Source of the DNA: a virus
DNA length: 64,000 nucleotides
IMG/VR virus record: IMGVR_UViG_3300020418_000005
Coordinates: 10,826 to 74,825 of that record
Direction: 5' to 3' (one strand)
Within the stretch, counting starts at the first letter, position 1, and every line of letters starts with the position of its first letter. Positions 1 to 64,000 of the stretch are shown one piece after another. A program made the translations under genes and the position numbers. The notes under the pieces are model-generated. The model saw only the letters and a list, made by a program, of their open reading frames with translations, was not told where the DNA came from and did no database searches.

Positions 1-52
1 ATTAGACCAAACACTACACAGGTAGATTTAATTGGTAAGTTTTTCATTTTTG

Positions 53-745
53 TTAATTGGTAATGGAACCAGTAATTACTTTCCAGAAACCTTTAAGTGC
101 TGTCAATGCAGGGTATGGATCTTCAGATTTGATCTCATCAAACATGTACATATTCAATCTAAATGCATAGTTTGCCTCAGCAAATATAGCATTCTTCTGT
201 GATTGATTTAGATTTAACACATCAAGTATTGCCCTGTAATTTGTTTTCCATTCTTTTGCATCATGAATCTCAGGAAACTCATAGAAATTTAGACCTTCTC
301 CCGCAGGAGGATTAAGTGCACTCTTTGCTATTTTACATAGAATTTGTCCACCTGATAGATCACCTATGTACCTAGTATAATGATGAGCAAGCAGAAGATA
401 TGGATCTTGCTGTGCTAATTCACTAAGTCTAAAACAATAAGTATCACACGCTGGTGAAGGACCTATCTGTTCTTTCCAATAAGGACCGTAATAATATACT
501 AGATCTTTTTCTAATGCCTGACTACGATCAAGTTGTGATTGCCATCCCTGTAATACTCTTACAGTTGGGTCATCAGCATCATGAATTAGTCTTTCCATGG
601 TACTGTAAACATACCAGAAATTGGCAATGAGTTTACGATACTCCTCAGGGTCAACAACACCTCTAAGAAATCCTGCAACAAATTTTGTATTTTCTGCTGC
701 TGAATGAGACTCCTTAGTTGCCTCTTTTAATTCTTTACTGAACAT
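53..745 (-). CDS. ho1: Heme oxygenase (biliverdin-producing), phage auxiliary gene
   Basis: LKEATKESHSAAEN N-terminus with proximal His; LLAHHYTRYIGDLSGGQIL heme oxygenase signature; EANYAFRLN. Confidence 0.95.
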   Translation of the reverse strand: MFSKELKEATKESHSAAENTKFVAGFLRGVVDPEEYRKLIANFWYVYSTMERLIHDADDPTVRVLQGWQSQLDRSQALEKDLVYYYGPYWKEQIGPSPACDTYCFRLSELAQQDPYLLLAHHYTRYIGDLSGGQILCKIAKSALNPPAGEGLNFYEFPEIHDAKEWKTNYRAILDVLNLNQSQKNAIFAEANYAFRLNMYMFDEIKSEDPYPALTALKGFWKVITGSITN

Positions 746-757
746 AATATTAATAGG

Positions 758-765
758 TATTTATA
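758..765 (-). promoter_or_regulatory. T4-type late promoter TATAAATA immediately upstream of ho1
   Basis: Plus strand tatttata at 758-765 = TATAAATA on minus strand, 12 nt before the ho1 ATG; overlaps the stop codon of the upstream small ORF. Confidence 0.7.
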
Positions 766-937
766 CTACTTTGCCTGGCATATAGTCCATTTTATCTAAA
801 CATTCTGACAACATCTTCCCATACTCGTTGAACAGTTTATCGCCAGCAATATAACTTCTTTGTCTTCTCCAGATTGCTTCTGAAAGCATCTGTCTTTCTC
901 TTTCAGAGAAAGTTTCAAATCTTGTTTTTATTTTCAT
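761..937 (-). CDS. Hypothetical protein, 58 aa (MKIKTRFETFSERERQMLSEAIWRRQR...), below ORF-track cutoff
   Basis: Read manually; ATGA overlap with the upstream ORF; fills the gap before ho1. Confidence 0.65.
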   Translation of the reverse strand: MKIKTRFETFSERERQMLSEAIWRRQRSYIAGDKLFNEYGKMLSECLDKMDYMPGKVV

Positions 938-1089
938 GATTCAGATGGGGATAAAACTTGATCAGAATAAACTCTAAGTTTTTCTATCAAGTCGGCATAT
1001 CTATCCCATATGTCCTCAGATCCTGTCTGTTCTTGAGCGATTAGACAAGCTCGTATTAGACAATGGATATCGCCATTATTAAAACGCAT
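934..1089 (-). CDS. Hypothetical protein, 51 aa (MRFNNGDIHCLIRACLIAQEQTGSEDIWDRY...), below ORF-track cutoff
   Basis: Read manually; translationally coupled to the next ORF. Confidence 0.65.
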   Translation of the reverse strand: MRFNNGDIHCLIRACLIAQEQTGSEDIWDRYADLIEKLRVYSDQVLSPSES

Positions 1090-1147
1090 AGTTCTACAGT
1101 TATTATACTATAATTATAGTCAAAAAGATAGTGTAGTTTACGCTTTG

Positions 1148-1459
1148 TTAGCAATTCCAAGCTCTTAGTGATTTGTTGATCCTACTATCAGGATCACTGG
1201 CAGTTTTCTTTGAAGTTAATTTCTTTTTCATTCCTTTCATTCTAGCACAAAAGGATGTCCGACGGGGATTTCCAACCTTCTTGCTTGGTGCTTTAAGGTC
1301 AGATCCAGGATTTGCTCTTTCGTAAGACTTCCTTCCTTTCTCATTAAGTCCACCTTCTTTGTTCTTGCCAGCCTTCTTTGTCCAGGCTGCACCTTCTAAA
1401 ATTCCGTTATCCTGCACATTGGCAGACTCAGCGAGTCTTTTAAATTCTTTGTATCTCAT
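1148..1459 (-). CDS. Basic conserved phage protein (DUF6321-like), candidate internal head protein
   Basis: AWTKKAGKNKEGGLNEKGRKSY...RRTSFCARMKG...SLRAWNC motif; ATAAATA late-promoter-like site at 1484-1490. Confidence 0.7.
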   Translation of the reverse strand: MRYKEFKRLAESANVQDNGILEGAAWTKKAGKNKEGGLNEKGRKSYERANPGSDLKAPSKKVGNPRRTSFCARMKGMKKKLTSKKTASDPDSRINKSLRAWNC

Positions 1460-1494
1460 ATACCATGTCAGGGTCTATGCATTTATTTATGCAA

Positions 1495-1896
1495 CTATCT
1501 CTTGCCACCACCCATTTGTTTAAGCATTTTTTGTAATTCAGCAGTGCTACCAACGAACATAGCATTGTTAGTAACATTCTTAGGACCTTTTATTTCTTCA
1601 TCAAGATCTTTCATTTTCTTATGTAAGTCTTGTAATTTCTCTGTCATGTCTGCAACATGTTTCATCGCCGCTACAGCAACTTCATATGCTCTAGGGTGAC
1701 CACTTTCTTGTGCTACTTCCAATGCACCCTTCACCGCTTCTTGACCTTGGTCTATCAAAGAATATAATTCACCACGAGTATATTCATAATCTTTTTGTTG
1801 ATCATCTTCTTTTGATTTTACCTTTGGCAAGTTAGGTTTCTCAACATGTTCTACGTCCATGTTAAGAAGTTCCTCCATATTATCTTCTAGGTTCAT
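1495..1896 (-). CDS. g16: Terminase small subunit gp16
   Basis: KDYEYTRGELYSLI...ALEVAQESGHPRAYEVA...NNAMFVGSTAELQKML; follows g15. Confidence 0.92.
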   Translation of the reverse strand: MNLEDNMEELLNMDVEHVEKPNLPKVKSKEDDQQKDYEYTRGELYSLIDQGQEAVKGALEVAQESGHPRAYEVAVAAMKHVADMTEKLQDLHKKMKDLDEEIKGPKNVTNNAMFVGSTAELQKMLKQMGGGKR

Positions 1897-2693
1897 AAGA
1901 ATTCAATCCCTTCATTAAATCCAAAGTCGTCACCAGCATCGACCAATGCATCATCTGCTGCATCAATGACACCATCAGTATTGATATCAGTTTTTGCTTT
2001 GGGTGTATATGTTCTAGTGATAGCTCTACGACTAACTGCTGTATCACCAAGTGTTTCGTGTATGATTGCTTTCTTGATAACATCTGATGTGTTGTAAGGA
2101 CCGTATAGATATGTCTTCATCTGGAAGTTAAGAGTGTAAACAATATATCTACGCTCGTAGAAACTATCATCCCATGTATCCTCATATGATACATTGTTTA
2201 GAACAACAGCAATATCTTTCTTCTCATTCATATCAGGTATCATGTTGAGAGTAACACTGAATGATGGTTGGAAGTATGGTAATATTTGCTCGGTGATTTG
2301 TAGGGCGTCGTCTTGTGACTTAGCAATTACGCCAAGTTCAAATGATAGGTTGTATGGTACAGGAACATACTGCACTCTTACTTCACCACCATTGTTATTA
2401 ATTATTGTTTTATACTTCTGAATAGGAGAAGTTTTACGGGTAGGATCGTAGTCAATGCTAGTCATTTCAAAGTACAATCTTGGTAGAGTGATTGCTACTT
2501 TTCTATTGCTAGTATTTTCTTCTAGTCTTACAATAAATTTTTGTTTAGGACCGTATGCTAACGGTACTTTCATTTCTTCCAATACAGCACCAGTGCTTGG
2601 ATCTGTACTCTTCATCGTAATATTATTGAAGAGTGTACCAAATGCTATTATGTTCTTACGAACTATCTGGTTGTAAAAGTGATTACCTAACAT
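1893..2693 (-). CDS. g15: Tail sheath stabilizer / tail terminator gp15
   Basis: FYNQIVRKNIIAFGTLFNNI, VPLAYGPKQKF, QITEQILPYFQPSF; T4 synteny 13-14-15-16. Confidence 0.93.
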   Translation of the reverse strand: MLGNHFYNQIVRKNIIAFGTLFNNITMKSTDPSTGAVLEEMKVPLAYGPKQKFIVRLEENTSNRKVAITLPRLYFEMTSIDYDPTRKTSPIQKYKTIINNNGGEVRVQYVPVPYNLSFELGVIAKSQDDALQITEQILPYFQPSFSVTLNMIPDMNEKKDIAVVLNNVSYEDTWDDSFYERRYIVYTLNFQMKTYLYGPYNTSDVIKKAIIHETLGDTAVSRRAITRTYTPKAKTDINTDGVIDAADDALVDAGDDFGFNEGIEFL

Positions 2694-3583
2694 TATATGC
2701 TACCTGTAAAATTACCAAACTCACCGAATGGATTACGCTCTGACCAATCAACTATATTGTCAGCAGCATCTTCGATTTGTCTATTTGCATCATACTCACT
2801 ATTTGTATCCTGTAGTGTATCGAAGGTTGATACAACCCATACAGCACTACTGGTATTACCAGTAAGTGATTCGTTTGCTGCAAATGTTCCAGTTCTATTG
2901 ATTACCTGTAGTATTCTTGTAGAACTATCCCATGACTTGACTTCTGCTGTTGTAGAAGTAGTACCACCAGTAACAGTCTCACCAGTAGTAAAGTCTCCTG
3001 TACCACCAACTCCCATTGTAAGAGCAATAGCAGTATCGAACAACTCTTCTATAGCATCTATCTCTGCAACACCAGTAGCAAGATCGTCTGAACCAACCTC
3101 GTATAGTTCTGCAGTAATTGCATAAAATTGAATCTTACCAAACTGGAAGAATGGTTCTTCCTTTCCGACATACTTAATTTCATACAAATCTTCTGTGAGA
3201 GGATAGTATAATAAATCCCCTTCATTAGGTCTACTAGGAACTGTGAGTTTTGCAGCCATACTATGTTCCGCTACTTCTTCATCCCATCTATTTGTAGACA
3301 CACGAAAAATTATTTCGTCTGTAATACGTAAACCAAACTTACTTATAAATTCTGCATTGTCTCCAAAACCCATTACATTTACAAGTAACATTTCAATTTG
3401 AAATTGATCTTGGAATTTAGTATATCTAACCTCGTCTAACGTGCCATCTGTTATAGCTGTTTTGGGTAGATAGTATATGTCAGAACCAAAGAGTTTGATT
3501 TGCTCATCCACAAGATTCTGAACCAAAGTTTGTTCGCCACTGTGACCTTGGTGATAAGTTGGGAAGTAGGGACTTGTAGGCAT
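2693..3583 (-). CDS. g14: Neck protein gp14
   Basis: EQTLVQNLVDEQIKLFGSDIYYLP, SKFGL, RPNEGDLLYYP, NPFGEF. Confidence 0.92.
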   Translation of the reverse strand: MPTSPYFPTYHQGHSGEQTLVQNLVDEQIKLFGSDIYYLPKTAITDGTLDEVRYTKFQDQFQIEMLLVNVMGFGDNAEFISKFGLRITDEIIFRVSTNRWDEEVAEHSMAAKLTVPSRPNEGDLLYYPLTEDLYEIKYVGKEEPFFQFGKIQFYAITAELYEVGSDDLATGVAEIDAIEELFDTAIALTMGVGGTGDFTTGETVTGGTTSTTAEVKSWDSSTRILQVINRTGTFAANESLTGNTSSAVWVVSTFDTLQDTNSEYDANRQIEDAADNIVDWSERNPFGEFGNFTGSI

Positions 3584-3584
3584 T

Positions 3585-4397
3585 TTATCCGATCATATCC
3601 ATTGGTGGTATAGCGTACTTACTGAGAACCTCACCTTCGATTTTCTCAATTTCTGCTAATGCGTCCATATAAAGTTCTCTACCATTAAGTGTTACACCGC
3701 CAGGTAATTGAACATTGTTATACTTGATCAAGTTCTGACCCCACTGTTTCTTCAACAATGAAGTAGCATATCTCTTTACAAATATATCATTATACATTTC
3801 GGTTGCATCATCTGGGTCTATCATACGATGAGCCTCTATCAACAGATTCTGTCCTTCTTGTAAGAAGTCCTTATCTATATCTAGATACAAACGATCACGA
3901 CGCTGAGTATATCTAAACTGCTGGAATGAACCATTGTTTAAAACCATATCTAGAGTCTCTAGATATTGCTTGGTCATATAGTAGTTTAAGATATCAAGAG
4001 ATCCAAAGGCATACAAATCATTTAAGAATATTCTATATTCAATACCAAATAAGTTAGAACGAATAGAGTTACCTACCATTCCAAATACCTTACTAATACC
4101 AGATACATGTGCTGGTATAGGTATAAAGTTTGTTGCTTCTTTCCAAGTGGTAGTTACACCAGCATCTACTTTAGTTGTATCAGTAGTTGCTGCAAGACGA
4201 GTTTTATCATCTGCAGTTATCTCGTGTACTAGATAACACCTCTCCATACCATTGTAACAATTCTCTTGAAAGAACTGAAATGTGTCGTCAATTACATTGT
4301 TTACTTGCTCATCATCTACGTTAACTTGCAAGACAGGTTCACCTAATTGCCTCTTAGCATATGTAATCAATTCTGCTTTTGTACTTGGAGATGCCAT
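3585..4397 (-). CDS. g13: Neck / head-tail adaptor protein gp13
   Basis: ELITYAKRQLGEPVLQVNV, KKQWGQNLIKY..QLPGGVTLNG; CTAAATA late-promoter-like site at 4422-4428. Confidence 0.93.
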   Translation of the reverse strand: MASPSTKAELITYAKRQLGEPVLQVNVDDEQVNNVIDDTFQFFQENCYNGMERCYLVHEITADDKTRLAATTDTTKVDAGVTTTWKEATNFIPIPAHVSGISKVFGMVGNSIRSNLFGIEYRIFLNDLYAFGSLDILNYYMTKQYLETLDMVLNNGSFQQFRYTQRRDRLYLDIDKDFLQEGQNLLIEAHRMIDPDDATEMYNDIFVKRYATSLLKKQWGQNLIKYNNVQLPGGVTLNGRELYMDALAEIEKIEGEVLSKYAIPPMDMIG

Positions 4398-4424
4398 TAC
4401 CCACTATAATCCCTTCATAGTTAT

Positions 4425-4634
4425 TTAGGAAGGATCAACGTTTGCGGGTGCTGCGTCAGGTGCTGGTGGTGTTTCTTGCTCTAAAAGACCTAGTGTTTCT
4501 AGTCCTCCTACAAGTTTTAATTTATATTCTTTTGCTTTTGCTAAATTCGTTTCTAACTCTGTTATCTGACTATCAGTCTTAGCAATTTGTTCTTCAAAGT
4601 TAGTTTTTAGTTGTGCTGGATCCATGGTTATCAA
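4425..4634 (-). CDS. Small coiled-coil hypothetical protein
   Basis: ORF track; coupled to neighbours. Confidence 0.7.
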   Translation of the reverse strand: MITMDPAQLKTNFEEQIAKTDSQITELETNLAKAKEYKLKLVGGLETLGLLEQETPPAPDAAPANVDPS

Positions 4635-5173
4635 GGTAAGAAATTAAAGTTTATTACGAATCGAGGTTTCTTTGTGGGTACGCTACTTGAATGATATCGT
4701 AGACCATCAAAGAAAACGCATCTACCTTTTACAGGAGATACTGTACTATTTATAGGGTATTCAGCAAGCGGTTCTCCGTACATTCTTTCGCTGAAATACG
4801 TGTCACCATCACTGTCTGATGCATAGTATAGACATACCAAATGTGGATCTGGTAAGTCAACATGCATAGAATCATACTCTTTTGTTCTCACACCTGGCGT
4901 CTGTAAAAAACATCTGCCACGTATGACTTTAGATATTGATATGCCTGTATTATAACATGCTTCAAATACTAATGGAAGAAACATTCCAGAGTATTTACTT
5001 GTAGAATTACCATTCAATATAAACATATGAGAGAAACCTACCAACTGACTCTCACCATCTTCACTAAGATTATCATGATACACCCATCTAAAATCTGTAT
5101 CATATCTCATAGTGCTTTCTAAAAGATTCTGATAGTTAGGATTGATGCAGTTGTCCTTAATAATGTTCTTCAT
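4631..5173 (-). CDS. 2OG-Fe(II) oxygenase-family protein
   Basis: HVD...LYYASDSDGDT...FDGLRYHSS...RFVINFN (HxD...H...R). Confidence 0.8.
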   Translation of the reverse strand: MKNIIKDNCINPNYQNLLESTMRYDTDFRWVYHDNLSEDGESQLVGFSHMFILNGNSTSKYSGMFLPLVFEACYNTGISISKVIRGRCFLQTPGVRTKEYDSMHVDLPDPHLVCLYYASDSDGDTYFSERMYGEPLAEYPINSTVSPVKGRCVFFDGLRYHSSSVPTKKPRFVINFNFLP

Positions 5174-5753
5174 CTACACCCTCCACATTCCATATCAAGT
5201 TACCAGATACTGTTACCCTTTCTTTTTGTGTAGACTTAAAAGGATATACAGCATGTTTGGTTGTAGATGGAAACATAAGTATTACACCGTTCCAAGTTTT
5301 ATCTACTGGCAATACATCTGCTTCTAATTGAAACGCACCATTACTATTATGTGACTCTCTTTCTTCAGAACCATATGGTATGTCTGTAAAAATTACAAAA
5401 CTTACTATACCAGTGTGTGTATGTATAGGATTGTATTCATACTGTTGCTGGTAATTTACCCACAGGTTTCTCAGTCTTATAAAAGGAGTTACGTTTTTTG
5501 CTTCTTGAAAATCCCACGGGCATGTTTGATATACCTGTGACCACAACTGTGTAGATAGTCCAACAACATATTCTTCAAACTGTGGACTCCAATCAGATAG
5601 ACTTGACTGTTGTTCTAATGCACCAGCAAGTTTATCATTGTAATTCCAAGTCTCTTCCTCCCTTCTTCTCTGTGTGTAAGAAAGTAATTCTTGATATAAA
5701 TTTTGTGGCATTTTCTCTGATAGAAAAGAGAAACTATCTTGACTGTATATCAT
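5157..5753 (-). CDS. Putative 2OG-Fe(II) oxygenase (HxH type)
   Basis: WVNYQ..YEYNPIHTH, MFPS..KHAVYPF, RVTVSGN. Confidence 0.8.
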   Translation of the reverse strand: MIYSQDSFSFLSEKMPQNLYQELLSYTQRRREEETWNYNDKLAGALEQQSSLSDWSPQFEEYVVGLSTQLWSQVYQTCPWDFQEAKNVTPFIRLRNLWVNYQQQYEYNPIHTHTGIVSFVIFTDIPYGSEERESHNSNGAFQLEADVLPVDKTWNGVILMFPSTTKHAVYPFKSTQKERVTVSGNLIWNVEGVDEEHY

Positions 5754-6265
5754 GCGTATAAATCTGCACTTAAACTATATCGTTTTTGATTTTGAATACC
5801 TTTGCCAGGTAAGTGTGGTAAGTTAGATGGAAAGATAAACCAAGTCAATTCTTTTTTAGGTAAAAAATATGGATCTCTTTTTGGCATAGGAAACATAGTA
5901 GTTCCAGACTCACCTAGTTTTATATACATTATACCAGATAATGTGAAAGGATTGTCTGGATTGTGTGAATGCATATATGGTTCTATTGGATTATTATTCC
6001 AATCCACATACACCCATGAATTTATTTGGAAATCAAATATATCCATACCCCAATACCTAGAACAAGCATCATGAAATGTCCATTTTAATTTTTTGATAAT
6101 AGGTTCATCATACTCTAAGAAATCATCTTTACCATCAGTAAAGGTAAGTTTAGATACATGAGCCATGTTTTGAGTAAGAGAATCGTTTTCAATATTAGTA
6201 TCAATAAACTCTATAAGTTTATCTGCGTCAATATCTACTGGATACTCTCTAATTCCTAATACCAT
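5750..6265 (-). CDS. Putative 2OG-Fe(II) oxygenase (HxH type)
   Basis: MHSH..LSGIMY..GTTMF..IFPSNLPH..RYSLSAD. Confidence 0.7.
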   Translation of the reverse strand: MVLGIREYPVDIDADKLIEFIDTNIENDSLTQNMAHVSKLTFTDGKDDFLEYDEPIIKKLKWTFHDACSRYWGMDIFDFQINSWVYVDWNNNPIEPYMHSHNPDNPFTLSGIMYIKLGESGTTMFPMPKRDPYFLPKKELTWFIFPSNLPHLPGKGIQNQKRYSLSADLYA

Positions 6266-6837
6266 TTTCTTGTATTCTGTGCAATTATCTTATCGTGAAT
6301 CTCAGGATCACAAAATGAGAAAGCAATAGTAGTTCTAATCTCATTACCTATTAGTGTGTTTGGTGGTTGTCCTTTATGTAACCAGTTAGAAGGAATCAAT
6401 GCACCTGTATTAGGTACGTATGGTGTGTGATGATATTCATCATCTGGTGTTTGACATACAAACTCACCACCCCATTCTTGATCCCAATGTGGTTGATTAA
6501 AGTATATAAATGTCCAGACATTATGTTCTTCCCAGTCCTTATGAAACATTGTATTCTGTCCTGCTGTCTGTCCATTAGCATGTATCTTACAGAGTTTGAT
6601 ATCTCTCCTAAGAAATTTCATTATCTTTAATCTAACTGTAGTAGCACACTTAGTAAATATCAAATCAGTTCTTAGTGGATGTTGCCATGATACTGGATCA
6701 CCCTGTCCATAAGATGCATTATTAAATGTCCATGTAGCAAGTGAGTTCATAGATGGTGATCTACGATCAAAGTAATCCCATAATGATATTCTCTCTTCTT
6801 GAGATAATACATTACGAATAACGTGAGGTTTATTCAT
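6256..6837 (-). CDS. 2OG-Fe(II) oxygenase
   Basis: NGQTAGQ..FHKD, WDQEWGGEF, IPSNWLHKG, RTTIAF. Confidence 0.85.
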   Translation of the reverse strand: MNKPHVIRNVLSQEERISLWDYFDRRSPSMNSLATWTFNNASYGQGDPVSWQHPLRTDLIFTKCATTVRLKIMKFLRRDIKLCKIHANGQTAGQNTMFHKDWEEHNVWTFIYFNQPHWDQEWGGEFVCQTPDDEYHHTPYVPNTGALIPSNWLHKGQPPNTLIGNEIRTTIAFSFCDPEIHDKIIAQNTRKWY

Positions 6838-7367
6838 GCATCACCCCATATCTGAATTGTATATCTAAACTCAGGTGTATCATGTGCAACAGTAGTTACT
6901 AAGTGACTCTCACTACAGTCATTTAATACTAGCATATTTTGTTCTGGTAGAACTGCTCTGTAAACATCAGTTTTGTTTGGATCTTCATCTAAATTAAGAT
7001 CAGCATGATCCATCCATACAAACCAACCACCAGCATTTGGATGCCAATGTTCATTTAGATATAGTGTTGCACCAAACAAATGATGAGTGTCAGAGTGTAC
7101 TCCAATACCAGCACCTGGTTGCCATACATTATATCTACATGTCAACTTTTTAAACTCTGGTGCGTGTGGTTTTAAATGTCTTGATATTTCATCACTGAAT
7201 ACTTTAGGAATAGCAGTAGCAATAGTTGATCCATGAACACCTTGTCTTAAAAATGGTTTCCATGCAAAGTTACTAGAAGACCAGCAGTCAGTATTCAACT
7301 TAGATCTAAAGTCGTCTACACATGCGTCAAGTAATGATTTAGGTAAAAAGTTCTTTATAATTTTCAT
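6834..7367 (-). CDS. 2OG-Fe(II) oxygenase (prolyl-hydroxylase-like); start moved to ATG 7367
   Basis: IGVHSD, ATLYLNEHWHPNAGG, HLVT, RYTIQIW; ATGA overlap with the upstream stop. Confidence 0.85.
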   Translation of the reverse strand: MKIIKNFLPKSLLDACVDDFRSKLNTDCWSSSNFAWKPFLRQGVHGSTIATAIPKVFSDEISRHLKPHAPEFKKLTCRYNVWQPGAGIGVHSDTHHLFGATLYLNEHWHPNAGGWFVWMDHADLNLDEDPNKTDVYRAVLPEQNMLVLNDCSESHLVTTVAHDTPEFRYTIQIWGDA

Positions 7368-7927
7368 ACCCACCAAAGCCATCCAGTTATAATATATTTT
7401 TCATGCTCCTCTGATATCACACCTCTATGTTTATGTGTTAATCCAGCAGGAAAAATTAATGTTTTTCCTTTCTTTGCCTCTACAGTATATTCCTGATAAA
7501 AGAATTCAGTTCCTCCATTAGGAACATCATTTAGATATGTGATGTATACAAATGCTCTATCACACCCATCAGATCCTGATGCATCCACATGCCAAGTATA
7601 AAAACCATCACCTGGTTTATAGTATTGAATCTGTGGTAGTCTTTGCATTACAAATTCTTGATTGTGAATAGTCAAAGAGTTCAAGTAATTATCAATAAAT
7701 CCATTTAACTCTTCTTGGTATAAATCAAATTTATAATCACTAGGTTCTCCTAGAGGACCTGCATCTTCAATAAAAAAATCTCTACTCTTTTTTACCTCAG
7801 GCATGACACTCCCACCACCTACACGACCAGCATAAGTCAAATCTATTTTATCGGCGTCTTTGTATAGATCTATAAGACGATCACATATACTAAGATCACT
7901 CAATGTATATTCTTTTATAAATCTCAT
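7364..7927 (-). CDS. Prolyl 4-hydroxylase-like 2OG-Fe(II) oxygenase
   Basis: IQYYKPGDGFYTWHVD, YLNDVPNGGTEF, IFPA..THKHRG, KYIITGW. Confidence 0.9.
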   Translation of the reverse strand: MRFIKEYTLSDLSICDRLIDLYKDADKIDLTYAGRVGGGSVMPEVKKSRDFFIEDAGPLGEPSDYKFDLYQEELNGFIDNYLNSLTIHNQEFVMQRLPQIQYYKPGDGFYTWHVDASGSDGCDRAFVYITYLNDVPNGGTEFFYQEYTVEAKKGKTLIFPAGLTHKHRGVISEEHEKYIITGWLWWV

Positions 7928-8490
7928 TTATATGCAGGTCCTTGTGTCCACCCAACAAGAGAATGTCTAACACCTTTAGTCACTGGTTTAACTCTGTGTG
8001 GAGTATCAGCATGAAATATTATAACATCTTTCTTCTTTAATTGTACCACATTTTTTTCAGTTGTCTGTATCTCAAATTCACCACCTTCAAAATCATCATT
8101 TAACATAACTGTAAAACTTATTTTACGTATCCTATTGTTAGGTCTTTTACCTTTTGTCCAACCCATCTCATCACAATGCCAATCATAGAAATCACCTACA
8201 TCATATTTTGTACGTTGTAGAGGTTCCATAAAATTTACATCTAAATTCCAATCACATTTGGTATTAGCAAAATGCACAAGACCATCCATCATTGCATAGA
8301 CTTCATCATTGTCTATCCAGCATAACTTTGAACTTCTATCTTTATTATGTTGTGCTTGATATTTGTTACCATCCCATTGATCTGTCTTACCTGATTCATA
8401 ATCTTGATATGGTTTTATTGCTTTTTCTAATTGTGGAAAGAAATCATCATCAAGATGGACTACCATGTATTGATGTTTAAATGAATTCAT
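7924..8490 (-). CDS. PKHD-type / prolyl-hydroxylase-like 2OG-Fe(II) oxygenase; start moved to ATG 8490
   Basis: YDWHCD, RKISFTVML..DFEGGEF, HRVKPVTKGVRHSLVGW; ATGA overlap. Confidence 0.9.
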   Translation of the reverse strand: MNSFKHQYMVVHLDDDFFPQLEKAIKPYQDYESGKTDQWDGNKYQAQHNKDRSSKLCWIDNDEVYAMMDGLVHFANTKCDWNLDVNFMEPLQRTKYDVGDFYDWHCDEMGWTKGKRPNNRIRKISFTVMLNDDFEGGEFEIQTTEKNVVQLKKKDVIIFHADTPHRVKPVTKGVRHSLVGWTQGPAYK

Positions 8491-10169
8491 TTTTGTAATA
8501 CCATAACATGTATACCATTCCACCAACCATTAGGATCTTCTGGAACTTTAGTTAGTATTTTTCTCTCAAATAATAAATTGAGTTTATGTTCTTTTATCCA
8601 GAACTCAGATGATTGCACAACACCCATAAAGTTTGCATCGTCAACAACAAGAATAAACTTGTCTGCAAATGCAGGAATTAAGAATGTAAGATTATCATAC
8701 TGAGCTTGTGGATCGTGGTCTGCATCATAGAAAATTACATTAGGTTGTTTGTGTAAATCTCTAGGAGTTAGATCTTGAATTGTCTTAGCACAAAAATATT
8801 GTTTCTCTTGTAGTCCTGCCCAAAATATTTTCTTAGGATCTTCATATCCTTCTACTTCTACTTCATCTCTAAAAGGTGATATCTCTTTCTCAGAATAATT
8901 ATCTATAGCAAATGATTCTACATCTCTATTCATAGTAGCAGCATAAAATGTGCTACCAGCATGAACTCCTAACTCCATGTAGATTGCATCAGGTTTAGAT
9001 AATAAATTATTTAAAAAATGTCTTACTATATTAGATGACAGACCTTCATACTTATATCCTTCCTCTATAAAATTACTTTCTCTCCTTGCTGCCTTATCAA
9101 TAGATTCTAATACTAATTTAATATCGTCATCAAAATGTCTGTCGTTCTTTTTCATTCTAGATTGAACAACAGAATCACAATAATTACAATCCCAACAGTC
9201 AAACTTACATGTCTTTATTTTTTCTCGCCATATATCAATTGGTCTCTCTTCTAAAGAAACGTCTTCAATATATTCATTAAACTGTGGATGTAAAAGTTCT
9301 TCATTAGTTTTCCATCTATTAATAATAGACATACTTTCATAAAGACGCATAGCATTTTCTCTACCATGCATCTTGAATACATCTATACCAAGATCAATAA
9401 ATTCTTCCCAGTCTTTCCTCCATGGAGGTATAGTTGCTGCTTTCAATGATGCTGCAGGATCTTTCTCATCCCATGTAGAACAAGATACTCTACTGATACT
9501 ATCGTTAAAATATTGTGGGTCATCTTTCTCTCTTACCATATTATAATGGTAATGCTCTGGCATGATCGGGCATCCACCCCAACACCACTCATTAGAAAGT
9601 AATGATATCTTGACAGGTTTACCTATAGATGCACAGTATTCTTTTGCTTTCTTAATTTTAAGTAGAGAATCTCTATCACGCATAAGATCTCTGTCTAGAT
9701 TGATATAATAGAATCCTGCCTTTGCAAGATTTACAATTTCATTTGGTCTAGTAACTTCTCTGAGTATAGTATTCTTTACTTTTAATTCTGGAAACTCTCT
9801 CTGTATCTGCCCAGTCAACATCCATGTTGTATGTGGTAGGGTAACTATACGAACACCATTGTCATACAAGAATCTAAAATTCTCAATAAAAATATCCAAG
9901 TTCTCTTGTGTAGGAGGAACTTGGATATTATTAAATGTTGCAGACAAAGGTATCCCAGTCTCCTGTGATACAAACAAAGCATTTAAAGTTGTTTCTCTGA
10001 TGTCACCATCAATTACGTCACCCATTGCATCTTGCGTAAAGGGTGGCATACGACAGGTAAAATAGATATCGTAGATATATTCCTTATGTTCTTGTAGAAA
10101 AGGAATGAATTGGTTTACTACAAAATCCTCAGGTAATTTAGTATTAAGAGGTAGCGAGAAACTTGCCAT
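8487..10169 (-). CDS. U32-family-like (Fe-S hydroxylase/peptidase) domain fused to a class I SAM methyltransferase (Methyltransf_24-like)
   Basis: N-terminal TIM-barrel-like region with NEWCWGGCP..H, VSC, GIDVFKMHGRE (cf. U32 KIEGR) and CKFDCWDCNYC; C-terminal YMELGVHAGST, AIDN, IFYDADH, LVVDD. Confidence 0.75.
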   Translation of the reverse strand: MASFSLPLNTKLPEDFVVNQFIPFLQEHKEYIYDIYFTCRMPPFTQDAMGDVIDGDIRETTLNALFVSQETGIPLSATFNNIQVPPTQENLDIFIENFRFLYDNGVRIVTLPHTTWMLTGQIQREFPELKVKNTILREVTRPNEIVNLAKAGFYYINLDRDLMRDRDSLLKIKKAKEYCASIGKPVKISLLSNEWCWGGCPIMPEHYHYNMVREKDDPQYFNDSISRVSCSTWDEKDPAASLKAATIPPWRKDWEEFIDLGIDVFKMHGRENAMRLYESMSIINRWKTNEELLHPQFNEYIEDVSLEERPIDIWREKIKTCKFDCWDCNYCDSVVQSRMKKNDRHFDDDIKLVLESIDKAARRESNFIEEGYKYEGLSSNIVRHFLNNLLSKPDAIYMELGVHAGSTFYAATMNRDVESFAIDNYSEKEISPFRDEVEVEGYEDPKKIFWAGLQEKQYFCAKTIQDLTPRDLHKQPNVIFYDADHDPQAQYDNLTFLIPAFADKFILVVDDANFMGVVQSSEFWIKEHKLNLLFERKILTKVPEDPNGWWNGIHVMVLQK

Positions 10170-10431
10170 AATCTACGATCACTGCTTCCATATATAAATG
10201 TTCTTCACCAGGTTTATCTACTAAGATACCCTTGTGTGTCTCTGCTAGTTGCTCCAACTTTGATTGATCCAATTGTGGATATGTAATAGTGTCGCCACTT
10301 GTATCCCCTAATTCATACCTTTGCCATATAGCATGATGAATTACAGGCAATAGATCAAGATGTCTACTTGTTGGATTAAAAAATCTATCCATTTTCCCCT
10401 TGTAATTTGTATTGGTTTTCACCCTGTCCAC
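10144..10431 (-). CDS. Hypothetical protein
   Basis: ORF track; overlaps both neighbours in the operon; true start may be the second Met. Confidence 0.65.
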   Translation of the reverse strand: MDRVKTNTNYKGKMDRFFNPTSRHLDLLPVIHHAIWQRYELGDTSGDTITYPQLDQSKLEQLAETHKGILVDKPGEEHLYMEAVIVDYGKFLATS

Positions 10432-11221
10432 TATATTTATGTTCTAACAGTTTAGGCATTACTATACCATCCTGTGCTAACTGTGCTTGTAACTTCGGTG
10501 CGATCATTTTATTTAGTTTGTCAATACCACCACCAATCATACCAGAATACTGAACAGCAACACCAAGTGTTTCTACCTGATCTTCCTCTGGCATATCCAT
10601 GATTGTAGTCATGTTACCAGAACCAATTCTACCATAAGAAATAATATCCATTGCTGCTTGTTTGCCCATACGAGCAATCCAATACATTCTTACTTCCTGA
10701 TGATTCTCTTGACAATAATACTCTAAAGGATGCTCGTCGTCAACATATTTGTCAACAACATTTAAGAAATACTTTAACTCTAGTTCAGATTGCCTGAGTT
10801 TCCTTTTCCAAATACCAATATCATAATCATTTTTTTCCATATCAATTTGCATCAACTCTCTATCAAGTTCGTCAGGAAGCAATGGCATGTCCCTGTTCAA
10901 TCTTTTTCTAAGAATCTCTGCCTTTCTAAGACTATTTCTATTCTCCATGTATGCATGATATCTAGTTTCTAGTTCCATCAATGCTTGACGGACTTTTCTC
11001 CATGGAGTTAATTGAGGGTCAGCAACAAAGTGCTCACACTCATACTCTGTCATACCACTATCAAAACGCATAGATGCAGACAAGACATCAAAGTCTTTTT
11101 TAGTGAGTGCGAACTCGTCTACAAATGACTTTGATAAATGTATTTCGTTTGTGTCTGAACTTATTATATTTTTTACGTCTGCAATTATATCTGAAAAATT
11201 AGCGTCAGAATTTAAAGACAT
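10385..11221 (-). CDS. Hypothetical coiled-coil protein
   Basis: 278-aa ORF, TPWRKVRQALMELETR helical region; part of a coupled operon. Confidence 0.8.
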   Translation of the reverse strand: MSLNSDANFSDIIADVKNIISSDTNEIHLSKSFVDEFALTKKDFDVLSASMRFDSGMTEYECEHFVADPQLTPWRKVRQALMELETRYHAYMENRNSLRKAEILRKRLNRDMPLLPDELDRELMQIDMEKNDYDIGIWKRKLRQSELELKYFLNVVDKYVDDEHPLEYYCQENHQEVRMYWIARMGKQAAMDIISYGRIGSGNMTTIMDMPEEDQVETLGVAVQYSGMIGGGIDKLNKMIAPKLQAQLAQDGIVMPKLLEHKYSGQGENQYKLQGENG

Positions 11222-12014
11222 AGGGTTCTACCTCATACTCTGGTTTGCGATCCCAGTCAGTATCAGATTTTGTTCTCCCCATCTCAATCGCTTGCTTTTG
11301 AGGCAACATGATACCAATGTGATCTTCATATAATATATTTAGGTCCCAAATTTCAGTGCAACTTTCAAATTTCTTTATTAGGATTTGATATTCTACTAGC
11401 ATTGTAGATAGTTTATCTTCCCATGCTTCTGCATTTGCAAGTATCTTATTTGAAAGAGTGTCTTTGTCAATATGTCTTTCAGCAGATAGGTAGTCTAAGA
11501 AAGGAGTTTTACTACCACCTAGTCCTTTATTTTCTAACCATTCTCTTGCTTCATGCTTTTGGATTTCCCAAGATGCTACTTCTAGATCTGTAGTGTTCTT
11601 AAGATTCTTAAGACGTGTGTTGTATTCATCTTCAATAATTTCTTTTGCAAAATATATCATGAAGTCTACAACTTCTTTCTTAATTTCTGGTGTAAGTTCG
11701 ATAGGAACTTTTAAAACTGGGTTAGCAGGAGTCCATGCATAACCAGCTGAATCAACCGATGCAGCAACCTTACCAAACGGTCTAATTTCTGAGAAGAAGT
11801 TTGATCCGTTATATGCTTGTGCTTTTGTAACTTCTAAGTATTTGTGTTCCCATTCTTTAGATATAGTTTGGAAAACTGTTTCACTGACCTCTACACATGA
11901 GAAGTGCATCAACGAAAACATTTCGCTGTAGTGCAGTCTGGTATCCCCAGTAGCAGTCATGTTTACAAACTGTTCTGGATTGATTTCTTTTTCGTTGACG
12001 ATTAAGTATCTCAT
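11205..12014 (-). CDS. Tail fibre assembly/chaperone-like protein (DUF4376-like)
   Basis: EVASWEIQKHEAREW...TPFLDYLSAER.IDKDTL.NKILANA motif typical of fibre-associated chaperones; follows a fibre-like gene. Confidence 0.55.
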   Translation of the reverse strand: MRYLIVNEKEINPEQFVNMTATGDTRLHYSEMFSLMHFSCVEVSETVFQTISKEWEHKYLEVTKAQAYNGSNFFSEIRPFGKVAASVDSAGYAWTPANPVLKVPIELTPEIKKEVVDFMIYFAKEIIEDEYNTRLKNLKNTTDLEVASWEIQKHEAREWLENKGLGGSKTPFLDYLSAERHIDKDTLSNKILANAEAWEDKLSTMLVEYQILIKKFESCTEIWDLNILYEDHIGIMLPQKQAIEMGRTKSDTDWDRKPEYEVEPYVFKF

Positions 12015-13300
12015 TATTGTGCTCGTTTAGCAGTTACAGAAGCGGATGCTGAACAGCAACCACCAGAAGATGTTCCATAATGTCCTTTTGGTCTAGTAGC
12101 AGCTGGCATATTTGTTTCAACGTCAGTGGAGTAATCCCACTTAGTTGTATGGTTGTTCTGCTGACCATCATATTGTCCCATCATGTATCCTTTGTCTTGA
12201 CCCATCATCATATTTTCTTCACCATAAGCACGAACTTTAGTTCCGTTCTTAAGACCAGCTCCAGATGATCCACTGTATTTAGTCCAAGGTGATGTAACAT
12301 TGTTACCAGTTCCACAGTAGAAGTGACCATACTTAGAAGGAAGTGGTTTACAAACTCCGTCAGGAGACATGTTAGATGACCAACCAGCCCAACTATCGTT
12401 GGAATGATTGACGTAGTATCTACTACCACGGAAGGATGCCCAAGATCTATTCTCATCACCACAAGATGCAGTGTGGTCAGAACCAGAAGGTGAGTTACCT
12501 ACCTGATACATGATCTCAGATGAGTAGTGAAGTTTACCTACAGCAGAGTTACCTCCACCTAAGTTGTAACCAAACTGTTGTACCTGTGCAGTAGCAGTTG
12601 AGTTTCTATCTCGGTTAACTGGCATATTCCAACCACCAACAGTTGTATATCCCATAACTCCTCTAGGATCGTCTCCTTCCCAACCATATGGTGAGGTTGG
12701 AGAGTAAGTACCACCGCCTGGGTTTGATCCAGTAGTACCAAACATTCGTCTCATACCTGTGTGTAGGTTGATCGAGTCTGTAAAGTTAGAAGATCCCGTG
12801 AAAGAGTTAACGCAACCATGACCATACCCGAAGTAATCACTCCATGTACAGTCAGCGTAAGTAAGTGCTCTAGTTAGTTGTTCTCCACAATAGAAAGTAA
12901 TATCATTTGCATGCCATGTTTTATTAACCGTTCTCCAAGGATTAGATCCTTTATACCCCGCCACCAGATAACCGTGTGTTATCAAACTTCTATATCTGAA
13001 TCCTGTAAGAGGAGCAGATGCAACAGTCTGACCAGGATACGCCCAGAAAACACCGTTGCTTCCATCAGATACTAGATAAGAACCTCTAGTTACATCAGCT
13101 GGTTCTGGAATACCACCACCAACTTCATCCCAGTCTGAACCATTCCAAATCTGTGCCTTACCTTCAGATGTATTGAAGATTAATTGACCTACGTTTGGTG
13201 ATGCTGGTCTATTCGAGTTATTAAAAGATGGCAGTTTAAGACCTTGCGTCGTTAAACTCGCATTACCTGTTAAAACTGTTCCAACTGTTAACTGAGACAT
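12014..13300 (-). CDS. Virion structural / receptor-binding protein with G/Y/W-rich propeller-like C-terminus
   Basis: LKLPSF...RPASPNVGQLIFNT...IWNGSDW fibre motif; repeated GY..GG segments; ATAAATA site at 13325-13331. Confidence 0.65.
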   Translation of the reverse strand: MSQLTVGTVLTGNASLTTQGLKLPSFNNSNRPASPNVGQLIFNTSEGKAQIWNGSDWDEVGGGIPEPADVTRGSYLVSDGSNGVFWAYPGQTVASAPLTGFRYRSLITHGYLVAGYKGSNPWRTVNKTWHANDITFYCGEQLTRALTYADCTWSDYFGYGHGCVNSFTGSSNFTDSINLHTGMRRMFGTTGSNPGGGTYSPTSPYGWEGDDPRGVMGYTTVGGWNMPVNRDRNSTATAQVQQFGYNLGGGNSAVGKLHYSSEIMYQVGNSPSGSDHTASCGDENRSWASFRGSRYYVNHSNDSWAGWSSNMSPDGVCKPLPSKYGHFYCGTGNNVTSPWTKYSGSSGAGLKNGTKVRAYGEENMMMGQDKGYMMGQYDGQQNNHTTKWDYSTDVETNMPAATRPKGHYGTSSGGCCSASASVTAKRAQ

Positions 13301-13327
13301 GGTTACACTACTTTCCTATAAGTTTAT

Positions 13328-13681
13328 TTATGGTTTGGGATTGTTTTCTTTAACTTCTTTCACTTTCTCAAACCACTTGGATGTTTCTTTGCCTGGTATA
13401 ATACCAGCATCCATGTCATGATATAGCATATCCAATTGTTCTGCAAAATCTGGATACTCTTGTTTGCGAGCAAGATCGTATGCAGTTGGTTCACGAACTA
13501 TTTTTTGTAATTCATTTGTTGCTCGGTTGAATTCATAGTCAGCCTCGCCTAAACCTTTATCTATTTCTTCTAGATACTGCACCCACATGAAATCTTCATG
13601 TACCTCAAACTGGTCGTCTGATCCACCTTTCACGAACTGAAGTACAGTTCCGTTATGTTTATTTACAAGTACTTGATACAT
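13328..13681 (-). CDS. Tail-fibre-associated chaperone-like protein; start moved to ATG 13681
   Basis: YDLARKQEYPDFAEQLDMLYHD...WFEKVKEVKENNPKP motif common after marine phage fibre genes; TAATG overlap. Confidence 0.65.
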   Translation of the reverse strand: MYQVLVNKHNGTVLQFVKGGSDDQFEVHEDFMWVQYLEEIDKGLGEADYEFNRATNELQKIVREPTAYDLARKQEYPDFAEQLDMLYHDMDAGIIPGKETSKWFEKVKEVKENNPKP

Positions 13682-14436
13682 TAGGTATACTCCCATACGA
13701 TTACGCAACCAGCACCACCGTTGCCATTATTATGTGCATATCCATTTTGTGAATAATATCCATAAGCACCACCAGAACCCCATTGTCCATGTGTGCTCTC
13801 TGCTCCATCGCTAGAGTTATGATGGTTAGATCCTGCCTTATGCCAAAATGTAGATCCACTACAACCTTCTCTATTAGAACCGTGTGACATTTCGCCAGGT
13901 CCGCCAGGTAGGTTTATATCTCCACCAGAGGCATCTCCACCTCTTCCTCCTTCATATGGGTTATCAGTGTAACCACCTTGTCCACCAGAAGCAGAGCAAT
14001 AGTTACCAAAAGATGAAGTTCCTCCAGATCCTCCTCTACCACCATTACGAGCATAACCACCGCCACCACCATATGTGTAGTTAACGCTGTTTACACCAGA
14101 AACATCAATGTATTTAATAGCAGTAGCTCCACCGCCACCACCAGCACCACGATAGTTGTTGTCATTACAACGACAACCTCCACCACCACCAGTGACGTAA
14201 ACTAATACATGATTACAACCAGATGGTTTTGTCCATGTACCAGATCCACCAGAGGTTGATCTATCTGCCCAGTTTCCATTCTGTGATGTATATGTTTTGA
14301 TGCCAATTAAAGCACCAGGAGTTGTCATTTCAGAATAACCACTTCCATTCCATATTCTCAAATTATCGTTTTGCAGATCCATTATATTAACACCAGCGGT
14401 GTTTTGGATCTGGTCTACTTTTAAAATACCTGCCAT
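13681..14436 (-). CDS. Glycine-rich adhesin-like protein (gp38-like polyglycine domain)
   Basis: SGTWTKPSG..VLVYVTGGGGG, GGGGGAT, GGTSSFG, GGAGCVIVWEY; directly downstream of the long fibre. Confidence 0.75.
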   Translation of the reverse strand: MAGILKVDQIQNTAGVNIMDLQNDNLRIWNGSGYSEMTTPGALIGIKTYTSQNGNWADRSTSGGSGTWTKPSGCNHVLVYVTGGGGGCRCNDNNYRGAGGGGGATAIKYIDVSGVNSVNYTYGGGGGYARNGGRGGSGGTSSFGNYCSASGGQGGYTDNPYEGGRGGDASGGDINLPGGPGEMSHGSNREGCSGSTFWHKAGSNHHNSSDGAESTHGQWGSGGAYGYYSQNGYAHNNGNGGAGCVIVWEYT

Positions 14437-14448
14437 CTTTAGATTCCT

Positions 14449-17400
14449 TTATACAATAGCCCAGTTACCACCACTATTTATAGTGACTGTATAACCGTTA
14501 GCAATGGTGATAGGTCCTGCACTAACACAGTTAATGTTTGCAGGAATTGTTATATTCTCAGCAACAGTATTACTGTTTGACTTGAATATACCATAAGAGT
14601 CGATCCACTGTTTAACGCCATTAGCATATAGGAAACCGTTCTCTATGTTAGTATCTCCAGAAATATGTAACTGATATGTTGGATTAGTTCTATTAATTCC
14701 AACTCTAGATAATCTGTAAATATCTAGATTGTTAGATGCTTCTGTCCATCTAGATGTTACGAACTCAGAGTTGTTCTGGAACAACTGTCCGTTAATGTTC
14801 ATATCACCTTGAACATTTAGATAGTAACTTCTAGTTGTGTTTGATTCAGAGTCAACACCAGATATTGCTGATGTATTAATAGCAACTCTTCTGTCACCTC
14901 TAACATAAATTGCAGGAGTGCTATCCCAGTTCTGACCACCATTGTTTGTAGATGGTGTTATCTCAAACGCATTGTTATGACCAATCTGGTTACCAATTCT
15001 AAAGTTTCTTTGTGAGTTAGAACCTAAGAAGTATATTGGTGCACCAGAGTTATCATTAGCAGAATCTATATATGCACCAGTAGTAAATCTTGCATTACCA
15101 CCAACATCAAGAGTGTAACTTGGATTGTTATTATTAACACCAAGTCTTCTTTCAGCAACGATATCTCCAAATACTTTAAATCCAGTGAGTGCTTCTGATC
15201 CAAACAATTCCCATCCATCGTTCCATGGAGTACCAGAAATAGATCCATCTTGATGCTTATACTGGAATGTTCCTTGTTGAGTGTATCCTCCTTGATGATC
15301 ACTAAATTTAATCTTAGCACCAACACCGTTACTACTGGTGCGAATTAGGATACCATCATTACCCTGTACGTGAAGTGTTGATGCTGGATTTGTAGTATTG
15401 ATACCAACCTCATAAGCAGATACATCAACAAACAAAGCACCAGAAACATTAAGATCATTATTAACGTTAGTGAAATTATTGAGGTTTGTAATACCAGCGA
15501 CTGTAAGTCCAGAAGTACCACCAGTGATGTTCAATGAACCAGTCATTGTATCACCAGTCTTCAATACGTTAAGTGATGCAGAACCAACTAAGTTTGCTGT
15601 AATTGTTCCAGCAGAGAAGTTACCAGATCCATCACGTTGTACAGCATAATTTGGTGTGTTGGAACTTGAGAATTGTATGTTACCTTGGTTCCAAACAACT
15701 TGGTTCTTAATTGTAAATCCGTCAGCATTTACAACATCAACGTTAAGAGAACCAGATCCTGCAGATGCATTACCACCTGATGCTTCTATCTTAGCGTTGT
15801 AACTAGCAGCGAGCTGAGATGAGTTGAATAATATTCTAGGTGTAGTTGCGTTACCATCTTTTCTACCTAGTTGTAACTGTCCAACACCACCATCACTATG
15901 TAAGTTACAAACTTCTAGTGTGTTACCATCTTCAATAGTAAAGTCATCAAACTCTACTCTGTTAGATGCAGTACCAACTGTTAGAGCACCAGCAAAATTA
16001 CCAGATGTAAGTCTACCAATTAAGATTGTAAAATCATTGAAGTTATCATTAACATCATCATTTGTGATAACGTTGTCAATAACAAAACTACCAACACCCT
16101 GTGCGTTAGCATTGTAAAGGTTTACAGATGGGTTATTAGGATCGCCAGGTATGAATGGTGCTGTATTTAATATTTGACCTGAGACATATATTCTAAACTT
16201 AGGATCACCAGCAAATGCTTTGATCGTGACCTTATCTCTAAACTTAGTCTCACTAATAAATCTAGGAAGTCTATTATCAGATAATGTTCCGTAGTTAATG
16301 TTTAATGCATTCTGATACCAAGCACCTTGTCTGTTGTCTAGTTTATCAGCATCCATTCCAGAATCAACACCATCACTTAATGATGTCCATACCTTCGCCC
16401 ATGAATTCCATGTGCTGACTCCATTACCAGAACCACGAAGATACATGTTGTCATCATTAGCAAATGCAAGTTGTCTTACACCACCAAACGATGCGTCAAA
16501 ACCAGAGGCACCATTTCTTATAGTTAGAACTAAGTGCTTAGTAGATGTTCCAGTTCCAATACCTGTGTTAACAGAAGGATATGCAGTTCCTAATCCATTA
16601 GAACTGTTGAATACTGTGTTAGAAATAACACCCTCAACGAAACTGTTTGGATTTGGGTTAGAGGTTGGGTTGTTAGTACCAGTTTGTAATCTAATTGTGT
16701 TAGCAGAAGATCCACTAATATCAATACCATATATACCACCTAGTCTATCTTGTGGAACTTGTCCAGCGAATAAGTGGTTTGCATTGGTATAGTAATTACC
16801 TTGCTGTCCATCTAATAAGTCAGCATCCAATCCACTATCAGGACCAGTCTTAAGTTCAACAGATCCGTTTCCTGCTTGACCAATATTAAATTGTGATTTT
16901 TTATATCTGGAAACACCAATTGTTCCGTAGAGGTCAGCAGAAATTGTTAGGTCAGTAACCCTGTTAATATCAAGAGAAACGTTTGCATACTGTCTATTGA
17001 CTGTACTTACTTTTGCATTTAATACTAAACTAGATCCACCACCAATTGATGATGGTGCAACTGTAATTGAGAAGTCAGCATTATATCCAGTACCACCATC
17101 AGTAACAGTAAGTTCTGTAACTGTATTACCAGAAACAACAATATTTGCTTTGAGTCCTGTACCAGTACCACCCTGTAAAGGTTGGTCAAAATATTGTCCG
17201 TTTGTAAATCCTGATCCGCCGTTTGCAATGATAACATCATCAACGAATCCACCCTGTGTAAAGGTAGACTCAAATGTCATTGGTGATTCACCACGCTCAA
17301 ACTCAATGATTGTTCCTAATGGAATATTTTGAGTAACTGGATTGTTCAATGCTATGGTTGTTAATCCAGCGGCAGTAACAACACCAGTGATACTTGTGTT

Positions 17401-20400
17401 TGCTTGAATACCAGCAATTCCTTGTAACACATCATGACCAATGAGAACGTCAGAGTTCGTGGTAAATACCATGGATGACGATCCAGTATTACACTGTGAT
17501 GCTAGTTTAGCAAAGTATCTTGTTTCAGCACCCTTAACTGACTGAACTGCTAATGCAAAGTTCTGGTCACCTCTTAAGAATGTGAATGAGTTTGCAGCAC
17601 CACCTGATGCTAATCTATCTGTCTCAATAACACCTGATGTAATATCTGATGCAGCAATCTGGTTGGATGATAGAGATACCCAGTTATTAACATTGAATGA
17701 AGATGTATTAATCGTTCTATTAATATTAACTGTATTTGCACTTGGTGTTGAACTATCATCAACAGTGTCTGTATCTTCAATCTTGATATTATTAACGATG
17801 TTACCATATAATCTACTCTCAATTAAAGGACTACCCTGTGCTTGTGTACCAGCACCTGGAGGAGCAGAGAATGTAACAGTAGGTTGTGTGGTATATCCTT
17901 TACCACCTTTAAATCCATTGAACTCAACAATAGTAACAGTAACAACCTGACCATTTGCAATCGTACAAGTTGCAGCTGCTGATACAGCACCAGCTGCAGG
18001 GTTACCACCTGAGAAACTAACAGTTGGTGCAACAGTATATCCAGAACCACCATTCGTGATGTTGACTGTGTATACAACACCTTGTCTATATTCTGTTGAC
18101 TGTATACGACCACCAGATATACTACCCTCGAAGATATCTCCAATTGTAAATGCGAGACTGGTATCTACTGCAAATCCTAAGAATAAACTTTCTAAGTCAT
18201 TGTTCAAGATGAATGACTGTGATGTATCCTGTTGGATAGCGATGTCACCAGCAAGTGCACCCTCTAGAGATGTTCTTTCTGCTTGGTTAGCAACTGTAAA
18301 TACACTGAATGGTCTTAGAGCAGGAATCTGGTCAATAGATATCTTACCAGAGTCAGTCAATTCAACTAGTGCTCTAGGAACAGCGTTGGTAGAATATGGT
18401 TTGTTGATGTAAGGTCCTAAAGAGTTAGTGATGTAGTCTCTAACCGCTTTCTGTGTAGGTAGTTTAGAGTCACTAGAGTTAGCACCACCCAATGTGTTAG
18501 ATGCGTCAAAACCAGTAACAACAACGTCACCACCTTTTAGTTTCAAGAATTCAACTTCAGAGATTGTAACCGTACCAGTGAAGGTAATAGCACCAGTTCT
18601 GTTTTCAATTCTAGCGAATGTACCAACCTTGAAGTCTCCAAGTTCGTCAGTACCAGAAACATATACACGACCATATAATTCAGAAACCTGTTCATATGCC
18701 TCAATCTTAGTACCACCGTTCTCAGGTAGTGCTAGGTAGTTAGTACCTGATCCAGCAAATTCCCAAGTGTGTGATGAGGAGTTAACGATAGATGGTCTAT
18801 GTAACTTGATATTTTTACCAAGAAGAACACCAGTAGATACTGGGTTTCCTGTGTTCAGATCAGTAAGATCCATACCTTGACCAGTACCATCATCAAATGT
18901 TAACTGTGCAGAGAATGGAGGACCTACAGTAACACCAGCAACAACATCAATAAAGTATTCTATATTTGTATTTGTATTTCTATATCCGTCAATCTTACCA
19001 ACATAATGCTCTAGTGGTTCTCTTCCTAATCCACTAACTGTAAGAATTGTTCTACCTGTAGGTGTAGCAGATACGTTACTGATTATACCTTGGTCAAATT
19101 CATAACACTCTGCTCTATATCCAACACCACGGAGAGCATATGTACCGAAGTTTGTAGCAGAGTTAGTAATGGAACAATAACCACCTGACTCAGCAAGTAC
19201 ACCATCTTGACAGAAGATAACAAACACAGAAACCAACTGTGTATAACCATCGTTAATAACTTTATATCCAGTACCACCAAAGGAGACAATCGTGAATGCA
19301 GATGCAACCATCGACTTACCCTGATTAGGGAAGGATGCAGTTCCATCTAGTTCAAGACCAGGAAATGGGCAGTTGGGTTGTTTAACTTTAGATCCATCAA
19401 CCAGTGCACCACCACCTCCTAAGAAAGAGATAACAGATGCGTTCTGTGTATATGGAGATGCCTCAATAATTGGGAAGTCATCAAAGTCACCACGAATTGC
19501 TACTCTCCTATTAAATTCATCATATAAGAAACTATCAGGGTATGTAAAGAGTAGTGAAGCATCAAATAAAGTTCCATATGTTCTTGGTGTAGAACCAGCA
19601 GCAGTTGTACCATCCAACACATCAGTCAATGTGCTCATGATTGTGTTGATAGATGTAGCAACTCCAGCACATAATGGTGCAGCTCCTGCAGCGTATACAG
19701 ATACAGAATTTGCATCCATTCTCTTAAACGTATGAGCAGCAGATGGTTGATGAATTATAGCACCAGTGCTTGCACTTACAAATGTGTGAACAGATTGTGG
19801 ATAATGTTGTATTGCATCAGCAGCTGCTGCTACAAACGTATGATTGGTTGTGTTAGATGATGTACCAACATTGACTGTTAAAGTTCCTGTCTGTCTCTTA
19901 AGACCATTTGATGTTGCAGTAACGAAAGTATGTGTTCCTCCAAATGCAGTAATACCAACATTAACTTCAAATGTATTATTAGTTTTGTTGAAAATTTGTA
20001 ACCATCTACCACTAGCACGGTCTGTAGCACGTGGATATGTATGGTTGGTTGCATTACCATCTAGAGAACATGTAAATGTTAATGAGTCATCATCAAATTT
20101 AACATAATCACCATCACTAAATCCATGACCATTACTGGTAACTACCATTACACCAGTGCTAGGTGTATATGTTGCATTTGAGACTGTATGCTGTGATTCA
20201 CTTACAGCAGTAATTGTTCTAGAAGTTCCAGATGCAGGATCAGAAGGTCTTGGATATGAATGGTTTGTAGCATTACCATCTTGAGCACATGTGAATACCA
20301 ATGAATTATCAACAATTACGATACCACGCCCAACTCCTAAACCATGCTGACCAACGGTCAAAATCATGTCACCTGTATTAGGATCATATTGTGCGTTTGT

Positions 20401-23400
20401 TGGAGTTAATAATTTATTAGCACCAGCTGCTCCTACATCAACAGTAATAGTTTCAGCTGATGTTGCTATGATTGGAATAGATCTTCCAGAAACATAATCA
20501 ACTGATGCACGAGGATAAGTCTTTTGACTTTGATTACTATCCATCGTACATGTAAATGTAAGTGAATCATCAGCAATAACAATTCCTTCATCTATAGTTA
20601 AATTATGAGATCCAATAGTTAAAACTAATAGACCAGTTGCAGAATTATAAACAGCGTTTGTTGGAGTAAATGTTTGGTTTGCTCCTGCTACACCAACATC
20701 AACTGTGATTGTAGTTGTAGTTACTGCAGTTACAGGTCTATTATTACCAAATGCTGGTTGTCCTTCTTGTGGATAACTATGCTCTGTAACATTATTATCC
20801 ATCGCACAAGTCATTGTTAATGCATTTTCAGCAATTCTAACTTCATTAGATGTCGTTACGCCATGACCAGAACCAACTGTCAATTCTAATTCACCATTTG
20901 CTGGATTGTAAGAAGCATTTGTTGGAGATAATATTCCAGATGCAGCACTTGAAGTAGCATCAAGAAGTATATTCCAATCTTCAAACTTAGGAATAGGTGA
21001 TGAGAGTTGCGTTGGATTGTAAATTATGATTGTTCCATTAGTTACAGAACCTACGTATGTGTGAGCAACACCAGCAGCAGGACCTGCATCTCCAACATTA
21101 CATGTAATTGTTGTTGTAGTTCCGTTACTTACAAGGTTTGATATGTTAAAACTTTTTCCATAGGATGGATCTGTTTTTGCAGGACCAGGATGGTTTGCTG
21201 TTACACCGTTATATGTACATGAGAAATTAAGTGCCTCTTCTTTGAATGCGATTCTATCTCCAATCGAAACTGGAATCAAAGGAGCAGGGAATGAAACAGT
21301 TAATTCACCTGATGTAGAATTATATGTTGAGTTATTTGGTGTAACCTCTAATACGTTTCCATCAGTCCAGTTACGCATTGCTGCGATAGCATATACTTTT
21401 GCTCTTCCAACAGCATATAAAGTTGGTGCACGTTGTGCTTCTTGAACACCAGTTAATTGTGTTCCTGTAAAGTATGATTCAGCAGCAGTTAAAATACCAT
21501 CATTACCACCTAACACTAAGTCTCTAATTAGACCATCTAATATTTTTCTAACATCTCTACGACATTTTCTTTCTGATGTGTCATCAAGATTTAAAAATGG
21601 GAAGTAATTTACTGTATCACGTAATGCTTGATCTGCAATAAGAACTTTGTTTCTAGAAATTAGATATGCAGCATCTAGATATGTTCCACTAGCATTGTTA
21701 GCAATGACATCATTCCATAAGAATGCTAGAGTATCAATAGCAGATGTTACATCATTACAAGCATTTCCACTATTGTTAACACTACCATCTGCATTTAACA
21801 AAGCGGTATTTGTAATTACAGTGTCATCAAAGTATCTTGTTAGACTAGAATATTTTGGTGTATAGATTGGTTCTGTAGGAGTTCCAGTTCCAGTTCTCCA
21901 GTTTCTTACGCAATATATTGCTAACTGTCTAGCATATTCAATAGCACGAACATTTTCTATAATTTCATCATCAATATATGTTATCTTACCACCAACAATA
22001 TACTTCTGAGCACCTTCAATAATGTTATGGTTTGTACCAAATTCTAAGTCTCTTATAAGAGCGTTGATAAAGTGAATAACATCTTGCTTACATTGTGTAT
22101 CACCATCATCTCCTGATGCACTATATGCACTGTATGCAGGATATATTTTATTACCAGCACTACAGGATAGAGTCATTCCCTCTAGTTTTATGACATCATC
22201 TTCTGCTAATCCTGCTATGGGTGACGCAGTTGTAACAGTAGCATTACCTGTAACGATATTATCGTAAACAAAATTAGTTACATTAACAGTGGTTCCACCA
22301 AATGTTACTGTACCACCAGAAACATATGTGTGTTCTTGTCCAGTAAGTCCAACAAATATTTTAAATGTACTTCCAGAAATATCATAAACAGAATAATGGA
22401 ATCTTGCAAACTGATTATTAACCTCACCAAGAACTTCCTCAGCAATAAACTCTCTGTTGTTACGAAGGAATGTACAAGCGTCTTGGAATCTTCTTTCTAC
22501 AGGAGTAGATAGCGGGAAACTGTTTGGAGAGTTTAGAAGTGAAAGTGTAATAGACTTTGAAAAAGTTTTTACAACAGCAAATTGACCAGGATCTAGATTA
22601 CCATCTGTGATCGCTGGCATCTTTTTAGGAATTACAAATCGTCTGCAACGACCATCAGCATCTTCAATTACTTTGTAAATTCTTTGCTTACCATTTAATA
22701 CTGATAAATCAGGACTAGAAGTTGGTAGTCCTTCAATTAAAATTTCTTGACCTTCTTTAAACTCGTGAGTGTTATTTCTACCAACCAATGCGTTTGTATA
22801 GAATACAATACCACCTAAATCTTCTGCATTACCAAACTGTGCATTTTGAAAACCACCTTGAGCAATACTAGGATCACCTTGTAATGAGAAATCAATTCTA
22901 GAAATAGGTAATGATGAAACGTAATCTTCGTCAACAGATACAACTTCACCCTCAGCTCTAATTGATTTAAGAGAATTTGTATTTAAAGTATTGACTGTAG
23001 CATTTCCTGTAAAGGTTTCTATTTGTGCTGTGAATGCATTGTTCCAACCAGTAGCACCTAGAAGAGGTACAAATGTTACTTCCCATGCTGTAGGAGTGTT
23101 GACATCATTAGGTTCAATTAAAGCAACTTCGTAATATCCAGTTGATGCAGTAAATGCTGGATTACCAGCGTCGGAAAGATATACATATGTTCCTGTAGGA
23201 ATTGCACTTGTAGGATCTTGAGTATATGTAATTTTATTAGCAGCTGTTGTACCTGATGTTGTCAATGATTGTTGAGCACCAGTCGTAATTGAAACTACGT
23301 AATTAAATTGTTCACCTTCTACAAAAGAACCACTGACTAATTTAACATCAATAGTACCAGAGACATATGCACTAGCACCAGTTGTTTGAGCAAAATTAAC

Positions 23401-24822
23401 AGCAATAATATCTGCCCTTGCACCAGTGTTAACACCAACAACTTGTAAACCAGTAGCTAAATTTGCTAAACCAGTGTTATCTTGGAAACCAACACGGAAC
23501 TGTTGAGGTCCGAATATCTGATGACCTATAGGCCAAGATGTTCCAGCATCTCCATTTGCTTCTTTATCAATTATGACTCTTTGCTTATCGTCAAAGACCA
23601 TAGCAAAGTCCCAAGTAGCAACAGGGTCACCGTTAGAGTCAATCTTATCTCTATAGGTAACACCAATCACATAGTTCTTATCACCAAACTTAAATATATG
23701 TTTCTGTGGGTTAGCAGGACGAATGATAACCAAACGTAAGTTATCTCCAACAACTGATGCATCAGGAGGTAGTGATATTGGGTTATCTTCTACATAGTCA
23801 CCACCAGATACAATAATAGTTTCTTTAACGCCAGGTGTTGCCCATGCTAATTGTGCAGCTTTTTTAATACTTCTAACTGGGTTTACAGCAGATCGACCAT
23901 CGTTAAGGTCAGAACCAATCTGTTGTGAAACGTAAATACGACCACCAACGTCATTCGTTGCTAAGTTAAGGACGTATTCTGTAGTTGCAATCTTGTCTGA
24001 TCTGTCACCTAATAGAGGTGTAATAGATCTTGGAAACTCTCCTGCAGGTCCTGTCTCACTATATCCAAATGCATTAGTATCTACAACACGGAAACCAATA
24101 TGTTTGAACTGTACTTCACCATTTAATGCAATACCATCTGTATGTACAGGAGCATCAGAACCTGTCTGTCCAGAGTTTAATGCTTGGTATACGTTTGCTC
24201 CAAAATATCTGTAAGCATTTGTCTGTAGAATAATATTTGGAGACCAAAGAGTACCAGAGTTATTAACAAATGTTTTTAAAGATGGTGCTCTAAATGCTGC
24301 GTTAGGAGTAACAAAATTGTCAATATCAAGGTTTAGGATTCTCGCAGTATCTGAGATGATAGAAGTTGAGGTTCTAATCGCACCGTTAATGTCAAGTTCA
24401 AAGTCTACAGTATCAAGAACTGCTGTTGCAGCAGCACCAACACCACCACCGCCTGATAAAGTAACAAGAGGTGCTTGTGTATATCCACTGCCTGGTTCGT
24501 TAACAGCAACAGAAACAACTTGTCCGTTAAAGATAAAGGCAGAACCTTGTGCTTGTACACCTCCACCTGGTGGTGCAGCAATTGTTACAGTTGGTGGTGA
24601 TATGTATCCAGAACCACCAGCATCTATCTGAACGTCATTAACTCTCTGACCCGTTCTGTTGATACCAACACGTGGCAATCCTGTACTAGCGTCTAACTGC
24701 GTTCTTAGTATTTCTTTTTCATCAGAACCAGTCCCGCCTCTAACGGTAAGTTCATTGTCGCCGATAAGTTTCGGGTTGACGCCCCTAAACTTTTCTTTAT
24801 CGGAATTAATATGAATTGCCAT
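14449..24822 (-). CDS. Giant tail fibre protein (3457 aa)
   Basis: GGSGY..PTVT repeats, KIATTEYV, GLDADLLDG/DADKLD, VLKTGDTMTG, VGINT.NP...L.V.G trimeric fibre repeats; CTAAATA site near 24863. Confidence 0.88.
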   Translation of the reverse strand: MAIHINSDKEKFRGVNPKLIGDNELTVRGGTGSDEKEILRTQLDASTGLPRVGINRTGQRVNDVQIDAGGSGYISPPTVTIAAPPGGGVQAQGSAFIFNGQVVSVAVNEPGSGYTQAPLVTLSGGGGVGAAATAVLDTVDFELDINGAIRTSTSIISDTARILNLDIDNFVTPNAAFRAPSLKTFVNNSGTLWSPNIILQTNAYRYFGANVYQALNSGQTGSDAPVHTDGIALNGEVQFKHIGFRVVDTNAFGYSETGPAGEFPRSITPLLGDRSDKIATTEYVLNLATNDVGGRIYVSQQIGSDLNDGRSAVNPVRSIKKAAQLAWATPGVKETIIVSGGDYVEDNPISLPPDASVVGDNLRLVIIRPANPQKHIFKFGDKNYVIGVTYRDKIDSNGDPVATWDFAMVFDDKQRVIIDKEANGDAGTSWPIGHQIFGPQQFRVGFQDNTGLANLATGLQVVGVNTGARADIIAVNFAQTTGASAYVSGTIDVKLVSGSFVEGEQFNYVVSITTGAQQSLTTSGTTAANKITYTQDPTSAIPTGTYVYLSDAGNPAFTASTGYYEVALIEPNDVNTPTAWEVTFVPLLGATGWNNAFTAQIETFTGNATVNTLNTNSLKSIRAEGEVVSVDEDYVSSLPISRIDFSLQGDPSIAQGGFQNAQFGNAEDLGGIVFYTNALVGRNNTHEFKEGQEILIEGLPTSSPDLSVLNGKQRIYKVIEDADGRCRRFVIPKKMPAITDGNLDPGQFAVVKTFSKSITLSLLNSPNSFPLSTPVERRFQDACTFLRNNREFIAEEVLGEVNNQFARFHYSVYDISGSTFKIFVGLTGQEHTYVSGGTVTFGGTTVNVTNFVYDNIVTGNATVTTASPIAGLAEDDVIKLEGMTLSCSAGNKIYPAYSAYSASGDDGDTQCKQDVIHFINALIRDLEFGTNHNIIEGAQKYIVGGKITYIDDEIIENVRAIEYARQLAIYCVRNWRTGTGTPTEPIYTPKYSSLTRYFDDTVITNTALLNADGSVNNSGNACNDVTSAIDTLAFLWNDVIANNASGTYLDAAYLISRNKVLIADQALRDTVNYFPFLNLDDTSERKCRRDVRKILDGLIRDLVLGGNDGILTAAESYFTGTQLTGVQEAQRAPTLYAVGRAKVYAIAAMRNWTDGNVLEVTPNNSTYNSTSGELTVSFPAPLIPVSIGDRIAFKEEALNFSCTYNGVTANHPGPAKTDPSYGKSFNISNLVSNGTTTTITCNVGDAGPAAGVAHTYVGSVTNGTIIIYNPTQLSSPIPKFEDWNILLDATSSAASGILSPTNASYNPANGELELTVGSGHGVTTSNEVRIAENALTMTCAMDNNVTEHSYPQEGQPAFGNNRPVTAVTTTTITVDVGVAGANQTFTPTNAVYNSATGLLVLTIGSHNLTIDEGIVIADDSLTFTCTMDSNQSQKTYPRASVDYVSGRSIPIIATSAETITVDVGAAGANKLLTPTNAQYDPNTGDMILTVGQHGLGVGRGIVIVDNSLVFTCAQDGNATNHSYPRPSDPASGTSRTITAVSESQHTVSNATYTPSTGVMVVTSNGHGFSDGDYVKFDDDSLTFTCSLDGNATNHTYPRATDRASGRWLQIFNKTNNTFEVNVGITAFGGTHTFVTATSNGLKRQTGTLTVNVGTSSNTTNHTFVAAAADAIQHYPQSVHTFVSASTGAIIHQPSAAHTFKRMDANSVSVYAAGAAPLCAGVATSINTIMSTLTDVLDGTTAAGSTPRTYGTLFDASLLFTYPDSFLYDEFNRRVAIRGDFDDFPIIEASPYTQNASVISFLGGGGALVDGSKVKQPNCPFPGLELDGTASFPNQGKSMVASAFTIVSFGGTGYKVINDGYTQLVSVFVIFCQDGVLAESGGYCSITNSATNFGTYALRGVGYRAECYEFDQGIISNVSATPTGRTILTVSGLGREPLEHYVGKIDGYRNTNTNIEYFIDVVAGVTVGPPFSAQLTFDDGTGQGMDLTDLNTGNPVSTGVLLGKNIKLHRPSIVNSSSHTWEFAGSGTNYLALPENGGTKIEAYEQVSELYGRVYVSGTDELGDFKVGTFARIENRTGAITFTGTVTISEVEFLKLKGGDVVVTGFDASNTLGGANSSDSKLPTQKAVRDYITNSLGPYINKPYSTNAVPRALVELTDSGKISIDQIPALRPFSVFTVANQAERTSLEGALAGDIAIQQDTSQSFILNNDLESLFLGFAVDTSLAFTIGDIFEGSISGGRIQSTEYRQGVVYTVNITNGGSGYTVAPTVSFSGGNPAAGAVSAAATCTIANGQVVTVTIVEFNGFKGGKGYTTQPTVTFSAPPGAGTQAQGSPLIESRLYGNIVNNIKIEDTDTVDDSSTPSANTVNINRTINTSSFNVNNWVSLSSNQIAASDITSGVIETDRLASGGAANSFTFLRGDQNFALAVQSVKGAETRYFAKLASQCNTGSSSMVFTTNSDVLIGHDVLQGIAGIQANTSITGVVTAAGLTTIALNNPVTQNIPLGTIIEFERGESPMTFESTFTQGGFVDDVIIANGGSGFTNGQYFDQPLQGGTGTGLKANIVVSGNTVTELTVTDGGTGYNADFSITVAPSSIGGGSSLVLNAKVSTVNRQYANVSLDINRVTDLTISADLYGTIGVSRYKKSQFNIGQAGNGSVELKTGPDSGLDADLLDGQQGNYYTNANHLFAGQVPQDRLGGIYGIDISGSSANTIRLQTGTNNPTSNPNPNSFVEGVISNTVFNSSNGLGTAYPSVNTGIGTGTSTKHLVLTIRNGASGFDASFGGVRQLAFANDDNMYLRGSGNGVSTWNSWAKVWTSLSDGVDSGMDADKLDNRQGAWYQNALNINYGTLSDNRLPRFISETKFRDKVTIKAFAGDPKFRIYVSGQILNTAPFIPGDPNNPSVNLYNANAQGVGSFVIDNVITNDDVNDNFNDFTILIGRLTSGNFAGALTVGTASNRVEFDDFTIEDGNTLEVCNLHSDGGVGQLQLGRKDGNATTPRILFNSSQLAASYNAKIEASGGNASAGSGSLNVDVVNADGFTIKNQVVWNQGNIQFSSSNTPNYAVQRDGSGNFSAGTITANLVGSASLNVLKTGDTMTGSLNITGGTSGLTVAGITNLNNFTNVNNDLNVSGALFVDVSAYEVGINTTNPASTLHVQGNDGILIRTSSNGVGAKIKFSDHQGGYTQQGTFQYKHQDGSISGTPWNDGWELFGSEALTGFKVFGDIVAERRLGVNNNNPSYTLDVGGNARFTTGAYIDSANDNSGAPIYFLGSNSQRNFRIGNQIGHNNAFEITPSTNNGGQNWDSTPAIYVRGDRRVAINTSAISGVDSESNTTRSYYLNVQGDMNINGQLFQNNSEFVTSRWTEASNNLDIYRLSRVGINRTNPTYQLHISGDTNIENGFLYANGVKQWIDSYGIFKSNSNTVAENITIPANINCVSAGPITIANGYTVTINSGGNWAIV
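19697..21345 (-). repeat. Five ~90-aa protein repeats (TP.NA.Y...TG.L.LT...FTC..D.N...H.YP) within the tail fibre
   Basis: Visible in the translation; divergent at DNA level. Confidence 0.85.
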
Positions 24823-24874
24823 GTCGCAGTTTAACTCCCAGAACCTGTATTATCCTCAGTTATATTTAGCATCA

Positions 24875-25375
24875 TCAAACCCAAGCTAGACTAGTAACTC
24901 TGGTAGATGCTGCCCATTTAATTGTGGCAGTAGTACCAGCTCTAACTGTTGAATATGAAAATCTATTTGCAGCACCTACGGGAACGATAGACCAAGTTTG
25001 ACCTGAGGGAATGTCATCTTTAATCACAGTCTCCATTGTAGACATGACAGAAACGTTGCCACTACCATCGCAATAGACTGCAGACTCTAGTTTGTTAGTA
25101 AAAACAACTCCAGAATCATTAACTGCAATAATGTGACCAGTCACAAAATTCATAGTATTATTAGCAATAGGAATTTGAGTTCCTACACTATCCAATGCTA
25201 GAGATGCAGTATTAACACCTCTCAAAATATATGTTGTTGTATTGCTATCTGAGTATTGTGAATTTTTAATTTCAAGTGTGTTGAAATCTTTACCATTCCT
25301 AAGTTCATCAATAACTGCGGTTCTAGCAATAGAAAAACCACCAGTTGAATCAAACTTGTCTATAGTAGTTGCCAT
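24875..25375 (-). CDS. Virion structural protein (hypothetical)
   Basis: 166-aa beta-rich ORF within the structural operon. Confidence 0.7.
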   Translation of the reverse strand: MATTIDKFDSTGGFSIARTAVIDELRNGKDFNTLEIKNSQYSDSNTTTYILRGVNTASLALDSVGTQIPIANNTMNFVTGHIIAVNDSGVVFTNKLESAVYCDGSGNVSVMSTMETVIKDDIPSGQTWSIVPVGAANRFSYSTVRAGTTATIKWAASTRVTSLAWV

Positions 25376-25377
25376 TT

Positions 25378-28300
25378 TTATTTCTTAGTGATTGTTGATG
25401 AGAAGGTAATCTTCACTGAGTTAGTAGCAGGAACGTTTGCTCCTAACACTATATTTAACCTTGCTTCATTACCAGCGGTAAATTCAAACGAAGGAACAAT
25501 GAGTTGATAATCTGTTCTCAAGTTACCATACTCAGTATGGAATACATCTGTGCCATCATCTGTGACACCAAATTCAATGAACTCTTTTTCACCATCTTGT
25601 AAGTTTTCTGCAACAACAACTACCTTCGCTCCTTTCGCAGTTGCAACTTCATATATGTTAGATCCACCATTGTTTGATGATCCCTTAGTTAATGTTATTG
25701 TCTCAGATAAGATTTTAACATCAGCAAGTTCAAACTCTTTTAGATCTCCATCAAAAACTTTAACACCATTATAATTACCAGTTCCAAAACCAGTATTCAA
25801 ATACACATCACCTTGATCATCTAATCTAAGAATAGGATCTACATAAACACCTGTAGAAACACCAAGATCAAAATACTGTTTTGAAGTATGTAGGAATGTG
25901 CTTAGTGTATTTGTATTATCAAATGTAGTTTCTGCATTATTAAATGTCATCAAGTTTGCAGTAATCTCAAACTGTTGACTTGTCAGAGATCTAATTGTAT
26001 CTACTGAATAGAAATCAAGTGCAGTTGTTGTTAACTGCATTGTATTACTTCCATCATTGTAGAAATACAAGGTGTTCTCATTTGCACCAGGTGCAGTCTC
26101 AGGAATTATATAAGTGTTTTGATCAACGTCTTTTACTCCACCAAGTGAACCCCAGTTAGTTCCATCATAACCTTCGTAAGTTAGAGTTGTAGTATTATAT
26201 CTGATAGATCCTTGCTCAGCTGTTCCTCTCTCAGCAGTAGTTCCATTTGGAATTACAAGAGATGTTGGAGCATCAACAATAACTCTCTTACCAGAGTTAG
26301 GTCTAAGTAACAGATCACTGATGTCTGTATTAATTACATTGTCAAATAATCTTAAATCGCCATTAATACTTAATGGAAGATCTCCTAGAGGTCCTATTCT
26401 TAACTCCTCAATATCTTCAAATGTTAGAGGAGCAACCGCTAATTGTGAATATGTAAGTTCTGCAGAACCATTTTGTAATGCACCAGATGTGTGAACTGGT
26501 TCATTACCACTTGTAGCGGTAGTACCAGCACCTGTTACTTCATATAAGTTATTTTTGTACTTAACATATTGACCTAAAGTTACAGGAGTATTCGCATTCC
26601 AATCAACATATGCAGGAGCAGATACGTTCACAGAACGCATCTTCTTCATGTTTACAAATTCTAAATGATTTGGTGTAACTCTAATTGTATTAATATTATC
26701 ATTAATAAACCATAGAGTATTATCATTAGCACCAACAGTTTCCTCTGCTAAGATTGTAGTATTTCCATCTAAGTCTCTTACACCACCTAGAGATGACCAT
26801 GATAAAGAGTTAGTACTATATCCTTCATACTGATTCGTATCTGTGTTATATCTGATACAACCATCTTTTACAATACCAGCAGTAGGTCTCTCTGCTGTAT
26901 TACCAACAGGAATAGCAATAGCAGTGTTGGTTAAGACATCAGCAATTCTTCCTGTATCAGGAACAACTAGAACATCATATCCACCAAGAGATGATAGACT
27001 ATTGTTAGAACTTAATAATTTAAGATAATCACCAACAGCAACAGCATCACCTTTTATTTCTCCAGTACCTGTAATGTTACCACTCGTTGCTGAAATTTGA
27101 ATTGTAGATCCTATATTAAGACCAGCAGCATCAACGACAAGACTATTTGTTAATGGATCTGTAACCGCAAGAGATAGGTTTTCATTTGAAGCCGCAGTAA
27201 TAGAACTTGTTACAGTAGCAGCAAGAGTTGCAGTCGCACTGACAGTTGCATTTGCAATGAGGGCAGCAGTTATATCTGCATCTGGTGATACTAATTTTTG
27301 TACACTAAATTCACCATCATCTACTTTACCTTTTACAACTTCTTCTACAACAACATCAGTAACTGTTATCTCTAGACCACTACCAAATGTCTTAGGGTTG
27401 TTTGTGCTGACAGTCATCACTGCCTCATCACCATCATCACCACCCTCGTTAATATGATCTGCGTTTTCTGTAGCACAGAAATAGTAAAGATTAGGTGTGT
27501 CGTCAGCGATCTTAATTGTATGATTTGTTCCGTCTACAGTTACACCATTTGTGTATGTTGCACCAAAGAAATTAAATACGACTGCTCCAGCAGTAGTTGG
27601 GTTTGCACTTAACGTAAGTGTGGTTCCGTTGACGACTGATAGTACAGTTGTACCATCAGGAATAATACCATCTCCAGATACTTTCTCAACAGCAAATCCT
27701 GCTTGAATACCAGTTGTCGAAGCGACTGTAATAGTTGGTGTATTAGCACTTAATGTTGTACTTACATTTTCAACTCTACTAGGTGCCCATCTACCATCAG
27801 GGAATTGAGATAAAGCAAATACATGACTACCATTTGAGTTATCACTTAAATCAAACGTATAACTGTTACCAGCATACACTGTCCAAGAAGGAGTCATTAC
27901 TGCTCCGTTACCATCGTTAAGATCTATAAAGTAACGATATTCAGTAACAGCAGTATTAATATTATATGCTACTGTTGGGGCAGAGTCTTTTACAAGAGTA
28001 AATCCATCTTGAAAACCAAATGTATCACAAACAATATATGAAATATTATTGTTGGCATTGGTTTTAACTTTTTGAACTTTAACTGGAGTACCAGCAGAAG
28101 TAATTGATGAAATTGTTAGCGTAATGTTATCAGCAGGAGTTGCTCCACCAACAGATGCACCTGGTAGTGTAACTGTATCATTCACTGCATAGAAGTAACC
28201 TTCAGATCCTGTGGTAACAGTTGCAGATAACACATCACCCACAGCGTCTCTAGTAACATCAAACGTTGCACTACTACCATTTCCAGATGTTTGACTAGGT

Positions 28301-30879
28301 GCTACTGCAGTATATGTTTGGTTTGCACCACCAGCTACAGTTGTTGATGATGCAATCGTGCTTGCAAGTATTCCACCACCCGCATCTCTAACTAAATCTC
28401 CTACACTAAATGTATTAGCTGGAAGAGAGGTGCTTGTAAATACAATCTTATCAACCTGTAAGTTAGTAACAGCATATACTTCTGGTTGTACAAGATCAAA
28501 TGCACTTACATTTAAGACATCTCCTATTGTATAACCATTACCACCATCTACTATGGTTATTTCACTAGCAAAACCTAGAGTTCCAACAGTATACTGGAAT
28601 CCAGTACCACCACCATACTCAGGTTCAAAGTTAACAACCATCGAACCAGCTAAAGTTGGTAGAATTGATATCTCTACAGTTGTAGCATCTACAACTTGTG
28701 TAACTGTAGCTCCAGCAATAATTTCACCATTACCACTTTGTTTTACTACAACCATTCCAGCAACGATACCAGCACTACTTGGAACTGTTAAGTAAGTTTG
28801 ATTTTGATTAACAACCTTTAAATCTGCCTGACCTGGTTGTGTAGGTCCTGCAGACATCGTAAACTGTGTTGCACTGTCAACACTAGCAACAGTAACACCA
28901 GCAGGAATTTGTGCTGTGTTATTAATATTCTGAATTAACTCAACACCATCTCCTACTTCAATACCTGTTGTACTAGCAACAGTAACTTGTGGACTTCCTG
29001 CCTCAATAGTATCAACACTAATTGCAAGGTCGTTACCACCAGAACCTGGTTGAGCACCAGCAGCACCACCAAGTTGATTACCTGGTATATACAGTGTATC
29101 GCCTGGTAAGTATCCCTGACCCGCTGCAACAATGGTTACAGCATTATATGAATTATTTCCTTGTGCAAATATAACCTCAACATTAACACGCAATCCAGAA
29201 CCAGAGGAGTTTATATTTGAAACTAAAATATTGTTATATGTATTAGCACCACCCGCTGCAATACCACTATATTGTAATGCTGTTACACCAGCGTTAGAGT
29301 TGAATGTAACACCTAAAAATTCGAGTTCTCCTCTAGCATATGTTGAAACATTATTGACTGCAGTAGCAAGACTTAATATTTCACCAGTTTGATATCCACT
29401 ACCAAATGCAGATATCTGATCCAGTGCAGCAATCGCACCAAAGTTACCACCAAGAGTAATCTGTAAACCAGAACCTAATGTTGCAGCATCTGCACCGTTT
29501 ACATCATATAAATCTGCAGCAGCAATGCTAATTACATCACCTACTGCATAACTCCCATCGCCAGGTGCGTTAACAATAAACTCAGATACTGTACCACCAA
29601 TAGTATCAACAACTAATTGGAATCCTGCCTGTTGTGAATTTGGATCAGTAAGAGTTAATGCACCACCTTGATTAGGGTGAACACTACATCCATAATATAC
29701 AGTTAAATTATTAGGATTACTAGGGACTGCAAATGTTATTGTTTTTGTTGCCGCAGCAAAATAACCAGCAAGAAAGTTTGCTCCAGTTACAGTAACACCA
29801 TCTAGTTCATATGTAACACCATCTGCAGCATCTAGAATAGTACTAGAATCATCTTGTACAGTGGATATAAAAGCTGGGTGTTGATTGTTTGTACTATCAT
29901 CAAGATTGAAGACGTATGTTTTTCCTTTTAATAAGTTAAAATCTCCACCTTCAAATCCATCTATGAAATATTTGTTACCTAAAGAAGATTTAACTATAAA
30001 TGTTTGTGTTCCTGCAAGAGGAATAGATCCTGTTAATACATCTCCTACTGTATAATTTGATGTTACAGATACAAATTCACTACTATCAACTCCTCCAAAT
30101 GGTTGTACACCACCATTCTGTACGTTGAGGTTAACCAACATACCAGTTCCATTACCACCTGTTAATGGAATACTCTTCCATATACCACTAGGATAGTTTG
30201 AACCAGACGTAACAGTAGCAGCAAAGGCAGATACAACCACATCAGCAGTCATCTGTGTACCACTACCACCTGTTACATTGAGGTTTGTATATGAACCAGG
30301 AAAGTAGTTAATACCACCGTTTGTAATTGCACCCGATATCTGATCAACAGTAAAGTCAATAGTAGCACCAGTACCACTACCACTACTAATAACAGGAATG
30401 TTTAAATAAACGCCAGGTGTATATCCACTACCTGGTTGAGTTATACTTCCACCAAATCCATCTATTGTTACACCTACAGTTGCACCATCACCAGTACCAC
30501 CTATAGCAGGGATTGCTGTATAAGTTCCTCCATCATAGTTAGAACCAGCATCTGTAAGTGAAATACCTAATGTATCAAGACTGTTTTTCTCAATTACAAA
30601 GTCTCTATAATATTTGACACTTGCAGCAGCAAGATCTGATAATTTCTTTCCTGCACTAGCAAAACCTAGTATACCTGTACCATTACGGTATATTCCAAGC
30701 GAGACATCATTTACAAATGCTAAACTAGGAGCAGATACTAAACCATCTCCTAGTTTTAAGTTACCTGTTGAAAGGTCAGAACCTCCAGCAGTAACTGTAA
30801 ATATTTGATTTCCTATTTCGTTTATCTTGACCCTTTGCTGTTCAAAGGTGTCAGTACGTGCTACATTAACTGCTGGCAT
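25378..30879 (-). CDS. Large virion structural / fibre-like baseplate protein (1833 aa)
   Basis: DTFEQQRVKINEI N-terminus, many GSGY/GG.G.G repeats, duplicated IP.G.TAER...IRYNT...YEGY...W.SLGGV module. Confidence 0.8.
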   Translation of the reverse strand: MPAVNVARTDTFEQQRVKINEIGNQIFTVTAGGSDLSTGNLKLGDGLVSAPSLAFVNDVSLGIYRNGTGILGFASAGKKLSDLAAASVKYYRDFVIEKNSLDTLGISLTDAGSNYDGGTYTAIPAIGGTGDGATVGVTIDGFGGSITQPGSGYTPGVYLNIPVISSGSGTGATIDFTVDQISGAITNGGINYFPGSYTNLNVTGGSGTQMTADVVVSAFAATVTSGSNYPSGIWKSIPLTGGNGTGMLVNLNVQNGGVQPFGGVDSSEFVSVTSNYTVGDVLTGSIPLAGTQTFIVKSSLGNKYFIDGFEGGDFNLLKGKTYVFNLDDSTNNQHPAFISTVQDDSSTILDAADGVTYELDGVTVTGANFLAGYFAAATKTITFAVPSNPNNLTVYYGCSVHPNQGGALTLTDPNSQQAGFQLVVDTIGGTVSEFIVNAPGDGSYAVGDVISIAAADLYDVNGADAATLGSGLQITLGGNFGAIAALDQISAFGSGYQTGEILSLATAVNNVSTYARGELEFLGVTFNSNAGVTALQYSGIAAGGANTYNNILVSNINSSGSGLRVNVEVIFAQGNNSYNAVTIVAAGQGYLPGDTLYIPGNQLGGAAGAQPGSGGNDLAISVDTIEAGSPQVTVASTTGIEVGDGVELIQNINNTAQIPAGVTVASVDSATQFTMSAGPTQPGQADLKVVNQNQTYLTVPSSAGIVAGMVVVKQSGNGEIIAGATVTQVVDATTVEISILPTLAGSMVVNFEPEYGGGTGFQYTVGTLGFASEITIVDGGNGYTIGDVLNVSAFDLVQPEVYAVTNLQVDKIVFTSTSLPANTFSVGDLVRDAGGGILASTIASSTTVAGGANQTYTAVAPSQTSGNGSSATFDVTRDAVGDVLSATVTTGSEGYFYAVNDTVTLPGASVGGATPADNITLTISSITSAGTPVKVQKVKTNANNNISYIVCDTFGFQDGFTLVKDSAPTVAYNINTAVTEYRYFIDLNDGNGAVMTPSWTVYAGNSYTFDLSDNSNGSHVFALSQFPDGRWAPSRVENVSTTLSANTPTITVASTTGIQAGFAVEKVSGDGIIPDGTTVLSVVNGTTLTLSANPTTAGAVVFNFFGATYTNGVTVDGTNHTIKIADDTPNLYYFCATENADHINEGGDDGDEAVMTVSTNNPKTFGSGLEITVTDVVVEEVVKGKVDDGEFSVQKLVSPDADITAALIANATVSATATLAATVTSSITAASNENLSLAVTDPLTNSLVVDAAGLNIGSTIQISATSGNITGTGEIKGDAVAVGDYLKLLSSNNSLSSLGGYDVLVVPDTGRIADVLTNTAIAIPVGNTAERPTAGIVKDGCIRYNTDTNQYEGYSTNSLSWSSLGGVRDLDGNTTILAEETVGANDNTLWFINDNINTIRVTPNHLEFVNMKKMRSVNVSAPAYVDWNANTPVTLGQYVKYKNNLYEVTGAGTTATSGNEPVHTSGALQNGSAELTYSQLAVAPLTFEDIEELRIGPLGDLPLSINGDLRLFDNVINTDISDLLLRPNSGKRVIVDAPTSLVIPNGTTAERGTAEQGSIRYNTTTLTYEGYDGTNWGSLGGVKDVDQNTYIIPETAPGANENTLYFYNDGSNTMQLTTTALDFYSVDTIRSLTSQQFEITANLMTFNNAETTFDNTNTLSTFLHTSKQYFDLGVSTGVYVDPILRLDDQGDVYLNTGFGTGNYNGVKVFDGDLKEFELADVKILSETITLTKGSSNNGGSNIYEVATAKGAKVVVVAENLQDGEKEFIEFGVTDDGTDVFHTEYGNLRTDYQLIVPSFEFTAGNEARLNIVLGANVPATNSVKITFSSTITKK

Positions 30880-31072
30880 TTTGGATTAACTCTCTTAATA
30901 AGGACTTAAGTTCAGAGACTTCATTCTTCAACTTATTTATGTCATCCAATGCGGAACTCAGTTGTTTTGATTTGCGTCTAGACTCTATGGCAGAATCATC
31001 GACATTGATGATAGCACCAGTGTTTTGGTCTCTTACTAGACCATCATGTCCAGAAACTTTCACAAATTTCAT
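30866..31072 (-). CDS. Conserved small cyanophage protein with C-terminal coiled coil
   Basis: KVSGHDGLVRDQNTGAIIN...LKNEVSELKSLL. Confidence 0.75.
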   Translation of the reverse strand: MKFVKVSGHDGLVRDQNTGAIINVDDSAIESRRKSKQLSSALDDINKLKNEVSELKSLLRELIQNASS

Positions 31073-31081
31073 ATGCGGAAA

Positions 31082-34000
31082 TTAGAATGCAGCGACTGCT
31101 CTTATATCTTGAACTTTAGGAACGTAGGAGGGATCTACTCCTTTCATTACAACCTTGATAGCGAATGATGAATATTCTGGTAAATTAGAAGCACTATATT
31201 TTAAATCTTGATAAGAAGATTGTTTCTCTACAATACCTGATATAGTATTCTCACTTGTTGCTATATCAAAGACATCTGGTTCTCCTGATGTATTGAAATA
31301 TATCCAATCAATATCTTCAAAGTTCTCTTGACTAGAAGCTTTCTTAAATTTATAGAATACTTGAAGATCACTAATATCTCTAACATTTGCTAATAGATGT
31401 ACATCAATAGCAGTTGCAGGACTTTGTATAGTAACTTCTTTAGTTACATACTTAGCAATAGCAGAACCATTTTTAGATGTATCCTCAGCAACAAAGTCCA
31501 ATCCATCTGTATATAATACCTTTCCAACCTCAAGATATGCATTCTCTTCATCTGGTTGAGTAGGATATTTAATAAAGTCCCCTACACGGAATATATCAGG
31601 AAGTTGATCTCCAGTTACTGCATTTCTATTATAAAGAGCACTGTCTATAATTCTATCAGTAAAACTATCATTGATAGGATTTACATCAACTCTTAATGTT
31701 AACTGCTGTGTTTGAGTATTCCAAATAGTTGCTTTACCAGTAATGACGTTATCATAAGTTTCATTCAATATGTTTGGATTACGTGCAACAATAGTAGATG
31801 CATCAGCGATAGTTGCAAATACTTGTGATGGATTTGAATCTACAGTAACACTTGTAAGATCTAATTGATTTCCTAATGTTACTGTTTCTCCTTTCTTGAA
31901 GAATTGACTTGTTTTAACTCTAACATATACAACACTACCATTAACTCTTGCAATAGTACCAGTTGTTTTTGTAGTTAAACCTTTAATTGTTTGATCTGCT
32001 TGTAATTGTGTTGCACCATTACCAGCAAGATTAAATTGATATACAGGGAAGAATTCTATAATTTGATCTCTTCTACCAAATCTATCTTCTTGTCCAGTAG
32101 CATTTTCAATTCTATTGCTTACTGTTTTGACAGTAGCACTTGACAAGTCTATTGCTGGACTTAAATGAGACACATTAGACGATAAAGTCATTTTATATGT
32201 AAGTGACTGACTTACACTATTCAAAGTTTCATTAATACTAGATGCAATAAATTTTTGATTAGTAAAATAGTGTGGTTCATTTAAGAATGTCTTTTCATAT
32301 TCTGATTCTGAATATGAAGTATAATTTGTTGTTGTAGAATCAACAGGAATAACATTAGTTGTCTTAACACTAGTATCTAAAGTAGTTCCAGTAAATGTTA
32401 AGTATGATACTTGTGGATATAATGTTTCATATTTTCTATTGAAAGAAGCATACACAAAATCTCCACCTCCAACAGAGTTGCCAGCAGCTTGAGAACTTGA
32501 TTGTATGTTATATGTGTCAACACCAGAATTACTTACTTGGAATAGTGTGCTATTTAAAATAGATGCAGTCACACCACCAATTTCTGATGCACTTCTATAA
32601 AATACATATGACTTACCACTATCTTCAAATCCATGATCTCTATGAGATACTTTAACGATAGAGTTATTATTTTTGAATAGTTTAGAAGTAGAATTTGTAT
32701 TTGCACTTGCATTAGTTTCAAATGGATTACTCTCTAACAATTCATATCCAAGACTTTCATTCTTAATTAAAAGTTCTGCTGGTCTAGATGTATTAAACTC
32801 TGCACGATACATTGTGAATTTAAGATCCTCAAATATATCCTCTGTCCAACTCTCAGTGTTTTGTGATCGGTAAACCGAACCTAGTGAAGGTTGGGTTGTA
32901 ATGACCGTACTTGTTGCTATGTCGGTTTCCCCTAACTTAGATGACCATAATTCATAGTCAATAGAATCTGTCTCAATTACGAGAGCATATTCTGTATCAT
33001 TTTGTAGATACACTGGATAATCAAATCCAAAATGTGTAGGAGTTGTTGATTGTGTAACACCCTCTGTATCAACCGCTACACCCATTCTAACTGCTGGTGT
33101 ATCTATTTCTATAAAGGTTTCTATTTCACACCCTCCAGCACCATTTCCGACACCTTTCACAACAACTGATGGTGCTTCTGTATATCCAAATCCACTAAGT
33201 GCTATTTCAGCATTGTAAATTTTACCACCAGATACTTCAATACTTGCTGTAGCAGTAGATCCACCAGGTAATTGTGGACTTTCTATTGTTAGAATTGCAC
33301 TGTCATAATTTTGACCAGGATTTGTAACTCTAATATCAGATAACTTACCACTATCCTTTGCAATAGCAAGAACAAAATCTGTACCGTCAGTTGCATTAGC
33401 AAGAGTTACAGATGGAATAATTAGATCTTCGTTTGGTAAGAATGATTTACCATTATGATTACTTAGAACAACAGTATAACACTGTTCATTAGTGAGACTA
33501 TATTTACCAGAGGCAGTAGCAACTAACTCTACATTATTTTTATCAAATACTTTAAGTATAGGACCTGATGCAGTAGAAGATGCACCAGTAACACTTTCAT
33601 TTTTGTAAATTGCCATGTTACCACTAGCAAAACACTTAAGGAAAGTATTTGGTGTTAATGTTTTTTCACTGCCAGGTACAATATTTTTTGCTGGTTTTTC
33701 AGCATCTACATTTGTGATGTATGTTTTTACTGGTATGGTTGCACTTTTCTTATTAAAGTAAAGATCAACACCAGTTATAAAACAACCACCATCTAAGTTT
33801 TCTATCTTAAATGTTTGTGCAAGAGGATTAGGTCTTACAGGATTATCAGTATTACTTTCAATTAACTGTACACCCTCGTTAGATTTAAAGATAGATGGTT
33901 TTGTAGATACAATACTAGAAGGATTTTCTGGAAGAATACCAGTAGCATAGTACTTAACTTCTGTATAACTATCAACATCTGTTTTTAATGCATTAGTAGC

Positions 34001-37000
34001 ACTAGATGTAAATCTAAATGTTAAAGTTCCAACAGTAAAGTTTAATTCTTCTGCTGATGAATCATATCCAACAGTATCAATATCTCCACCCCATATAGCA
34101 TTTTCATTAGGAGGCGATCCTGCTGGTAAAATAATTAAACCAGATGCGTTACCATATTCATCTGTAGTTATAGGACCGTTGAATGCTGATAGAGAGTTTC
34201 CTGCAATACCAGTATATCTAAGATCAGGATTAACCCAACGACTAATATCTCTACCCTCTAAGAAAACATATAGTCTTGTATTAGGTTTCATTCTACCAAC
34301 CTTAAATTTGATAGGTTTACTTCTTGCAAAGAATGATAGAGATGTTGAAACTATATTATCACCAACAGTTTTAGTTTGTAATCCTTTACCAACTTCGTTA
34401 TTTGATGGACTAATATTGGAAGAACTTCCAACTGAAGCACTTTGTACAGATGTATTAGCAACTTGTGTATTAACTTCTCCTAATGAATTAATTGCAGTAA
34501 AGGAAGATGATGCACCTACCCAGTTAATAACAAATGAATTATGTAAACTAGAGAAACTTTCTTTTACACTTTCTTTTGCCAAGAATATATTGAATAGATC
34601 TGTATTTGTATCTACAACAACTGGTTCTATACTATCGTCATACCATTGATCAATTGATGGAGACACATCACCATCACCAACATATTGTAAAACAACAAAT
34701 GGGTTTGGATTTACTGTAGCAGAAGCAAAACTATTTCCTAATAAAGATAGTGGAGAATATGGTAATGTCACCATATGTCCTGTTTTCTTATATCCAGATA
34801 CTGCTCTTTGATCTTCTCTTGTATTAACCTCTACCAATCCTACAGAATCTTCTTTAGATTGTGGACGTAAAACAGATTGTTGAGCATCAATAGCACAACG
34901 ATAATCTAATGATCTAAGACTACCAACTTTATGTGCTTCAAAATTATCTACAAAGAATCCAGACTTAAATCTGTCTAGACCAATCTCATCCTTAACTTGC
35001 ATGTTAAGTGCTTGCTGTTCTAGTATGCTAAGTGTGGTGTAGTATTCTAATCTTTCAATACGCTTCTCTAATTTACCAATGTCACGCATTGTGTAACGAC
35101 GATTGTCTACAGGAGTAATTCTTACATCTTTACTTGTCTTAGTAAATGCAGGAATATATGCGTAGAATAAGGGTACAGCATCTTCTAATGTATCTGGTTT
35201 GGTTGGATTGAGTGATGAGTTACCTTCTTTAACTATAAACTGACCTTTCTTATCTAAGAATATACCATCAATACGATCTAAGTATTGTACTTGACTGAAT
35301 GAGAATGTGTATTCTAAATTTCTATCGGGAGCAGGACTACTAGAAACTATAGCACCAGCACCAGAGAAAGATCCAGTTGTTACTTCTAAAGTAGAAGTAT
35401 CAAGAAAACCAGGTATAATAGTGGAACTATCAACTTTAGGTCTGAAGTCTATTACATTTTTTAATTCTACAATACCAAGAACAGATGAATCAAATGTTGG
35501 AATCTCATCTTCTGCGACTCCTGCTTCATGTAGATAACTATCAATAGTACAGAAATCACCTTGTGAATGTTCAAAGTAATCAAATGATATAACAAGTTGA
35601 CCTGTAGTCTCTTCAAAACCAGGTTTTAAAACTATTCTAGAAACATCGTAAATTGTATCTCTTTGTCCATCATCAAATGTATATCTAGATGTTACATCAG
35701 TACCAGAAATTATATTACCAGCAGTGTCAATCTCAGGAGGTTGTGATGATGTTCCTTCATATATGTAATTTAATTTAAACGCATCTGCATAAGATAAAAT
35801 TTCTACAACCTCTGTGTCATAATCTGTACCTCTTAATGGCACAACACGATCACCAGCAGATGTAACTGTAATTCTTTTGTTTCTAACTACAGTTTTAAGT
35901 CTTGGTTTTGCATTAGATACTTCTAAAGTTGCAGTCAACTTAAGTTTAGGGAATGTTCCGTTTGTAGGAATAGTACCAAAGTATGTTGTTGGTAAACTTA
36001 AACTAATACTACCAGATGTAAGACCACTAGCAGTATCAGTAGCAGATGAGATACTTACAGAATCTTCACTAACATATACAATGTCACCTTCAATAATGTC
36101 AGGTGCATCGCCAGGATCTAAAACAGTAATAATATAATTCTCTTCACTAAATGCAGCAAATCTCTGTGTACCAAATGGTAACTGTGCAGCAAATGTAATT
36201 GTACCACCACCTGTAGTTGCAGTAGTCACAAAATCTCTACGGAAATAATATTTAATCTTAGTGTCATTTCCACCAGCAGAAATTTTAGATACTTGTTTAC
36301 TACCAGTTGAGTATAGTAATGTGCCACTTGTAGAATTGTCTACCTTTGGACGTAATCTAACAATACTTGCATTAGTGACTGCAGCGGGTAAAGCTGTATC
36401 TAGATAAATTCTAGATTTGTATGACCCTTCCTGTTGTGTAGCATACTGTACAATTGCTCTAACAAGATTATTGTTATCATCAGAGAATTGTACAAGATCA
36501 CCTTGTTGTACTTCTGTTGATGCATCTGCACTAAAACTTGTTGATTCAATAAATGTAGATCCTACTGAACCAAAAAATGAGTAGTCGGTTACAGTTTTAA
36601 TTTCAGAGTATAGTTGACTATCAACAACAACGTCTGCCGAAAAAGTGTTTGCATTACCAGAACCATAAGAACAACCTATAGATTTTACATTTTGAGGTGT
36701 ATATGTTGTTACTGTATCTCTGTATAATACTACTTCAAGATTAGCTGCAGCAGAAGGATTAGCTGCTCCATCAGGATTTATTGCAGATACAGCAGGAGGT
36801 TGTGCATATTCTATGTTTACAGCAGATCTATTACCAATAGCTGCTTTATAAATTTTACCATCTGTAGTTCTAGATAATACAATTTTAGAACTATCAAATT
36901 CAAGACCATTAATTAATAAAGAACAACCTTCAGCATAACCTAATCCCCTATCTTGTACAACAAAATGTGATATTGTATTTTCTCTTGCAATTCTTACAGT

Positions 37001-39187
37001 GCTACCACTTTCATCTCTAATTGTTTCACCAGGTAAGAATCTACCAGATAGAGTTTTTACATATAGTAGTACACCTGTACTATAAACACCAGATGCAGTA
37101 CCTTCTACAACACCATATGCACCACTGTTAATACCAAATACATACTTACCTTCATCAAATGCACCAGTGCCACTAGGAACTGACTCTAAAACTATTTTAG
37201 TAAAGAACTGTGGGTCAAAGTATGAAAATCCAAATGTTGTATTGTATGCACTAGTTCCTGCAGCAAGACGACCTTTAGATATCACAATGTCTGAATCTGA
37301 ATTAAAACCAGATCCTCTTTGCTTTAAGAAGAAATTATTTGGTTTTACTTTACCAATTACAGGTGTGATAGTAGGAGAGTAATCTACAATAAATCCAAAT
37401 TCATCTCCAGAGTTGTTAGTTTGAGCGTCTGCTTCAGTCAAAAATATTTTTCTATTAAATTCACCATCAGATAAATCATATTCTAATAATAACTGTTCTA
37501 ATTCATTCTTAGGACCATATACTGTGAGTTCTAAAAACTTAATGTTTGTCGATGAATTAACAAGTGGTTTATTTGTTTTGGCAAAAGATAATGTTTTAAA
37601 AGAACCAATTGCTGTTGGAGTGCCAACATCACTTCTTGTCTTGATATAATACAGAGTTCCAAATGTAGTTTGGAAATTTGCATCTGTTACAGAACCTATA
37701 AGTGTAGTTGTGTTGGTTATCTGAAGTGTGATAGTTTTGATACCATCATCAGGAGTAAAGTTAATACCTCTTCTACTAATTGTCTGTCTATGATCTGTAG
37801 ATAATTCTGTATTGTTCAATCCCACAGAACCATCGTTAAATGTGCTGTATAAAAACACATCAGGATATGCAGTAAGATCGGATCCCTCTTTGTTTAAAGG
37901 AACACTACCAAATACATTAGTTACACTGAATGATGGAAGACCTTTAGATTTTAAATTTACATTGTCAGTAGAAAGACTTTCTCTTGCCTTATTAATCTCA
38001 AGATACTTAGTTTCCTTATTAACTATCTCATAACCCTTGATGTATGCTTTACCTGGTCCTATGCTTGCAACCATTTTTTTAGCAGACTCAGATGCGTTAT
38101 ATCCGTTATACAAACCAAAAGCATCTAAGGCATATAAACCTCTATTACCATCTTTCTGTGCCCATTCTCGAACATCCACTGAGAAATTATCTACAACATA
38201 ATCTCCAGATTCATCAAATGTTCTACGAGCAAGTGTTTGTTCTAATACACTGAAATCTGTTGATTCAATTTTTCTCTGGATTACTCCTCTTGATACTGTA
38301 AGAAGTTGTATAAAATTCTTATCAGTAATTGCATTAAGAGCAAATTCTTTTAATACTAAGGATATTTTTAATCTATGTCCGCCAGGTGCAGTATAGTTAG
38401 AAGAACCTATTGCATTGTCATATAAAGATGCATCTTCTTCTGGAGTTACAATTTCTTCTTTAATTGTAAAACCAACTTTAGCAGATGGTAGATCAAAGTA
38501 TTCATCTATAACTAATAGTTCTGAATCACAACGAACAAAATAACCATTAACAAAGTAAATACCTTCTTCTACCTTAACAGCAGAACCAAATCCCATGGCA
38601 GGACTTTCTAATGAAGTTACCTCACCTGAGTCAGGATCAGTTATTTTAATACTAGTCGGTAGAACACTACCATCTGTACCTACAACGAGTAAAGGAGTAT
38701 TGACACCATCAACTACCTCTAGAGTCTCACCTTGTCTAAATGTAGTCTCAGTGTTAGACGAACCACTATTGACGTAATTTACAAACAAAGTATCTGCTGT
38801 GCTTTCTGTTGCCAGTTTCGTAGAAACTATTCTTCCCTTGACACCAGAAGTTAACCCAATAAGTTCTTCACCAACTAATTGAGTTATATCGTATTTTTTA
38901 TAAACAATATTGTTACTACCATCGTTTACTGCAACTTCTGAAACAGATGATAGTTTTACGTAATCTAATTTTGTGTTAAGTCCTACTTCACCAGGAATAA
39001 CAAGTTCGCCTTGCTTAAAGGCATATTTTCCAAAGCTCTCTACTTGGTTTTGAAGAATTGATTGAACCTGTGTTAGTTCTCTACCTTGGATAGAATAGCC
39101 AGGTCTGAAAAGAATCTTATAAAAATTCTTTTTCGCATCAAAATCTTCGTAATATGGGCTTACGTTTAGGTTCGTCTTTTGAGGCAT
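31082..39187 (-). CDS. VrlC/DUF4815-like large virion structural protein (2701 aa)
   Basis: MPQKTNLNVSPYYEDFD..KNFYKILFRPG, ARRTFDESGDY, RRYTMRDIGKLEKRIERLEYYT, PLAQTF; CTAAATA site near 39224. Confidence 0.85.
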   Translation of the reverse strand: MPQKTNLNVSPYYEDFDAKKNFYKILFRPGYSIQGRELTQVQSILQNQVESFGKYAFKQGELVIPGEVGLNTKLDYVKLSSVSEVAVNDGSNNIVYKKYDITQLVGEELIGLTSGVKGRIVSTKLATESTADTLFVNYVNSGSSNTETTFRQGETLEVVDGVNTPLLVVGTDGSVLPTSIKITDPDSGEVTSLESPAMGFGSAVKVEEGIYFVNGYFVRCDSELLVIDEYFDLPSAKVGFTIKEEIVTPEEDASLYDNAIGSSNYTAPGGHRLKISLVLKEFALNAITDKNFIQLLTVSRGVIQRKIESTDFSVLEQTLARRTFDESGDYVVDNFSVDVREWAQKDGNRGLYALDAFGLYNGYNASESAKKMVASIGPGKAYIKGYEIVNKETKYLEINKARESLSTDNVNLKSKGLPSFSVTNVFGSVPLNKEGSDLTAYPDVFLYSTFNDGSVGLNNTELSTDHRQTISRRGINFTPDDGIKTITLQITNTTTLIGSVTDANFQTTFGTLYYIKTRSDVGTPTAIGSFKTLSFAKTNKPLVNSSTNIKFLELTVYGPKNELEQLLLEYDLSDGEFNRKIFLTEADAQTNNSGDEFGFIVDYSPTITPVIGKVKPNNFFLKQRGSGFNSDSDIVISKGRLAAGTSAYNTTFGFSYFDPQFFTKIVLESVPSGTGAFDEGKYVFGINSGAYGVVEGTASGVYSTGVLLYVKTLSGRFLPGETIRDESGSTVRIARENTISHFVVQDRGLGYAEGCSLLINGLEFDSSKIVLSRTTDGKIYKAAIGNRSAVNIEYAQPPAVSAINPDGAANPSAAANLEVVLYRDTVTTYTPQNVKSIGCSYGSGNANTFSADVVVDSQLYSEIKTVTDYSFFGSVGSTFIESTSFSADASTEVQQGDLVQFSDDNNNLVRAIVQYATQQEGSYKSRIYLDTALPAAVTNASIVRLRPKVDNSTSGTLLYSTGSKQVSKISAGGNDTKIKYYFRRDFVTTATTGGGTITFAAQLPFGTQRFAAFSEENYIITVLDPGDAPDIIEGDIVYVSEDSVSISSATDTASGLTSGSISLSLPTTYFGTIPTNGTFPKLKLTATLEVSNAKPRLKTVVRNKRITVTSAGDRVVPLRGTDYDTEVVEILSYADAFKLNYIYEGTSSQPPEIDTAGNIISGTDVTSRYTFDDGQRDTIYDVSRIVLKPGFEETTGQLVISFDYFEHSQGDFCTIDSYLHEAGVAEDEIPTFDSSVLGIVELKNVIDFRPKVDSSTIIPGFLDTSTLEVTTGSFSGAGAIVSSSPAPDRNLEYTFSFSQVQYLDRIDGIFLDKKGQFIVKEGNSSLNPTKPDTLEDAVPLFYAYIPAFTKTSKDVRITPVDNRRYTMRDIGKLEKRIERLEYYTTLSILEQQALNMQVKDEIGLDRFKSGFFVDNFEAHKVGSLRSLDYRCAIDAQQSVLRPQSKEDSVGLVEVNTREDQRAVSGYKKTGHMVTLPYSPLSLLGNSFASATVNPNPFVVLQYVGDGDVSPSIDQWYDDSIEPVVVDTNTDLFNIFLAKESVKESFSSLHNSFVINWVGASSSFTAINSLGEVNTQVANTSVQSASVGSSSNISPSNNEVGKGLQTKTVGDNIVSTSLSFFARSKPIKFKVGRMKPNTRLYVFLEGRDISRWVNPDLRYTGIAGNSLSAFNGPITTDEYGNASGLIILPAGSPPNENAIWGGDIDTVGYDSSAEELNFTVGTLTFRFTSSATNALKTDVDSYTEVKYYATGILPENPSSIVSTKPSIFKSNEGVQLIESNTDNPVRPNPLAQTFKIENLDGGCFITGVDLYFNKKSATIPVKTYITNVDAEKPAKNIVPGSEKTLTPNTFLKCFASGNMAIYKNESVTGASSTASGPILKVFDKNNVELVATASGKYSLTNEQCYTVVLSNHNGKSFLPNEDLIIPSVTLANATDGTDFVLAIAKDSGKLSDIRVTNPGQNYDSAILTIESPQLPGGSTATASIEVSGGKIYNAEIALSGFGYTEAPSVVVKGVGNGAGGCEIETFIEIDTPAVRMGVAVDTEGVTQSTTPTHFGFDYPVYLQNDTEYALVIETDSIDYELWSSKLGETDIATSTVITTQPSLGSVYRSQNTESWTEDIFEDLKFTMYRAEFNTSRPAELLIKNESLGYELLESNPFETNASANTNSTSKLFKNNNSIVKVSHRDHGFEDSGKSYVFYRSASEIGGVTASILNSTLFQVSNSGVDTYNIQSSSQAAGNSVGGGDFVYASFNRKYETLYPQVSYLTFTGTTLDTSVKTTNVIPVDSTTTNYTSYSESEYEKTFLNEPHYFTNQKFIASSINETLNSVSQSLTYKMTLSSNVSHLSPAIDLSSATVKTVSNRIENATGQEDRFGRRDQIIEFFPVYQFNLAGNGATQLQADQTIKGLTTKTTGTIARVNGSVVYVRVKTSQFFKKGETVTLGNQLDLTSVTVDSNPSQVFATIADASTIVARNPNILNETYDNVITGKATIWNTQTQQLTLRVDVNPINDSFTDRIIDSALYNRNAVTGDQLPDIFRVGDFIKYPTQPDEENAYLEVGKVLYTDGLDFVAEDTSKNGSAIAKYVTKEVTIQSPATAIDVHLLANVRDISDLQVFYKFKKASSQENFEDIDWIYFNTSGEPDVFDIATSENTISGIVEKQSSYQDLKYSASNLPEYSSFAIKVVMKGVDPSYVPKVQDIRAVAAF

Positions 39188-39246
39188 CTTACTCCGCCAA
39201 TAATACTAGTATTCTCGTCATATTATTTAGCGAAGTTTTTTAATGC

Positions 39247-41061
39247 TTAGAATTCAATTACTAACTTGATATCTTCGATCTGGTCAGGTGCACGAGTAAT
39301 TAGTCTTCTATTCTCAACATAAATTACCTCACCTGAGTTATTTTCAATCTCAGGAGCAGCAAGTCCAGATGAGAATGTAACACCTAATAGTGTAGAACCA
39401 TATGAAGTATCTACGTTACCAGATGCAGTAGAAAGTTCTCCAGTAATTGCATTAGAACCATTAGACTCAAATGCTTTTACCACACCAGAATCTGTGTGTG
39501 CATCGTTTGTTTGGATATACTTAAGAACACCAGCAGTTGTAGAACCACTATCTAATGTCCATGATACAACTGTACCATACGCTGTACCACCAGTTACAGT
39601 CTGAGTAATTTTCTCATCAACTGTGTAATCTGCAGAAGCACCTGTGATCTTGATTGCTTTCAATCCAGATAATGTGTCAGCAGTAGCAAATGTTGTAGTA
39701 CCCCAGTTAAATGGATCTGAAATAATACCTATTCTACGGAAGTCGTTGTCTACAGGGAAGTCTCCAGAACCTTCAGAGTATGTAAGACGAATGTTAGTCA
39801 TAACACGCTTACCATTGAGTTCTACTTCTTGATCAGAACCATGACCACCTTCTGGAGCCATGACTACTTCAATAGCACCAACAGCAGAAGCACCAGTTGT
39901 TACAGCAGATGATAAACCAGCATTAGAGAATAGGTTACCATTTCCTAATAGTACGTTACCATAAGTGTAACCTGATCCACGTGCTTCGATCTCAGCAGAT
40001 GTGATTGTACCAGCACCATTTGTTACAAACTTAACCTTACCACCTGTTCCGTCACCTTTAATACTTGTGTATAGAGTCTGTGAAGCAGGAAGACCTGATC
40101 CAGCATTCTCAATAAGTGCAACATCAACTGCACCAGCAACAGCGATACCAGCAACTGCAGTTCTACTTACGTTAGCAGGAAGAACGATTGGCATAAAGTC
40201 TGATGAAAGGAACTTAAGAACATCATCAGTAGGGATAGTATACATATACTTCCAGATGTATCCTGCACCAGTTGACTCTGTGTAAAGACCAGTTGCTGAG
40301 TCATAGTTTCCACCAGCTACATATGGTTCTTCTGTTGCGTTCTGTCCTGTAGTGTTGCTAGGGTTCTCTCCATTATAGAGACACTTAAATACTTCGTAGT
40401 ATGAGTTCATTACATAGAACTTAGCTTCTGAAATGCTTGTAGCACCAGTTGCAGTTGATTTACCAATCTGTCCACCGCCACCAGGTGTAGCAGAGTAATC
40501 TGGTTTCCACATATCAAACTTGGGGTTAGCAACTAAATCCCAGTTATAACGGCGGATAACTGTTCTTGCAAAAGAATCAGTAATACGTTTGGCAGCAATT
40601 AATTCGTCGTATAGAGCAATCTTCTCTCTCTGATTATCTAGAGGAAGTGGTGGAACATCTTCTGTAGCGTAACGATATACACCAGAGACTGCTGTAGCAC
40701 CTGTGTCAGAACCACCAGATCCACCTGTTCTACCTTTTAATGCAGATCCTAGAGGAGGAGCAGAGTTAACACCATTACTTCCAAAAACGTCGGTTAATAA
40801 TAAAGCGGTGTCATATACTGCTGCAACTGTGGCACGAAAAGCAGTTGATCCATATGTACCCACATAGACTTCATTCCCGACCACGAAAGCCGTAGAGTTC
40901 TTGGTATGTATTTCCAGATATGCTTTCCACGGTTGTGGTCTACCCACAAAGAAATACATTCTTGATCTTTCCGCACTGGTGTCTGTCGCACCTTCGGTTA
41001 AAGATTCTAAAAATTGTTTAGCGTTAAAAATTCTAAACTTATCAGAGATAATAGCAGCCAT
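39247..41061 (-). CDS. g8: Baseplate wedge subunit gp8
   Basis: MAAIISDKFRIFNA, FYVMN..EVFKCL.N, YIWKYMYTI, NDFRRIGII.DP, YVENR..ITR..DQ.EDIKLVIEF. Confidence 0.85.
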   Translation of the reverse strand: MAAIISDKFRIFNAKQFLESLTEGATDTSAERSRMYFFVGRPQPWKAYLEIHTKNSTAFVVGNEVYVGTYGSTAFRATVAAVYDTALLLTDVFGSNGVNSAPPLGSALKGRTGGSGGSDTGATAVSGVYRYATEDVPPLPLDNQREKIALYDELIAAKRITDSFARTVIRRYNWDLVANPKFDMWKPDYSATPGGGGQIGKSTATGATSISEAKFYVMNSYYEVFKCLYNGENPSNTTGQNATEEPYVAGGNYDSATGLYTESTGAGYIWKYMYTIPTDDVLKFLSSDFMPIVLPANVSRTAVAGIAVAGAVDVALIENAGSGLPASQTLYTSIKGDGTGGKVKFVTNGAGTITSAEIEARGSGYTYGNVLLGNGNLFSNAGLSSAVTTGASAVGAIEVVMAPEGGHGSDQEVELNGKRVMTNIRLTYSEGSGDFPVDNDFRRIGIISDPFNWGTTTFATADTLSGLKAIKITGASADYTVDEKITQTVTGGTAYGTVVSWTLDSGSTTAGVLKYIQTNDAHTDSGVVKAFESNGSNAITGELSTASGNVDTSYGSTLLGVTFSSGLAAPEIENNSGEVIYVENRRLITRAPDQIEDIKLVIEF

Positions 41062-41101
41062 TGTTTTTCTGTTCCGACGTTATTGTAATATGTGCCTGAG
41101 T

Positions 41102-41121
41102 TATTTATACGTTTATTTATA
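41102..41121 (-). promoter_or_regulatory. Tandem T4-type late promoters TATAAATA upstream of g8
   Basis: tatttata at 41102-41109 and 41114-41121. Confidence 0.7.
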
Positions 41122-44100
41122 CGATTGATATAGGTACTATCTCAGATCCAGACGCAATCTGATTATCACCATTATGTCTAGTACAACCAGTGAAGCTGTT
41201 AGCAGTCTTACCAGTATACTTGATTATGCCAGTATATGTACCATTGTTATGTAAAAGATACCCTGTTGTTGGGAAGTAAGTTGTGTCTTGTACAACAATA
41301 TCTCCGCCAATAGTTCCTACTGTAGAACTAATAGCAACAGGATTTTGTATTGATGGTAGTGCAAGATTAAACTTATCTCCTGCCTTTGTAAAGGTAGATT
41401 TTGCTCTATCTACAAAGTCACCAAGAGTTAATGATGGGAAGTATGTTGATATATCAGAGATTGTTAGGTTAGATACATCACAGGTTCCATCATCAAATGA
41501 TATGTACTGCCAGTTTCCTATGTTAGGACCTACAGTAGTCTTAATGTAAGAACCGACATATTCGTTAGTTCCAAATTTTTCGTTTCTTATCTCAATAATT
41601 GTTCCATCACGTTGAGTAACAGTATAGTTACCAAGAGCATTCTCAATCAAATCAACTTGGTTTTGATTTCTCTGTTGTACAGGATCATTGATGAATGCTG
41701 TTTCCTCATAACCATCTATTGCACCGCCAGGTGGAGGTACGATAAGAACTTCTACTGCTTCCTTAGTAATTTCTAAATCACTAGGACTGGTTACTTGTCT
41801 CTGTACTTTTCTTTCAAATCCAGAATCAACAAATCCAATGTTAATCATCTTAACATCACTTTCAGACTCAACCTGTAGTAATCCAGCAGATATAACTGTT
41901 ACATCTTCAATCTGTCTGAGGTATGTTCCTGCAACCCAATCTTGTTCAGTAGTATTTTCATAACCTCTGATAATTTGATAGAATCTATCAGAAAGTTTCT
42001 TATTATAATAGACAATCTCATTACCAACCATCAATCTACCCATAGGAGCAAACTTAAATGTATCAGGAATGTAAGCGATGGTATCACCAATATTAAAGTC
42101 AAGATCCAAGTAAGCAGCATTCTCAAAGTAGTTAACATTGCTAATTGCATTGTTAGGAATCTCAATCTGTTGAGTTGCTGTGATTGCCTTAGATACAGTA
42201 GAAATAGAATTGAGAGATACAATATCTTGAATCTCTGCAGAGACAACAGTTGCTTCGTACGCAGGACCTTCAAAGACTTGTACATCAGCAGCTGCGGTTG
42301 GTCTATTAGTATTAATTTCTACATAATCTCTTTCTGGGTCTAATGCACCACCAATAGAGAATACCTCTATTTCATCAGGAGTAAACTCTCTTTCAAATTG
42401 AATCTCTGCACCACCATCAGGTGCTCTTACTGATAATGTACTAATACCTGTAATAGAACTAAGACCAGACTCATCAATCTCAGTAATGACTGAGAAAGCA
42501 CTCATTCCACCACTTTCAACAAATGGACTAACCGCTACATTGATTAAAGAAACACCAACTTCCCTATCACTTAGTATATCAAATCTTCTAGTTGTAATAA
42601 CTTTAGGTGCTTTAGTATATCCAGAACCACCATCAATAAGATCAACACTAATAACTTGACCTTTACTTACAAGAACATTTGCTCTTGCACCACCACCATT
42701 ACCATCTAATGATTCAAACTTAAGTACAGGAGGTGTGAAGTATTGATATGCAGTTGGTTGTGTAAGTGGATTATAACTACGCTGATTCCATGTAAGAGAT
42801 ATTACAGACCCATTTTCAATTTCTGCAACCACAGAAAGACCTTCTCCTCTCGTAATTCCAGTATAAGTCTCAACTGAGACTGCACCAAAGATATCATCAG
42901 ATGTTTGTTCATTAGGTCTTCCATCTTTACTGGTAGTTTCAGTAGGAAGTTTTTTGATTCTCCTAAATTTATCCTCACCTTCAACTCTAATATTATCTTG
43001 ATTAGAAAGATAAACAAAAGGTGCTTTATATGTTTTACCATAATTTGTTCCAGACCAATCAGCATTAGCATCTCTTAATATCTTTCTACCATCAGCATCT
43101 TTTTTAAAGTTTAAAATCTCATCTGCTATTTCTCCATCTGTTAGTACAAATGTATTATTATAGTTTCCTTTAGATGCAAATGTATAATCTAAACCAGCCT
43201 CTATATTAGAGTTATGGCATTTTAGAGTAAACACCACTGTATTTCCAGTTCTGATTGGATTTGTAATCTCACCAATTATATTTTTAGTATTATCTGCCCT
43301 TGTTTGCCAAACATGAATAGGATTACCAATTTTCTCATTCATCCAAGAATACTTAAGTAAAGTATCCATATTTTGTTGAGATGCAGTAAATGAGAATGTA
43401 CCTTGACCAAAATAAGAATCTGGTGCAAAATCATATATGTTTAATATTTGACCTACGTCTCTACCATAGAGATAACGTATATCAATTCTCATTTCTTTTT
43501 TGATAGAATCATGGAATGTGATGTTAGGACCTGATACTGTATATGCTTTTCCTTTTACTTGCAACACACCATCCAAGAACACATAGAGACTGTCTTCAGA
43601 TTCTATGTTTTGTACAGTCATATCTTCCACATCAAGAATTAAGAAAGGACCGTTTCTAACACCATCTACTAAATCAAAATCAATAGTAAGTCTCTTGTAA
43701 TTACCTACACCTATACCCACAACTTTTTCTACAGCAGTTGGTTCACCAATAGTCTTAGCACCTAAATCTTGATCCCATATAGGAGCAACATCAAATTTAA
43801 CTACGTTAGGAATAACAGTTCTATCAATCCAGTATGCGTCTTGTAAAGGATAATTTTCTGTAAACTTAGGTCTTTGTAATACAGAATTTATAGTCAAGAA
43901 TAAATCTTCATCCTCTTCTGTGTCTACTTCAGTATTATCATCCCAATATAATTCAAAATCTGTAGTCTCACCATCAATATAGTCAGGTAGACTTCTTGTT
44001 GTAGATTCTTCTTTGATAGTACCACTCAAATTATCGTATAAAGAATCCATCGCAGAGATTACAGTAGTACACTCTTCTGCAGGAAGTAAAGGATCACCAA

Positions 44101-47100
44101 GTATATTGTAATTAGAATATGTTACTGTGCCAGTCCAATTACCAGACTTATTCTGATTGACTGGTGTTTTCTCTATTAGACCACGCCCTTCTGTAAGGAT
44201 AGTATTGACAATACTATGGTATGTGTTAAGTGTACTCTCTACCTCTGCACATACAGGACTTAGTGAATCTACAATAGCATTGGGATCAGTGGTTGGTAAC
44301 TGGTTTCTCATTGCCTGTACCATTAGATCCTTAGCATAATTAAATGTCGCAACTGTCTCAGTTAGAGATCCAGTGATATAATATAATTCTTCTCCATAAG
44401 GATATTCTTTCTTCTGATAATATAACTGTGCTGCTTCTACAATTTTGAAGTTACCACCCATCTTAAGATGATACACATATGCGTCTAATATGAGACCAAT
44501 GTCTCTACCACATTTACTACTGATAGTTCCCCAGTTTAATGATGGGTACTGTGCTTGTGCCCATGCGAGTGATGTAGAAATAATATATGCTCTGTTAGAA
44601 CTAATCAATTGTCCTGCTTTATAGAACATACCTTTGTTCAATGCACTCCAACCAAACTTAGCTTGTGTTGTACCTGAGAAAGAAAGAGGTACTGTGACAG
44701 TTGCACCAGGTGGCACACTGAATGTAGATCCTAATGGAACTTGTGCAGTGCTAGTAGCAATAGAACCTGTGCTACCTGTTCCAGTTACAGGAGTGGTTCC
44801 TGCTGGAGCACCTCCACCACCACCAGAGTTTGCTAGTGCTGCATTGTTTAGTGTTATTTGAGTCTCACTATCAATAGATACAATCTTAGTTCCTGTTGGA
44901 TATGATCTACCAGAACTTACAAATAGACCAATAGCAAGATTCTTAGTGCTACTGACAGTCATTGTTTTCTGACCTTGAACATATTCAATGTTTACATCAA
45001 CAAAGTCCCAGTTTCTAATTGCAAGTTTTGCTAACCTAGTTGCGTATTCAAATATGTCATTAGACTCTGTTTTATAATTCCTGATGTAAAGATAGGCACT
45101 ACCAGAACTAAAGATAGATGCATAATCAATAGTTTTAACATTACCACCAAATCTTATATCATGTTGATAAGCATCTAAGATTGCTCTGATGTTTGCTTCA
45201 TAGTCATCTTGTTTTGTTGCCCAATCTAATGATGGGTGTGTCGCTTTACCATATCCAACAGTCTCATTAACAATAAACTGCACATTTCTTTCTATTTGAT
45301 TTGCAGCATCAATCCATGTTCCACCACGTTGGAATATATTTCTTACTTTTTTGAAGTATTTTGTGTTATATTGTTCTTCTTTAAATTTAAAGACCTTACC
45401 ATAGAAAGTAACACCAGCAAGAGGTGGTTGAGAAAATACAATACTTCCAGAACTTAAACTATATGCAACGCCAGGTTCTTGTATAACTCCGTCAAGAGTT
45501 ACAATCATATTTTTTTGTTTGTTGTCTGCTAGATTAAATGCTACACCATCTTTCTTAGTAGTGAATGTTGTAGTTCCTTGTAATCTTCCATCATTATCAA
45601 AATAACCATCAAATGATGCATCAAGTGTAAATTCAAATATCTCTGCTTCATTAAAATTAAAGTCACTTGTTGCTGCAGTACCAAAACCTTTACGTATTCT
45701 TTGGTTCTCTATTTTTTGTACAGTTTGTGTAACAGTTCTTCTAGAATTCTCAACTGTAATCTTATTCTTATCAGGATCCCATAATTGTACAACACTAAAA
45801 TGTGATGAGTCAGGAATACGTTTCTTAGGTAACTCAACTAAAGAACCTTGATCTGTTGTTTCTAAATTAGCAGTTGCTTCAAGATCTACTTGACCAAATA
45901 GTTTAAATCCAGCAGGGTGTGTAGTAGCTTTAATTAAATCACGCCACTGTTCAATAGATGTTCCTGATTTTATAACATAAGAATAGTCTTGATAGAATGT
46001 GCTATCCAATATCTTTTGATTTTGTACACCTAGTTTTCCTTTGTCTGATTGATAGTAACCTAAGTTATCATAGAAACTAGAAATCTCTTCATTAAATGTA
46101 GTTACAAAAACAGATTGAACAATTCCTGATACAGGCATCAATACAGATTCTATAGAAATGTTTTGACGAATGATGCCAGTAGAATTTGCTACCTTAAGTA
46201 AGTTAGATCCAAATCTCCATTCTACTACTGTTGCTCTGAATACTTCTACACCATTAATTTTTTGTACTACTTGCTCACCAATTCTAAAATTACCATTATA
46301 ATCTCTAAGAGAAAGAACATAGTTAGAACGGAATGTAGATGATACAGTTTCATCTAAGTGGAATGCTCCACCATTAGATGTTATCCTTACACTTTGTGGT
46401 ACACCTATAGTAGTGCTTTCTGCATATGCTTCGACATCACCTTCCACAATGAGAATTTCTGGTGCATATGTGTATCCTTTACCTGTTTTTTCTACAGTGA
46501 TAGATGTAACTTTTCCATCTCTAACTAAAACTTTGAACTTTGCGTCTGCACCATCTGATTTAGTAACTACAATTTTAGGATTTACATAGTTAGATCCTTC
46601 ATTTGTAATGTCTACTCCTGTTATTGTCTGAGATGCTGTATCAAATAATACAGTCGCTGTTGCTCTGTAAGATTCATTAGGATCAATACCAGTAATAATT
46701 GGAACTTTTTTATAATTGAGTCCTAAATTTATGATGCTGACCTTATCAATCTTACCGATAGCAAACTGACCAGTAGTAGTGTAAGAAATGGATCCAGAAC
46801 CATCCCATAGAGGAGTGTTGATAACATCATAAACGAAACGATTTGGTGTAACATAATTGATAGTCTTAGTTCCTTGTAGAGGATCAGTTACTATTTTAAA
46901 GTATGCTCCTTCTGCATTTACTACATTCTTATTATCAAAGTAATAGAAGTTTGTAAAATCTGTTCCAACTTTTGTTTGGTAGTTATTAGTAGCAAGTCTA
47001 GAACCAAATCCAAACTTAACATCTGTAAATGCACCAGAGTTGCCAGGTAATACAGTAGATTCTAATTTCTCTACTGTAATTAAATTGTAGTTTCTACTTG

Positions 47101-50100
47101 GACTAATATCAAAGTAAGTCCCAGTGAGACTAGAATGAGACGTATCAAACTTATATTTGTAAAATTCTTGTAGATCTATGTTAGGGTTAGGTACAAATGT
47201 ACTATTGTCTTCTGAGAATTCAAATTTGTATACTACATCTTCAGCAGATCTAACAGAAACTAATCTTTGTGGTGAACTTGTATCAAAGAAACTAGAACTT
47301 AATACAACCTTATTTGCATTAGTGTTCAATGTTGCATAATCATATACAATGATTATCTTATGTGTTACAGGATCATATGATTGTATGTAACCTGATAATG
47401 AACCAGTAAAAATCTGATAATTGTTTGTGAAGTTATATTGAGCTTTGTAAAGAGATACTTCTTGTCCATCAAAATGATCTACATCTGTAGTTCCTTCTTG
47501 TCCTCTTATTACAGAAATATCATTTGCATTAATACCAGAAATTTTTAAAATTTCTTGACCTATTTGTATAAGATCATTTTCTGCAAATCCTTGTGCACTA
47601 TCTACAGTAACTTTTGTTGCACCAGCAGCAATACCAACATGTCCAACATATAGAGTTAATCTTGCTGTTGATGTAGATGCACCAGACCTTACTAGATCTT
47701 CATCAGCAACTGATAGATAATCACCCTGTGCATATCCAACACCAGCATCTTGTATCTGTATGTCAGAAATTACCCCTGCATCAGAAACAGTAAAGATAGC
47801 AGTTGCTCCAGATCCCGATCCACCAGTAAGAGCAACACTAGTGTAAGTACCAGCTGTATAGTCAGCACCACCATTAAGGACTTCATATCTTCCTATTCCT
47901 GTAAAATTAATTTTTGTTTTTGCACTAGGAGGTAATAAAATTGCCTCTTGATATAACCTCTTTCTTACATAGTAATTTTTGGTTTTAGTATTATCATTAG
48001 GATTAATTTCTATATCTACATTATCTCCAATTCCTAATCCATGTGGTGATGTTGTTTCTATTAAAGCAACACTTTGATTAACTTCAAACGGATTTAATCC
48101 ATCACTAAGAGATGTAAGTCTTACAATTCTAGTTCCAGAAGTATTGAACAAATCACTAGACTGTAAGAAATAATTATCATCTACAATCCATGTACCTGTC
48201 AAAACCTTGATCTGGACTACGTTTTGAGCAGAAGTTCCTTCTAATACCTCAGCAGTTGCAATAGGTGCATTGACACCATCAGTCAAACTTAATGTAGCAC
48301 CTTTTGTATAAGAACTTCTTTGATCTAGTAAAACATCAAATGTCTTAATTGCAGCAGAGAATGTACCAGTATTATCAAACGTACCAGTTACATTTTTTAG
48401 TACAATTGTACTATCATTCTTAACTGTACCAACAATAGAACCAAATGCACCAGATGAAGGTTGAGTTAATGTATCATCTGCAAACAAATATGCATTTTGA
48501 ATAACTGTTAACTTAACAACCTTATCTTCTTTTGACTGTAAGTAGGATACAGTTTTACCTTTTACAGAAGATATAATTGCTTCTGCTTCTGAACCTTGTG
48601 TTCCTGTATTATCAAAATATACTTGTGAATTTATAGAGAAGTTAGCAGAAGAATCTACTACTCTAACACTTTCCACATTACCCTGTTTTACTTCTTCTAT
48701 TTGTGCAAGGAATCCATCTCCATTACGTGGCATTCCTGCTTGGTAAAAACGTCTTGCTTTTTTAGGAATATCGTTTTGATTGATATTAGAATTGTAATTA
48801 CTATCAACAGGTAACGAGTAAAAATTCTCTCCTAGAATGTATGGATATTGCGGTACTTGATTGCTATCAATAGTAAGGAAATAAGCATAAGTTCCTTGCG
48901 GAAAGTCTGGGGTAATACAAAATCTTCCATTGTTTTCATCTAGTGTGCCACTTTTGTGGGTATAGGTATAGTCATTGACAAAAGTTCCAATAGGATATCT
49001 TGTCAAATCAGGTCCTTCAGAACGATTACCATTGATAGAATAACTAGATGTCATTCTAATAATAGATGACGTAGAATCTAAAGGATTCTCATAACCAAAC
49101 GCACCATATATTGGATTGCCATCATATGCAAAACCAATTATAGGTGAGTGTGATTTAGATGCTGGTTCTGTTCCAGCACTGTTTATATTGTCACTGAGTG
49201 AGACACGAAGTGCTTTCGGGTTTGCAGCATAACCATAACCATATTCTAGTACGTTATTATAGTTATCAAATACATAACCGTTTTCTGTATCTAGTTTAGA
49301 CTCTAATTTTTTGTATCTATTGAAATTCCATTCTTTAAGAAGAGGTATACCAGTCGCTCCATTACCTACTGGAACTATGTCAACTATTACAGTATCTTGA
49401 CTATAGAAATTACCTTCTGCAATTTTATTAAAACCAGTAATCTGTCCATCAGTATTGACTATTGCTTCAAACTCAGCAAATCTACCTCTACCAGCATTAT
49501 CTCTAATTTCAATTTTTGGAGGAGAAGAATAAAACTCACCAGCATTATCAAGTATTAGACTTGTTACCTTACCACCAGTAACCACAGCACGAACAGCAGC
49601 ATTTCTACCAGATGTAATTATTATATCTGGAGTTCTAGGAAATACATCACTGGTGTCTACAGTTATGCTTTCTACGACCTGTCCTGCTAATATTGCTCTT
49701 GCTTTATTAGGCACTTGATCTATCAATACAAAAGGTGGTCTTACATATCCAGTTCCACGAAGATCAACCTTGATTTGTTCTAACTTACCATATCTAATGC
49801 TTTCTGGATCTTTGTAACCATAGAAAGGTACACCATTTAATCCAATACCAACATCTCTTTTAGGTGTGGGATATGTTTCTGTAGTTCTAGTTGCTTGCTT
49901 TCTAATAATACGAAGAAGTTTCTGATCTAATACTGTTTGATTGACAACAGAACCATCTAAAATTTTATGTGATGGAAAACTAGAACTAGCAATATAATAA
50001 TACTGATCGTCAGCAAGTATAGCAGATACATTTGTTGATACTTGATCTAATGATGTAGAGACTGCTGGTAACGTGGGAACATTAACTGCATTACCAGTTC

Positions 50101-52108
50101 CTAGTATCCATCTAGTCTGGTTTGTACCTACATTTACAATTTTAGAATCAGAAGTTTCAAAACCAGGATTTGATACTTGTATCTTATCTCCTACAGCAGA
50201 GTATGGATGTGAATCTGATGGTTGTAAATTATATACAATACCCATTGTCAACAATGTGACACCAGAACCACTGATGGTCACTGGTTTGTATACTGGTGTA
50301 CCAACATCATGCTGTACAGCACTAAATGCTGATCTATTGTCTATAATAAATTGATTTACAGTCTTATCACTAAATGTAATTGTTTCATTACCTATTAATA
50401 CTGATCCTGTAGTATCCCAACCAATAGTAGAGAACACATCAACTCTATCTCCTGTTGATGCAGTTCCTGTTAATACTTTCTCAAGTTGAGTCTTAGTTGA
50501 GACACCAAATGTACCATTAACTGTTTCTGATGCTAAAACTATGTTATAGATTATTTCACCATCTCTAGTTCCATCTGCATATACGTTATCTACAACAGCA
50601 TCTGCATAGTCATATTCTTCTGTATCAGACTGAACAATTCTCTTTCCTATTAAACTTTTTACATCACCAGATACAACCTTACACTTTAGTGCATATACAT
50701 TTATCCAATCTGCATTAGATGATTTGTATGTAAAGTCTCTTGGTTTATATACCTCAGGTTTTATAATTTTTCTTGGTCTTGTATTAGCAACCAACTCCAT
50801 ATAACCTTCATCACCATCAAGACCTGACATGTAGCGATGATAAGCACAATAATAGTAAATCTTATTAGACTCATCAACATCCATCATGAACTCTGGTTGG
50901 AATTCATTATCGTAGTTTGTCTTAACTCCAAGAACAGGTTTGCTATTGTAATATAACTGACCACCAAGTAATGTACCTTCTCTAGTGGTACTAAACTTCA
51001 TAGGATGACCATCTGGATGGATAGGCATTGGCAAGTTAGAAGGGTCAGATTGATTCCATATAATTTGCCAGTTTTGGAAGATCCTTATTCCTTCTGGTGC
51101 AAAATAATATTTGCCATATTCAAAGTTACCAAATAACTGTGGTAATTTACCAAAGTTAATGTAGAAAATACCATTAGGGAATGTGTATACTGTACTAGCA
51201 GTAAATGTTGATCCTGTAGGACCTGTAACACTATCTCCAAGACTAAAACTGTTTGATACTTGTCTTAGATATACTCTTGTTATTTCGTTCTGATCATTTC
51301 TAACAACCTTTGCAATTTCACCACTAGCACCAGTTGTTTTAATTCTTTCACCAACTACAAATTGACCATTTGGACTTGTAACGTCTATAGCGATATTATC
51401 AAACTCAGATTTTATAAACCATTCAAATTGTGCTAGATTGGTACGATCAAGAGGATCAAAGTCTTTATCAATAAGACTATTAAAAATAAATTTAATAGAA
51501 CTATCAGTTCCTTTTGCCTTATAAAAATTCTGTATGTTTTTTATTAAGGTTCTCTTATCAACACTCTCTCTAAGATATTTCTCAGGAAAAGAACCTAGAT
51601 ACTGTTTCTCAAAATTCTTGACAAACGCATATAAGAAAAGATTACTGATATTGTAAACTTTTTGACCAGCAACATGTGCAGATGCAGTTGTAGTCTCAAA
51701 TTGAGTCTCATGATACAAATCACCAAGTTTTGTGTTACCACTAACACCTCGTGTGCAACCTTGTAGTGTAGTATCAGTTCTAGTTGCGTAAAATATTATC
51801 TCATCATCTATTCTGATATATCCTTCTGCCTTTGGAAAACTCGTTGCATCTTGTAATACAATTGTGTCGCTAGTATCAGTGATACTAACATCCAAAGTAT
51901 CAAACTGTCTAAGTAAGTTTTGTTCATAGTAATCAATGTCTGCGTATTTTTGAAGATTGCTAATAACATCTAACGTACCACCCTGTACCTCCTGATGCTC
52001 GTAATACTTTTCTACGAACTTAGTAAAAAGTTCATATTCTGTACTAATAAACTCAGGAAGTTGAGTCTCAATTAGAGTCGAGATTCGCTTTGTCTTAGCA
52101 ACAACCAT
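41117..52108 (-). CDS. g7: Giant baseplate wedge initiator gp7-like protein (3663 aa) with many inserted domains
   Basis: ISTLIETQLPEFI, NFYKAKGTDSSIKFIF, HSPIIGFAYDGNPIYG (YHYH-like), DSTFYQDYSYVIKS...HPAGFKLFG; located between g6 and g8. Confidence 0.82.
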   Translation of the reverse strand: MVVAKTKRISTLIETQLPEFISTEYELFTKFVEKYYEHQEVQGGTLDVISNLQKYADIDYYEQNLLRQFDTLDVSITDTSDTIVLQDATSFPKAEGYIRIDDEIIFYATRTDTTLQGCTRGVSGNTKLGDLYHETQFETTTASAHVAGQKVYNISNLFLYAFVKNFEKQYLGSFPEKYLRESVDKRTLIKNIQNFYKAKGTDSSIKFIFNSLIDKDFDPLDRTNLAQFEWFIKSEFDNIAIDVTSPNGQFVVGERIKTTGASGEIAKVVRNDQNEITRVYLRQVSNSFSLGDSVTGPTGSTFTASTVYTFPNGIFYINFGKLPQLFGNFEYGKYYFAPEGIRIFQNWQIIWNQSDPSNLPMPIHPDGHPMKFSTTREGTLLGGQLYYNSKPVLGVKTNYDNEFQPEFMMDVDESNKIYYYCAYHRYMSGLDGDEGYMELVANTRPRKIIKPEVYKPRDFTYKSSNADWINVYALKCKVVSGDVKSLIGKRIVQSDTEEYDYADAVVDNVYADGTRDGEIIYNIVLASETVNGTFGVSTKTQLEKVLTGTASTGDRVDVFSTIGWDTTGSVLIGNETITFSDKTVNQFIIDNRSAFSAVQHDVGTPVYKPVTISGSGVTLLTMGIVYNLQPSDSHPYSAVGDKIQVSNPGFETSDSKIVNVGTNQTRWILGTGNAVNVPTLPAVSTSLDQVSTNVSAILADDQYYYIASSSFPSHKILDGSVVNQTVLDQKLLRIIRKQATRTTETYPTPKRDVGIGLNGVPFYGYKDPESIRYGKLEQIKVDLRGTGYVRPPFVLIDQVPNKARAILAGQVVESITVDTSDVFPRTPDIIITSGRNAAVRAVVTGGKVTSLILDNAGEFYSSPPKIEIRDNAGRGRFAEFEAIVNTDGQITGFNKIAEGNFYSQDTVIVDIVPVGNGATGIPLLKEWNFNRYKKLESKLDTENGYVFDNYNNVLEYGYGYAANPKALRVSLSDNINSAGTEPASKSHSPIIGFAYDGNPIYGAFGYENPLDSTSSIIRMTSSYSINGNRSEGPDLTRYPIGTFVNDYTYTHKSGTLDENNGRFCITPDFPQGTYAYFLTIDSNQVPQYPYILGENFYSLPVDSNYNSNINQNDIPKKARRFYQAGMPRNGDGFLAQIEEVKQGNVESVRVVDSSANFSINSQVYFDNTGTQGSEAEAIISSVKGKTVSYLQSKEDKVVKLTVIQNAYLFADDTLTQPSSGAFGSIVGTVKNDSTIVLKNVTGTFDNTGTFSAAIKTFDVLLDQRSSYTKGATLSLTDGVNAPIATAEVLEGTSAQNVVQIKVLTGTWIVDDNYFLQSSDLFNTSGTRIVRLTSLSDGLNPFEVNQSVALIETTSPHGLGIGDNVDIEINPNDNTKTKNYYVRKRLYQEAILLPPSAKTKINFTGIGRYEVLNGGADYTAGTYTSVALTGGSGSGATAIFTVSDAGVISDIQIQDAGVGYAQGDYLSVADEDLVRSGASTSTARLTLYVGHVGIAAGATKVTVDSAQGFAENDLIQIGQEILKISGINANDISVIRGQEGTTDVDHFDGQEVSLYKAQYNFTNNYQIFTGSLSGYIQSYDPVTHKIIIVYDYATLNTNANKVVLSSSFFDTSSPQRLVSVRSAEDVVYKFEFSEDNSTFVPNPNIDLQEFYKYKFDTSHSSLTGTYFDISPSRNYNLITVEKLESTVLPGNSGAFTDVKFGFGSRLATNNYQTKVGTDFTNFYYFDNKNVVNAEGAYFKIVTDPLQGTKTINYVTPNRFVYDVINTPLWDGSGSISYTTTGQFAIGKIDKVSIINLGLNYKKVPIITGIDPNESYRATATVLFDTASQTITGVDITNEGSNYVNPKIVVTKSDGADAKFKVLVRDGKVTSITVEKTGKGYTYAPEILIVEGDVEAYAESTTIGVPQSVRITSNGGAFHLDETVSSTFRSNYVLSLRDYNGNFRIGEQVVQKINGVEVFRATVVEWRFGSNLLKVANSTGIIRQNISIESVLMPVSGIVQSVFVTTFNEEISSFYDNLGYYQSDKGKLGVQNQKILDSTFYQDYSYVIKSGTSIEQWRDLIKATTHPAGFKLFGQVDLEATANLETTDQGSLVELPKKRIPDSSHFSVVQLWDPDKNKITVENSRRTVTQTVQKIENQRIRKGFGTAATSDFNFNEAEIFEFTLDASFDGYFDNDGRLQGTTTFTTKKDGVAFNLADNKQKNMIVTLDGVIQEPGVAYSLSSGSIVFSQPPLAGVTFYGKVFKFKEEQYNTKYFKKVRNIFQRGGTWIDAANQIERNVQFIVNETVGYGKATHPSLDWATKQDDYEANIRAILDAYQHDIRFGGNVKTIDYASIFSSGSAYLYIRNYKTESNDIFEYATRLAKLAIRNWDFVDVNIEYVQGQKTMTVSSTKNLAIGLFVSSGRSYPTGTKIVSIDSETQITLNNAALANSGGGGGAPAGTTPVTGTGSTGSIATSTAQVPLGSTFSVPPGATVTVPLSFSGTTQAKFGWSALNKGMFYKAGQLISSNRAYIISTSLAWAQAQYPSLNWGTISSKCGRDIGLILDAYVYHLKMGGNFKIVEAAQLYYQKKEYPYGEELYYITGSLTETVATFNYAKDLMVQAMRNQLPTTDPNAIVDSLSPVCAEVESTLNTYHSIVNTILTEGRGLIEKTPVNQNKSGNWTGTVTYSNYNILGDPLLPAEECTTVISAMDSLYDNLSGTIKEESTTRSLPDYIDGETTDFELYWDDNTEVDTEEDEDLFLTINSVLQRPKFTENYPLQDAYWIDRTVIPNVVKFDVAPIWDQDLGAKTIGEPTAVEKVVGIGVGNYKRLTIDFDLVDGVRNGPFLILDVEDMTVQNIESEDSLYVFLDGVLQVKGKAYTVSGPNITFHDSIKKEMRIDIRYLYGRDVGQILNIYDFAPDSYFGQGTFSFTASQQNMDTLLKYSWMNEKIGNPIHVWQTRADNTKNIIGEITNPIRTGNTVVFTLKCHNSNIEAGLDYTFASKGNYNNTFVLTDGEIADEILNFKKDADGRKILRDANADWSGTNYGKTYKAPFVYLSNQDNIRVEGEDKFRRIKKLPTETTSKDGRPNEQTSDDIFGAVSVETYTGITRGEGLSVVAEIENGSVISLTWNQRSYNPLTQPTAYQYFTPPVLKFESLDGNGGGARANVLVSKGQVISVDLIDGGSGYTKAPKVITTRRFDILSDREVGVSLINVAVSPFVESGGMSAFSVITEIDESGLSSITGISTLSVRAPDGGAEIQFEREFTPDEIEVFSIGGALDPERDYVEINTNRPTAAADVQVFEGPAYEATVVSAEIQDIVSLNSISTVSKAITATQQIEIPNNAISNVNYFENAAYLDLDFNIGDTIAYIPDTFKFAPMGRLMVGNEIVYYNKKLSDRFYQIIRGYENTTEQDWVAGTYLRQIEDVTVISAGLLQVESESDVKMINIGFVDSGFERKVQRQVTSPSDLEITKEAVEVLIVPPPGGAIDGYEETAFINDPVQQRNQNQVDLIENALGNYTVTQRDGTIIEIRNEKFGTNEYVGSYIKTTVGPNIGNWQYISFDDGTCDVSNLTISDISTYFPSLTLGDFVDRAKSTFTKAGDKFNLALPSIQNPVAISSTVGTIGGDIVVQDTTYFPTTGYLLHNNGTYTGIIKYTGKTANSFTGCTRHNGDNQIASGSEIVPISIV

Positions 52109-52112
52109 TTAC

Positions 52113-53909
52113 TTACTCTTTATATGCAGTGAAGGATGAATTAGCAACGTCAACGTCAAGGTATACCTCACGCATTGCTTTGATATCATTAGAAAGGGGT
52201 TTTACTCTTAGTGAAATACGATTATCAAAGAAACTTCCTTTAATAATTGTTAAGGCATACATCTTTAACTCACCTTTTACATAATCTATGTCGCCAATAT
52301 CGCTGTCAAGGACAACCTTTTCACCAGTTACGCTATCTAGTCTATATAGGACAATTTTCTTATCCCTATCCTCAACGTAAACATCAAAATTAGGATATTC
52401 AGTTACCCTAAAACCAGTAGATGACAATACAGGATCATCACAGTCCTCATCAAAGGCATTTTGGAAACATACCTCGTAATAGAATGTAGAATTTAACTGT
52501 GGGTAGAAGTCTTTTCTCATTATGACACTGGTGAGATTAGAATTGATACTCACATCAGCATCATCTATTACACCAACAAATTTACTATACCTAAACTTGC
52601 CATTAAACTTCTCAGTATCACTTATATCAATATAAGACTGTATACTAGAAATTGTCTTATCTCTAATTTGTGCTGGTCTTTGATCAGTCATACCACCATT
52701 GTAAAAAATCTTACTTGTCATTTCAATATACAAAATAGATGGATCTACAATCTGTGGTTCTACAGATGCAACAACATACTTCTTAAGATCACTAACAATT
52801 TGTGATTTTGTTAATGATGTAAGGTAACTTGCGTCATTTGGTTTTAATACAATGAATACTTTTCCATATTGTGGAGGATCCTGATCCTCTCCACCAAATA
52901 TAATGATATCACTTGTTGCTGGATATACTTTTCTTACAATTGCTTCATAGTCCTGTGCGGTCACTGCACGGTCTTGTGTGCCATATGCTTTTGGAGCAGT
53001 GTATTTTATCTTAGAAGTACTTTCTACTGCTTCACCACCCGAAGAGGCAGTGCTTGATGTAACTGTAGTTGTAAAAGCGTTAGGACTTACACCATTTGGA
53101 TTTTGTACAACACCAGTAAAGACAAATGTCTTAACTCCATTACTTTCAGGACCTGAAGTTGTAACATATGATACTTCAACACGTGAGTTGTTTGAAACTT
53201 TCTTACCTAATACACCATCTCCTAGTAGTATTTCATATCTTTGATCTTCAATCTCATCCACAAAGAATACTTTTGAGTCACCATCAACACCTAAAATGTT
53301 ATCAGCAACTTTATATTCCTCATTAAATGTGCCACCGCCAGGATATACCTGTACTCTAATTGTATTAGTATCAATATCTTGATTATCTAAAATAAATCTT
53401 TGACTCTTAATAGCACTGTTAACAGTAAATGTATTAGTAAGAAGTGTACCTTCTCTAATAGGAACATTAGTAAATGTAGCAACATTATTCACAACTTGTC
53501 CTGTAACATCATCAGTTACAATGTAAGAATAGATGTTGTTATCATATGAAGAAACAAAACCAGTTCCTGCCTGTAATATTAACTCAGTGTCAGTTGTTGC
53601 ATTAGTATAGTTAATATTAAAAGAAACATATGCTATAGGTGATGTTGCTGATTTAGGTCTATATCCTAACTGCTTTGCTATCGCTACTACATTGTCTCTC
53701 AACGTTGCTGAATCAATGAACATCTCATTGACTACCATATTGGTATTGAACGCTGTGTAGTAAGTGTTATAAGCGAGTGTATCAATTATAGTTGCTAATG
53801 CACTACCTTCAAAATCATAGTCAGTAAAATCTGACTGCGATCTCATATACTCTTTGAGAGAAACTTTTATCTGTTCAAAATCTAAATTGGATACCTGAGT
53901 GTATGGCAT
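52113..53909 (-). CDS. g6: Baseplate wedge subunit gp6
   Basis: LDFEQIK, FTDYDFEGS, LAYNTYY, AKQLGY.PKS, QDRAVTAQDYE. Confidence 0.93.
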   Translation of the reverse strand: MPYTQVSNLDFEQIKVSLKEYMRSQSDFTDYDFEGSALATIIDTLAYNTYYTAFNTNMVVNEMFIDSATLRDNVVAIAKQLGYRPKSATSPIAYVSFNINYTNATTDTELILQAGTGFVSSYDNNIYSYIVTDDVTGQVVNNVATFTNVPIREGTLLTNTFTVNSAIKSQRFILDNQDIDTNTIRVQVYPGGGTFNEEYKVADNILGVDGDSKVFFVDEIEDQRYEILLGDGVLGKKVSNNSRVEVSYVTTSGPESNGVKTFVFTGVVQNPNGVSPNAFTTTVTSSTASSGGEAVESTSKIKYTAPKAYGTQDRAVTAQDYEAIVRKVYPATSDIIIFGGEDQDPPQYGKVFIVLKPNDASYLTSLTKSQIVSDLKKYVVASVEPQIVDPSILYIEMTSKIFYNGGMTDQRPAQIRDKTISSIQSYIDISDTEKFNGKFRYSKFVGVIDDADVSINSNLTSVIMRKDFYPQLNSTFYYEVCFQNAFDEDCDDPVLSSTGFRVTEYPNFDVYVEDRDKKIVLYRLDSVTGEKVVLDSDIGDIDYVKGELKMYALTIIKGSFFDNRISLRVKPLSNDIKAMREVYLDVDVANSSFTAYKE

Positions 53910-54301
53910 TATCTTGTACGCTCTAGAAAGAAGTCTACCGCCACTGGTCTGTCGTCTCTACCTACAATTTTGTACTGCATTTCAACATTGTAACCGTTGT
54001 TATCAAAATCAACTTCACAATAAATTTTTTGTACTCTTACTCTTGGTTCATACTTATTAATACATTTTGCAATCTCTTGTTTTATCATTGCAGCAGAACC
54101 ATAGTCTAATGGTTCAAACAACATATCCTGTAAACCAGAACCTAAGTTAGGTTGAAAAGGTCTTTCACCCTTTTTAGTCATTAATAAGTTTGTTATAGAC
54201 TGTGCAATCGCAGACTTATCCTTCACTGAGACAAGATCGTCAGTAACAGGATGTTTTTTGAATGTAACACTCAAATCTTTGAATGTCTGGAACGATGGCA
54301 T
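53909..54301 (-). CDS. g25: Baseplate wedge subunit gp25
   Basis: AIAQSITNLLMTKKGERPFQPNLGS..LFEP..YEPRV; ATAAATA site at 54325-54331. Confidence 0.93.
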   Translation of the reverse strand: MPSFQTFKDLSVTFKKHPVTDDLVSVKDKSAIAQSITNLLMTKKGERPFQPNLGSGLQDMLFEPLDYGSAAMIKQEIAKCINKYEPRVRVQKIYCEVDFDNNGYNVEMQYKIVGRDDRPVAVDFFLERTR

Positions 54302-54327
54302 TTATAGACAGCATTGGCTGCTTTTAT

Positions 54328-54507
54328 TTATCCACCTTTTCTGAACTTAGTGCACTCGTCAAGGAATTCCTTCTTTCTCTTCATCTCAAACAATTCTCTT
54401 TCGTCATTCTTCTCAATCTTATCTAACCACTCCTGTGCATCGTACTCAGAGATGAGTTTCTTACCACTTTTCTTAAATTCTTCAGATTTGTCTACTTTAA
54501 TTACCAT
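54328..54507 (-). CDS. Hypothetical protein (MVIKVDKSEEF...); start moved to 54507
   Basis: AGGAG Shine-Dalgarno-like sequence upstream of this ATG. Confidence 0.7.
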   Translation of the reverse strand: MVIKVDKSEEFKKSGKKLISEYDAQEWLDKIEKNDERELFEMKRKKEFLDECTKFRKGG

Positions 54508-55153
54508 TTGTTTTCTCCTTAGGTGTTTCCCAGAAATAATCATCGGTATCTCCTAACCGCCCCCACTCAGTCCCATTCTCGACCTGATACTCTATGGTAG
54601 AAACCTTAAAGTCTGGTGTCTTAGGATGTTGTGGAGTGATAGAGAGGTCATACAGACGCATCCTGTTGTTAGGATACAATGCATACTGTCCATTCTCTAG
54701 TTGGATACAATTATGACTCTTATGCTCTTGTGGCACTTCGCTTACATTATTATCTATCACATCAGGATTCGCATGGTAGTTATCAAGAGTAAAAATATAT
54801 TGCCCTTTCATCAGACCATGGTCTCTTGTCCGTATCTCCGCATCCATAGAAGATATGAAACCTTTATTGATTGCCATCACACCATAATCCATACAATTCC
54901 AAAATTGCAGATTCTCTAGACTCATATCGGGCGTCGGCGTTTTCGGTGCTCGGAGAAAGGCACTTATAGGAAGTTTATCATACATCGCACCATACTCAGG
55001 TAAGTACGTCTCAAAATAAAAAGCACGACCAGGTATACTTTTACAAGCAACCCAGACGCCCTCGACAAACTCACCAAATCCACTTTGATGGTCAGTCAAA
55101 TATTCTTTACGTACCCACACCTTCTCAGAAGGCAAATTACAGATCAGATTCAT
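54497..55153 (-). CDS. Conserved cyanophage hypothetical protein (MNLICNLP...); start moved to 55153
   Basis: VWVRKEYL.DH..G.GEF, GAMYDKLPISAF, HKSHNCI.L.NGQYALYPNNR. Confidence 0.8.
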   Translation of the reverse strand: MNLICNLPSEKVWVRKEYLTDHQSGFGEFVEGVWVACKSIPGRAFYFETYLPEYGAMYDKLPISAFLRAPKTPTPDMSLENLQFWNCMDYGVMAINKGFISSMDAEIRTRDHGLMKGQYIFTLDNYHANPDVIDNNVSEVPQEHKSHNCIQLENGQYALYPNNRMRLYDLSITPQHPKTPDFKVSTIEYQVENGTEWGRLGDTDDYFWETPKEKTNGN

Positions 55154-55322
55154 TAGTCGTAACAATCCCACTTTTATGATGAAATACCTCAACATACGCT
55201 TGACATTTCGGACAAGTGAAGTTAGACCAGAAGTCATACTCAGACTCGTCACCATCATTTAAGTCTTCTACGGAGTGATCTCCACCCCATATCAATTCAG
55301 TTCCACAGTGCCAACAGTTCAT
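55137..55322 (-). CDS. Small zinc-ribbon protein
   Basis: CWHC...CPKC. Confidence 0.7.
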   Translation of the reverse strand: MNCWHCGTELIWGGDHSVEDLNDGDESEYDFWSNFTCPKCQAYVEVFHHKSGIVTTNESDL

Positions 55323-55567
55323 TGTATTATCGGCATCCTGCTACTATTATCTGGTCTTCCATAGATATGTGGATCTATGCTGTGTGGCATAGTGATAATA
55401 TCTATAGTCTCTTCAAACCACCTATTCATGGATCGTGACATAGCACGATATCCAGAACCAACATAGATTTGTCCTGCAATAACTCCCACAGTAGCAGCAC
55501 CCCAGAACAAATAGTAGTAAGAAGACTTAAACTGACTTCTCACTTTCGTAATATAATTCTTCTTCAC
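55319..55567 (-). CDS. Small membrane protein
   Basis: YYYLFWGAATVGVIAGQIYVG hydrophobic segment; GTGA overlap with the upstream stop. Confidence 0.7.
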   Translation of the reverse strand: MKKNYITKVRSQFKSSYYYLFWGAATVGVIAGQIYVGSGYRAMSRSMNRWFEETIDIITMPHSIDPHIYGRPDNSSRMPIIQ

Positions 55568-55710
55568 TTTCCTTGTCCTCTATATCTTTTCCTTGCTTTA
55601 TTTCTACTAGTCGCAGAATACTTAGAATGTTGTCCAGTACCCTGTCTAGTTTTCTTGGGTGTACTCTCAATAGTAGGAGTAATACCCCAACCACCTTTTG
55701 CTTTTGCCAT
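55564..55710 (-). CDS. Small very basic protein, 48 aa (MAKAKGGWG...RNKARKRYRGQGK), below ORF-track cutoff
   Basis: Read manually; KKTRQG.G...K.YRGQG motif; coupled to the next gene. Confidence 0.75.
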   Translation of the reverse strand: MAKAKGGWGITPTIESTPKKTRQGTGQHSKYSATSRNKARKRYRGQGK

Positions 55711-55756
55711 ATAATAATTAATTATGTTTGTATGATACCATAAGACTTGGTAATTG

Positions 55757-56188
55757 TCAACCAGGTCCTCCAGTACCTATGAATATCCTAGGACCACCAA
55801 TTCCAGTAGCATACTTGAAAGGTCCTACCAAATTTCTTTGAGTACTCAGTAACTTTACTGTATCTCCAGTCACAGCGGGTAACTGATTGTTAAAGTAAAC
55901 ATTAGAGTTTTTTGTTGAAAGTATCACCCTAGTGCCTGGTATACAAACACCTAAGAAACTAATAGTCTTTATGCCAGGTACTGGGTTGATTAAAGTAGGT
56001 TCTGGACTAGGTAAACCAACGTGAAATGATACTAACTCTGCATTAGCATTCTGAGGATTACCATAACGTATGTTTCCTTTACCTTTATTGCATATAAATT
56101 CTGTACCACCTAACGCAGTAGGAGGATATGTACAGTTTACATCTGTACTGATAGAATCAAAACAGTCTTTACCTACGATAAATGCCAT
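55757..56188 (-). CDS. PAAR-like spike tip protein (gp5.4-like), divergent
   Basis: NSNVYFNNQLPAVTGD motif, Cys/His residues, position upstream of g25; TAATG-coupled start at 56188. Confidence 0.5.
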   Translation of the reverse strand: MAFIVGKDCFDSISTDVNCTYPPTALGGTEFICNKGKGNIRYGNPQNANAELVSFHVGLPSPEPTLINPVPGIKTISFLGVCIPGTRVILSTKNSNVYFNNQLPAVTGDTVKLLSTQRNLVGPFKYATGIGGPRIFIGTGGPG

Positions 56189-56331
56189 TATTGTTGTTGC
56201 TGACAATTACAGATATTTAGATATACTTCCATCTTCTCGTATACCTCTTTGACATCCTCTTCAGATTTCCGAGACTTCCACAACTGTCTTACAATAACTT
56301 CAAGTTCTTTTTTATCTACATCAATAAGCAT
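56188..56331 (-). CDS. Hypothetical protein, 47 aa (MLIDVDKKELEVIVRQLWKSRK...)
   Basis: Read manually; overlaps both neighbours. Confidence 0.6.
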   Translation of the reverse strand: MLIDVDKKELEVIVRQLWKSRKSEEDVKEVYEKMEVYLNICNCQQQQ

Positions 56332-56503
56332 TTTCAGATCCACCAATCTTTGCTAACATTCTAGTACAAAAGTCATACATCTGTTGATGTACTGATATAT
56401 CACAAGATGCATACGACGGTGTGTCGATATATTTTGAATCCTTCAGAGGATTTTCATCAAACCAATCATCATAAGGTAATTTGTTTGGTGCTTTGAAAGT
56501 CAT
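56321..56503 (-). CDS. Hypothetical protein
   Basis: ORF track; ATGA coupling. Confidence 0.65.
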   Translation of the reverse strand: MTFKAPNKLPYDDWFDENPLKDSKYIDTPSYASCDISVHQQMYDFCTRMLAKIGGSENAY

Positions 56504-56664
56504 GTTTTTTCTAGTAATACTTCATCAATATACTGAGGATGATCTTTCAGAAAAGGAACATCTTCCTTAGCATGTTGAATTGCATCAAATGTGTTATCTG
56601 CATACTCGCAGATCTCAAAGTGATGTCTTTGTTGGTCGTGATAACCTACTGTGTAATGTGACAC
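56500..56664 (-). CDS. Hypothetical protein, 54 aa (MSHYTVGYHD...EICEYA...EDVPFLKDHP), GTG start
   Basis: Read manually; coupled at both ends. Confidence 0.65.
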   Translation of the reverse strand: MSHYTVGYHDQQRHHFEICEYADNTFDAIQHAKEDVPFLKDHPQYIDEVLLEKT

Positions 56665-56891
56665 TATACTGCCCTCGCTACGTTTAGTAAATCTTGTTTG
56701 ATTCCTTCGACATTATTGTGAAGATAGTCGAGTGTCTGAGCGACAGTCTCGTAATCCTCACTCGTTGGTCGCTTGTACATCAATGACGGATTCGCCAGTC
56801 TCTCCAAAGTCCTCTCTAGGGAATTTAACTTCTCGGACTGCCATAGGAGTGTCTCCTCCAATTCGTTCAATTTCTTTGATAACTCTTCCAT
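56664..56891 (-). CDS. Hypothetical coiled-coil protein (MEELSKKL...)
   Basis: GGAGG upstream of ATG 56891; overlaps 56758..57024 in another frame. Confidence 0.6.
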   Translation of the reverse strand: MEELSKKLNELEETLLWQSEKLNSLERTLERLANPSLMYKRPTSEDYETVAQTLDYLHNNVEGIKQDLLNVARAV

Positions 56892-57024
56892 TGTTTGGAT
56901 CACCTCCATTATATGATTCAGATGCCCTCTTCTCGAACTGATCACAGAAGTCATCGAAGTTATTCAGCATATCTTCGTAATCTAATCCGTCATCTTCAAA
57001 GAATTGGTGTGCGACTTTTTTCAT
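56758..57024 (-). CDS. Acidic hypothetical protein, first gene of the late block
   Basis: ORF track; ATAAATA late-promoter-like site near 57086-57092. Confidence 0.55.
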   Translation of the reverse strand: MKKVAHQFFEDDGLDYEDMLNNFDDFCDQFEKRASESYNGGDPNNGRVIKEIERIGGDTPMAVREVKFPREDFGETGESVIDVQATNE

Positions 57025-57160
57025 GATTTTTTACCAGGAAAATTTTTTTCGTTTTGATGTTTTTGGTTTTTCATTTTCCTATTAATATTTATTTCTCGGT
57101 CAAGTGGATACTTTTGTAGGTTAGCGTTTTCTAATTTTGCTCGGCAACCAACCCCCCATT

Positions 57161-57188
57161 AAAAAAACCCCCCGATACTGTCGAGGGG
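57161..57188 (-). terminator. Rho-independent terminator closing the early region
   Basis: Minus strand CCCCTCGA-CAGTA-TCGGGGGG followed by T7. Confidence 0.85.
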
Positions 57189-57201
57189 CGGGAGACTGTG
57201 A

Positions 57202-57381
57202 TTAGTCTGCGTCTGTGTAAGACCCCTGCACTACTCTGTTTCCGTTGAGTGCATAGAACACGACCTCAGCGAGACCATATTCTTGTGCTAGGTCGTAGCA
57301 TATATCCCAACACTCATCGAGAGATGTTCTCTCTTCTCTGATGTTTGTGTTTGGAACTTCGATAACGTATGAATTAAACAT
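57202..57381 (-). CDS. Early hypothetical protein, 59 aa (MFNSYVIEVPNT...)
   Basis: Read manually; has its own promoter (TCGCAC-17-TATAAT) and a downstream terminator. Confidence 0.7.
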   Translation of the reverse strand: MFNSYVIEVPNTNIREERTSLDECWDICYDLAQEYGLAEVVFYALNGNRVVQGSYTDAD

Positions 57382-57450
57382 AATAATTAAATAACTGATT
57401 TATACCTCTATTATAAACACACTTGAGGTAAAGTGCGAGCATTGTTTACA
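57382..57450 (-). promoter_or_regulatory. Sigma70-like promoter TCGCAC-N17-TATAAT with AAATCAG leader (no canonical upstream box)
   Basis: Seen in sequence. Confidence 0.55.
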
Positions 57451-57454
57451 TTTG

Positions 57455-58216
57455 TTAACATGCCAACATATATTTTCTGCTGTATGATCTTGGTGCATCT
57501 AAATCTTCTTGGCATTGCTTTGGTGTTCTCTTTAGTTTGTTGTTGTTGGTTATCTTCTCATTTGGTTTTAGTCTCTGTGTGTTTACTTTCCATATACCTC
57601 TAGAGAACTGCTGTCTCTCCTTTCTGAATGATGGCACTTGGTCATATGCGGGTGCGAAGTATATACACCTTGCAACCTCTGGGCATACATTCCATAGGTC
57701 TCCGCCTACCTCTATCCCTTTCTGCTCTGCCTGTTGCATTAGGTCTATCATCTCTAGAGGTACATAAAACCACTCTTTACCGCACTGCTGTAGTTGACCT
57801 GTAAATTCTAACTTTCTGTGGATACATTGCATAAATGGTCTTGCTTTGGTGTCTCCAATCTCGTAACCGCCTTTGTTGAACTTCTCTCTAAAAACTCCGT
57901 GTAAAAACTGCTCCATTTCAAGAACACCGCCAAGTTCACAACGTTTGCCTGTAAGTTGTGGAATGTATGTGTTCTCGTCAACTGGTACACACGCTAGAAC
58001 TTCATAGTGTTCGCCTGAGTAAGTTGTACCTGACATAGCGTGCTTTCTTGATGCTTCGTAGTCTGCATTAGAAATACCTACTTTTAACTTAACAAGACCT
58101 CTAGATGCAAGTTCGGGACTATATGCGATTGTGAAGTAGATAGACCCTGCAATGTTCACGTCAGACCACTTGCCTGTTGCTGTTGATTTTTTGTTGCGTG
58201 AGTGTTTCTTAAGCAT
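57455..58216 (-). CDS. GIY-YIG-like (T5orf172/MUG113-type) nuclease-domain protein
   Basis: SIYF...LKVGIS...R...YEVL...EMEQFLH..F...GKEWFYV. Confidence 0.6.
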   Translation of the reverse strand: MLKKHSRNKKSTATGKWSDVNIAGSIYFTIAYSPELASRGLVKLKVGISNADYEASRKHAMSGTTYSGEHYEVLACVPVDENTYIPQLTGKRCELGGVLEMEQFLHGVFREKFNKGGYEIGDTKARPFMQCIHRKLEFTGQLQQCGKEWFYVPLEMIDLMQQAEQKGIEVGGDLWNVCPEVARCIYFAPAYDQVPSFRKERQQFSRGIWKVNTQRLKPNEKITNNNKLKRTPKQCQEDLDAPRSYSRKYMLAC

Positions 58217-58298
58217 CTGATTTGTTTGTTGTTAATAATATAATAATCCACTAGGTGAGAAATGCAACCCCCTAGTGGACACTTTGATAATTGTCACA
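58217..58298 (-). promoter_or_regulatory. Early promoter unit: TGTGACA-N10-TGTCCAC box, TTGCAT/TATTAT, CAAATCAG leader
   Basis: One copy of the repeated element. Confidence 0.8.
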
Positions 58299-58554
58299 GA
58301 TGTGTTTGGCAACGTGGCATCTGCCATTTGATTTTCTTTTCACTGTCTGCGATGTCGAAACATACTTCACACATACAATCCGTATCTGGAAATGTGTCTC
58401 GCCAATTATAATCCTCCTCTAATGGATAGTCCCAATAGTAATAGAGGTCGGGTTGGAAATTTCTTTTGCCCTCATCGGTCATATTGGCAACAACCTCTGG
58501 ATCTCCGTCCACGTGTTCCCAATTGAAATTCCCGCATACGTCGCAATATGCCAT
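58294..58554 (-). CDS. Small Cys-rich (zinc-binding) early protein
   Basis: CDVC...CMCEVC. Confidence 0.7.
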   Translation of the reverse strand: MAYCDVCGNFNWEHVDGDPEVVANMTDEGKRNFQPDLYYYWDYPLEEDYNWRDTFPDTDCMCEVCFDIADSEKKIKWQMPRCQTHL

Positions 58555-58721
58555 TAGTCTCTATCCGAGATGTACCACGTACCCGCATTAGGTTTGGGTA
58601 GGTCTTTGAAATTTCTTAGTGCCATTTCGTCAAGCACTGCGATAATAACAGGGTCATTAAGTGCTGAGTCGTTCATTAAGACTCTGCCCTGATAGTATGG
58701 TCTGAGTTGATTGTCGAACAT
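58554..58721 (-). CDS. Early hypothetical protein (MFDNQLRP...); start moved to 58721
   Basis: The upstream ATG lies inside the promoter; the leader ends at 58721. Confidence 0.7.
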   Translation of the reverse strand: MFDNQLRPYYQGRVLMNDSALNDPVIIAVLDEMALRNFKDLPKPNAGTWYISDRD

Positions 58722-58802
58722 AAAACTTTTCTGATCTATTATTATAATACTCGCATAGTGTAGAGAATGCAAGCATTAATGGACAGTTTAAAGATTGGCA
58801 CA
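58722..58802 (-). promoter_or_regulatory. Early promoter unit: TGTGCCA-N10-TGTCCAT box, TTGCAT-17-TATTAT
   Basis: One copy of the repeated element. Confidence 0.8.
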
Positions 58803-58814
58803 CCCCTCAGCTGA

Positions 58815-59110
58815 AGTTCAGTGCTTTACACTAATGTGCCAATCAAATAAGGGCAACTCAATTTGGCAGTTTGAGATTAAATCCTTACGGATCGCCTTGC
58901 CCTTTGGTTTCGGTGTGTAGGTTGCGAGGAGATTGACCGATCTCCCCTAGCAAATTCCATGCCTATCCGAGTTACAGGTCGGTGCACTGATTGCTGGTCA
59001 GGCAATAGATTTGGGACTTACGTAGAGGTTCGACTTAAAGAGACTAAGACCAGTTTAATTGTGGTAATGCTTCCACACTGCGTTGCTCACCCTTGCCTAC
59101 TGCCCAGTAT
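58815..59110 (-). ncRNA. Candidate ~300-nt structured non-coding RNA
   Basis: Gap with no ORF of 60 aa or more in a gene-dense region; many stems: AAGGGCAA/TTGCCCTT, ATCC-GTAA-GGAT (GNRA loop on minus strand), GGAGAT/ATCTCC, CTCAA/TTGAG, CCGA/TCGG, ATTGC/GCAAT, TGTGG/CCACA. Confidence 0.55.
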
Positions 59111-59114
59111 GGGA

Positions 59115-59267
59115 TTATCCTCCCATACTTAGAAATCTTTCCATAACCATTTCGTCTATAACGTGGTTAACATCTGGATCACCCATTGGATCGTATTCTA
59201 TACCAAATTCTTCGCATACCTCGTCTAAGATTGTCTCGAAGATTGATTCGTGATGTAGAGTTGACAT
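59115..59267 (-). CDS. Early acidic protein, 50 aa (MSTLHHESIFETILDEV...)
   Basis: Read manually; directly follows a promoter unit and leader. Confidence 0.75.
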   Translation of the reverse strand: MSTLHHESIFETILDEVCEEFGIEYDPMGDPDVNHVIDEMVMERFLSMGG

Positions 59268-59351
59268 AATTCTGATTCGTTTGTATATTATAATAATAGT
59301 CCACTACATTTGATTTTGCAATAGGTAGTGGACAGTTTGTAAATTGTCTAC
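59268..59351 (-). promoter_or_regulatory. Early promoter unit: GTAGACA-N10-TGTCCAC box, TTGCAA-17-TATTAT
   Basis: One copy of the repeated element. Confidence 0.8.
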
Positions 59352-59860
59352 AGATAACCAGCAACCTCACATCCTGGTTCGTCATAAAACCAACTAACAG
59401 AAATGCCATCAAATTTCTCTCTGATTGCGTAGCATATTTCCTCAGGTGGTGACCACGCTGTATTGAAACTCGCTTCAAATCCATTTGGCAAGTCGCAATC
59501 ATCCGTGCTTAGGTCATAACAATCCCACTTAGTTCCCCAATTATGCACTCGCCAATTATACCAGCGATCATCCATAACATCAGTTGATTTAAAGCGAAGT
59601 CCATTTCTAAAGGGTTTGTCTTTATCATTGAACATTATAGGTTTCTCACCTACCTTGCCACGTGGATTTGAGAATGAGTATTCTTTGACGTCATTCTCTG
59701 TGAGTGGTATGTCTGCCCAGTCTGGTTCGGGAATGATCTGACCAAATACTGTCTTATCTACGTAAGGGTTAGTACCTGATTCAAAAATTTCGTAGAGTTC
59801 TTTAATGTGTTCCTCGTTGTCTGAGTAGAATGAAACTCTGTTAAAGCAATGATTTGGCAT
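59348..59860 (-). CDS. YubB/DUF1281-like ferredoxin-fold protein
   Basis: MPNHC.N, WYNWRV.NWGTKWD, FNTAWSPP, WFYDEPG. Confidence 0.8.
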   Translation of the reverse strand: MPNHCFNRVSFYSDNEEHIKELYEIFESGTNPYVDKTVFGQIIPEPDWADIPLTENDVKEYSFSNPRGKVGEKPIMFNDKDKPFRNGLRFKSTDVMDDRWYNWRVHNWGTKWDCYDLSTDDCDLPNGFEASFNTAWSPPEEICYAIREKFDGISVSWFYDEPGCEVAGYL

Positions 59861-59943
59861 AATCTGATTTGATTAATTAATTACATTATAGTGTATCACC
59901 CTAGACAAATGTTGTCTGGGTGGACACTTCTGAAACTAGCACA
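59861..59943 (-). promoter_or_regulatory. Early promoter unit embedded in the 3' end of the DUF3574-like gene: TGTGCTA-N10-TGTCCAC, TATAAT
   Basis: Same 29-nt box to -10 spacing; no recognisable -35. Confidence 0.7.
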
Positions 59944-60206
59944 GACTCCTGTCTGAATTGCTTTCTGTATTTGTCAGCGATATGCTTTAATAATACTGCT
60001 GTTGCAATTGCTTCAGTATCAGCAACCTCAATATAGAATATTTTGGTTTGCTCAAACTCTCCCTTCCATAATCCCTCGCCATCAATAAATGTGCCATACT
60101 CAAAATGTGGTATGATCTCTTCCTTAATGAATGAGTTTATCATTGAGTCGGATACTCTTCCTGCGTTTGGAATGTTCCTTCCCATGATTAGTTCGAGTCT
60201 TTTCAT
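59901..60206 (-). CDS. DUF3574-like protein
   Basis: FIKEEIIPHF..GTFIDGEGLWKG..E.TK...YRKQFRQESVL. Confidence 0.7.
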   Translation of the reverse strand: MKRLELIMGRNIPNAGRVSDSMINSFIKEEIIPHFEYGTFIDGEGLWKGEFEQTKIFYIEVADTEAIATAVLLKHIADKYRKQFRQESVLVSEVSTQTTFV

Positions 60207-60289
60207 AAAGTGTGTTGTATGCTATGACTATATTATAGAGCATATGTCATCTCCTGCTACTGTTAGTGGACACTCTTTTAATTGGCACA
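60207..60289 (-). promoter_or_regulatory. Early promoter unit: TGTGCCA-N10-TGTCCAC, TATAAT
   Basis: One copy of the repeated element. Confidence 0.75.
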
Positions 60290-60376
60290 TTGCGGCTGAG
60301 GACCCAAGCAAATGTTAAGAGGTGTTTAGCAGCGGGTGATCCGCTGCTGTACAGCGGGTGATATGGGAATGTATTG

Positions 60377-60454
60377 TTAGGCATTGTTTTTAAAATTTTT
60401 GATGAAGATGTATAAGAGGATGCTAATGCATCCCCAAACAATTAACGTTGTCAT
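60377..60454 (-). CDS. Possible 25-aa single-pass membrane peptide (MTTLIVWGCISILLYIFIKNFKNNA)
   Basis: ATG abuts the stop of the upstream gene; hydrophobic. Confidence 0.4.
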   Translation of the reverse strand: MTTLIVWGCISILLYIFIKNFKNNA

Positions 60455-60715
60455 CTAAAAATCCTCCAACATCTCATTGATTTCCACACCGTTAACTTTA
60501 GGATCGTCCCATCTCACACCGTCGCCAGTGGTCTCTGATCCGAGACAGGTGAGCATCTCTAATAGGTGATCATAATCCAAGGCACGGCGTGCGATATCGT
60601 AGAGTCCCTCGTCACCACCTAACCAAAGACCGACGTTCCAAGTCTCGTAGTTAGTCCAACCGTTGTACTCAGTGTCCTGATCCAATAGGTTTGCCTGATA
60701 AGTTGCTGTTGTCAT
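60455..60715 (-). CDS. Early hypothetical protein (YNGWTNYETWNV family); start moved to 60715
   Basis: Widespread phage motif YNGW.NYETW; leader CAAATCAGATT precedes this ATG. Confidence 0.8.
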   Translation of the reverse strand: MTTATYQANLLDQDTEYNGWTNYETWNVGLWLGGDEGLYDIARRALDYDHLLEMLTCLGSETTGDGVRWDDPKVNGVEINEMLEDF

Positions 60716-60799
60716 AATCTGATTTGTTTGACTATTATTAGTATAGAGTGTGGGTGCGTATCCTGCAACCCTGAGTATGCCACAAAAGATATTGTCACA
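60716..60799 (-). promoter_or_regulatory. Early promoter unit: TGTGACA-N10-TGGCATA, TTGCAG-17-TATACT
   Basis: One copy of the repeated element. Confidence 0.75.
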
Positions 60800-60818
60800 C
60801 TCTGTGGCGATCCGTGTC

Positions 60819-61037
60819 TTAATATTCATAATAATAAGGGTGTTCAGTTCCACAGGGTTCGGGTTCGCAAACTGTGTCTGCGTCCACGTTCTGTCTTAGG
60901 TTATCGTCATAGGCACGGATAGACAACTCTGAGTTGTCAACATCCCAACCCTTACGCTCCATTGCTTCGGCACAAATGTCCCAAACCTTATGAAGTTCGT
61001 CATCATCGAGAAAACCAATAACGTTGAAGTAATGCAT
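60819..61037 (-). CDS. Early hypothetical protein
   Basis: ORF track; follows the divergent promoter. Confidence 0.7.
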   Translation of the reverse strand: MHYFNVIGFLDDDELHKVWDICAEAMERKGWDVDNSELSIRAYDDNLRQNVDADTVCEPEPCGTEHPYYYEY

Positions 61038-61176
61038 AGTTATGTGTAACTATACGTATTCTATATGACACACGCAGGAAAACAATTAATGTTGTGACAG
61101 TAATATTAGTGGCACACTGTGTATAGTATTATGAGTATGAGTGATTATAATTGAAGAGTACTATACAAATCAGATT
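61038..61176. promoter_or_regulatory. Bidirectional early promoter sharing one palindromic box (TGTGACA-GTAATATTAG-TGGCACA, 61093-61116)
   Basis: TATAAT 29 nt to the right on plus strand and TAGAAT 29 nt to the left on minus strand. Confidence 0.8.
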
Positions 61177-61338
61177 ATGAGAATTAATCAGTATGTAGTT
61201 TACACCTCGCCAGTAAAGATCGTTGATGACTTTGCGGAAGCGTGTAAGATAGCAGACGACTATTTCAACGAGACAGGATATATTGTCGCTGTTGAAGAGA
61301 CTAACCCAGTTGTCTATCCTGAGTATGAAGTTGCCTAA
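61177..61338 (+). CDS. Early hypothetical protein (MRINQYVVY...); start moved to 61177
   Basis: CAAATCAGATT leader precedes this ATG. Confidence 0.7.
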   Translation: MRINQYVVYTSPVKIVDDFAEACKIADDYFNETGYIVAVEETNPVVYPEYEVA

Positions 61339-61555
61339 TCTAACCCGTGAGCAATTCACAGACTTAAAAGAGTTGCTCACGGAAAGAATCGTTGATAATA
61401 TGACTACTGAGCAACTCGCTGAGTATGTCGCAGACGATTACTTTAAATACTTCGACTCTCTCACATACGCTGAGTTTATGGGCGAAGCATCAGACTACTG
61501 GGACGATTACTTCCCAGATGTATTAAACGAATTAATCGAGGACACTACGGTATGA
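61325..61555 (+). CDS. Early acidic hypothetical protein (MKLPNLTREQ...)
   Basis: Overlaps neighbours; ATG at 61325. Confidence 0.7.
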   Translation: MKLPNLTREQFTDLKELLTERIVDNMTTEQLAEYVADDYFKYFDSLTYAEFMGEASDYWDDYFPDVLNELIEDTTV

Positions 61556-61743
61556 GTTACACTACAAACGAATTAGCATTGCTCGATCTAATCAGCAACG
61601 TTAACAAAATATTCTATTATGTTGGCGAAGATGGCGACCTTATAGATCGCTTCGACGTTAAGCAACTCGACAAAGCAGTTGCATCATTCAAACAATCAAT
61701 TCAATTAGGAGACCACAATGCCCAGGACGTCGAGTACATTTAA
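61552..61743 (+). CDS. Early hypothetical protein
   Basis: ATGA coupling. Confidence 0.7.
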   Translation: MSYTTNELALLDLISNVNKIFYYVGEDGDLIDRFDVKQLDKAVASFKQSIQLGDHNAQDVEYI

Positions 61744-61939
61744 AGAGTACGCAAACTTACCAAAGTATGACGCAGACCTATACTCAGATCTCTCTGATCT
61801 GGGTTGGGACTATACCTGTGGTCGTATGTCACGTAGTGCTATGGAAATCTATGACACTATAATGACACGGTTAGGTGTTCTCGATGAGGGAGAACACTGG
61901 AATGAGGATTGCTACTCAGATCACGGATGTGACCATTAG
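61718..61939 (+). CDS. Early hypothetical protein (DLGWDY..GRMSRS motif)
   Basis: AGGAG SD upstream. Confidence 0.7.
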   Translation: MPRTSSTFKEYANLPKYDADLYSDLSDLGWDYTCGRMSRSAMEIYDTIMTRLGVLDEGEHWNEDCYSDHGCDH

Positions 61940-62103
61940 GTCTCATTCGTAAATTCAATATCTACCTCGACGGCTGACATGTCGTCGAGGATATCTTCAT
62001 GCACATGTGGATCCCTGATCCCTTTATGTGCCTTTCGATACATATACATTTCAGTATATTGATCTATCATCTCCTGATACATCTCTGAAATACTCATAGA
62101 CAT
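61936..62103 (-). CDS. Hypothetical protein, 55 aa (MSMSISEMYQEMIDQY...)
   Basis: Read manually; GCGGAGG SD upstream; converges on the plus-strand block. Confidence 0.6.
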   Translation of the reverse strand: MSMSISEMYQEMIDQYTEMYMYRKAHKGIRDPHVHEDILDDMSAVEVDIEFTNET

Positions 62104-62157
62104 AAAAAAACCTCCGCATGAGAAAGATCTTATAATATTAATTTATAAGAAAAAGCA

Positions 62158-62206
62158 AAAAAGTTAAAAACCGAGAAAATCAGAAAACCTCAGTTTTTAA
62201 CTTTTT
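62158..62206 (-). other. 18-bp A/U-rich hairpin with loop GUUUUCUGAUUUU (terminator-like or sRNA domain)
   Basis: AAAAAGTTAAAAACTGAG / CTCGGTTTTTAACTTTTT; one pair is G-U only on the minus strand. Confidence 0.65.
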
Positions 62207-62273
62207 GTGTTTCTGGGACTTACAACAATTGGCATAAATCAGAAAACTGCGAGATGTACGCCCAGAGGACCGC

Positions 62274-62591
62274 TTAGATTAGCGATCCTGATAAGAATGG
62301 AAAGACTGAGTTACCGTGTCTAATGAACCAAGTCCAGTCTTTCTGAAAAACTCCTGCCTGTGGTCTGAACTCTTGGCACAATGCATTAAGTCTGCTCTTA
62401 GTGGTGTTGCTCTGCCACCCGCCGTCAAAGATTGCGACAAACTCGCTGCATACCTGAGCAATTCTATTACCGTGTAAGTATACAGTTGCCTGATCCGCAT
62501 TCTCTGGGTCAATCATTACTGTAGTATTGCCACCAGACCAGTTAACTCTGTTTCTGATTGCTGTGTTCATTTGCATTTCAATTTTACGCAT
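62274..62591 (-). CDS. Conserved early protein (MRKIE...LHGN.IA...GGWQS.TTKSRLNAL); start moved to 62591
   Basis: Recognisable marine phage motif. Confidence 0.8.
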   Translation of the reverse strand: MRKIEMQMNTAIRNRVNWSGGNTTVMIDPENADQATVYLHGNRIAQVCSEFVAIFDGGWQSNTTKSRLNALCQEFRPQAGVFQKDWTWFIRHGNSVFPFLSGSLI

Positions 62592-62631
62592 AGTGAAGAA
62601 AAGTAATAGGGTGAATAGGATAGTGTACAAT

Positions 62632-62814
62632 TTAGAAGTTAATGTCAATAAGTTTTGCGATGTAGTTAACAACGTTATCGTTTGTTAAGTCTACCTCTGG
62701 ATAAGTAATCTCGATGAAGTCACACGCTAACTCTAAGTCAGGTTTGTTAGGTGAGTCTGCTGACATCTCTCTGAGATAAGATAAGAGGTGTGCAGTTTGT
62801 GGATAGTTGATCAT
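62632..62814 (-). CDS. Early hypothetical protein
   Basis: Follows a promoter unit and leader. Confidence 0.7.
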   Translation of the reverse strand: MINYPQTAHLLSYLREMSADSPNKPDLELACDFIEITYPEVDLTNDNVVNYIAKLIDINF

Positions 62815-62898
62815 TTGCTGATTTGTTTGTTATACATTAATTATAGCAGATGATGTTGGTGATGCAACTGGGTGTGTGCCACTTATTTTACTGTCACA
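62815..62898 (-). promoter_or_regulatory. Early promoter unit: TGTGACA-N10-TGGCACA, TTGCAT-16-TATAAT
   Basis: One copy of the repeated element. Confidence 0.8.
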
Positions 62899-63052
62899 CA
62901 TCTTCCTGCTCCAGATCCAAAACGAGTCCCATTAATATATGGGTTCTCTCAATGAGTGCCTGTCTACAATCAACTAACTCATAGTCGGTTAGTTCACGTA
63001 GAGATGTGTTGAGTTCCTCAACCTGATCAAATAGTTCGTCTGCAATAGTCAT
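62894..63052 (-). CDS. Early hypothetical protein, 52 aa (MTIADELFDQVEEL...)
   Basis: Read manually; stop TGA lies inside the next box. Confidence 0.65.
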   Translation of the reverse strand: MTIADELFDQVEELNTSLRELTDYELVDCRQALIERTHILMGLVLDLEQEDV

Positions 63053-63054
63053 AA

Positions 63055-63279
63055 TTAAAAGGGACAATCTTCTGGTACTCTGTATAATGGTTCATCACCG
63101 CACATCCACGCCGAACGTTGGTCTAGTTGCCACATCATTTTATTTGCTCTGGATTCCAGATCCTTAATTACTGATCTGTCCCCTTGCCAAATGAATTCGT
63201 TCATCTCGTCGATTGTGTGACCGTGCTCTTCTCTGTACTCTTCCCATACAGTGTCATAGATCCAAGTATTTTCTGGCAT
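63055..63279 (-). CDS. Early hypothetical protein
   Basis: GGAGG SD upstream. Confidence 0.7.
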   Translation of the reverse strand: MPENTWIYDTVWEEYREEHGHTIDEMNEFIWQGDRSVIKDLESRANKMMWQLDQRSAWMCGDEPLYRVPEDCPF

Positions 63280-63291
63280 GAAAAAGACCTC

Positions 63292-63477
63292 CTAAGCGAA
63301 TAGAGGTCTCATATAGTCCTTAAACTCCTCACGTCTGTGATCGGCAAGAACTCTCATTTCTTTTTCTGTGATTACTAAGTCGTAACCCTCTGCCTTCATC
63401 TCATCGTAGCATGCCTGAGAGATATCTTTATCTGTTAGGTCATATTTGTGAAGTTCAACGTGTTTGAAGAATGACAT
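63292..63477 (-). CDS. Early hypothetical protein (MSFFKHVELHKYDL...)
   Basis: Follows a promoter unit. Confidence 0.75.
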   Translation of the reverse strand: MSFFKHVELHKYDLTDKDISQACYDEMKAEGYDLVITEKEMRVLADHRREEFKDYMRPLFA

Positions 63478-63565
63478 AATTGGTTTCTGAATTTGTTTAT
63501 ACTCTATTATTGCATTTTTTTATGCATAATGAAACCATTTGTGTGCCACTAATAATATCGGCACA
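63478..63565 (-). promoter_or_regulatory. Early promoter unit: TGTGCCG-N10-TGGCACA, AATAAT
   Basis: One copy of the repeated element. Confidence 0.7.
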
Positions 63566-63700
63566 CTATCTGTCTTTATCTTTCCTGATCCGTGTTATCT
63601 TCTTCTTATTGGACCTGTCTATATTCTTAATTTGATATCCATATGTGTTGAGATCGTCCGAATTGGCGTCTCCTTGGTCTATATTGTATTTTTTTGGCAT
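63566..63700 (-). CDS. Small basic protein, 44 aa (MPKKYNIDQGD...)
   Basis: Read manually; ATG abuts the upstream stop and its own stop abuts the box. Confidence 0.55.
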   Translation of the reverse strand: MPKKYNIDQGDANSDDLNTYGYQIKNIDRSNKKKITRIRKDKDR

Positions 63701-63937
63701 TTATTTCTCAGCGGGGACTAGTTCTCCTTCTTTTATACTGGCATGAAATAGTTTACCAACAGATTCCTCTCTTTTCAAGGTCTCTGACAGCTTGTTCTCG
63801 AATATTTGTGGGTTTTCACACATAAATTCGTATTCTTTGTCGATATTTGTATTATATGTTGCAAATACTGACTTTTCGCCAATCTTTATAACATATAATG
63901 CCGAACTACCGAGGTTTTCGTAAGTTTTCACAAACAT
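63701..63937 (-). CDS. KTSC-domain-like small protein
   Basis: SSAL...V...Y....EYEF...ESVGKLFH..IK pattern. Confidence 0.5.
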   Translation of the reverse strand: MFVKTYENLGSSALYVIKIGEKSVFATYNTNIDKEYEFMCENPQIFENKLSETLKREESVGKLFHASIKEGELVPAEK

Positions 63938-64000
63938 TTAAAATTAAAAATTCTTAAAAAACTCAGAAATTTAAAAAAATGACTTTTTTAAAAAACTGAA

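Follow-up and report, generated by a model that had tools for sequence, protein, structure and literature searches.

Two globin-fold domains in a viral tail fibre and their probable kinship with phycobiliproteins

We propose that two domains, A and B, of a giant tail fibre encoded in the window (the whole 64,000-nucleotide stretch analysed here, from a T4-like virus of cyanobacteria) are divergent globin-fold members of the phycobiliprotein (PBP)/bilin-binding-globin superfamily, a reading to which we assign a probability of roughly 85%. Both domains are copies of a large virus-borne repeat family that is unnamed and carries no Pfam annotation. The homology and the kept attachment motif make pigment-bearing, light-sensing virus particles a testable idea.

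Two interrupted domains in the fibre shaft

The fibre ORF matched the PHROG family phrog_5342 ('tail fiber protein') with E = 0, and the orthologues that Synechococcus phages Sf-CH1b, ACG-2014j and S-RIM32 encode are labelled tail fibre. Domains A and B are part of the fibre shaft, immediately N-terminal to its beta-helix, and are not free alpha-beta monomers forming (alpha-beta)3 discs. All six motifs quoted in the original prediction were located (window span 19639-22482), at fibre residues 781-797, 910-929 and 1020-1032 for domain A and 1050-1067, 1085-1106 and 1716-1728 for domain B, and the four Cys codons were found where they had been placed, at 22090-22092 (C911), 21757-21759 (C1022), 21562-21564 (C1087) and 19669-19671 (C1718). 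Cys makes up 22 of the 3457 residues of the fibre (0.64%), six of them within a repeated beta-module motif.

The first helix of domain A was modelled with pLDDT > 80; it corresponds to positions 3-41 of the family profile, and profile searches placed it on CpcA residues 34-64. The beta insertion that follows resembles phage tail-tip domains, including lambda gpJ 490-566 (Z 7.9) and the R4C, Chi and JBD30 baseplates, and self-comparison showed it to be akin to the repeats that interrupt domain B. Helices E to G correspond to profile positions 39-113, and the family profile matched domain A as a split copy, at residues 776-814 (4e-5) and 905-978 (8e-19). Domain B was covered by the same profile at full length (residues 1043-1159), with model helices at 282-309, 317-340, 344-351 and 364-385. 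It consists of residues 1046-1159 and about 1712-1745, interrupted by beta modules that share a motif of the LTFTC...YPR type; its closing helix lies outside the modelled segment and was likened to the last helix of domain A by eye. When residues 770-1049 were compared with residues 1050-1800 by blastp, 905-1007 paired with 1081-1183 (2e-11 over 103 residues), a similarity that exceeds chance and marks the two domains as a true internal duplication.

Table 1. Positions in the window of the fibre domains and of two further modules
Feature	Position	Strand	Basis
Tail-fibre ORF, 3457 aa, with domains A and B	14449..24822	(-)	ORF list and translation
Domain A, PBP-fold globin domain split by beta insertion, residues 774-1046	21685..22503	(-)	AF2 model residues 10-282
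Domain A first helix, PBP helix B equivalent, residues 776-804	22411..22497	(-)	Model helix 12-40
Inserted beta sandwich separating helices B and E, residues 808-895, with C887	22138..22401	(-)	Model strands 45-130
Domain A helices E, F, G, residues 907-972, C911-K-Q913-D914	21907..22104	(-)	Model helices 143-164, 168-178, 189-208
Domain A last helix, residues 1022-1040, beginning with C1022	21703..21759	(-)	Model helix 258-276
Domain B N-terminal part, helices B, E, F, G, residues 1046-1159	21346..21687	(-)	Profile match 1-117, E 4e-44
Repeated beta modules interrupting domain B, ~550 aa, residues 1160-1711	19690..21345	(-)	Translation and self-comparison
Domain B closing helix, residues 1712-1745, beginning with C1718	19588..19689	(-)	Motif location
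Further module with C-G-R-D in second giant virion protein	44159..44641	(-)	hmmsearch domain E 2.7e-27
Degenerate module without Cys or CxRD, same gp7-like ORF	44969..45337	(-)	hmmsearch domain E 1.1e-19

Domain B carries the canonical K-C1087-R-R1089-D1090, aligned to K83-C84-x-R86-D87...G102 of CpcA, and fits the module signature K-C-x-R-D...D-L..G-G-N...Y...Q/E...T. Domain A reads C-K-Q-D, so that the bilin-contacting Arg is replaced by Gln (Gln913, at a position where the module family has Arg in 93-99%) and the full motif is present only in domain B; C911 itself is kept in 116/116 orthologous fibres. The proposal that both domains are phycobiliprotein-like with a Cys84 site was borne out in fold and homology, the Cys84-type site lying on the equivalent of helix E, but domain A lacks the Arg.

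A second Cys had been equated with beta-Cys153/155. C1022 and C1718 each open the last helix of their domain, only roughly where the beta-subunit site lies (the G-H loop), and they are kept in fibre orthologues (116/116, and 80/81 where the region was found). The alignment to beta-Cys153/155 found no statistical support, since hhalign of the domain A orthologues against CpcB was not significant (Prob 0.15). Beyond these fibres, module copies do not have Cys in the C1022 column, and the second Cys is conserved in this fibre lineage only, as are C783 (111/116) and C887, both strictly conserved there.

Structural and sequence match to phycobiliproteins

The AF2 model built with a 150-row alignment reached pLDDT 84.5 and pTM 0.79, with model residues 1-10 below 50; a single-sequence model was useless (pLDDT 36). 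The globin helices B, E, F, G and H of the PBP type were present in the model, and the X-Y-A helices were absent, domain A beginning at the helix B equivalent after a Pro/Ser-rich linker. Since the modules repeat with a tandem period of 100-170 aa, there is no space for X-Y helices. The best Foldseek matches in the PDB were mostly phycoerythrin and phycocyanin (20-24% identity, target-normalised TM 0.45-0.57). The best 50 rows of VIA-align were exclusively PBPs, with rmsd 2.2-3.4 Å and Z 14.6-16.4, to be read against the Z of about 14 that helical models can reach by chance; the alignments covered 137-160 of 172-184 residues, nearly the whole PBP chain. In a wide search of 48,161 chains, independent of Foldseek, PBPs ranked 1-7, the ApcE bilin domain included, followed by photocobilins and globin-coupled sensors (Z about 11) and by classical globins (about 7). 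The original prediction had thus anticipated the outcome of structure prediction correctly: the predicted fold is globin-like, with PBPs on top.

Sequence profiles pointed to the same family. Searching 177,635 PDB sequences with two module profiles by hmmsearch, PBPs accounted for 20/22 matches (A1) and 13/14 (A2), nearly all of them PBP alpha chains; the best E-values, 0.009 and 0.018, were marginal, and the alignments superposed the module CxRD on Cys84/Arg86/Asp87. Profile-profile comparison by hhalign gave Prob 93.7 (P 1.9e-7) against real CpcA and Prob 92.2 (5.8e-7 over 90 columns) against CpcA plus CpcB, and a second run gave Prob 86 (E 5e-6). The true alignment scored 45.9, compared with 10.3 for the reversed and 12.4 ± 2.9 for the column-shuffled controls. 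The shared columns (52-90 in the sequence methods) extended beyond the CxRD motif itself, and the phycocyanin motifs from which the domains had first been recognised agreed with real CpcA and CpcB from cyanobacterial genomes. By sequence CpcA was closest, and by structure the beta subunits.

Pfam pointed the same way below its thresholds. When 111 modules were compared one by one, PF00502 matched seven, below or near threshold (best E 2.6e-4), and no other family matched more than two. The fibre had no PF00502 match at E <= 1, domain B alone matched no family, and neither domain of the window reached any Pfam threshold. The best PF00502 match in the same viral record scored 13.3 bits (E 0.0027), below the gathering threshold of 22.2 bits, and fell on the degenerate module of the other giant ORF (Table 1). 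The expected kinship with PF00502 was borne out by hhalign to CpcA/CpcB (86-94%) and, below threshold, by Pfam itself. The module family was not found in the 401 cyanobacterial genomes searched; in five cyanobacterial genomes the module profile gave only weak matches (E 0.18-0.57), mostly in open frames 166-172 aa long, which is the length of a PBP subunit.

The module family and the case for bilin binding

At E <= 0.001 the module family numbered 433 proteins, and in many of them the profile matched 10-33 stretches. The core of a module measures 100-120 aa, which a fifth helix extends to 130-170 aa, and there are 1-30 copies per protein; compact modules of 100-119 aa have no room for helix H. 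Modules were found in T4-like cyanophages and uncultured T4-like jumbo viruses, where they lie in giant virion proteins, among them tail fibres and gp7-like baseplate proteins. The second giant ORF of the window (41117-52108) is of the baseplate-wedge/gp7-like kind (PHROG phrog_4406, phrog_2885 and phrog_708). Module helix E starts K-C-x-R-D-V-G-Y-I-I-D-A-V..D-L..G-G-N, matching the CpcA chromophore site residue by residue. Across 1324 aligned copies, C was kept in 97-100%, R in 93-99% and D in 99-100%, and the identity between copies was about 20-30%.

PBPs and BBAG-1/3 are known to attach their bilins through CXRD, and BBAGs attach bilins to themselves without a lyase (Rockwell et al. 2023, PMC10151467). 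By analogy, canonical modules such as domain B may bind a bilin, which we put at slightly less than an even bet. A linear tetrapyrrole would bind them during assembly within the infected cell; the Cys would form a thioether, and the Arg and Asp would secure the ligand by its propionate and its pyrrole nitrogens, in the manner of PBPs and CXRD-type BBAGs. Attachment may proceed without a lyase, and the fibres and baseplate of the virion would then be lined with bilins. Domain A, with Gln for Arg, may bind less well or serve a structural role only.

Genes for heme oxygenase (HO) and ferredoxin-dependent bilin reductase (FDBR) adjoined each other in 4/4 module-bearing uncultured genomes that were at least 90% complete and had no psbA (G001, G002, G005 and G453). 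Among related cultured phages, Sf-CH3, Sf-FP1 and one ACG-2014j record have pcyA. No FDBR or CpeT was found in the record containing the window, which is 39% complete; searches of five uncultured genomes turned up no CpeS-type lyase, and CpeT in 1/5. Pelagibacter phage Mosig has an HO-FDBR cassette and P-SSM2 encodes PebS and HO; since no module was found in Mosig and none by the module profile in P-SSM2, the phage bilin genes do not serve the modules alone.

The chief alternative, which we regard as a serious contender at somewhat below even odds, keeps the fold and the ancestry and dispenses with the chromophore: a PBP-type globin module would have been reused as a rigid, bead-on-string spacer for long fibres, its invariant Cys, Arg, Asp, Asp and Tyr forming a buried polar network or an inter-chain contact that stabilises the repeat. 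This would suit a structural module that virion proteins carry in tandem, up to about 30 times, and that lacks the X-Y-A helices and, in compact copies, helix H as well. Besides CXRD and the GG turn, the modules have their own invariants (Asp +14, Asn +20 and Tyr +30 from the Cys), which do not coincide with the PBP invariants R93, Y97, G114 and E117 and differ from PBP pocket residues. Degenerate copies persist without the Cys or with Gln for Arg, most array-bearing genomes have no detected lyase, and a literature search found no report of pigmented virions. However, packing alone hardly explains why three bilin-contacting residues of PBPs are kept at 93-100% among copies only 20-30% identical, and a single invariant Cys per module cannot make an intramodule disulfide. 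The HO and FDBR pairs also weigh against a mere spacer, and the BBAGs show that attachment can do without a lyase (PMC10151467).

It is improbable that the Cys serves other chemistry, as an inter-chain or inter-module disulfide, a thioether cross-link, or a metal or heme ligand as in sensor globins. C783, C887, C1022 and C1718 could pair with the CXRD Cys in the fibre lineage, and the structural search also placed globin-coupled sensors and heme globins nearby (Z 7-11), but the wider family does not keep these additional Cys, the invariant columns include no conserved residue of the proximal-His type, PBPs rank far above heme globins, and the residues kept together with the Cys are precisely those that hold the bilin in PBPs. 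A resemblance by chance or modelling bias, in which AlphaFold was drawn from a generic helical bundle with a short CxRD to a memorised PBP fold, would fit the marginal single HMM E-values (0.009-0.02), the missed Pfam thresholds, the poor single-sequence model and the accidental Z of helical folds, but is very improbable because four methods, three of them sequence-only, agree on one family and the same residues, the control alignments score far below the true one, no unrelated Pfam family recurs among the 111 modules, and the match spans nearly the whole chain of PBPs, which fill all of the best 50 rows.

If bilins are bound, chromophorylated modules might make the fibres and baseplate bilin photoreceptors that gate adsorption, a further step that we consider unlikely. 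For attachment to cells, phages S-PM2, P-HM1 and P-HM2 need light but not host photosynthesis, and P-SSM2 and P-SSP7 are dark-adsorbing. Modules were seen in the light-dependent adsorbers S-PM2 (10) and P-HM2 (4), and the module profile found none in P-SSM2 or P-SSP7; this and the HO-FDBR pairs in the 4/4 module-bearing genomes without psbA are correlations only. Photoreceptive fibres would account for the light-only attachment of the three phages, and phages that apparently do not infect phototrophs would carry HO/bilin reductase cassettes to pigment their own particles.

Comparison with known bilin-binding proteins

The modules share with PBP subunits (CpcA/B, CpeA/B and ApcA/B; PF00502) the globin helices B, E, F, G and H, which superpose with a Z as high as 16.4, a helix E opened by K-C-x-R-D with a hydrophobic helix behind it that runs to a GG, and the helix B pattern A..L...N..I......P. 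PBP subunits are free chains of 160-180 aa with X-Y (and A) helices for alpha-beta pairing, whereas the viral modules have no such helices and lie in 1-30 copies inside virion proteins of 2000-6000 aa. The modules are also virus-encoded, carry large beta insertions and other conserved residues, and fall below the Pfam threshold.

The PB domain of the core-membrane linker ApcE (structural match Z 12.2-13.4; 4xxi_A, 7eyd, 9wg7 and 7sc7) is likewise a PBP domain in a large multidomain protein, broken by an inserted loop. ApcE attaches its bilin autocatalytically, a precedent for loading without a lyase. It differs in being cellular, in having a single PB domain that is part of the phycobilisome core, and in that its attachment Cys is at another position than Cys84.

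BBAGs and photoglobins/photocobilins are, by their published description, distant PBP relatives outside light harvesting (PMC10151467), and photocobilin structures were among the neighbours of the model (Z 10.6-11.8). BBAGs are single small cytoplasmic bacterial proteins, unlike the viral modules, which are tandem parts of virion proteins. BBAG-1/3 combine CXRD with self-attachment of bilins, and the genomic association with HO and FDBR genes by which BBAGs are defined (PMC10151467) was seen in 4/4 module-bearing uncultured virus genomes that are at least 90% complete, with Mosig and P-SSM2 as counter-examples.

Domains of the tail fibre and their fold

The tail-fibre ORF matched the tail-fibre family phrog_5342 of PHROG with an E value of 0, and its orthologues are annotated tail fibres in the Synechococcus myoviruses Sf-CH1b, ACG-2014j and S-RIM32. 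The original prediction placed two phycobiliprotein-like domains in this fibre, and this observation was confirmed, with domain A at residues of about 774-1046 and domain B at 1046-1159 plus about 1712-1745. Every quoted motif was located where it had been placed, and the four Cys codons are at 22090, 21757, 21562 and 19669 exactly as claimed. Domains A and B are genuine duplicates of each other, as blastp of residues 770-1049 against 1050-1800 paired 905-1007 with 1081-1183 (2e-11). With the profile of the family to which they belong, a virus-borne helical repeat with a Cys-x-Arg-Asp (CXRD) motif that we call the module, domain A is a single module interrupted behind its first helix (776-814 plus 905-978), and domain B is a module at 1043-1159, with its closing helix some 550 residues further along the chain.

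Coordinates of the fibre features, the second giant ORF and the bilin-synthesis loci (HO, heme oxygenase; FDBR, ferredoxin-dependent bilin reductase)
Feature	Sequence	Coordinates	Strand	Size or residues
Tail-fibre ORF	window	14449-24822	minus	3457 aa
Beta domain inserted in domain A	window	22138-22401	minus	fibre residues 808-895
Gly-rich, Cys-containing stretch past domain B	window	19105-19420	minus	fibre residues ~1800-1906
Second giant ORF	window	41117-52108	minus	3663 aa
HO-FDBR pair	G001	C1:243389-244533		
HO-FDBR pair	G002	C1:197155-198278		
HO-FDBR pair	G005	C1:269196-270384		
HO-FDBR pair	G453	C1:287030-288224		
Bilin-gene locus of Pelagibacter phage Mosig (L432)	MT647606.1	35653-44279		

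The beta domain inserted in domain A is related to the repeats filling the 550-aa insertion of domain B, and it resembles tail-tip and baseplate domains (lambda gpJ 490-566, Z 7.9; R4C, Chi and JBD30). The Gly-rich stretch past domain B looks like a right-handed beta-helix in a by-eye reading of the translation.

Residues 765-1165 were modelled by AlphaFold2 with a 150-row alignment of orthologous fragments and two-module stretches from IMG/VR loci, giving a pLDDT of 84.5 and a pTM of 0.79; from the single sequence, residues 770-1190 gave a pLDDT of 36. The Foldseek comparison with the PDB that had been proposed as a check returned mostly phycoerythrins and phycocyanins as best matches, at 20-24% identity. 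All 50 entries listed by VIA-align were phycobiliproteins (Z 14.6-16.4, 2.2-3.4 Å over 137-160 residues). In a Foldseek-independent search of 48,161 representative chains, ranks 1-7 were phycobiliproteins, the ApcE bilin domain among them; then came photocobilins and sensor globins, with Z of about 11, and heme globins, with Z of about 7. Neighbours in the ESM Atlas were phage-structural only and uninformative for the fold question. The modules are without the X-Y-A helices, and compact copies are too short for helix H.

Direct searches of the fibre sequence itself against Pfam and PDB sequences gave no relevant match. Profiles of two module alignments were compared with PDB sequences; 20 of 22 matches were phycobiliprotein alpha chains for the first, and 13 of 14 were phycobiliproteins, nearly all alpha chains, for the second, with best E values of 0.009 and 0.018. 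Both module copies pair with phycobiliprotein residues 34-104, placing Cys, Arg and Asp on C84, R86 and D87. As reference for CpcA and CpcB, real cpcBA operons were pulled from cyanobacterial genomes by a short DNA pattern. The module aligned by hhalign with CpcA (Prob 93.7, P 1.9e-7) and with CpcA plus CpcB (Prob 92.2, 5.8e-7, 90 columns), the true alignment giving 45.9 against 10.3 for reversed columns and 12.4 ± 2.9 for shuffled columns; a second, in-house hhalign gave Prob 86 and E 5e-6. When 111 modules were scanned singly, the phycobilisome family PF00502 was the sole recurrent Pfam family (7 matches, best E 2.6e-4), and a sub-threshold match was located in the second giant ORF of the record. 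None of the modules reached the Pfam threshold. Only weak matches to the module profile (E 0.18-0.57) were obtained from five cyanobacterial genomes, and the majority fell in open frames of 166-172 aa, which is the size of a phycobiliprotein subunit.

Since the structural, profile-versus-PDB, profile-versus-profile and Pfam tests agree, we put the probability that the modules are homologous to the phycobiliprotein and bilin-binding-globin superfamily at about 0.9. The core of the original prediction is supported by these four tests, and details were corrected. The Cys84-type site is a full CXRD in domain B (C1087-R-R1089-D1090), but Gln913 replaces the Arg in domain A (C911-K-Q913-D914). The second Cys (C1022 and C1718), which had been equated with beta-Cys153/155, is strictly conserved in 116 orthologous fibres, but that match is unsupported. 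A profile of the domain A orthologues alone gave no significant hhalign alignment with CpcB, and therefore C1022 is linked to beta-Cys153/155 only by its approximate location, where the last helix begins. C1022 and C1718 are not conserved across the wider module family. Given the missing helices, the scores below the Pfam threshold and the deviant residues, the modules are divergent relatives outside the curated PF00502, and we describe them as a new virus-borne variant of the fold shared by phycobiliproteins and bilin biosynthesis-associated globins (BBAGs).

Module family and its carriers

Residues 770-1190 were used as query in a full HMMER scan of 1.84 billion representative proteins, which gave 433 relatives at E <= 0.001. 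Many of these are giant proteins of 2000-7000 aa in which 10-33 stretches matched, with a period of 100-170 residues. The iterated profile gathered 1324 module copies, which share only about 20-30% identity. Their second helix starts with K-C-x-R-D-V-G-Y-I-I-D-A-V..D-L..G-G-N, in which the Cys is conserved at 97-100%, the Arg at 93-99% and the Asp at 99-100%; an Asp 14 residues after the Cys and a Tyr 30 residues after it are further invariants. The second giant ORF of the window, which matched baseplate-wedge and gp7-like families of PHROG, holds two more modules, one with C-G-R-D and one without the Cys.

A module-rich query against 50,697 cultured phage records matched 193, all of them from Synechococcus or Prochlorococcus myoviruses apart from a few marine single-cell virus records; the module-bearing proteins of the cultured phages carry the annotations gp7, tail fibre or tail protein. 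The largest arrays were found in uncultured T4-like viruses with Gp23 capsids and without psbA, and restriction of the module to cyanophages was rejected on this ground. For the capsid proteins of these array-rich viruses, the nearest counterparts are in PA5oct, Phosso and Vibrio jumbo phages, or in Flavobacterium and Microcystis phages. The 401 cyanobacterial genomes searched yielded no module. Hence, the family is virus-borne, with a range wider than marine cyanophages.

Possible bilin binding and bilin-synthesis genes

Phycobiliproteins and BBAG-1/3 attach their bilins at CXRD, where the Cys forms the thioether and the chromophore is also bonded by the Arg and the Asp, and BBAGs take up bilins without a lyase (Rockwell et al. 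2023, PMC10151467). Because Cys, Arg and Asp are near-invariant in the modules while copies share about a quarter of their residues, retained ligand binding is the best explanation of this near-total conservation, and the three residues may act as they do in CXRD of phycobiliproteins. Overall, we consider the chance that the modules bind a bilin to be slightly below even. Pigment-free modules with a structural role are a plausible alternative of somewhat lower probability. Pigment-free or not, the modules form a large domain family without Pfam annotation, which accounts for a sizeable share of the giant "hypothetical" virion proteins in aquatic T4-like phages.

In agreement with bilin binding, adjacent HO and FDBR were found in all four uncultured module-bearing genomes that are at least 90% complete; nearly all related contigs are short fragments, too incomplete to give the base rate of HO-FDBR in module-free relatives. 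These genomes (G001, G002, G005 and G453, with 25, 14, 7 and 11 modules, respectively) belong to T4-like jumbo viruses of 250-364 kb without psbA, and carry the modules in giant ORFs. G453 was found independently of the others, via a DNA pattern for the motif. The HO and FDBR reading frames overlap in the other three, and FDBR is also present in two more contigs of the G002 lineage (81-84% complete). By tblastn, FDBR was detected in only 23 of the 50,697 cultured phage records, with a query that probably misses divergent PebS-type enzymes. Modules were present in 3 of 17 FDBR-bearing viral contigs, which says little because all 17 are fragments (7-81% complete). Several observations speak against a strict link. 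No CpeS-type lyase was found in five array-bearing genomes, one of which has CpeT. FDBR and CpeT were not found in the record under study, a 39% complete fragment.

The genome of the cultured Pelagibacter phage Mosig, whose host is a heterotroph, has an HO-FDBR cassette, and no module was found in it. Its HO and bilin reductase are directly upstream of neck and tail-sheath genes, after ferrochelatase and a series of 2OG-Fe(II) oxygenases. We rejected the proposal that bilin genes in phages solely serve the modules, with Mosig and P-SSM2, which encodes PebS and HO, as counter-examples in which no module was found. Why bilin-synthesis genes occur in phages, also in some that probably do not infect phototrophs, is a question raised before (PMC11480375), and the modules bring it within direct test.

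A possible link to light-dependent adsorption and the place of the modules in the superfamily

According to Liu et al. 2019 (PMC6628666), P-HM1 and P-HM2 fail to adsorb without light, adsorption of S-PM2 needs light and does not require host photosynthesis, and P-SSM2 and P-SSP7 can adsorb in darkness. The module profile found 4 modules in P-HM2 (NC_015284.1) and 10 in S-PM2 (NC_006820.1), and none in P-SSM2 (NC_006883.2) or P-SSP7. Module presence and absence parallels light-only and dark adsorption in these four phages, a far too small number in which two belong to another morphotype or lineage. Such a pattern would be expected of photoreceptors, and a link between the modules as photoreceptors and light-dependent adsorption is speculative; what makes the adsorption of some cyanomyoviruses light-dependent without host photosynthesis becomes directly testable. 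Pigment binding and light sensing by the modules are hypotheses that can be tested directly.

In a full-text literature search, nothing was found tying phycobiliprotein or globin folds to phage virion proteins. Phycobiliproteins are antenna pigments of cyanobacteria and some algae, and BBAGs are their recently described cytoplasmic sister group in bacteria. The fold in virus particles adds a third, structural and virus-borne branch to the phycobiliprotein superfamily, in which the attachment motif is almost invariably retained and a giant virion protein can contain as many as about 30 repeats of the fold.

Follow-up and report, generated by a model that had tools for sequence, protein, structure and literature searches.

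Does the baseplate of a cyanophage contain domains derived from phycobiliproteins (PBPs), and could these domains still hold a pigment? The question arises from a 3663-aa ORF in the window, as we call the whole 64,000-nt stretch of viral DNA analyzed. This ORF matches phrog_4406 (virion structural protein) and phrog_2885/phrog_708 (baseplate wedge), and its homologue in P-HM2 is annotated gp7. Because it is flanked by the genes for gp25/gp6 and gp8, we identify it as gp7.

41117..52108, minus strand: giant gp7-type baseplate wedge / virion structural protein, 3663 aa, P0001 (ORF; PHROG; gene position)
52113-53909, minus strand: gp6 baseplate wedge gene, upstream of gp7 (phrog_219 / phrog_261 and Pfam GPW_gp25, a basis shared with gp25)
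53909-54301, minus strand: gp25 baseplate wedge gene, upstream of gp7 (same shared basis as gp6)
39247..41061, minus strand: gp8-type baseplate wedge gene, downstream of gp7 (phrog_438, E 7e-174)

The source virus is a marine T4-like virus of cyanobacteria (a cyanophage), and gp7 is its giant baseplate protein. The order gp25-gp6-gp7-gp8, its matches to PHROG wedge families and the naming of the P-HM2 homologue as gp7 tie it to T4 gp7 and to the enlarged cyanophage homologues ('VrlC', 'virion structural protein'). T4 gp7 is about one third the size of the protein in the window, which, in contrast to T4 gp7, has YHYH and phycobiliprotein-like inserts. Pfam reported no YHYH or phycobiliprotein-like match for other parts of this gp7, nor for a neighboring 3457-aa ORF.

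An earlier note, made from the letters alone, had proposed two nested PBP-like domains within gp7. The proposal is confirmed: Foldseek, VIA-align and hhalign agree on a PBP-like fold for the inner domain, and every motif quoted in its favor was found in place, at aa 2267-2322 for the N-terminal part of the outer domain and at aa 2497-2552 for the inner domain. The region is laid out as follows.

44954..45325, minus strand: outer phycobiliprotein-like domain, N-terminal part, aa 2262-2385, helices ~A/B to G, degenerate (family HMM positions 8-130, E 5.7e-24)
44657..44953, minus strand: insert that separates the outer N-terminal part from the inner domain, aa 2386-2484, made up of beta-rich sequence and a Gly/Thr-rich linker (secondary structure of a low-pLDDT model; sequence)
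44132..44656, minus strand: inner phycobiliprotein-like domain, complete, aa 2485-2659 (family HMM positions 1-176, E 2.6e-58; AF2 model)
44501..44515, minus strand: K-C-G-R-D motif, aa 2532-2536, equivalent to Lys83-Cys84-x-Arg86-Asp87 of C-phycocyanin alpha, the bilin attachment/coordination site (HMMER and hhalign registers)
44249..44251, minus strand: codon for Cys2620, located where the last inner-domain helix begins, candidate counterpart of beta-Cys155 (orthologue conservation; greedy/global hhalign)
44003..44119, minus strand: predicted closing C-terminal helix of the outer domain, aa ~2664-2702, with Cys2680, codon 44069-44071 (weak HMM piece, positions 123-159; model helix)

The cysteine codons highlighted earlier (44510, 44249 and 44069) are the low ends of the C2533, C2620 and C2680 codons; C2533, the Cys of the inner K-C-G-R-D motif, is encoded by 44512-44510 on the minus strand. 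The two domains are paralogues of each other (tblastn E 1e-13, 31% identity). The outer domain has indeed lost its Cys84 equivalent: Tyr occupies the position, and the Arg-Asp pair is also replaced (DYEAN; Tyr-Glu-Ala-Asn). Its N-terminal part matches Pfam PF00502 below the cut-off (E 0.012 and 0.0027), and the spliced outer domain matches the family by hhalign with a probability of 98.9% (E 3.6e-17). At the position of Asp63, conserved in 97% of the family, the inner domain carries His.

The outer domain is probably interrupted by the inner one, judging from modeling. In a 476-aa nested model of low confidence (pLDDT 55), the region aligned with globin chains spans residues 12-455 (Z about 10.5), so the helix past the inner domain, predicted at residues 428-450, would close the outer domain. 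Taken alone, this closing helix showed no significant family similarity (probability 1%).

The same domain recurs in the 3457-aa fibre-type ORF (14449-24822).

22390-22509, minus strand: piece of the same domain (family HMM E 7.9e-6)
21691-22110, minus strand: copy with QCKQD (family HMM E 1.2e-18)
21316-21702, minus strand: copy with KCRRD (family HMM E 1.3e-26)

To ask what these domains are, we compared structures and sequences. The AF2 model of the inner domain has a pLDDT of 74.8, which is moderate, and a pTM of 0.77; the alignments behind the models were shallow (20 and 23 rows). A Foldseek search, which had been suggested as a check, listed only PBP chains for the inner model apart from 8u0f_C, a bacterial fluorescent protein. 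VIA-align superposed the inner model on phycoerythrin beta (5aqd_M; Z 14.3, rmsd 2.7, 142 aa) and on the bilin-binding domain of ApcE (4xxi_A; Z 13.8, rmsd 2.1), although helical models may reach a Z of about 14 through arrangement alone. Sensor globins (globin-coupled sensors, the RsbR N-domain, pXO2-61) share the fold of the inner model at Z 11-12.4 and are stand-alone sensory modules fused to other domains. Their identity to it is only 7-10%, however, with no match at the sequence level, and no sensor-globin chain or family appeared among the matches of the PDB and Pfam sequence searches. Sensor globins bind haem or fatty acids, not bilin, and have no CxRD motif.

Sequence profiles also pointed to PBPs. 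With hhalign, a 642-copy family profile matched cpcA/cpcB with a probability of 93.8% (E 1.7e-7), against E 0.17-0.37 for reversed-alignment controls. The inner domain matched PBPs with a probability of 92.4%; across the hhalign comparisons E ranged from 1.7e-7 to 5e-7, with Cys on Cys84. All phmmer matches in the PDB were C-phycocyanin alpha chains (best single-sequence E 0.65), and 18 of the 19 matches in a profile search of the PDB were PBP alpha subunits. The near-textbook alpha-phycocyanin motif described earlier stands: in the HMMER register against PDB C-phycocyanin alpha, 11 of 21 residues are identical to the 21-residue motif quoted there, C2533 falls on Cys84, and the family is closer to alpha subunits (E 1.2e-7) than to beta subunits (E 8e-4). 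The gp7 of the window scores 16.0 and 13.3 bits against PF00502, under the cut-off of 22.2 bits, whereas multi-copy relatives exceed it (44.8 and 49.4 bits); among sequenced isolates, proteins such as the S-WAM2 tail protein do so.

Could an unrelated helical bundle have come by a CxRD motif through chance or convergence? The single-sequence matches are weak (E 0.65 in the PDB, 0.012 in Pfam), and a middling Z is common for helical models. But the profile-profile E of 1.7e-7 lies far from the reversed controls, relatives clear the Pfam cut-off, sequence and structure searches independently put PBPs first in the same register, and the family is confined to viruses of hosts that contain PBPs. 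We therefore regard chance as very improbable. Both gp7 modules very probably have a globin fold derived from a PBP, and their ancestor was most like an alpha subunit.

The phage domain shares with PBPs (CpcA by sequence; phycoerythrin beta, allophycocyanin and ApcE by fold) the globin-type helices A/B to H and, in the same register, the helix-E motif K-C-x-R-D-[IVL]-G-[YFL]...Y..L..G-G. Where the last helix begins there is a second Cys, a candidate counterpart of beta-Cys155 in low-confidence alignments. The phage domain has insertions in the B-E and G-H loops; insertions in these loops are also found in PBPs such as ApcE and phycoerythrin beta. In contrast to PBPs, the domain is virus-encoded rather than cellular and is embedded, tandem and nested, in virion proteins of 3000-7000 aa, and Asp63, Asn69 and Tyr79 are invariant specifically in the phage family. 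The N-terminal X-Y hairpin, which in PBPs pairs alpha with beta through contacts of Asp13/Arg93/Tyr97, is missing (alignments begin at PBP position about 35-40), and with repeats spaced a median of 154 aa apart it would not fit. The PBP-invariant Arg93 is replaced by Asp58 in 79% of phage copies. Given the loss of both hairpin and Arg93, the domain is not expected to form alpha-beta pairs or to assemble into discs.

The family comprises 1041 protein clusters, and a single protein can hold as many as 37 copies. Of 50,697 phage records, 348 had a match, and all were cyanophages. In five cyanobacterial genomes, all matches were weak (E 0.008-0.16) and lay in PBP-sized ORFs (171-193 aa); the one that could be placed is at the cpcA locus. 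The family is confined to cyanophages, where its repeats, joined back to back, make up the giant baseplate and fibre proteins. We found no paper describing or discussing it, and isolate annotations read "tail protein" or "structural protein". One protein, P0098, carries a Nanopelagicaceae label, which is probably the result of misbinning. Among five viral records tested that have relatives of P0098, one (G001) has psbA and another (G003) two Photo_RC (psbA/psbD-type) genes.

We next consider the residues of the pigment site. Over ~1400 family copies, K-C-x-R-D is kept to 97% for C, 94% for R and 99% for D. The earlier argument against a simple intradomain disulfide is strengthened: in 426 of 642 full-length copies (66%), the CxRD Cys is the only Cys. 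Because most full copies have a single Cys, such a bond cannot explain its conservation, and we reject it as the cause. Copies that have the Cys retain R in 95.5% and D in 100% of cases; in copies that lack it, these values fall to 44% and 69% (Fisher p 1e-18 and 4e-20, respectively). The structural Asp63 is still kept in copies without Cys, and in Sf-CH1b and L026 C, R and D are lost jointly. Cys conservation, another check that had been called for, was evident in gp7 itself. Among 23 metagenomic orthologues, C2620 and C2680, the latter noted earlier as a retained Cys of the outer domain, are invariant, and C2533 is nearly so; in seven isolates (39-62% identity), C2620 and C2680 are kept in 7/7 and C2533 in 6/7. 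C2620 falls on beta-Cys155 solely in greedy/global hhalign, at low posterior confidence, and a Cys occurs in the C-terminal third of about 21% of the full-length copies in the family. By their pattern of conservation, the pigment-binding residues are under strong selection.

What maintains this selection? The inner module keeps the thioether Cys and the Arg-Asp pair, so bilin loading at Cys2533 seems the likeliest explanation. On the strength of these kept residues, covalent bilin binding by the inner domain is an evenly poised candidate. Bilin would be loaded during assembly in the pigment-rich host cytoplasm, covalently at Cys2533 and possibly also at Cys2620, either spontaneously or by host lyases or by CpeT, the T-type lyase that phages encode. 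The outer module, its Cys84-type site lost, may act as a scaffold.

There is a lesser but substantial likelihood that the domain carries no pigment: a captured host PBP gene may have been reused as a compact, stable helical spacer, in which folding or packing needs preserve Cys, Arg and Asp. In their back-to-back arrays, which reach 37 copies, the modules resemble the Ig-like and other spacer domains of phage fibres, the outer domain and about 3% of all copies work without the Cys, the X-Y hairpin and the Arg93 contact are gone, and the literature searched held no report of pigmented cyanophage particles. Yet packing hardly explains a lone unpaired Cys in 97% of copies that are otherwise about 25-30% identical. 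Moreover, Arg and Asp relax specifically upon Cys loss while the structural Asp63 stays, a pattern typical of a ligand site. Even without pigment, the domain would clearly exemplify the conversion of a host photosynthesis protein into a structural component of virions.

Alternatively, the Cys may serve other chemistry: it could staple the fibre through intersubunit or interdomain disulfides, sense redox state, or bind a metal or other ligand in the old bilin cleft. Virion proteins face oxidizing surroundings, each repeat offers one Cys, and this region of gp7 has three conserved Cys, an odd number. However, Cys84 of PBPs sits within the cleft, ill-placed for disulfides between domains; the coupled Arg-Asp pair would have no role in a disulfide; and the family profile shows no conserved His/Cys cluster of the metal type. 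We consider such chemistry improbable.

If a bilin is indeed carried, phage genes may help to load it. Of 10 domain-bearing phages tested, 8 have cpeT, and in S-WAM2 and S-RSM4 the gene lies about 1.3 kb upstream of the one encoding the giant tail protein with the repeats. The two genes are separated by a tRNA cluster, and the proximity may just reflect conserved cyanomyovirus gene order. ACG-2014d and P-SSM7 have the domain and no CpeT match, so a phage lyase is not required. In the source virus, cpeT was not found in the 75-kb, 39%-complete contig, and the bilin reductase family PF05996 was absent from five related genomes examined. ORF 54497-55258 in the window was suspected to be a bilin reductase; it gave no Pfam match, though its PHROG match is labelled 'ferredoxin'. 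The bilin genes of cyanophages (cpeT, ho1, pebS, pcyA), seen as auxiliary metabolic genes acting on the host antenna, occur in the same phages, with cpeT near the giant tail gene. Their products are enzymes with a presumed host-PBP target, whereas the phage domain is structural. Gasper et al. 2017 reportedly saw no direct bilin transfer by phage CpeT to the host beta subunit; a bilin-carrying virion domain would be a new acceptor for this puzzling lyase.

PBPs are known as antenna proteins of cyanobacteria and some algae, and here a diverged branch has become a repeated structural element of the machinery with which viruses of these hosts infect them. The kept attachment residues make virion pigment and light sensing testable. 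If bilin is present, these modules would be the first candidate for a photoreceptor within the virion itself and a concrete molecular candidate behind light-dependent cyanophage adsorption, which a light-responsive baseplate or fibre could account for. Adsorption requires light in S-PM2 and P-HM2 and proceeds in darkness in P-SSM2 and P-SSP7; the mechanism of the light requirement is described as unknown and as independent of host photosynthesis (PMC6628666). Domain copies number 12 in S-PM2, 5 in P-HM2 and 0 in both P-SSM2 and P-SSP7, a match over four phages, one of them a podovirus. That the domain is a virion light sensor gating adsorption is a speculative reading, and on balance unlikely. 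The fuller version, in which bilin-carrying baseplate and fibre modules of cyanomyovirus particles act as a photoreceptor gating adsorption or baseplate triggering, and CpeT at least partly loads them instead of the host antenna, likewise seems unlikely. Light-dependent adsorption of S-PM2 and P-HM1/2-type phages has itself long been known.

The window takes up the greater part of an IMG/VR viral contig of 74.8 kb, whose completeness is estimated at 39%. Its large genes all lie on the minus strand and make up a T4-like cyanomyovirus structural module. PHROG families for virion structure and the baseplate wedge match one 3663-aa ORF, which has gp25 (Pfam GPW_gp25) and gp6 upstream and a gp8-type gene downstream, and has a homologue in Prochlorococcus phage P-HM2 that is annotated gp7. 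The name gp7, used for this ORF in the earlier note, is therefore correct. YHYH (Pfam PF14240, E 1.5e-29) is the sole Pfam family above threshold across the whole protein. A 253-aa ORF beside gp25 was suspected to be a bilin reductase, which is unsupported; it has no Pfam match. Features of the window are as follows.

41117–52108, minus strand: gp7 ORF, 3663 aa
48851–49237, minus strand: YHYH domain, gp7 aa 958–1086
44657–44953, minus strand: insert between outer and inner phycobiliprotein-like domains of gp7
44510, 44249 and 44069, minus strand: codons of C2533, C2620 and C2680
54497–55258, minus strand: 253-aa ORF adjoining gp25, PHROG 3704 'ferredoxin', auxiliary-metabolic category, E 9e-116

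The motifs and cysteines quoted in the earlier note were all found at the gp7 residues named there, and its codon coordinates (those listed here) mark the low ends of the three codons.

Single sequences pointed weakly, and in one direction, to a likeness with phycobiliproteins. When a 462-aa region of gp7 was compared with PDB sequences, only C-phycocyanin alpha chains matched (E 0.65), with C2533 aligned to Cys84 and the helix-E motif identical at 11 of its 21 positions. A profile of 14 orthologues gave 19 PDB matches, 18 of them phycobiliprotein alpha subunits (E 0.1–1.6). These PDB sequence searches revealed no solved structure of the family. The Pfam phycobiliprotein model PF00502 gave a sub-threshold match to the outer domain (E 0.012). 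In multi-copy relatives, PF00502 scored 44.8 bits (database protein P0098) and 49.4 bits (the 4759-aa tail protein of S-WAM2), against a cut-off of 22.2.

For comparison of profiles, we built a phycobiliprotein profile from the cpcA and cpcB genes of 80 cyanobacterial loci. The inner-domain alignment matched it with a probability of 92.4% (E 5.2e-7), and the alignment of 642 full-length family copies matched phycobiliproteins with a probability of 93.8% (E 1.7e-7); the 93 aligned columns run from helix A/B to G. Reversed-sequence controls gave E values of 0.17 and 0.37. Alpha subunits match the family better (E 1.2e-7) than beta subunits do (E 8e-4). The gp7 domains are diverged phycobiliprotein homologues, not ordinary subunits; phycobiliprotein subunits have an X–Y hairpin and pairing residues, whereas the gp7 domains have neither. 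In the literature we searched, no paper on phycobiliprotein-like domains of phage virion proteins turned up.

AlphaFold2, run on the inner domain (aa 2485–2659) with a 20-row alignment, gave an all-helical model (pLDDT 74.8, pTM 0.77). In a Foldseek search of 350,542 PDB chains, all matches listed were phycobiliprotein chains except 8u0f_C, a bacterial fluorescent protein (E 0.03–0.16, probability ∼1, TM up to 0.61). VIA-align, run against 48,161 representatives, placed phycoerythrin beta at the top (Z 14.3, rmsd 2.7 Å, 142 aa), followed by the ApcE bilin-binding domain (Z 13.8, rmsd 2.1 Å) and then allophycocyanin. Sensor globins reached Z 11–12 with only 7–10% identity. According to the tool's own warning, the arrangement of helices by itself can give a helical model Z values of this size, so the claim is based on fold, profile and register agreeing with one another rather than on Z alone. 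Foldseek, VIA-align and the orthologue-profile search of the PDB all rank phycobiliproteins first, in support of the phycobiliprotein-like globin fold proposed earlier.

The inner and outer domains are also related to each other. Segments aa 2497–2552 (inner) and aa 2267–2322 (outer) share 31% identity (tblastn, E 1e-13) and, judged by sequence, are paralogues. Two or three further copies occur in the neighboring 3457-aa ORF. Along gp7, the N-terminal part of the outer domain is followed by a beta-rich stretch and Gly-rich linker, the complete inner domain, and a helix (aa 2677–2699) with C2680. The insert between the domains has a five-Gly run, kept in orthologues, and then a Gly/Thr/Pro/Ser-rich stretch; short strands are predicted in it.

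The earlier note had proposed that the inner domain is nested within the outer one. The outer domain spans family-HMM positions 8–130 and, when spliced, aligns with the family end to end (probability 98.9%, E 3.6e-17); helix aa 2677–2699 alone showed no significant similarity to the family. With a 476-aa model, several globin chains align over residues 10–455 (114–134 aligned residues, Z ∼10.5 for the best two), a span that requires the last helix to pack against the first part. Both lines support nesting, which we regard as probable rather than firmly established because the 476-aa model is of low confidence (pLDDT 55). The same insertion habit is seen in the 3457-aa ORF, after HMM positions ∼43 and ∼130.

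Across ∼1400 copies, otherwise ∼25–30% identical, the site has the consensus K(56%)-C(97%)-x-R(94%)-D(99%)-x-G(80%), followed by the family-specific residues Asp63 (97%), Asn69 (83%) and Tyr79 (95%). In phycobiliproteins, Cys84 forms the bilin thioether, and Arg86 and Asp87 hold the bilin propionate and pyrrole nitrogens; all three are invariant in our cpcA/cpcB alignment. Arg is retained in 95.5% of copies with the Cys but in 44% of those without it (Fisher p 1e-18); for Asp the figures are 100% and 69% (p 4e-20). Asp63 persists in nearly all copies that lack the Cys. Cys, Arg and Asp behave as a unit, as would be expected if they formed a ligand site.

Could a disulfide within the domain account for the Cys instead? 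The C-x-R-D cysteine is the single Cys in 426 of the 642 full-length copies, and the C-terminal third contains a Cys in only ∼21%. Since most copies have one Cys, an intradomain disulfide cannot explain its conservation, and the argument made earlier against a simple disulfide stands. For a two-Cys subfamily that includes gp7, a greedy/global profile alignment, of low confidence in these parts, places the second Cys on beta-Cys155 and a conserved Asp near the domain start at the beta-Asp39 position. The label '155-type' is plausible on this alignment but, given its low confidence there, not established. Among orthologues of this gp7, C2620 and C2680 are invariant; Sf-CH1b and a metagenomic orthologue (L026, 3001–3567) have lost C2533 together with the Arg and Asp. 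Both have a wholly different sequence in place of the inner-domain K-C-x-R-D stretch, and L026 has additional insertions; the two C-terminal cysteines are retained in each. Such natural 'site-minus' variants could serve as controls. Mainly because the conservation pattern fits a ligand site, we rate covalent bilin binding by the inner domain as about an even call. Bilin binding is the best-supported mechanism for the site, albeit unproven.

T4-like cyanophages carry the lyase gene cpeT in >60% of cases, and those of clusters A and B have T-type lyases only (PMC10665884). Of the 10 domain-bearing phages examined, 8 have cpeT; ACG-2014d and P-SSM7 gave no cpeT hit, so a phage lyase is not obligatory. 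In two phages, cpeT and a giant repeat-bearing tail gene share a strand, with cpeT ∼1.3 kb upstream:

S-WAM2, 13000–36000: locus with tail protein of 4759 aa
S-RSM4, 158000–181000: locus with tail protein of 4482 aa

The two loci, from different genera, have one and the same gene order: cpeT, a 5-tRNA cluster, a small putative endonuclease-type gene and the giant tail protein. Proximity of cpeT to the tail gene is only a hint, because cyanomyovirus genomes are broadly syntenic. Gasper et al. reportedly found in 2017 that bilin is not passed directly from the phage CpeT–bilin complex to the host beta subunit; if so, CpeT may have another acceptor.

Light is required for adsorption of S-PM2 and P-HM1/P-HM2, and dark adsorption is seen with P-SSM2 and with P-SSP7, a podovirus. 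The light requirement is independent of host photosynthesis; its cause is stated to be unknown, with host receptors or phage tail fibres suspected (PMC6628666). S-PM2 has 12 domain matches and P-HM2 has 5, including two in its gp7, and neither the phage profile nor PF00502 gave any match in P-SSM2 or P-SSP7. The direction is as a virion photoreceptor would predict, yet four phages, one of them from another family, do not allow a conclusion. Light sensing by these virion domains is speculation.

The family is large. The orthologue profile, run against 1.84 billion proteins, returned 1041 clusters (50% identity), 288 at E < 1e-30, and nearly all among the 150 clusters listed are giant proteins. 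Copies number up to 37 per protein and, with a median spacing of 154 aa, stand back to back. One copy used as a tblastn query against 50,697 phage records matched 348, all cyanophages. In five cyanobacterial genomes, every match of the phage profile was weak (E 0.008–0.16) and in an ORF of phycobiliprotein size (171–193 aa); the one placeable match lay in the cpcA locus. As the simplest history, we infer that an ancestral cyanomyovirus captured a host phycobiliprotein gene, which would then have lost the X–Y hairpin and undergone massive duplication.

NCBI lists a protein with seven phycobiliprotein-like repeats (P0098, P0162), on contigs of 2–5 kb, under a Candidatus Nanopelagicaceae MAG. Among five viral records with P0098 relatives, one carries psbA and another carries two Photo_RC (psbA/psbD-type) genes, so the label is probably a binning error affecting a cyanophage contig. 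In one such record, a 186-kb, 96%-complete cyanophage (G001), psbA (C1:171043–171916) was matched in three pieces, with TGA and TAG within two of them; it may contain an intron or be broken. The 186-aa database protein P0145 starts MCIRDR and ends IHISEPTRPY, which we take to be translated sequencing-adaptor sequence, so the entry looks like a genuine domain fragment flanked by read-end artefact.
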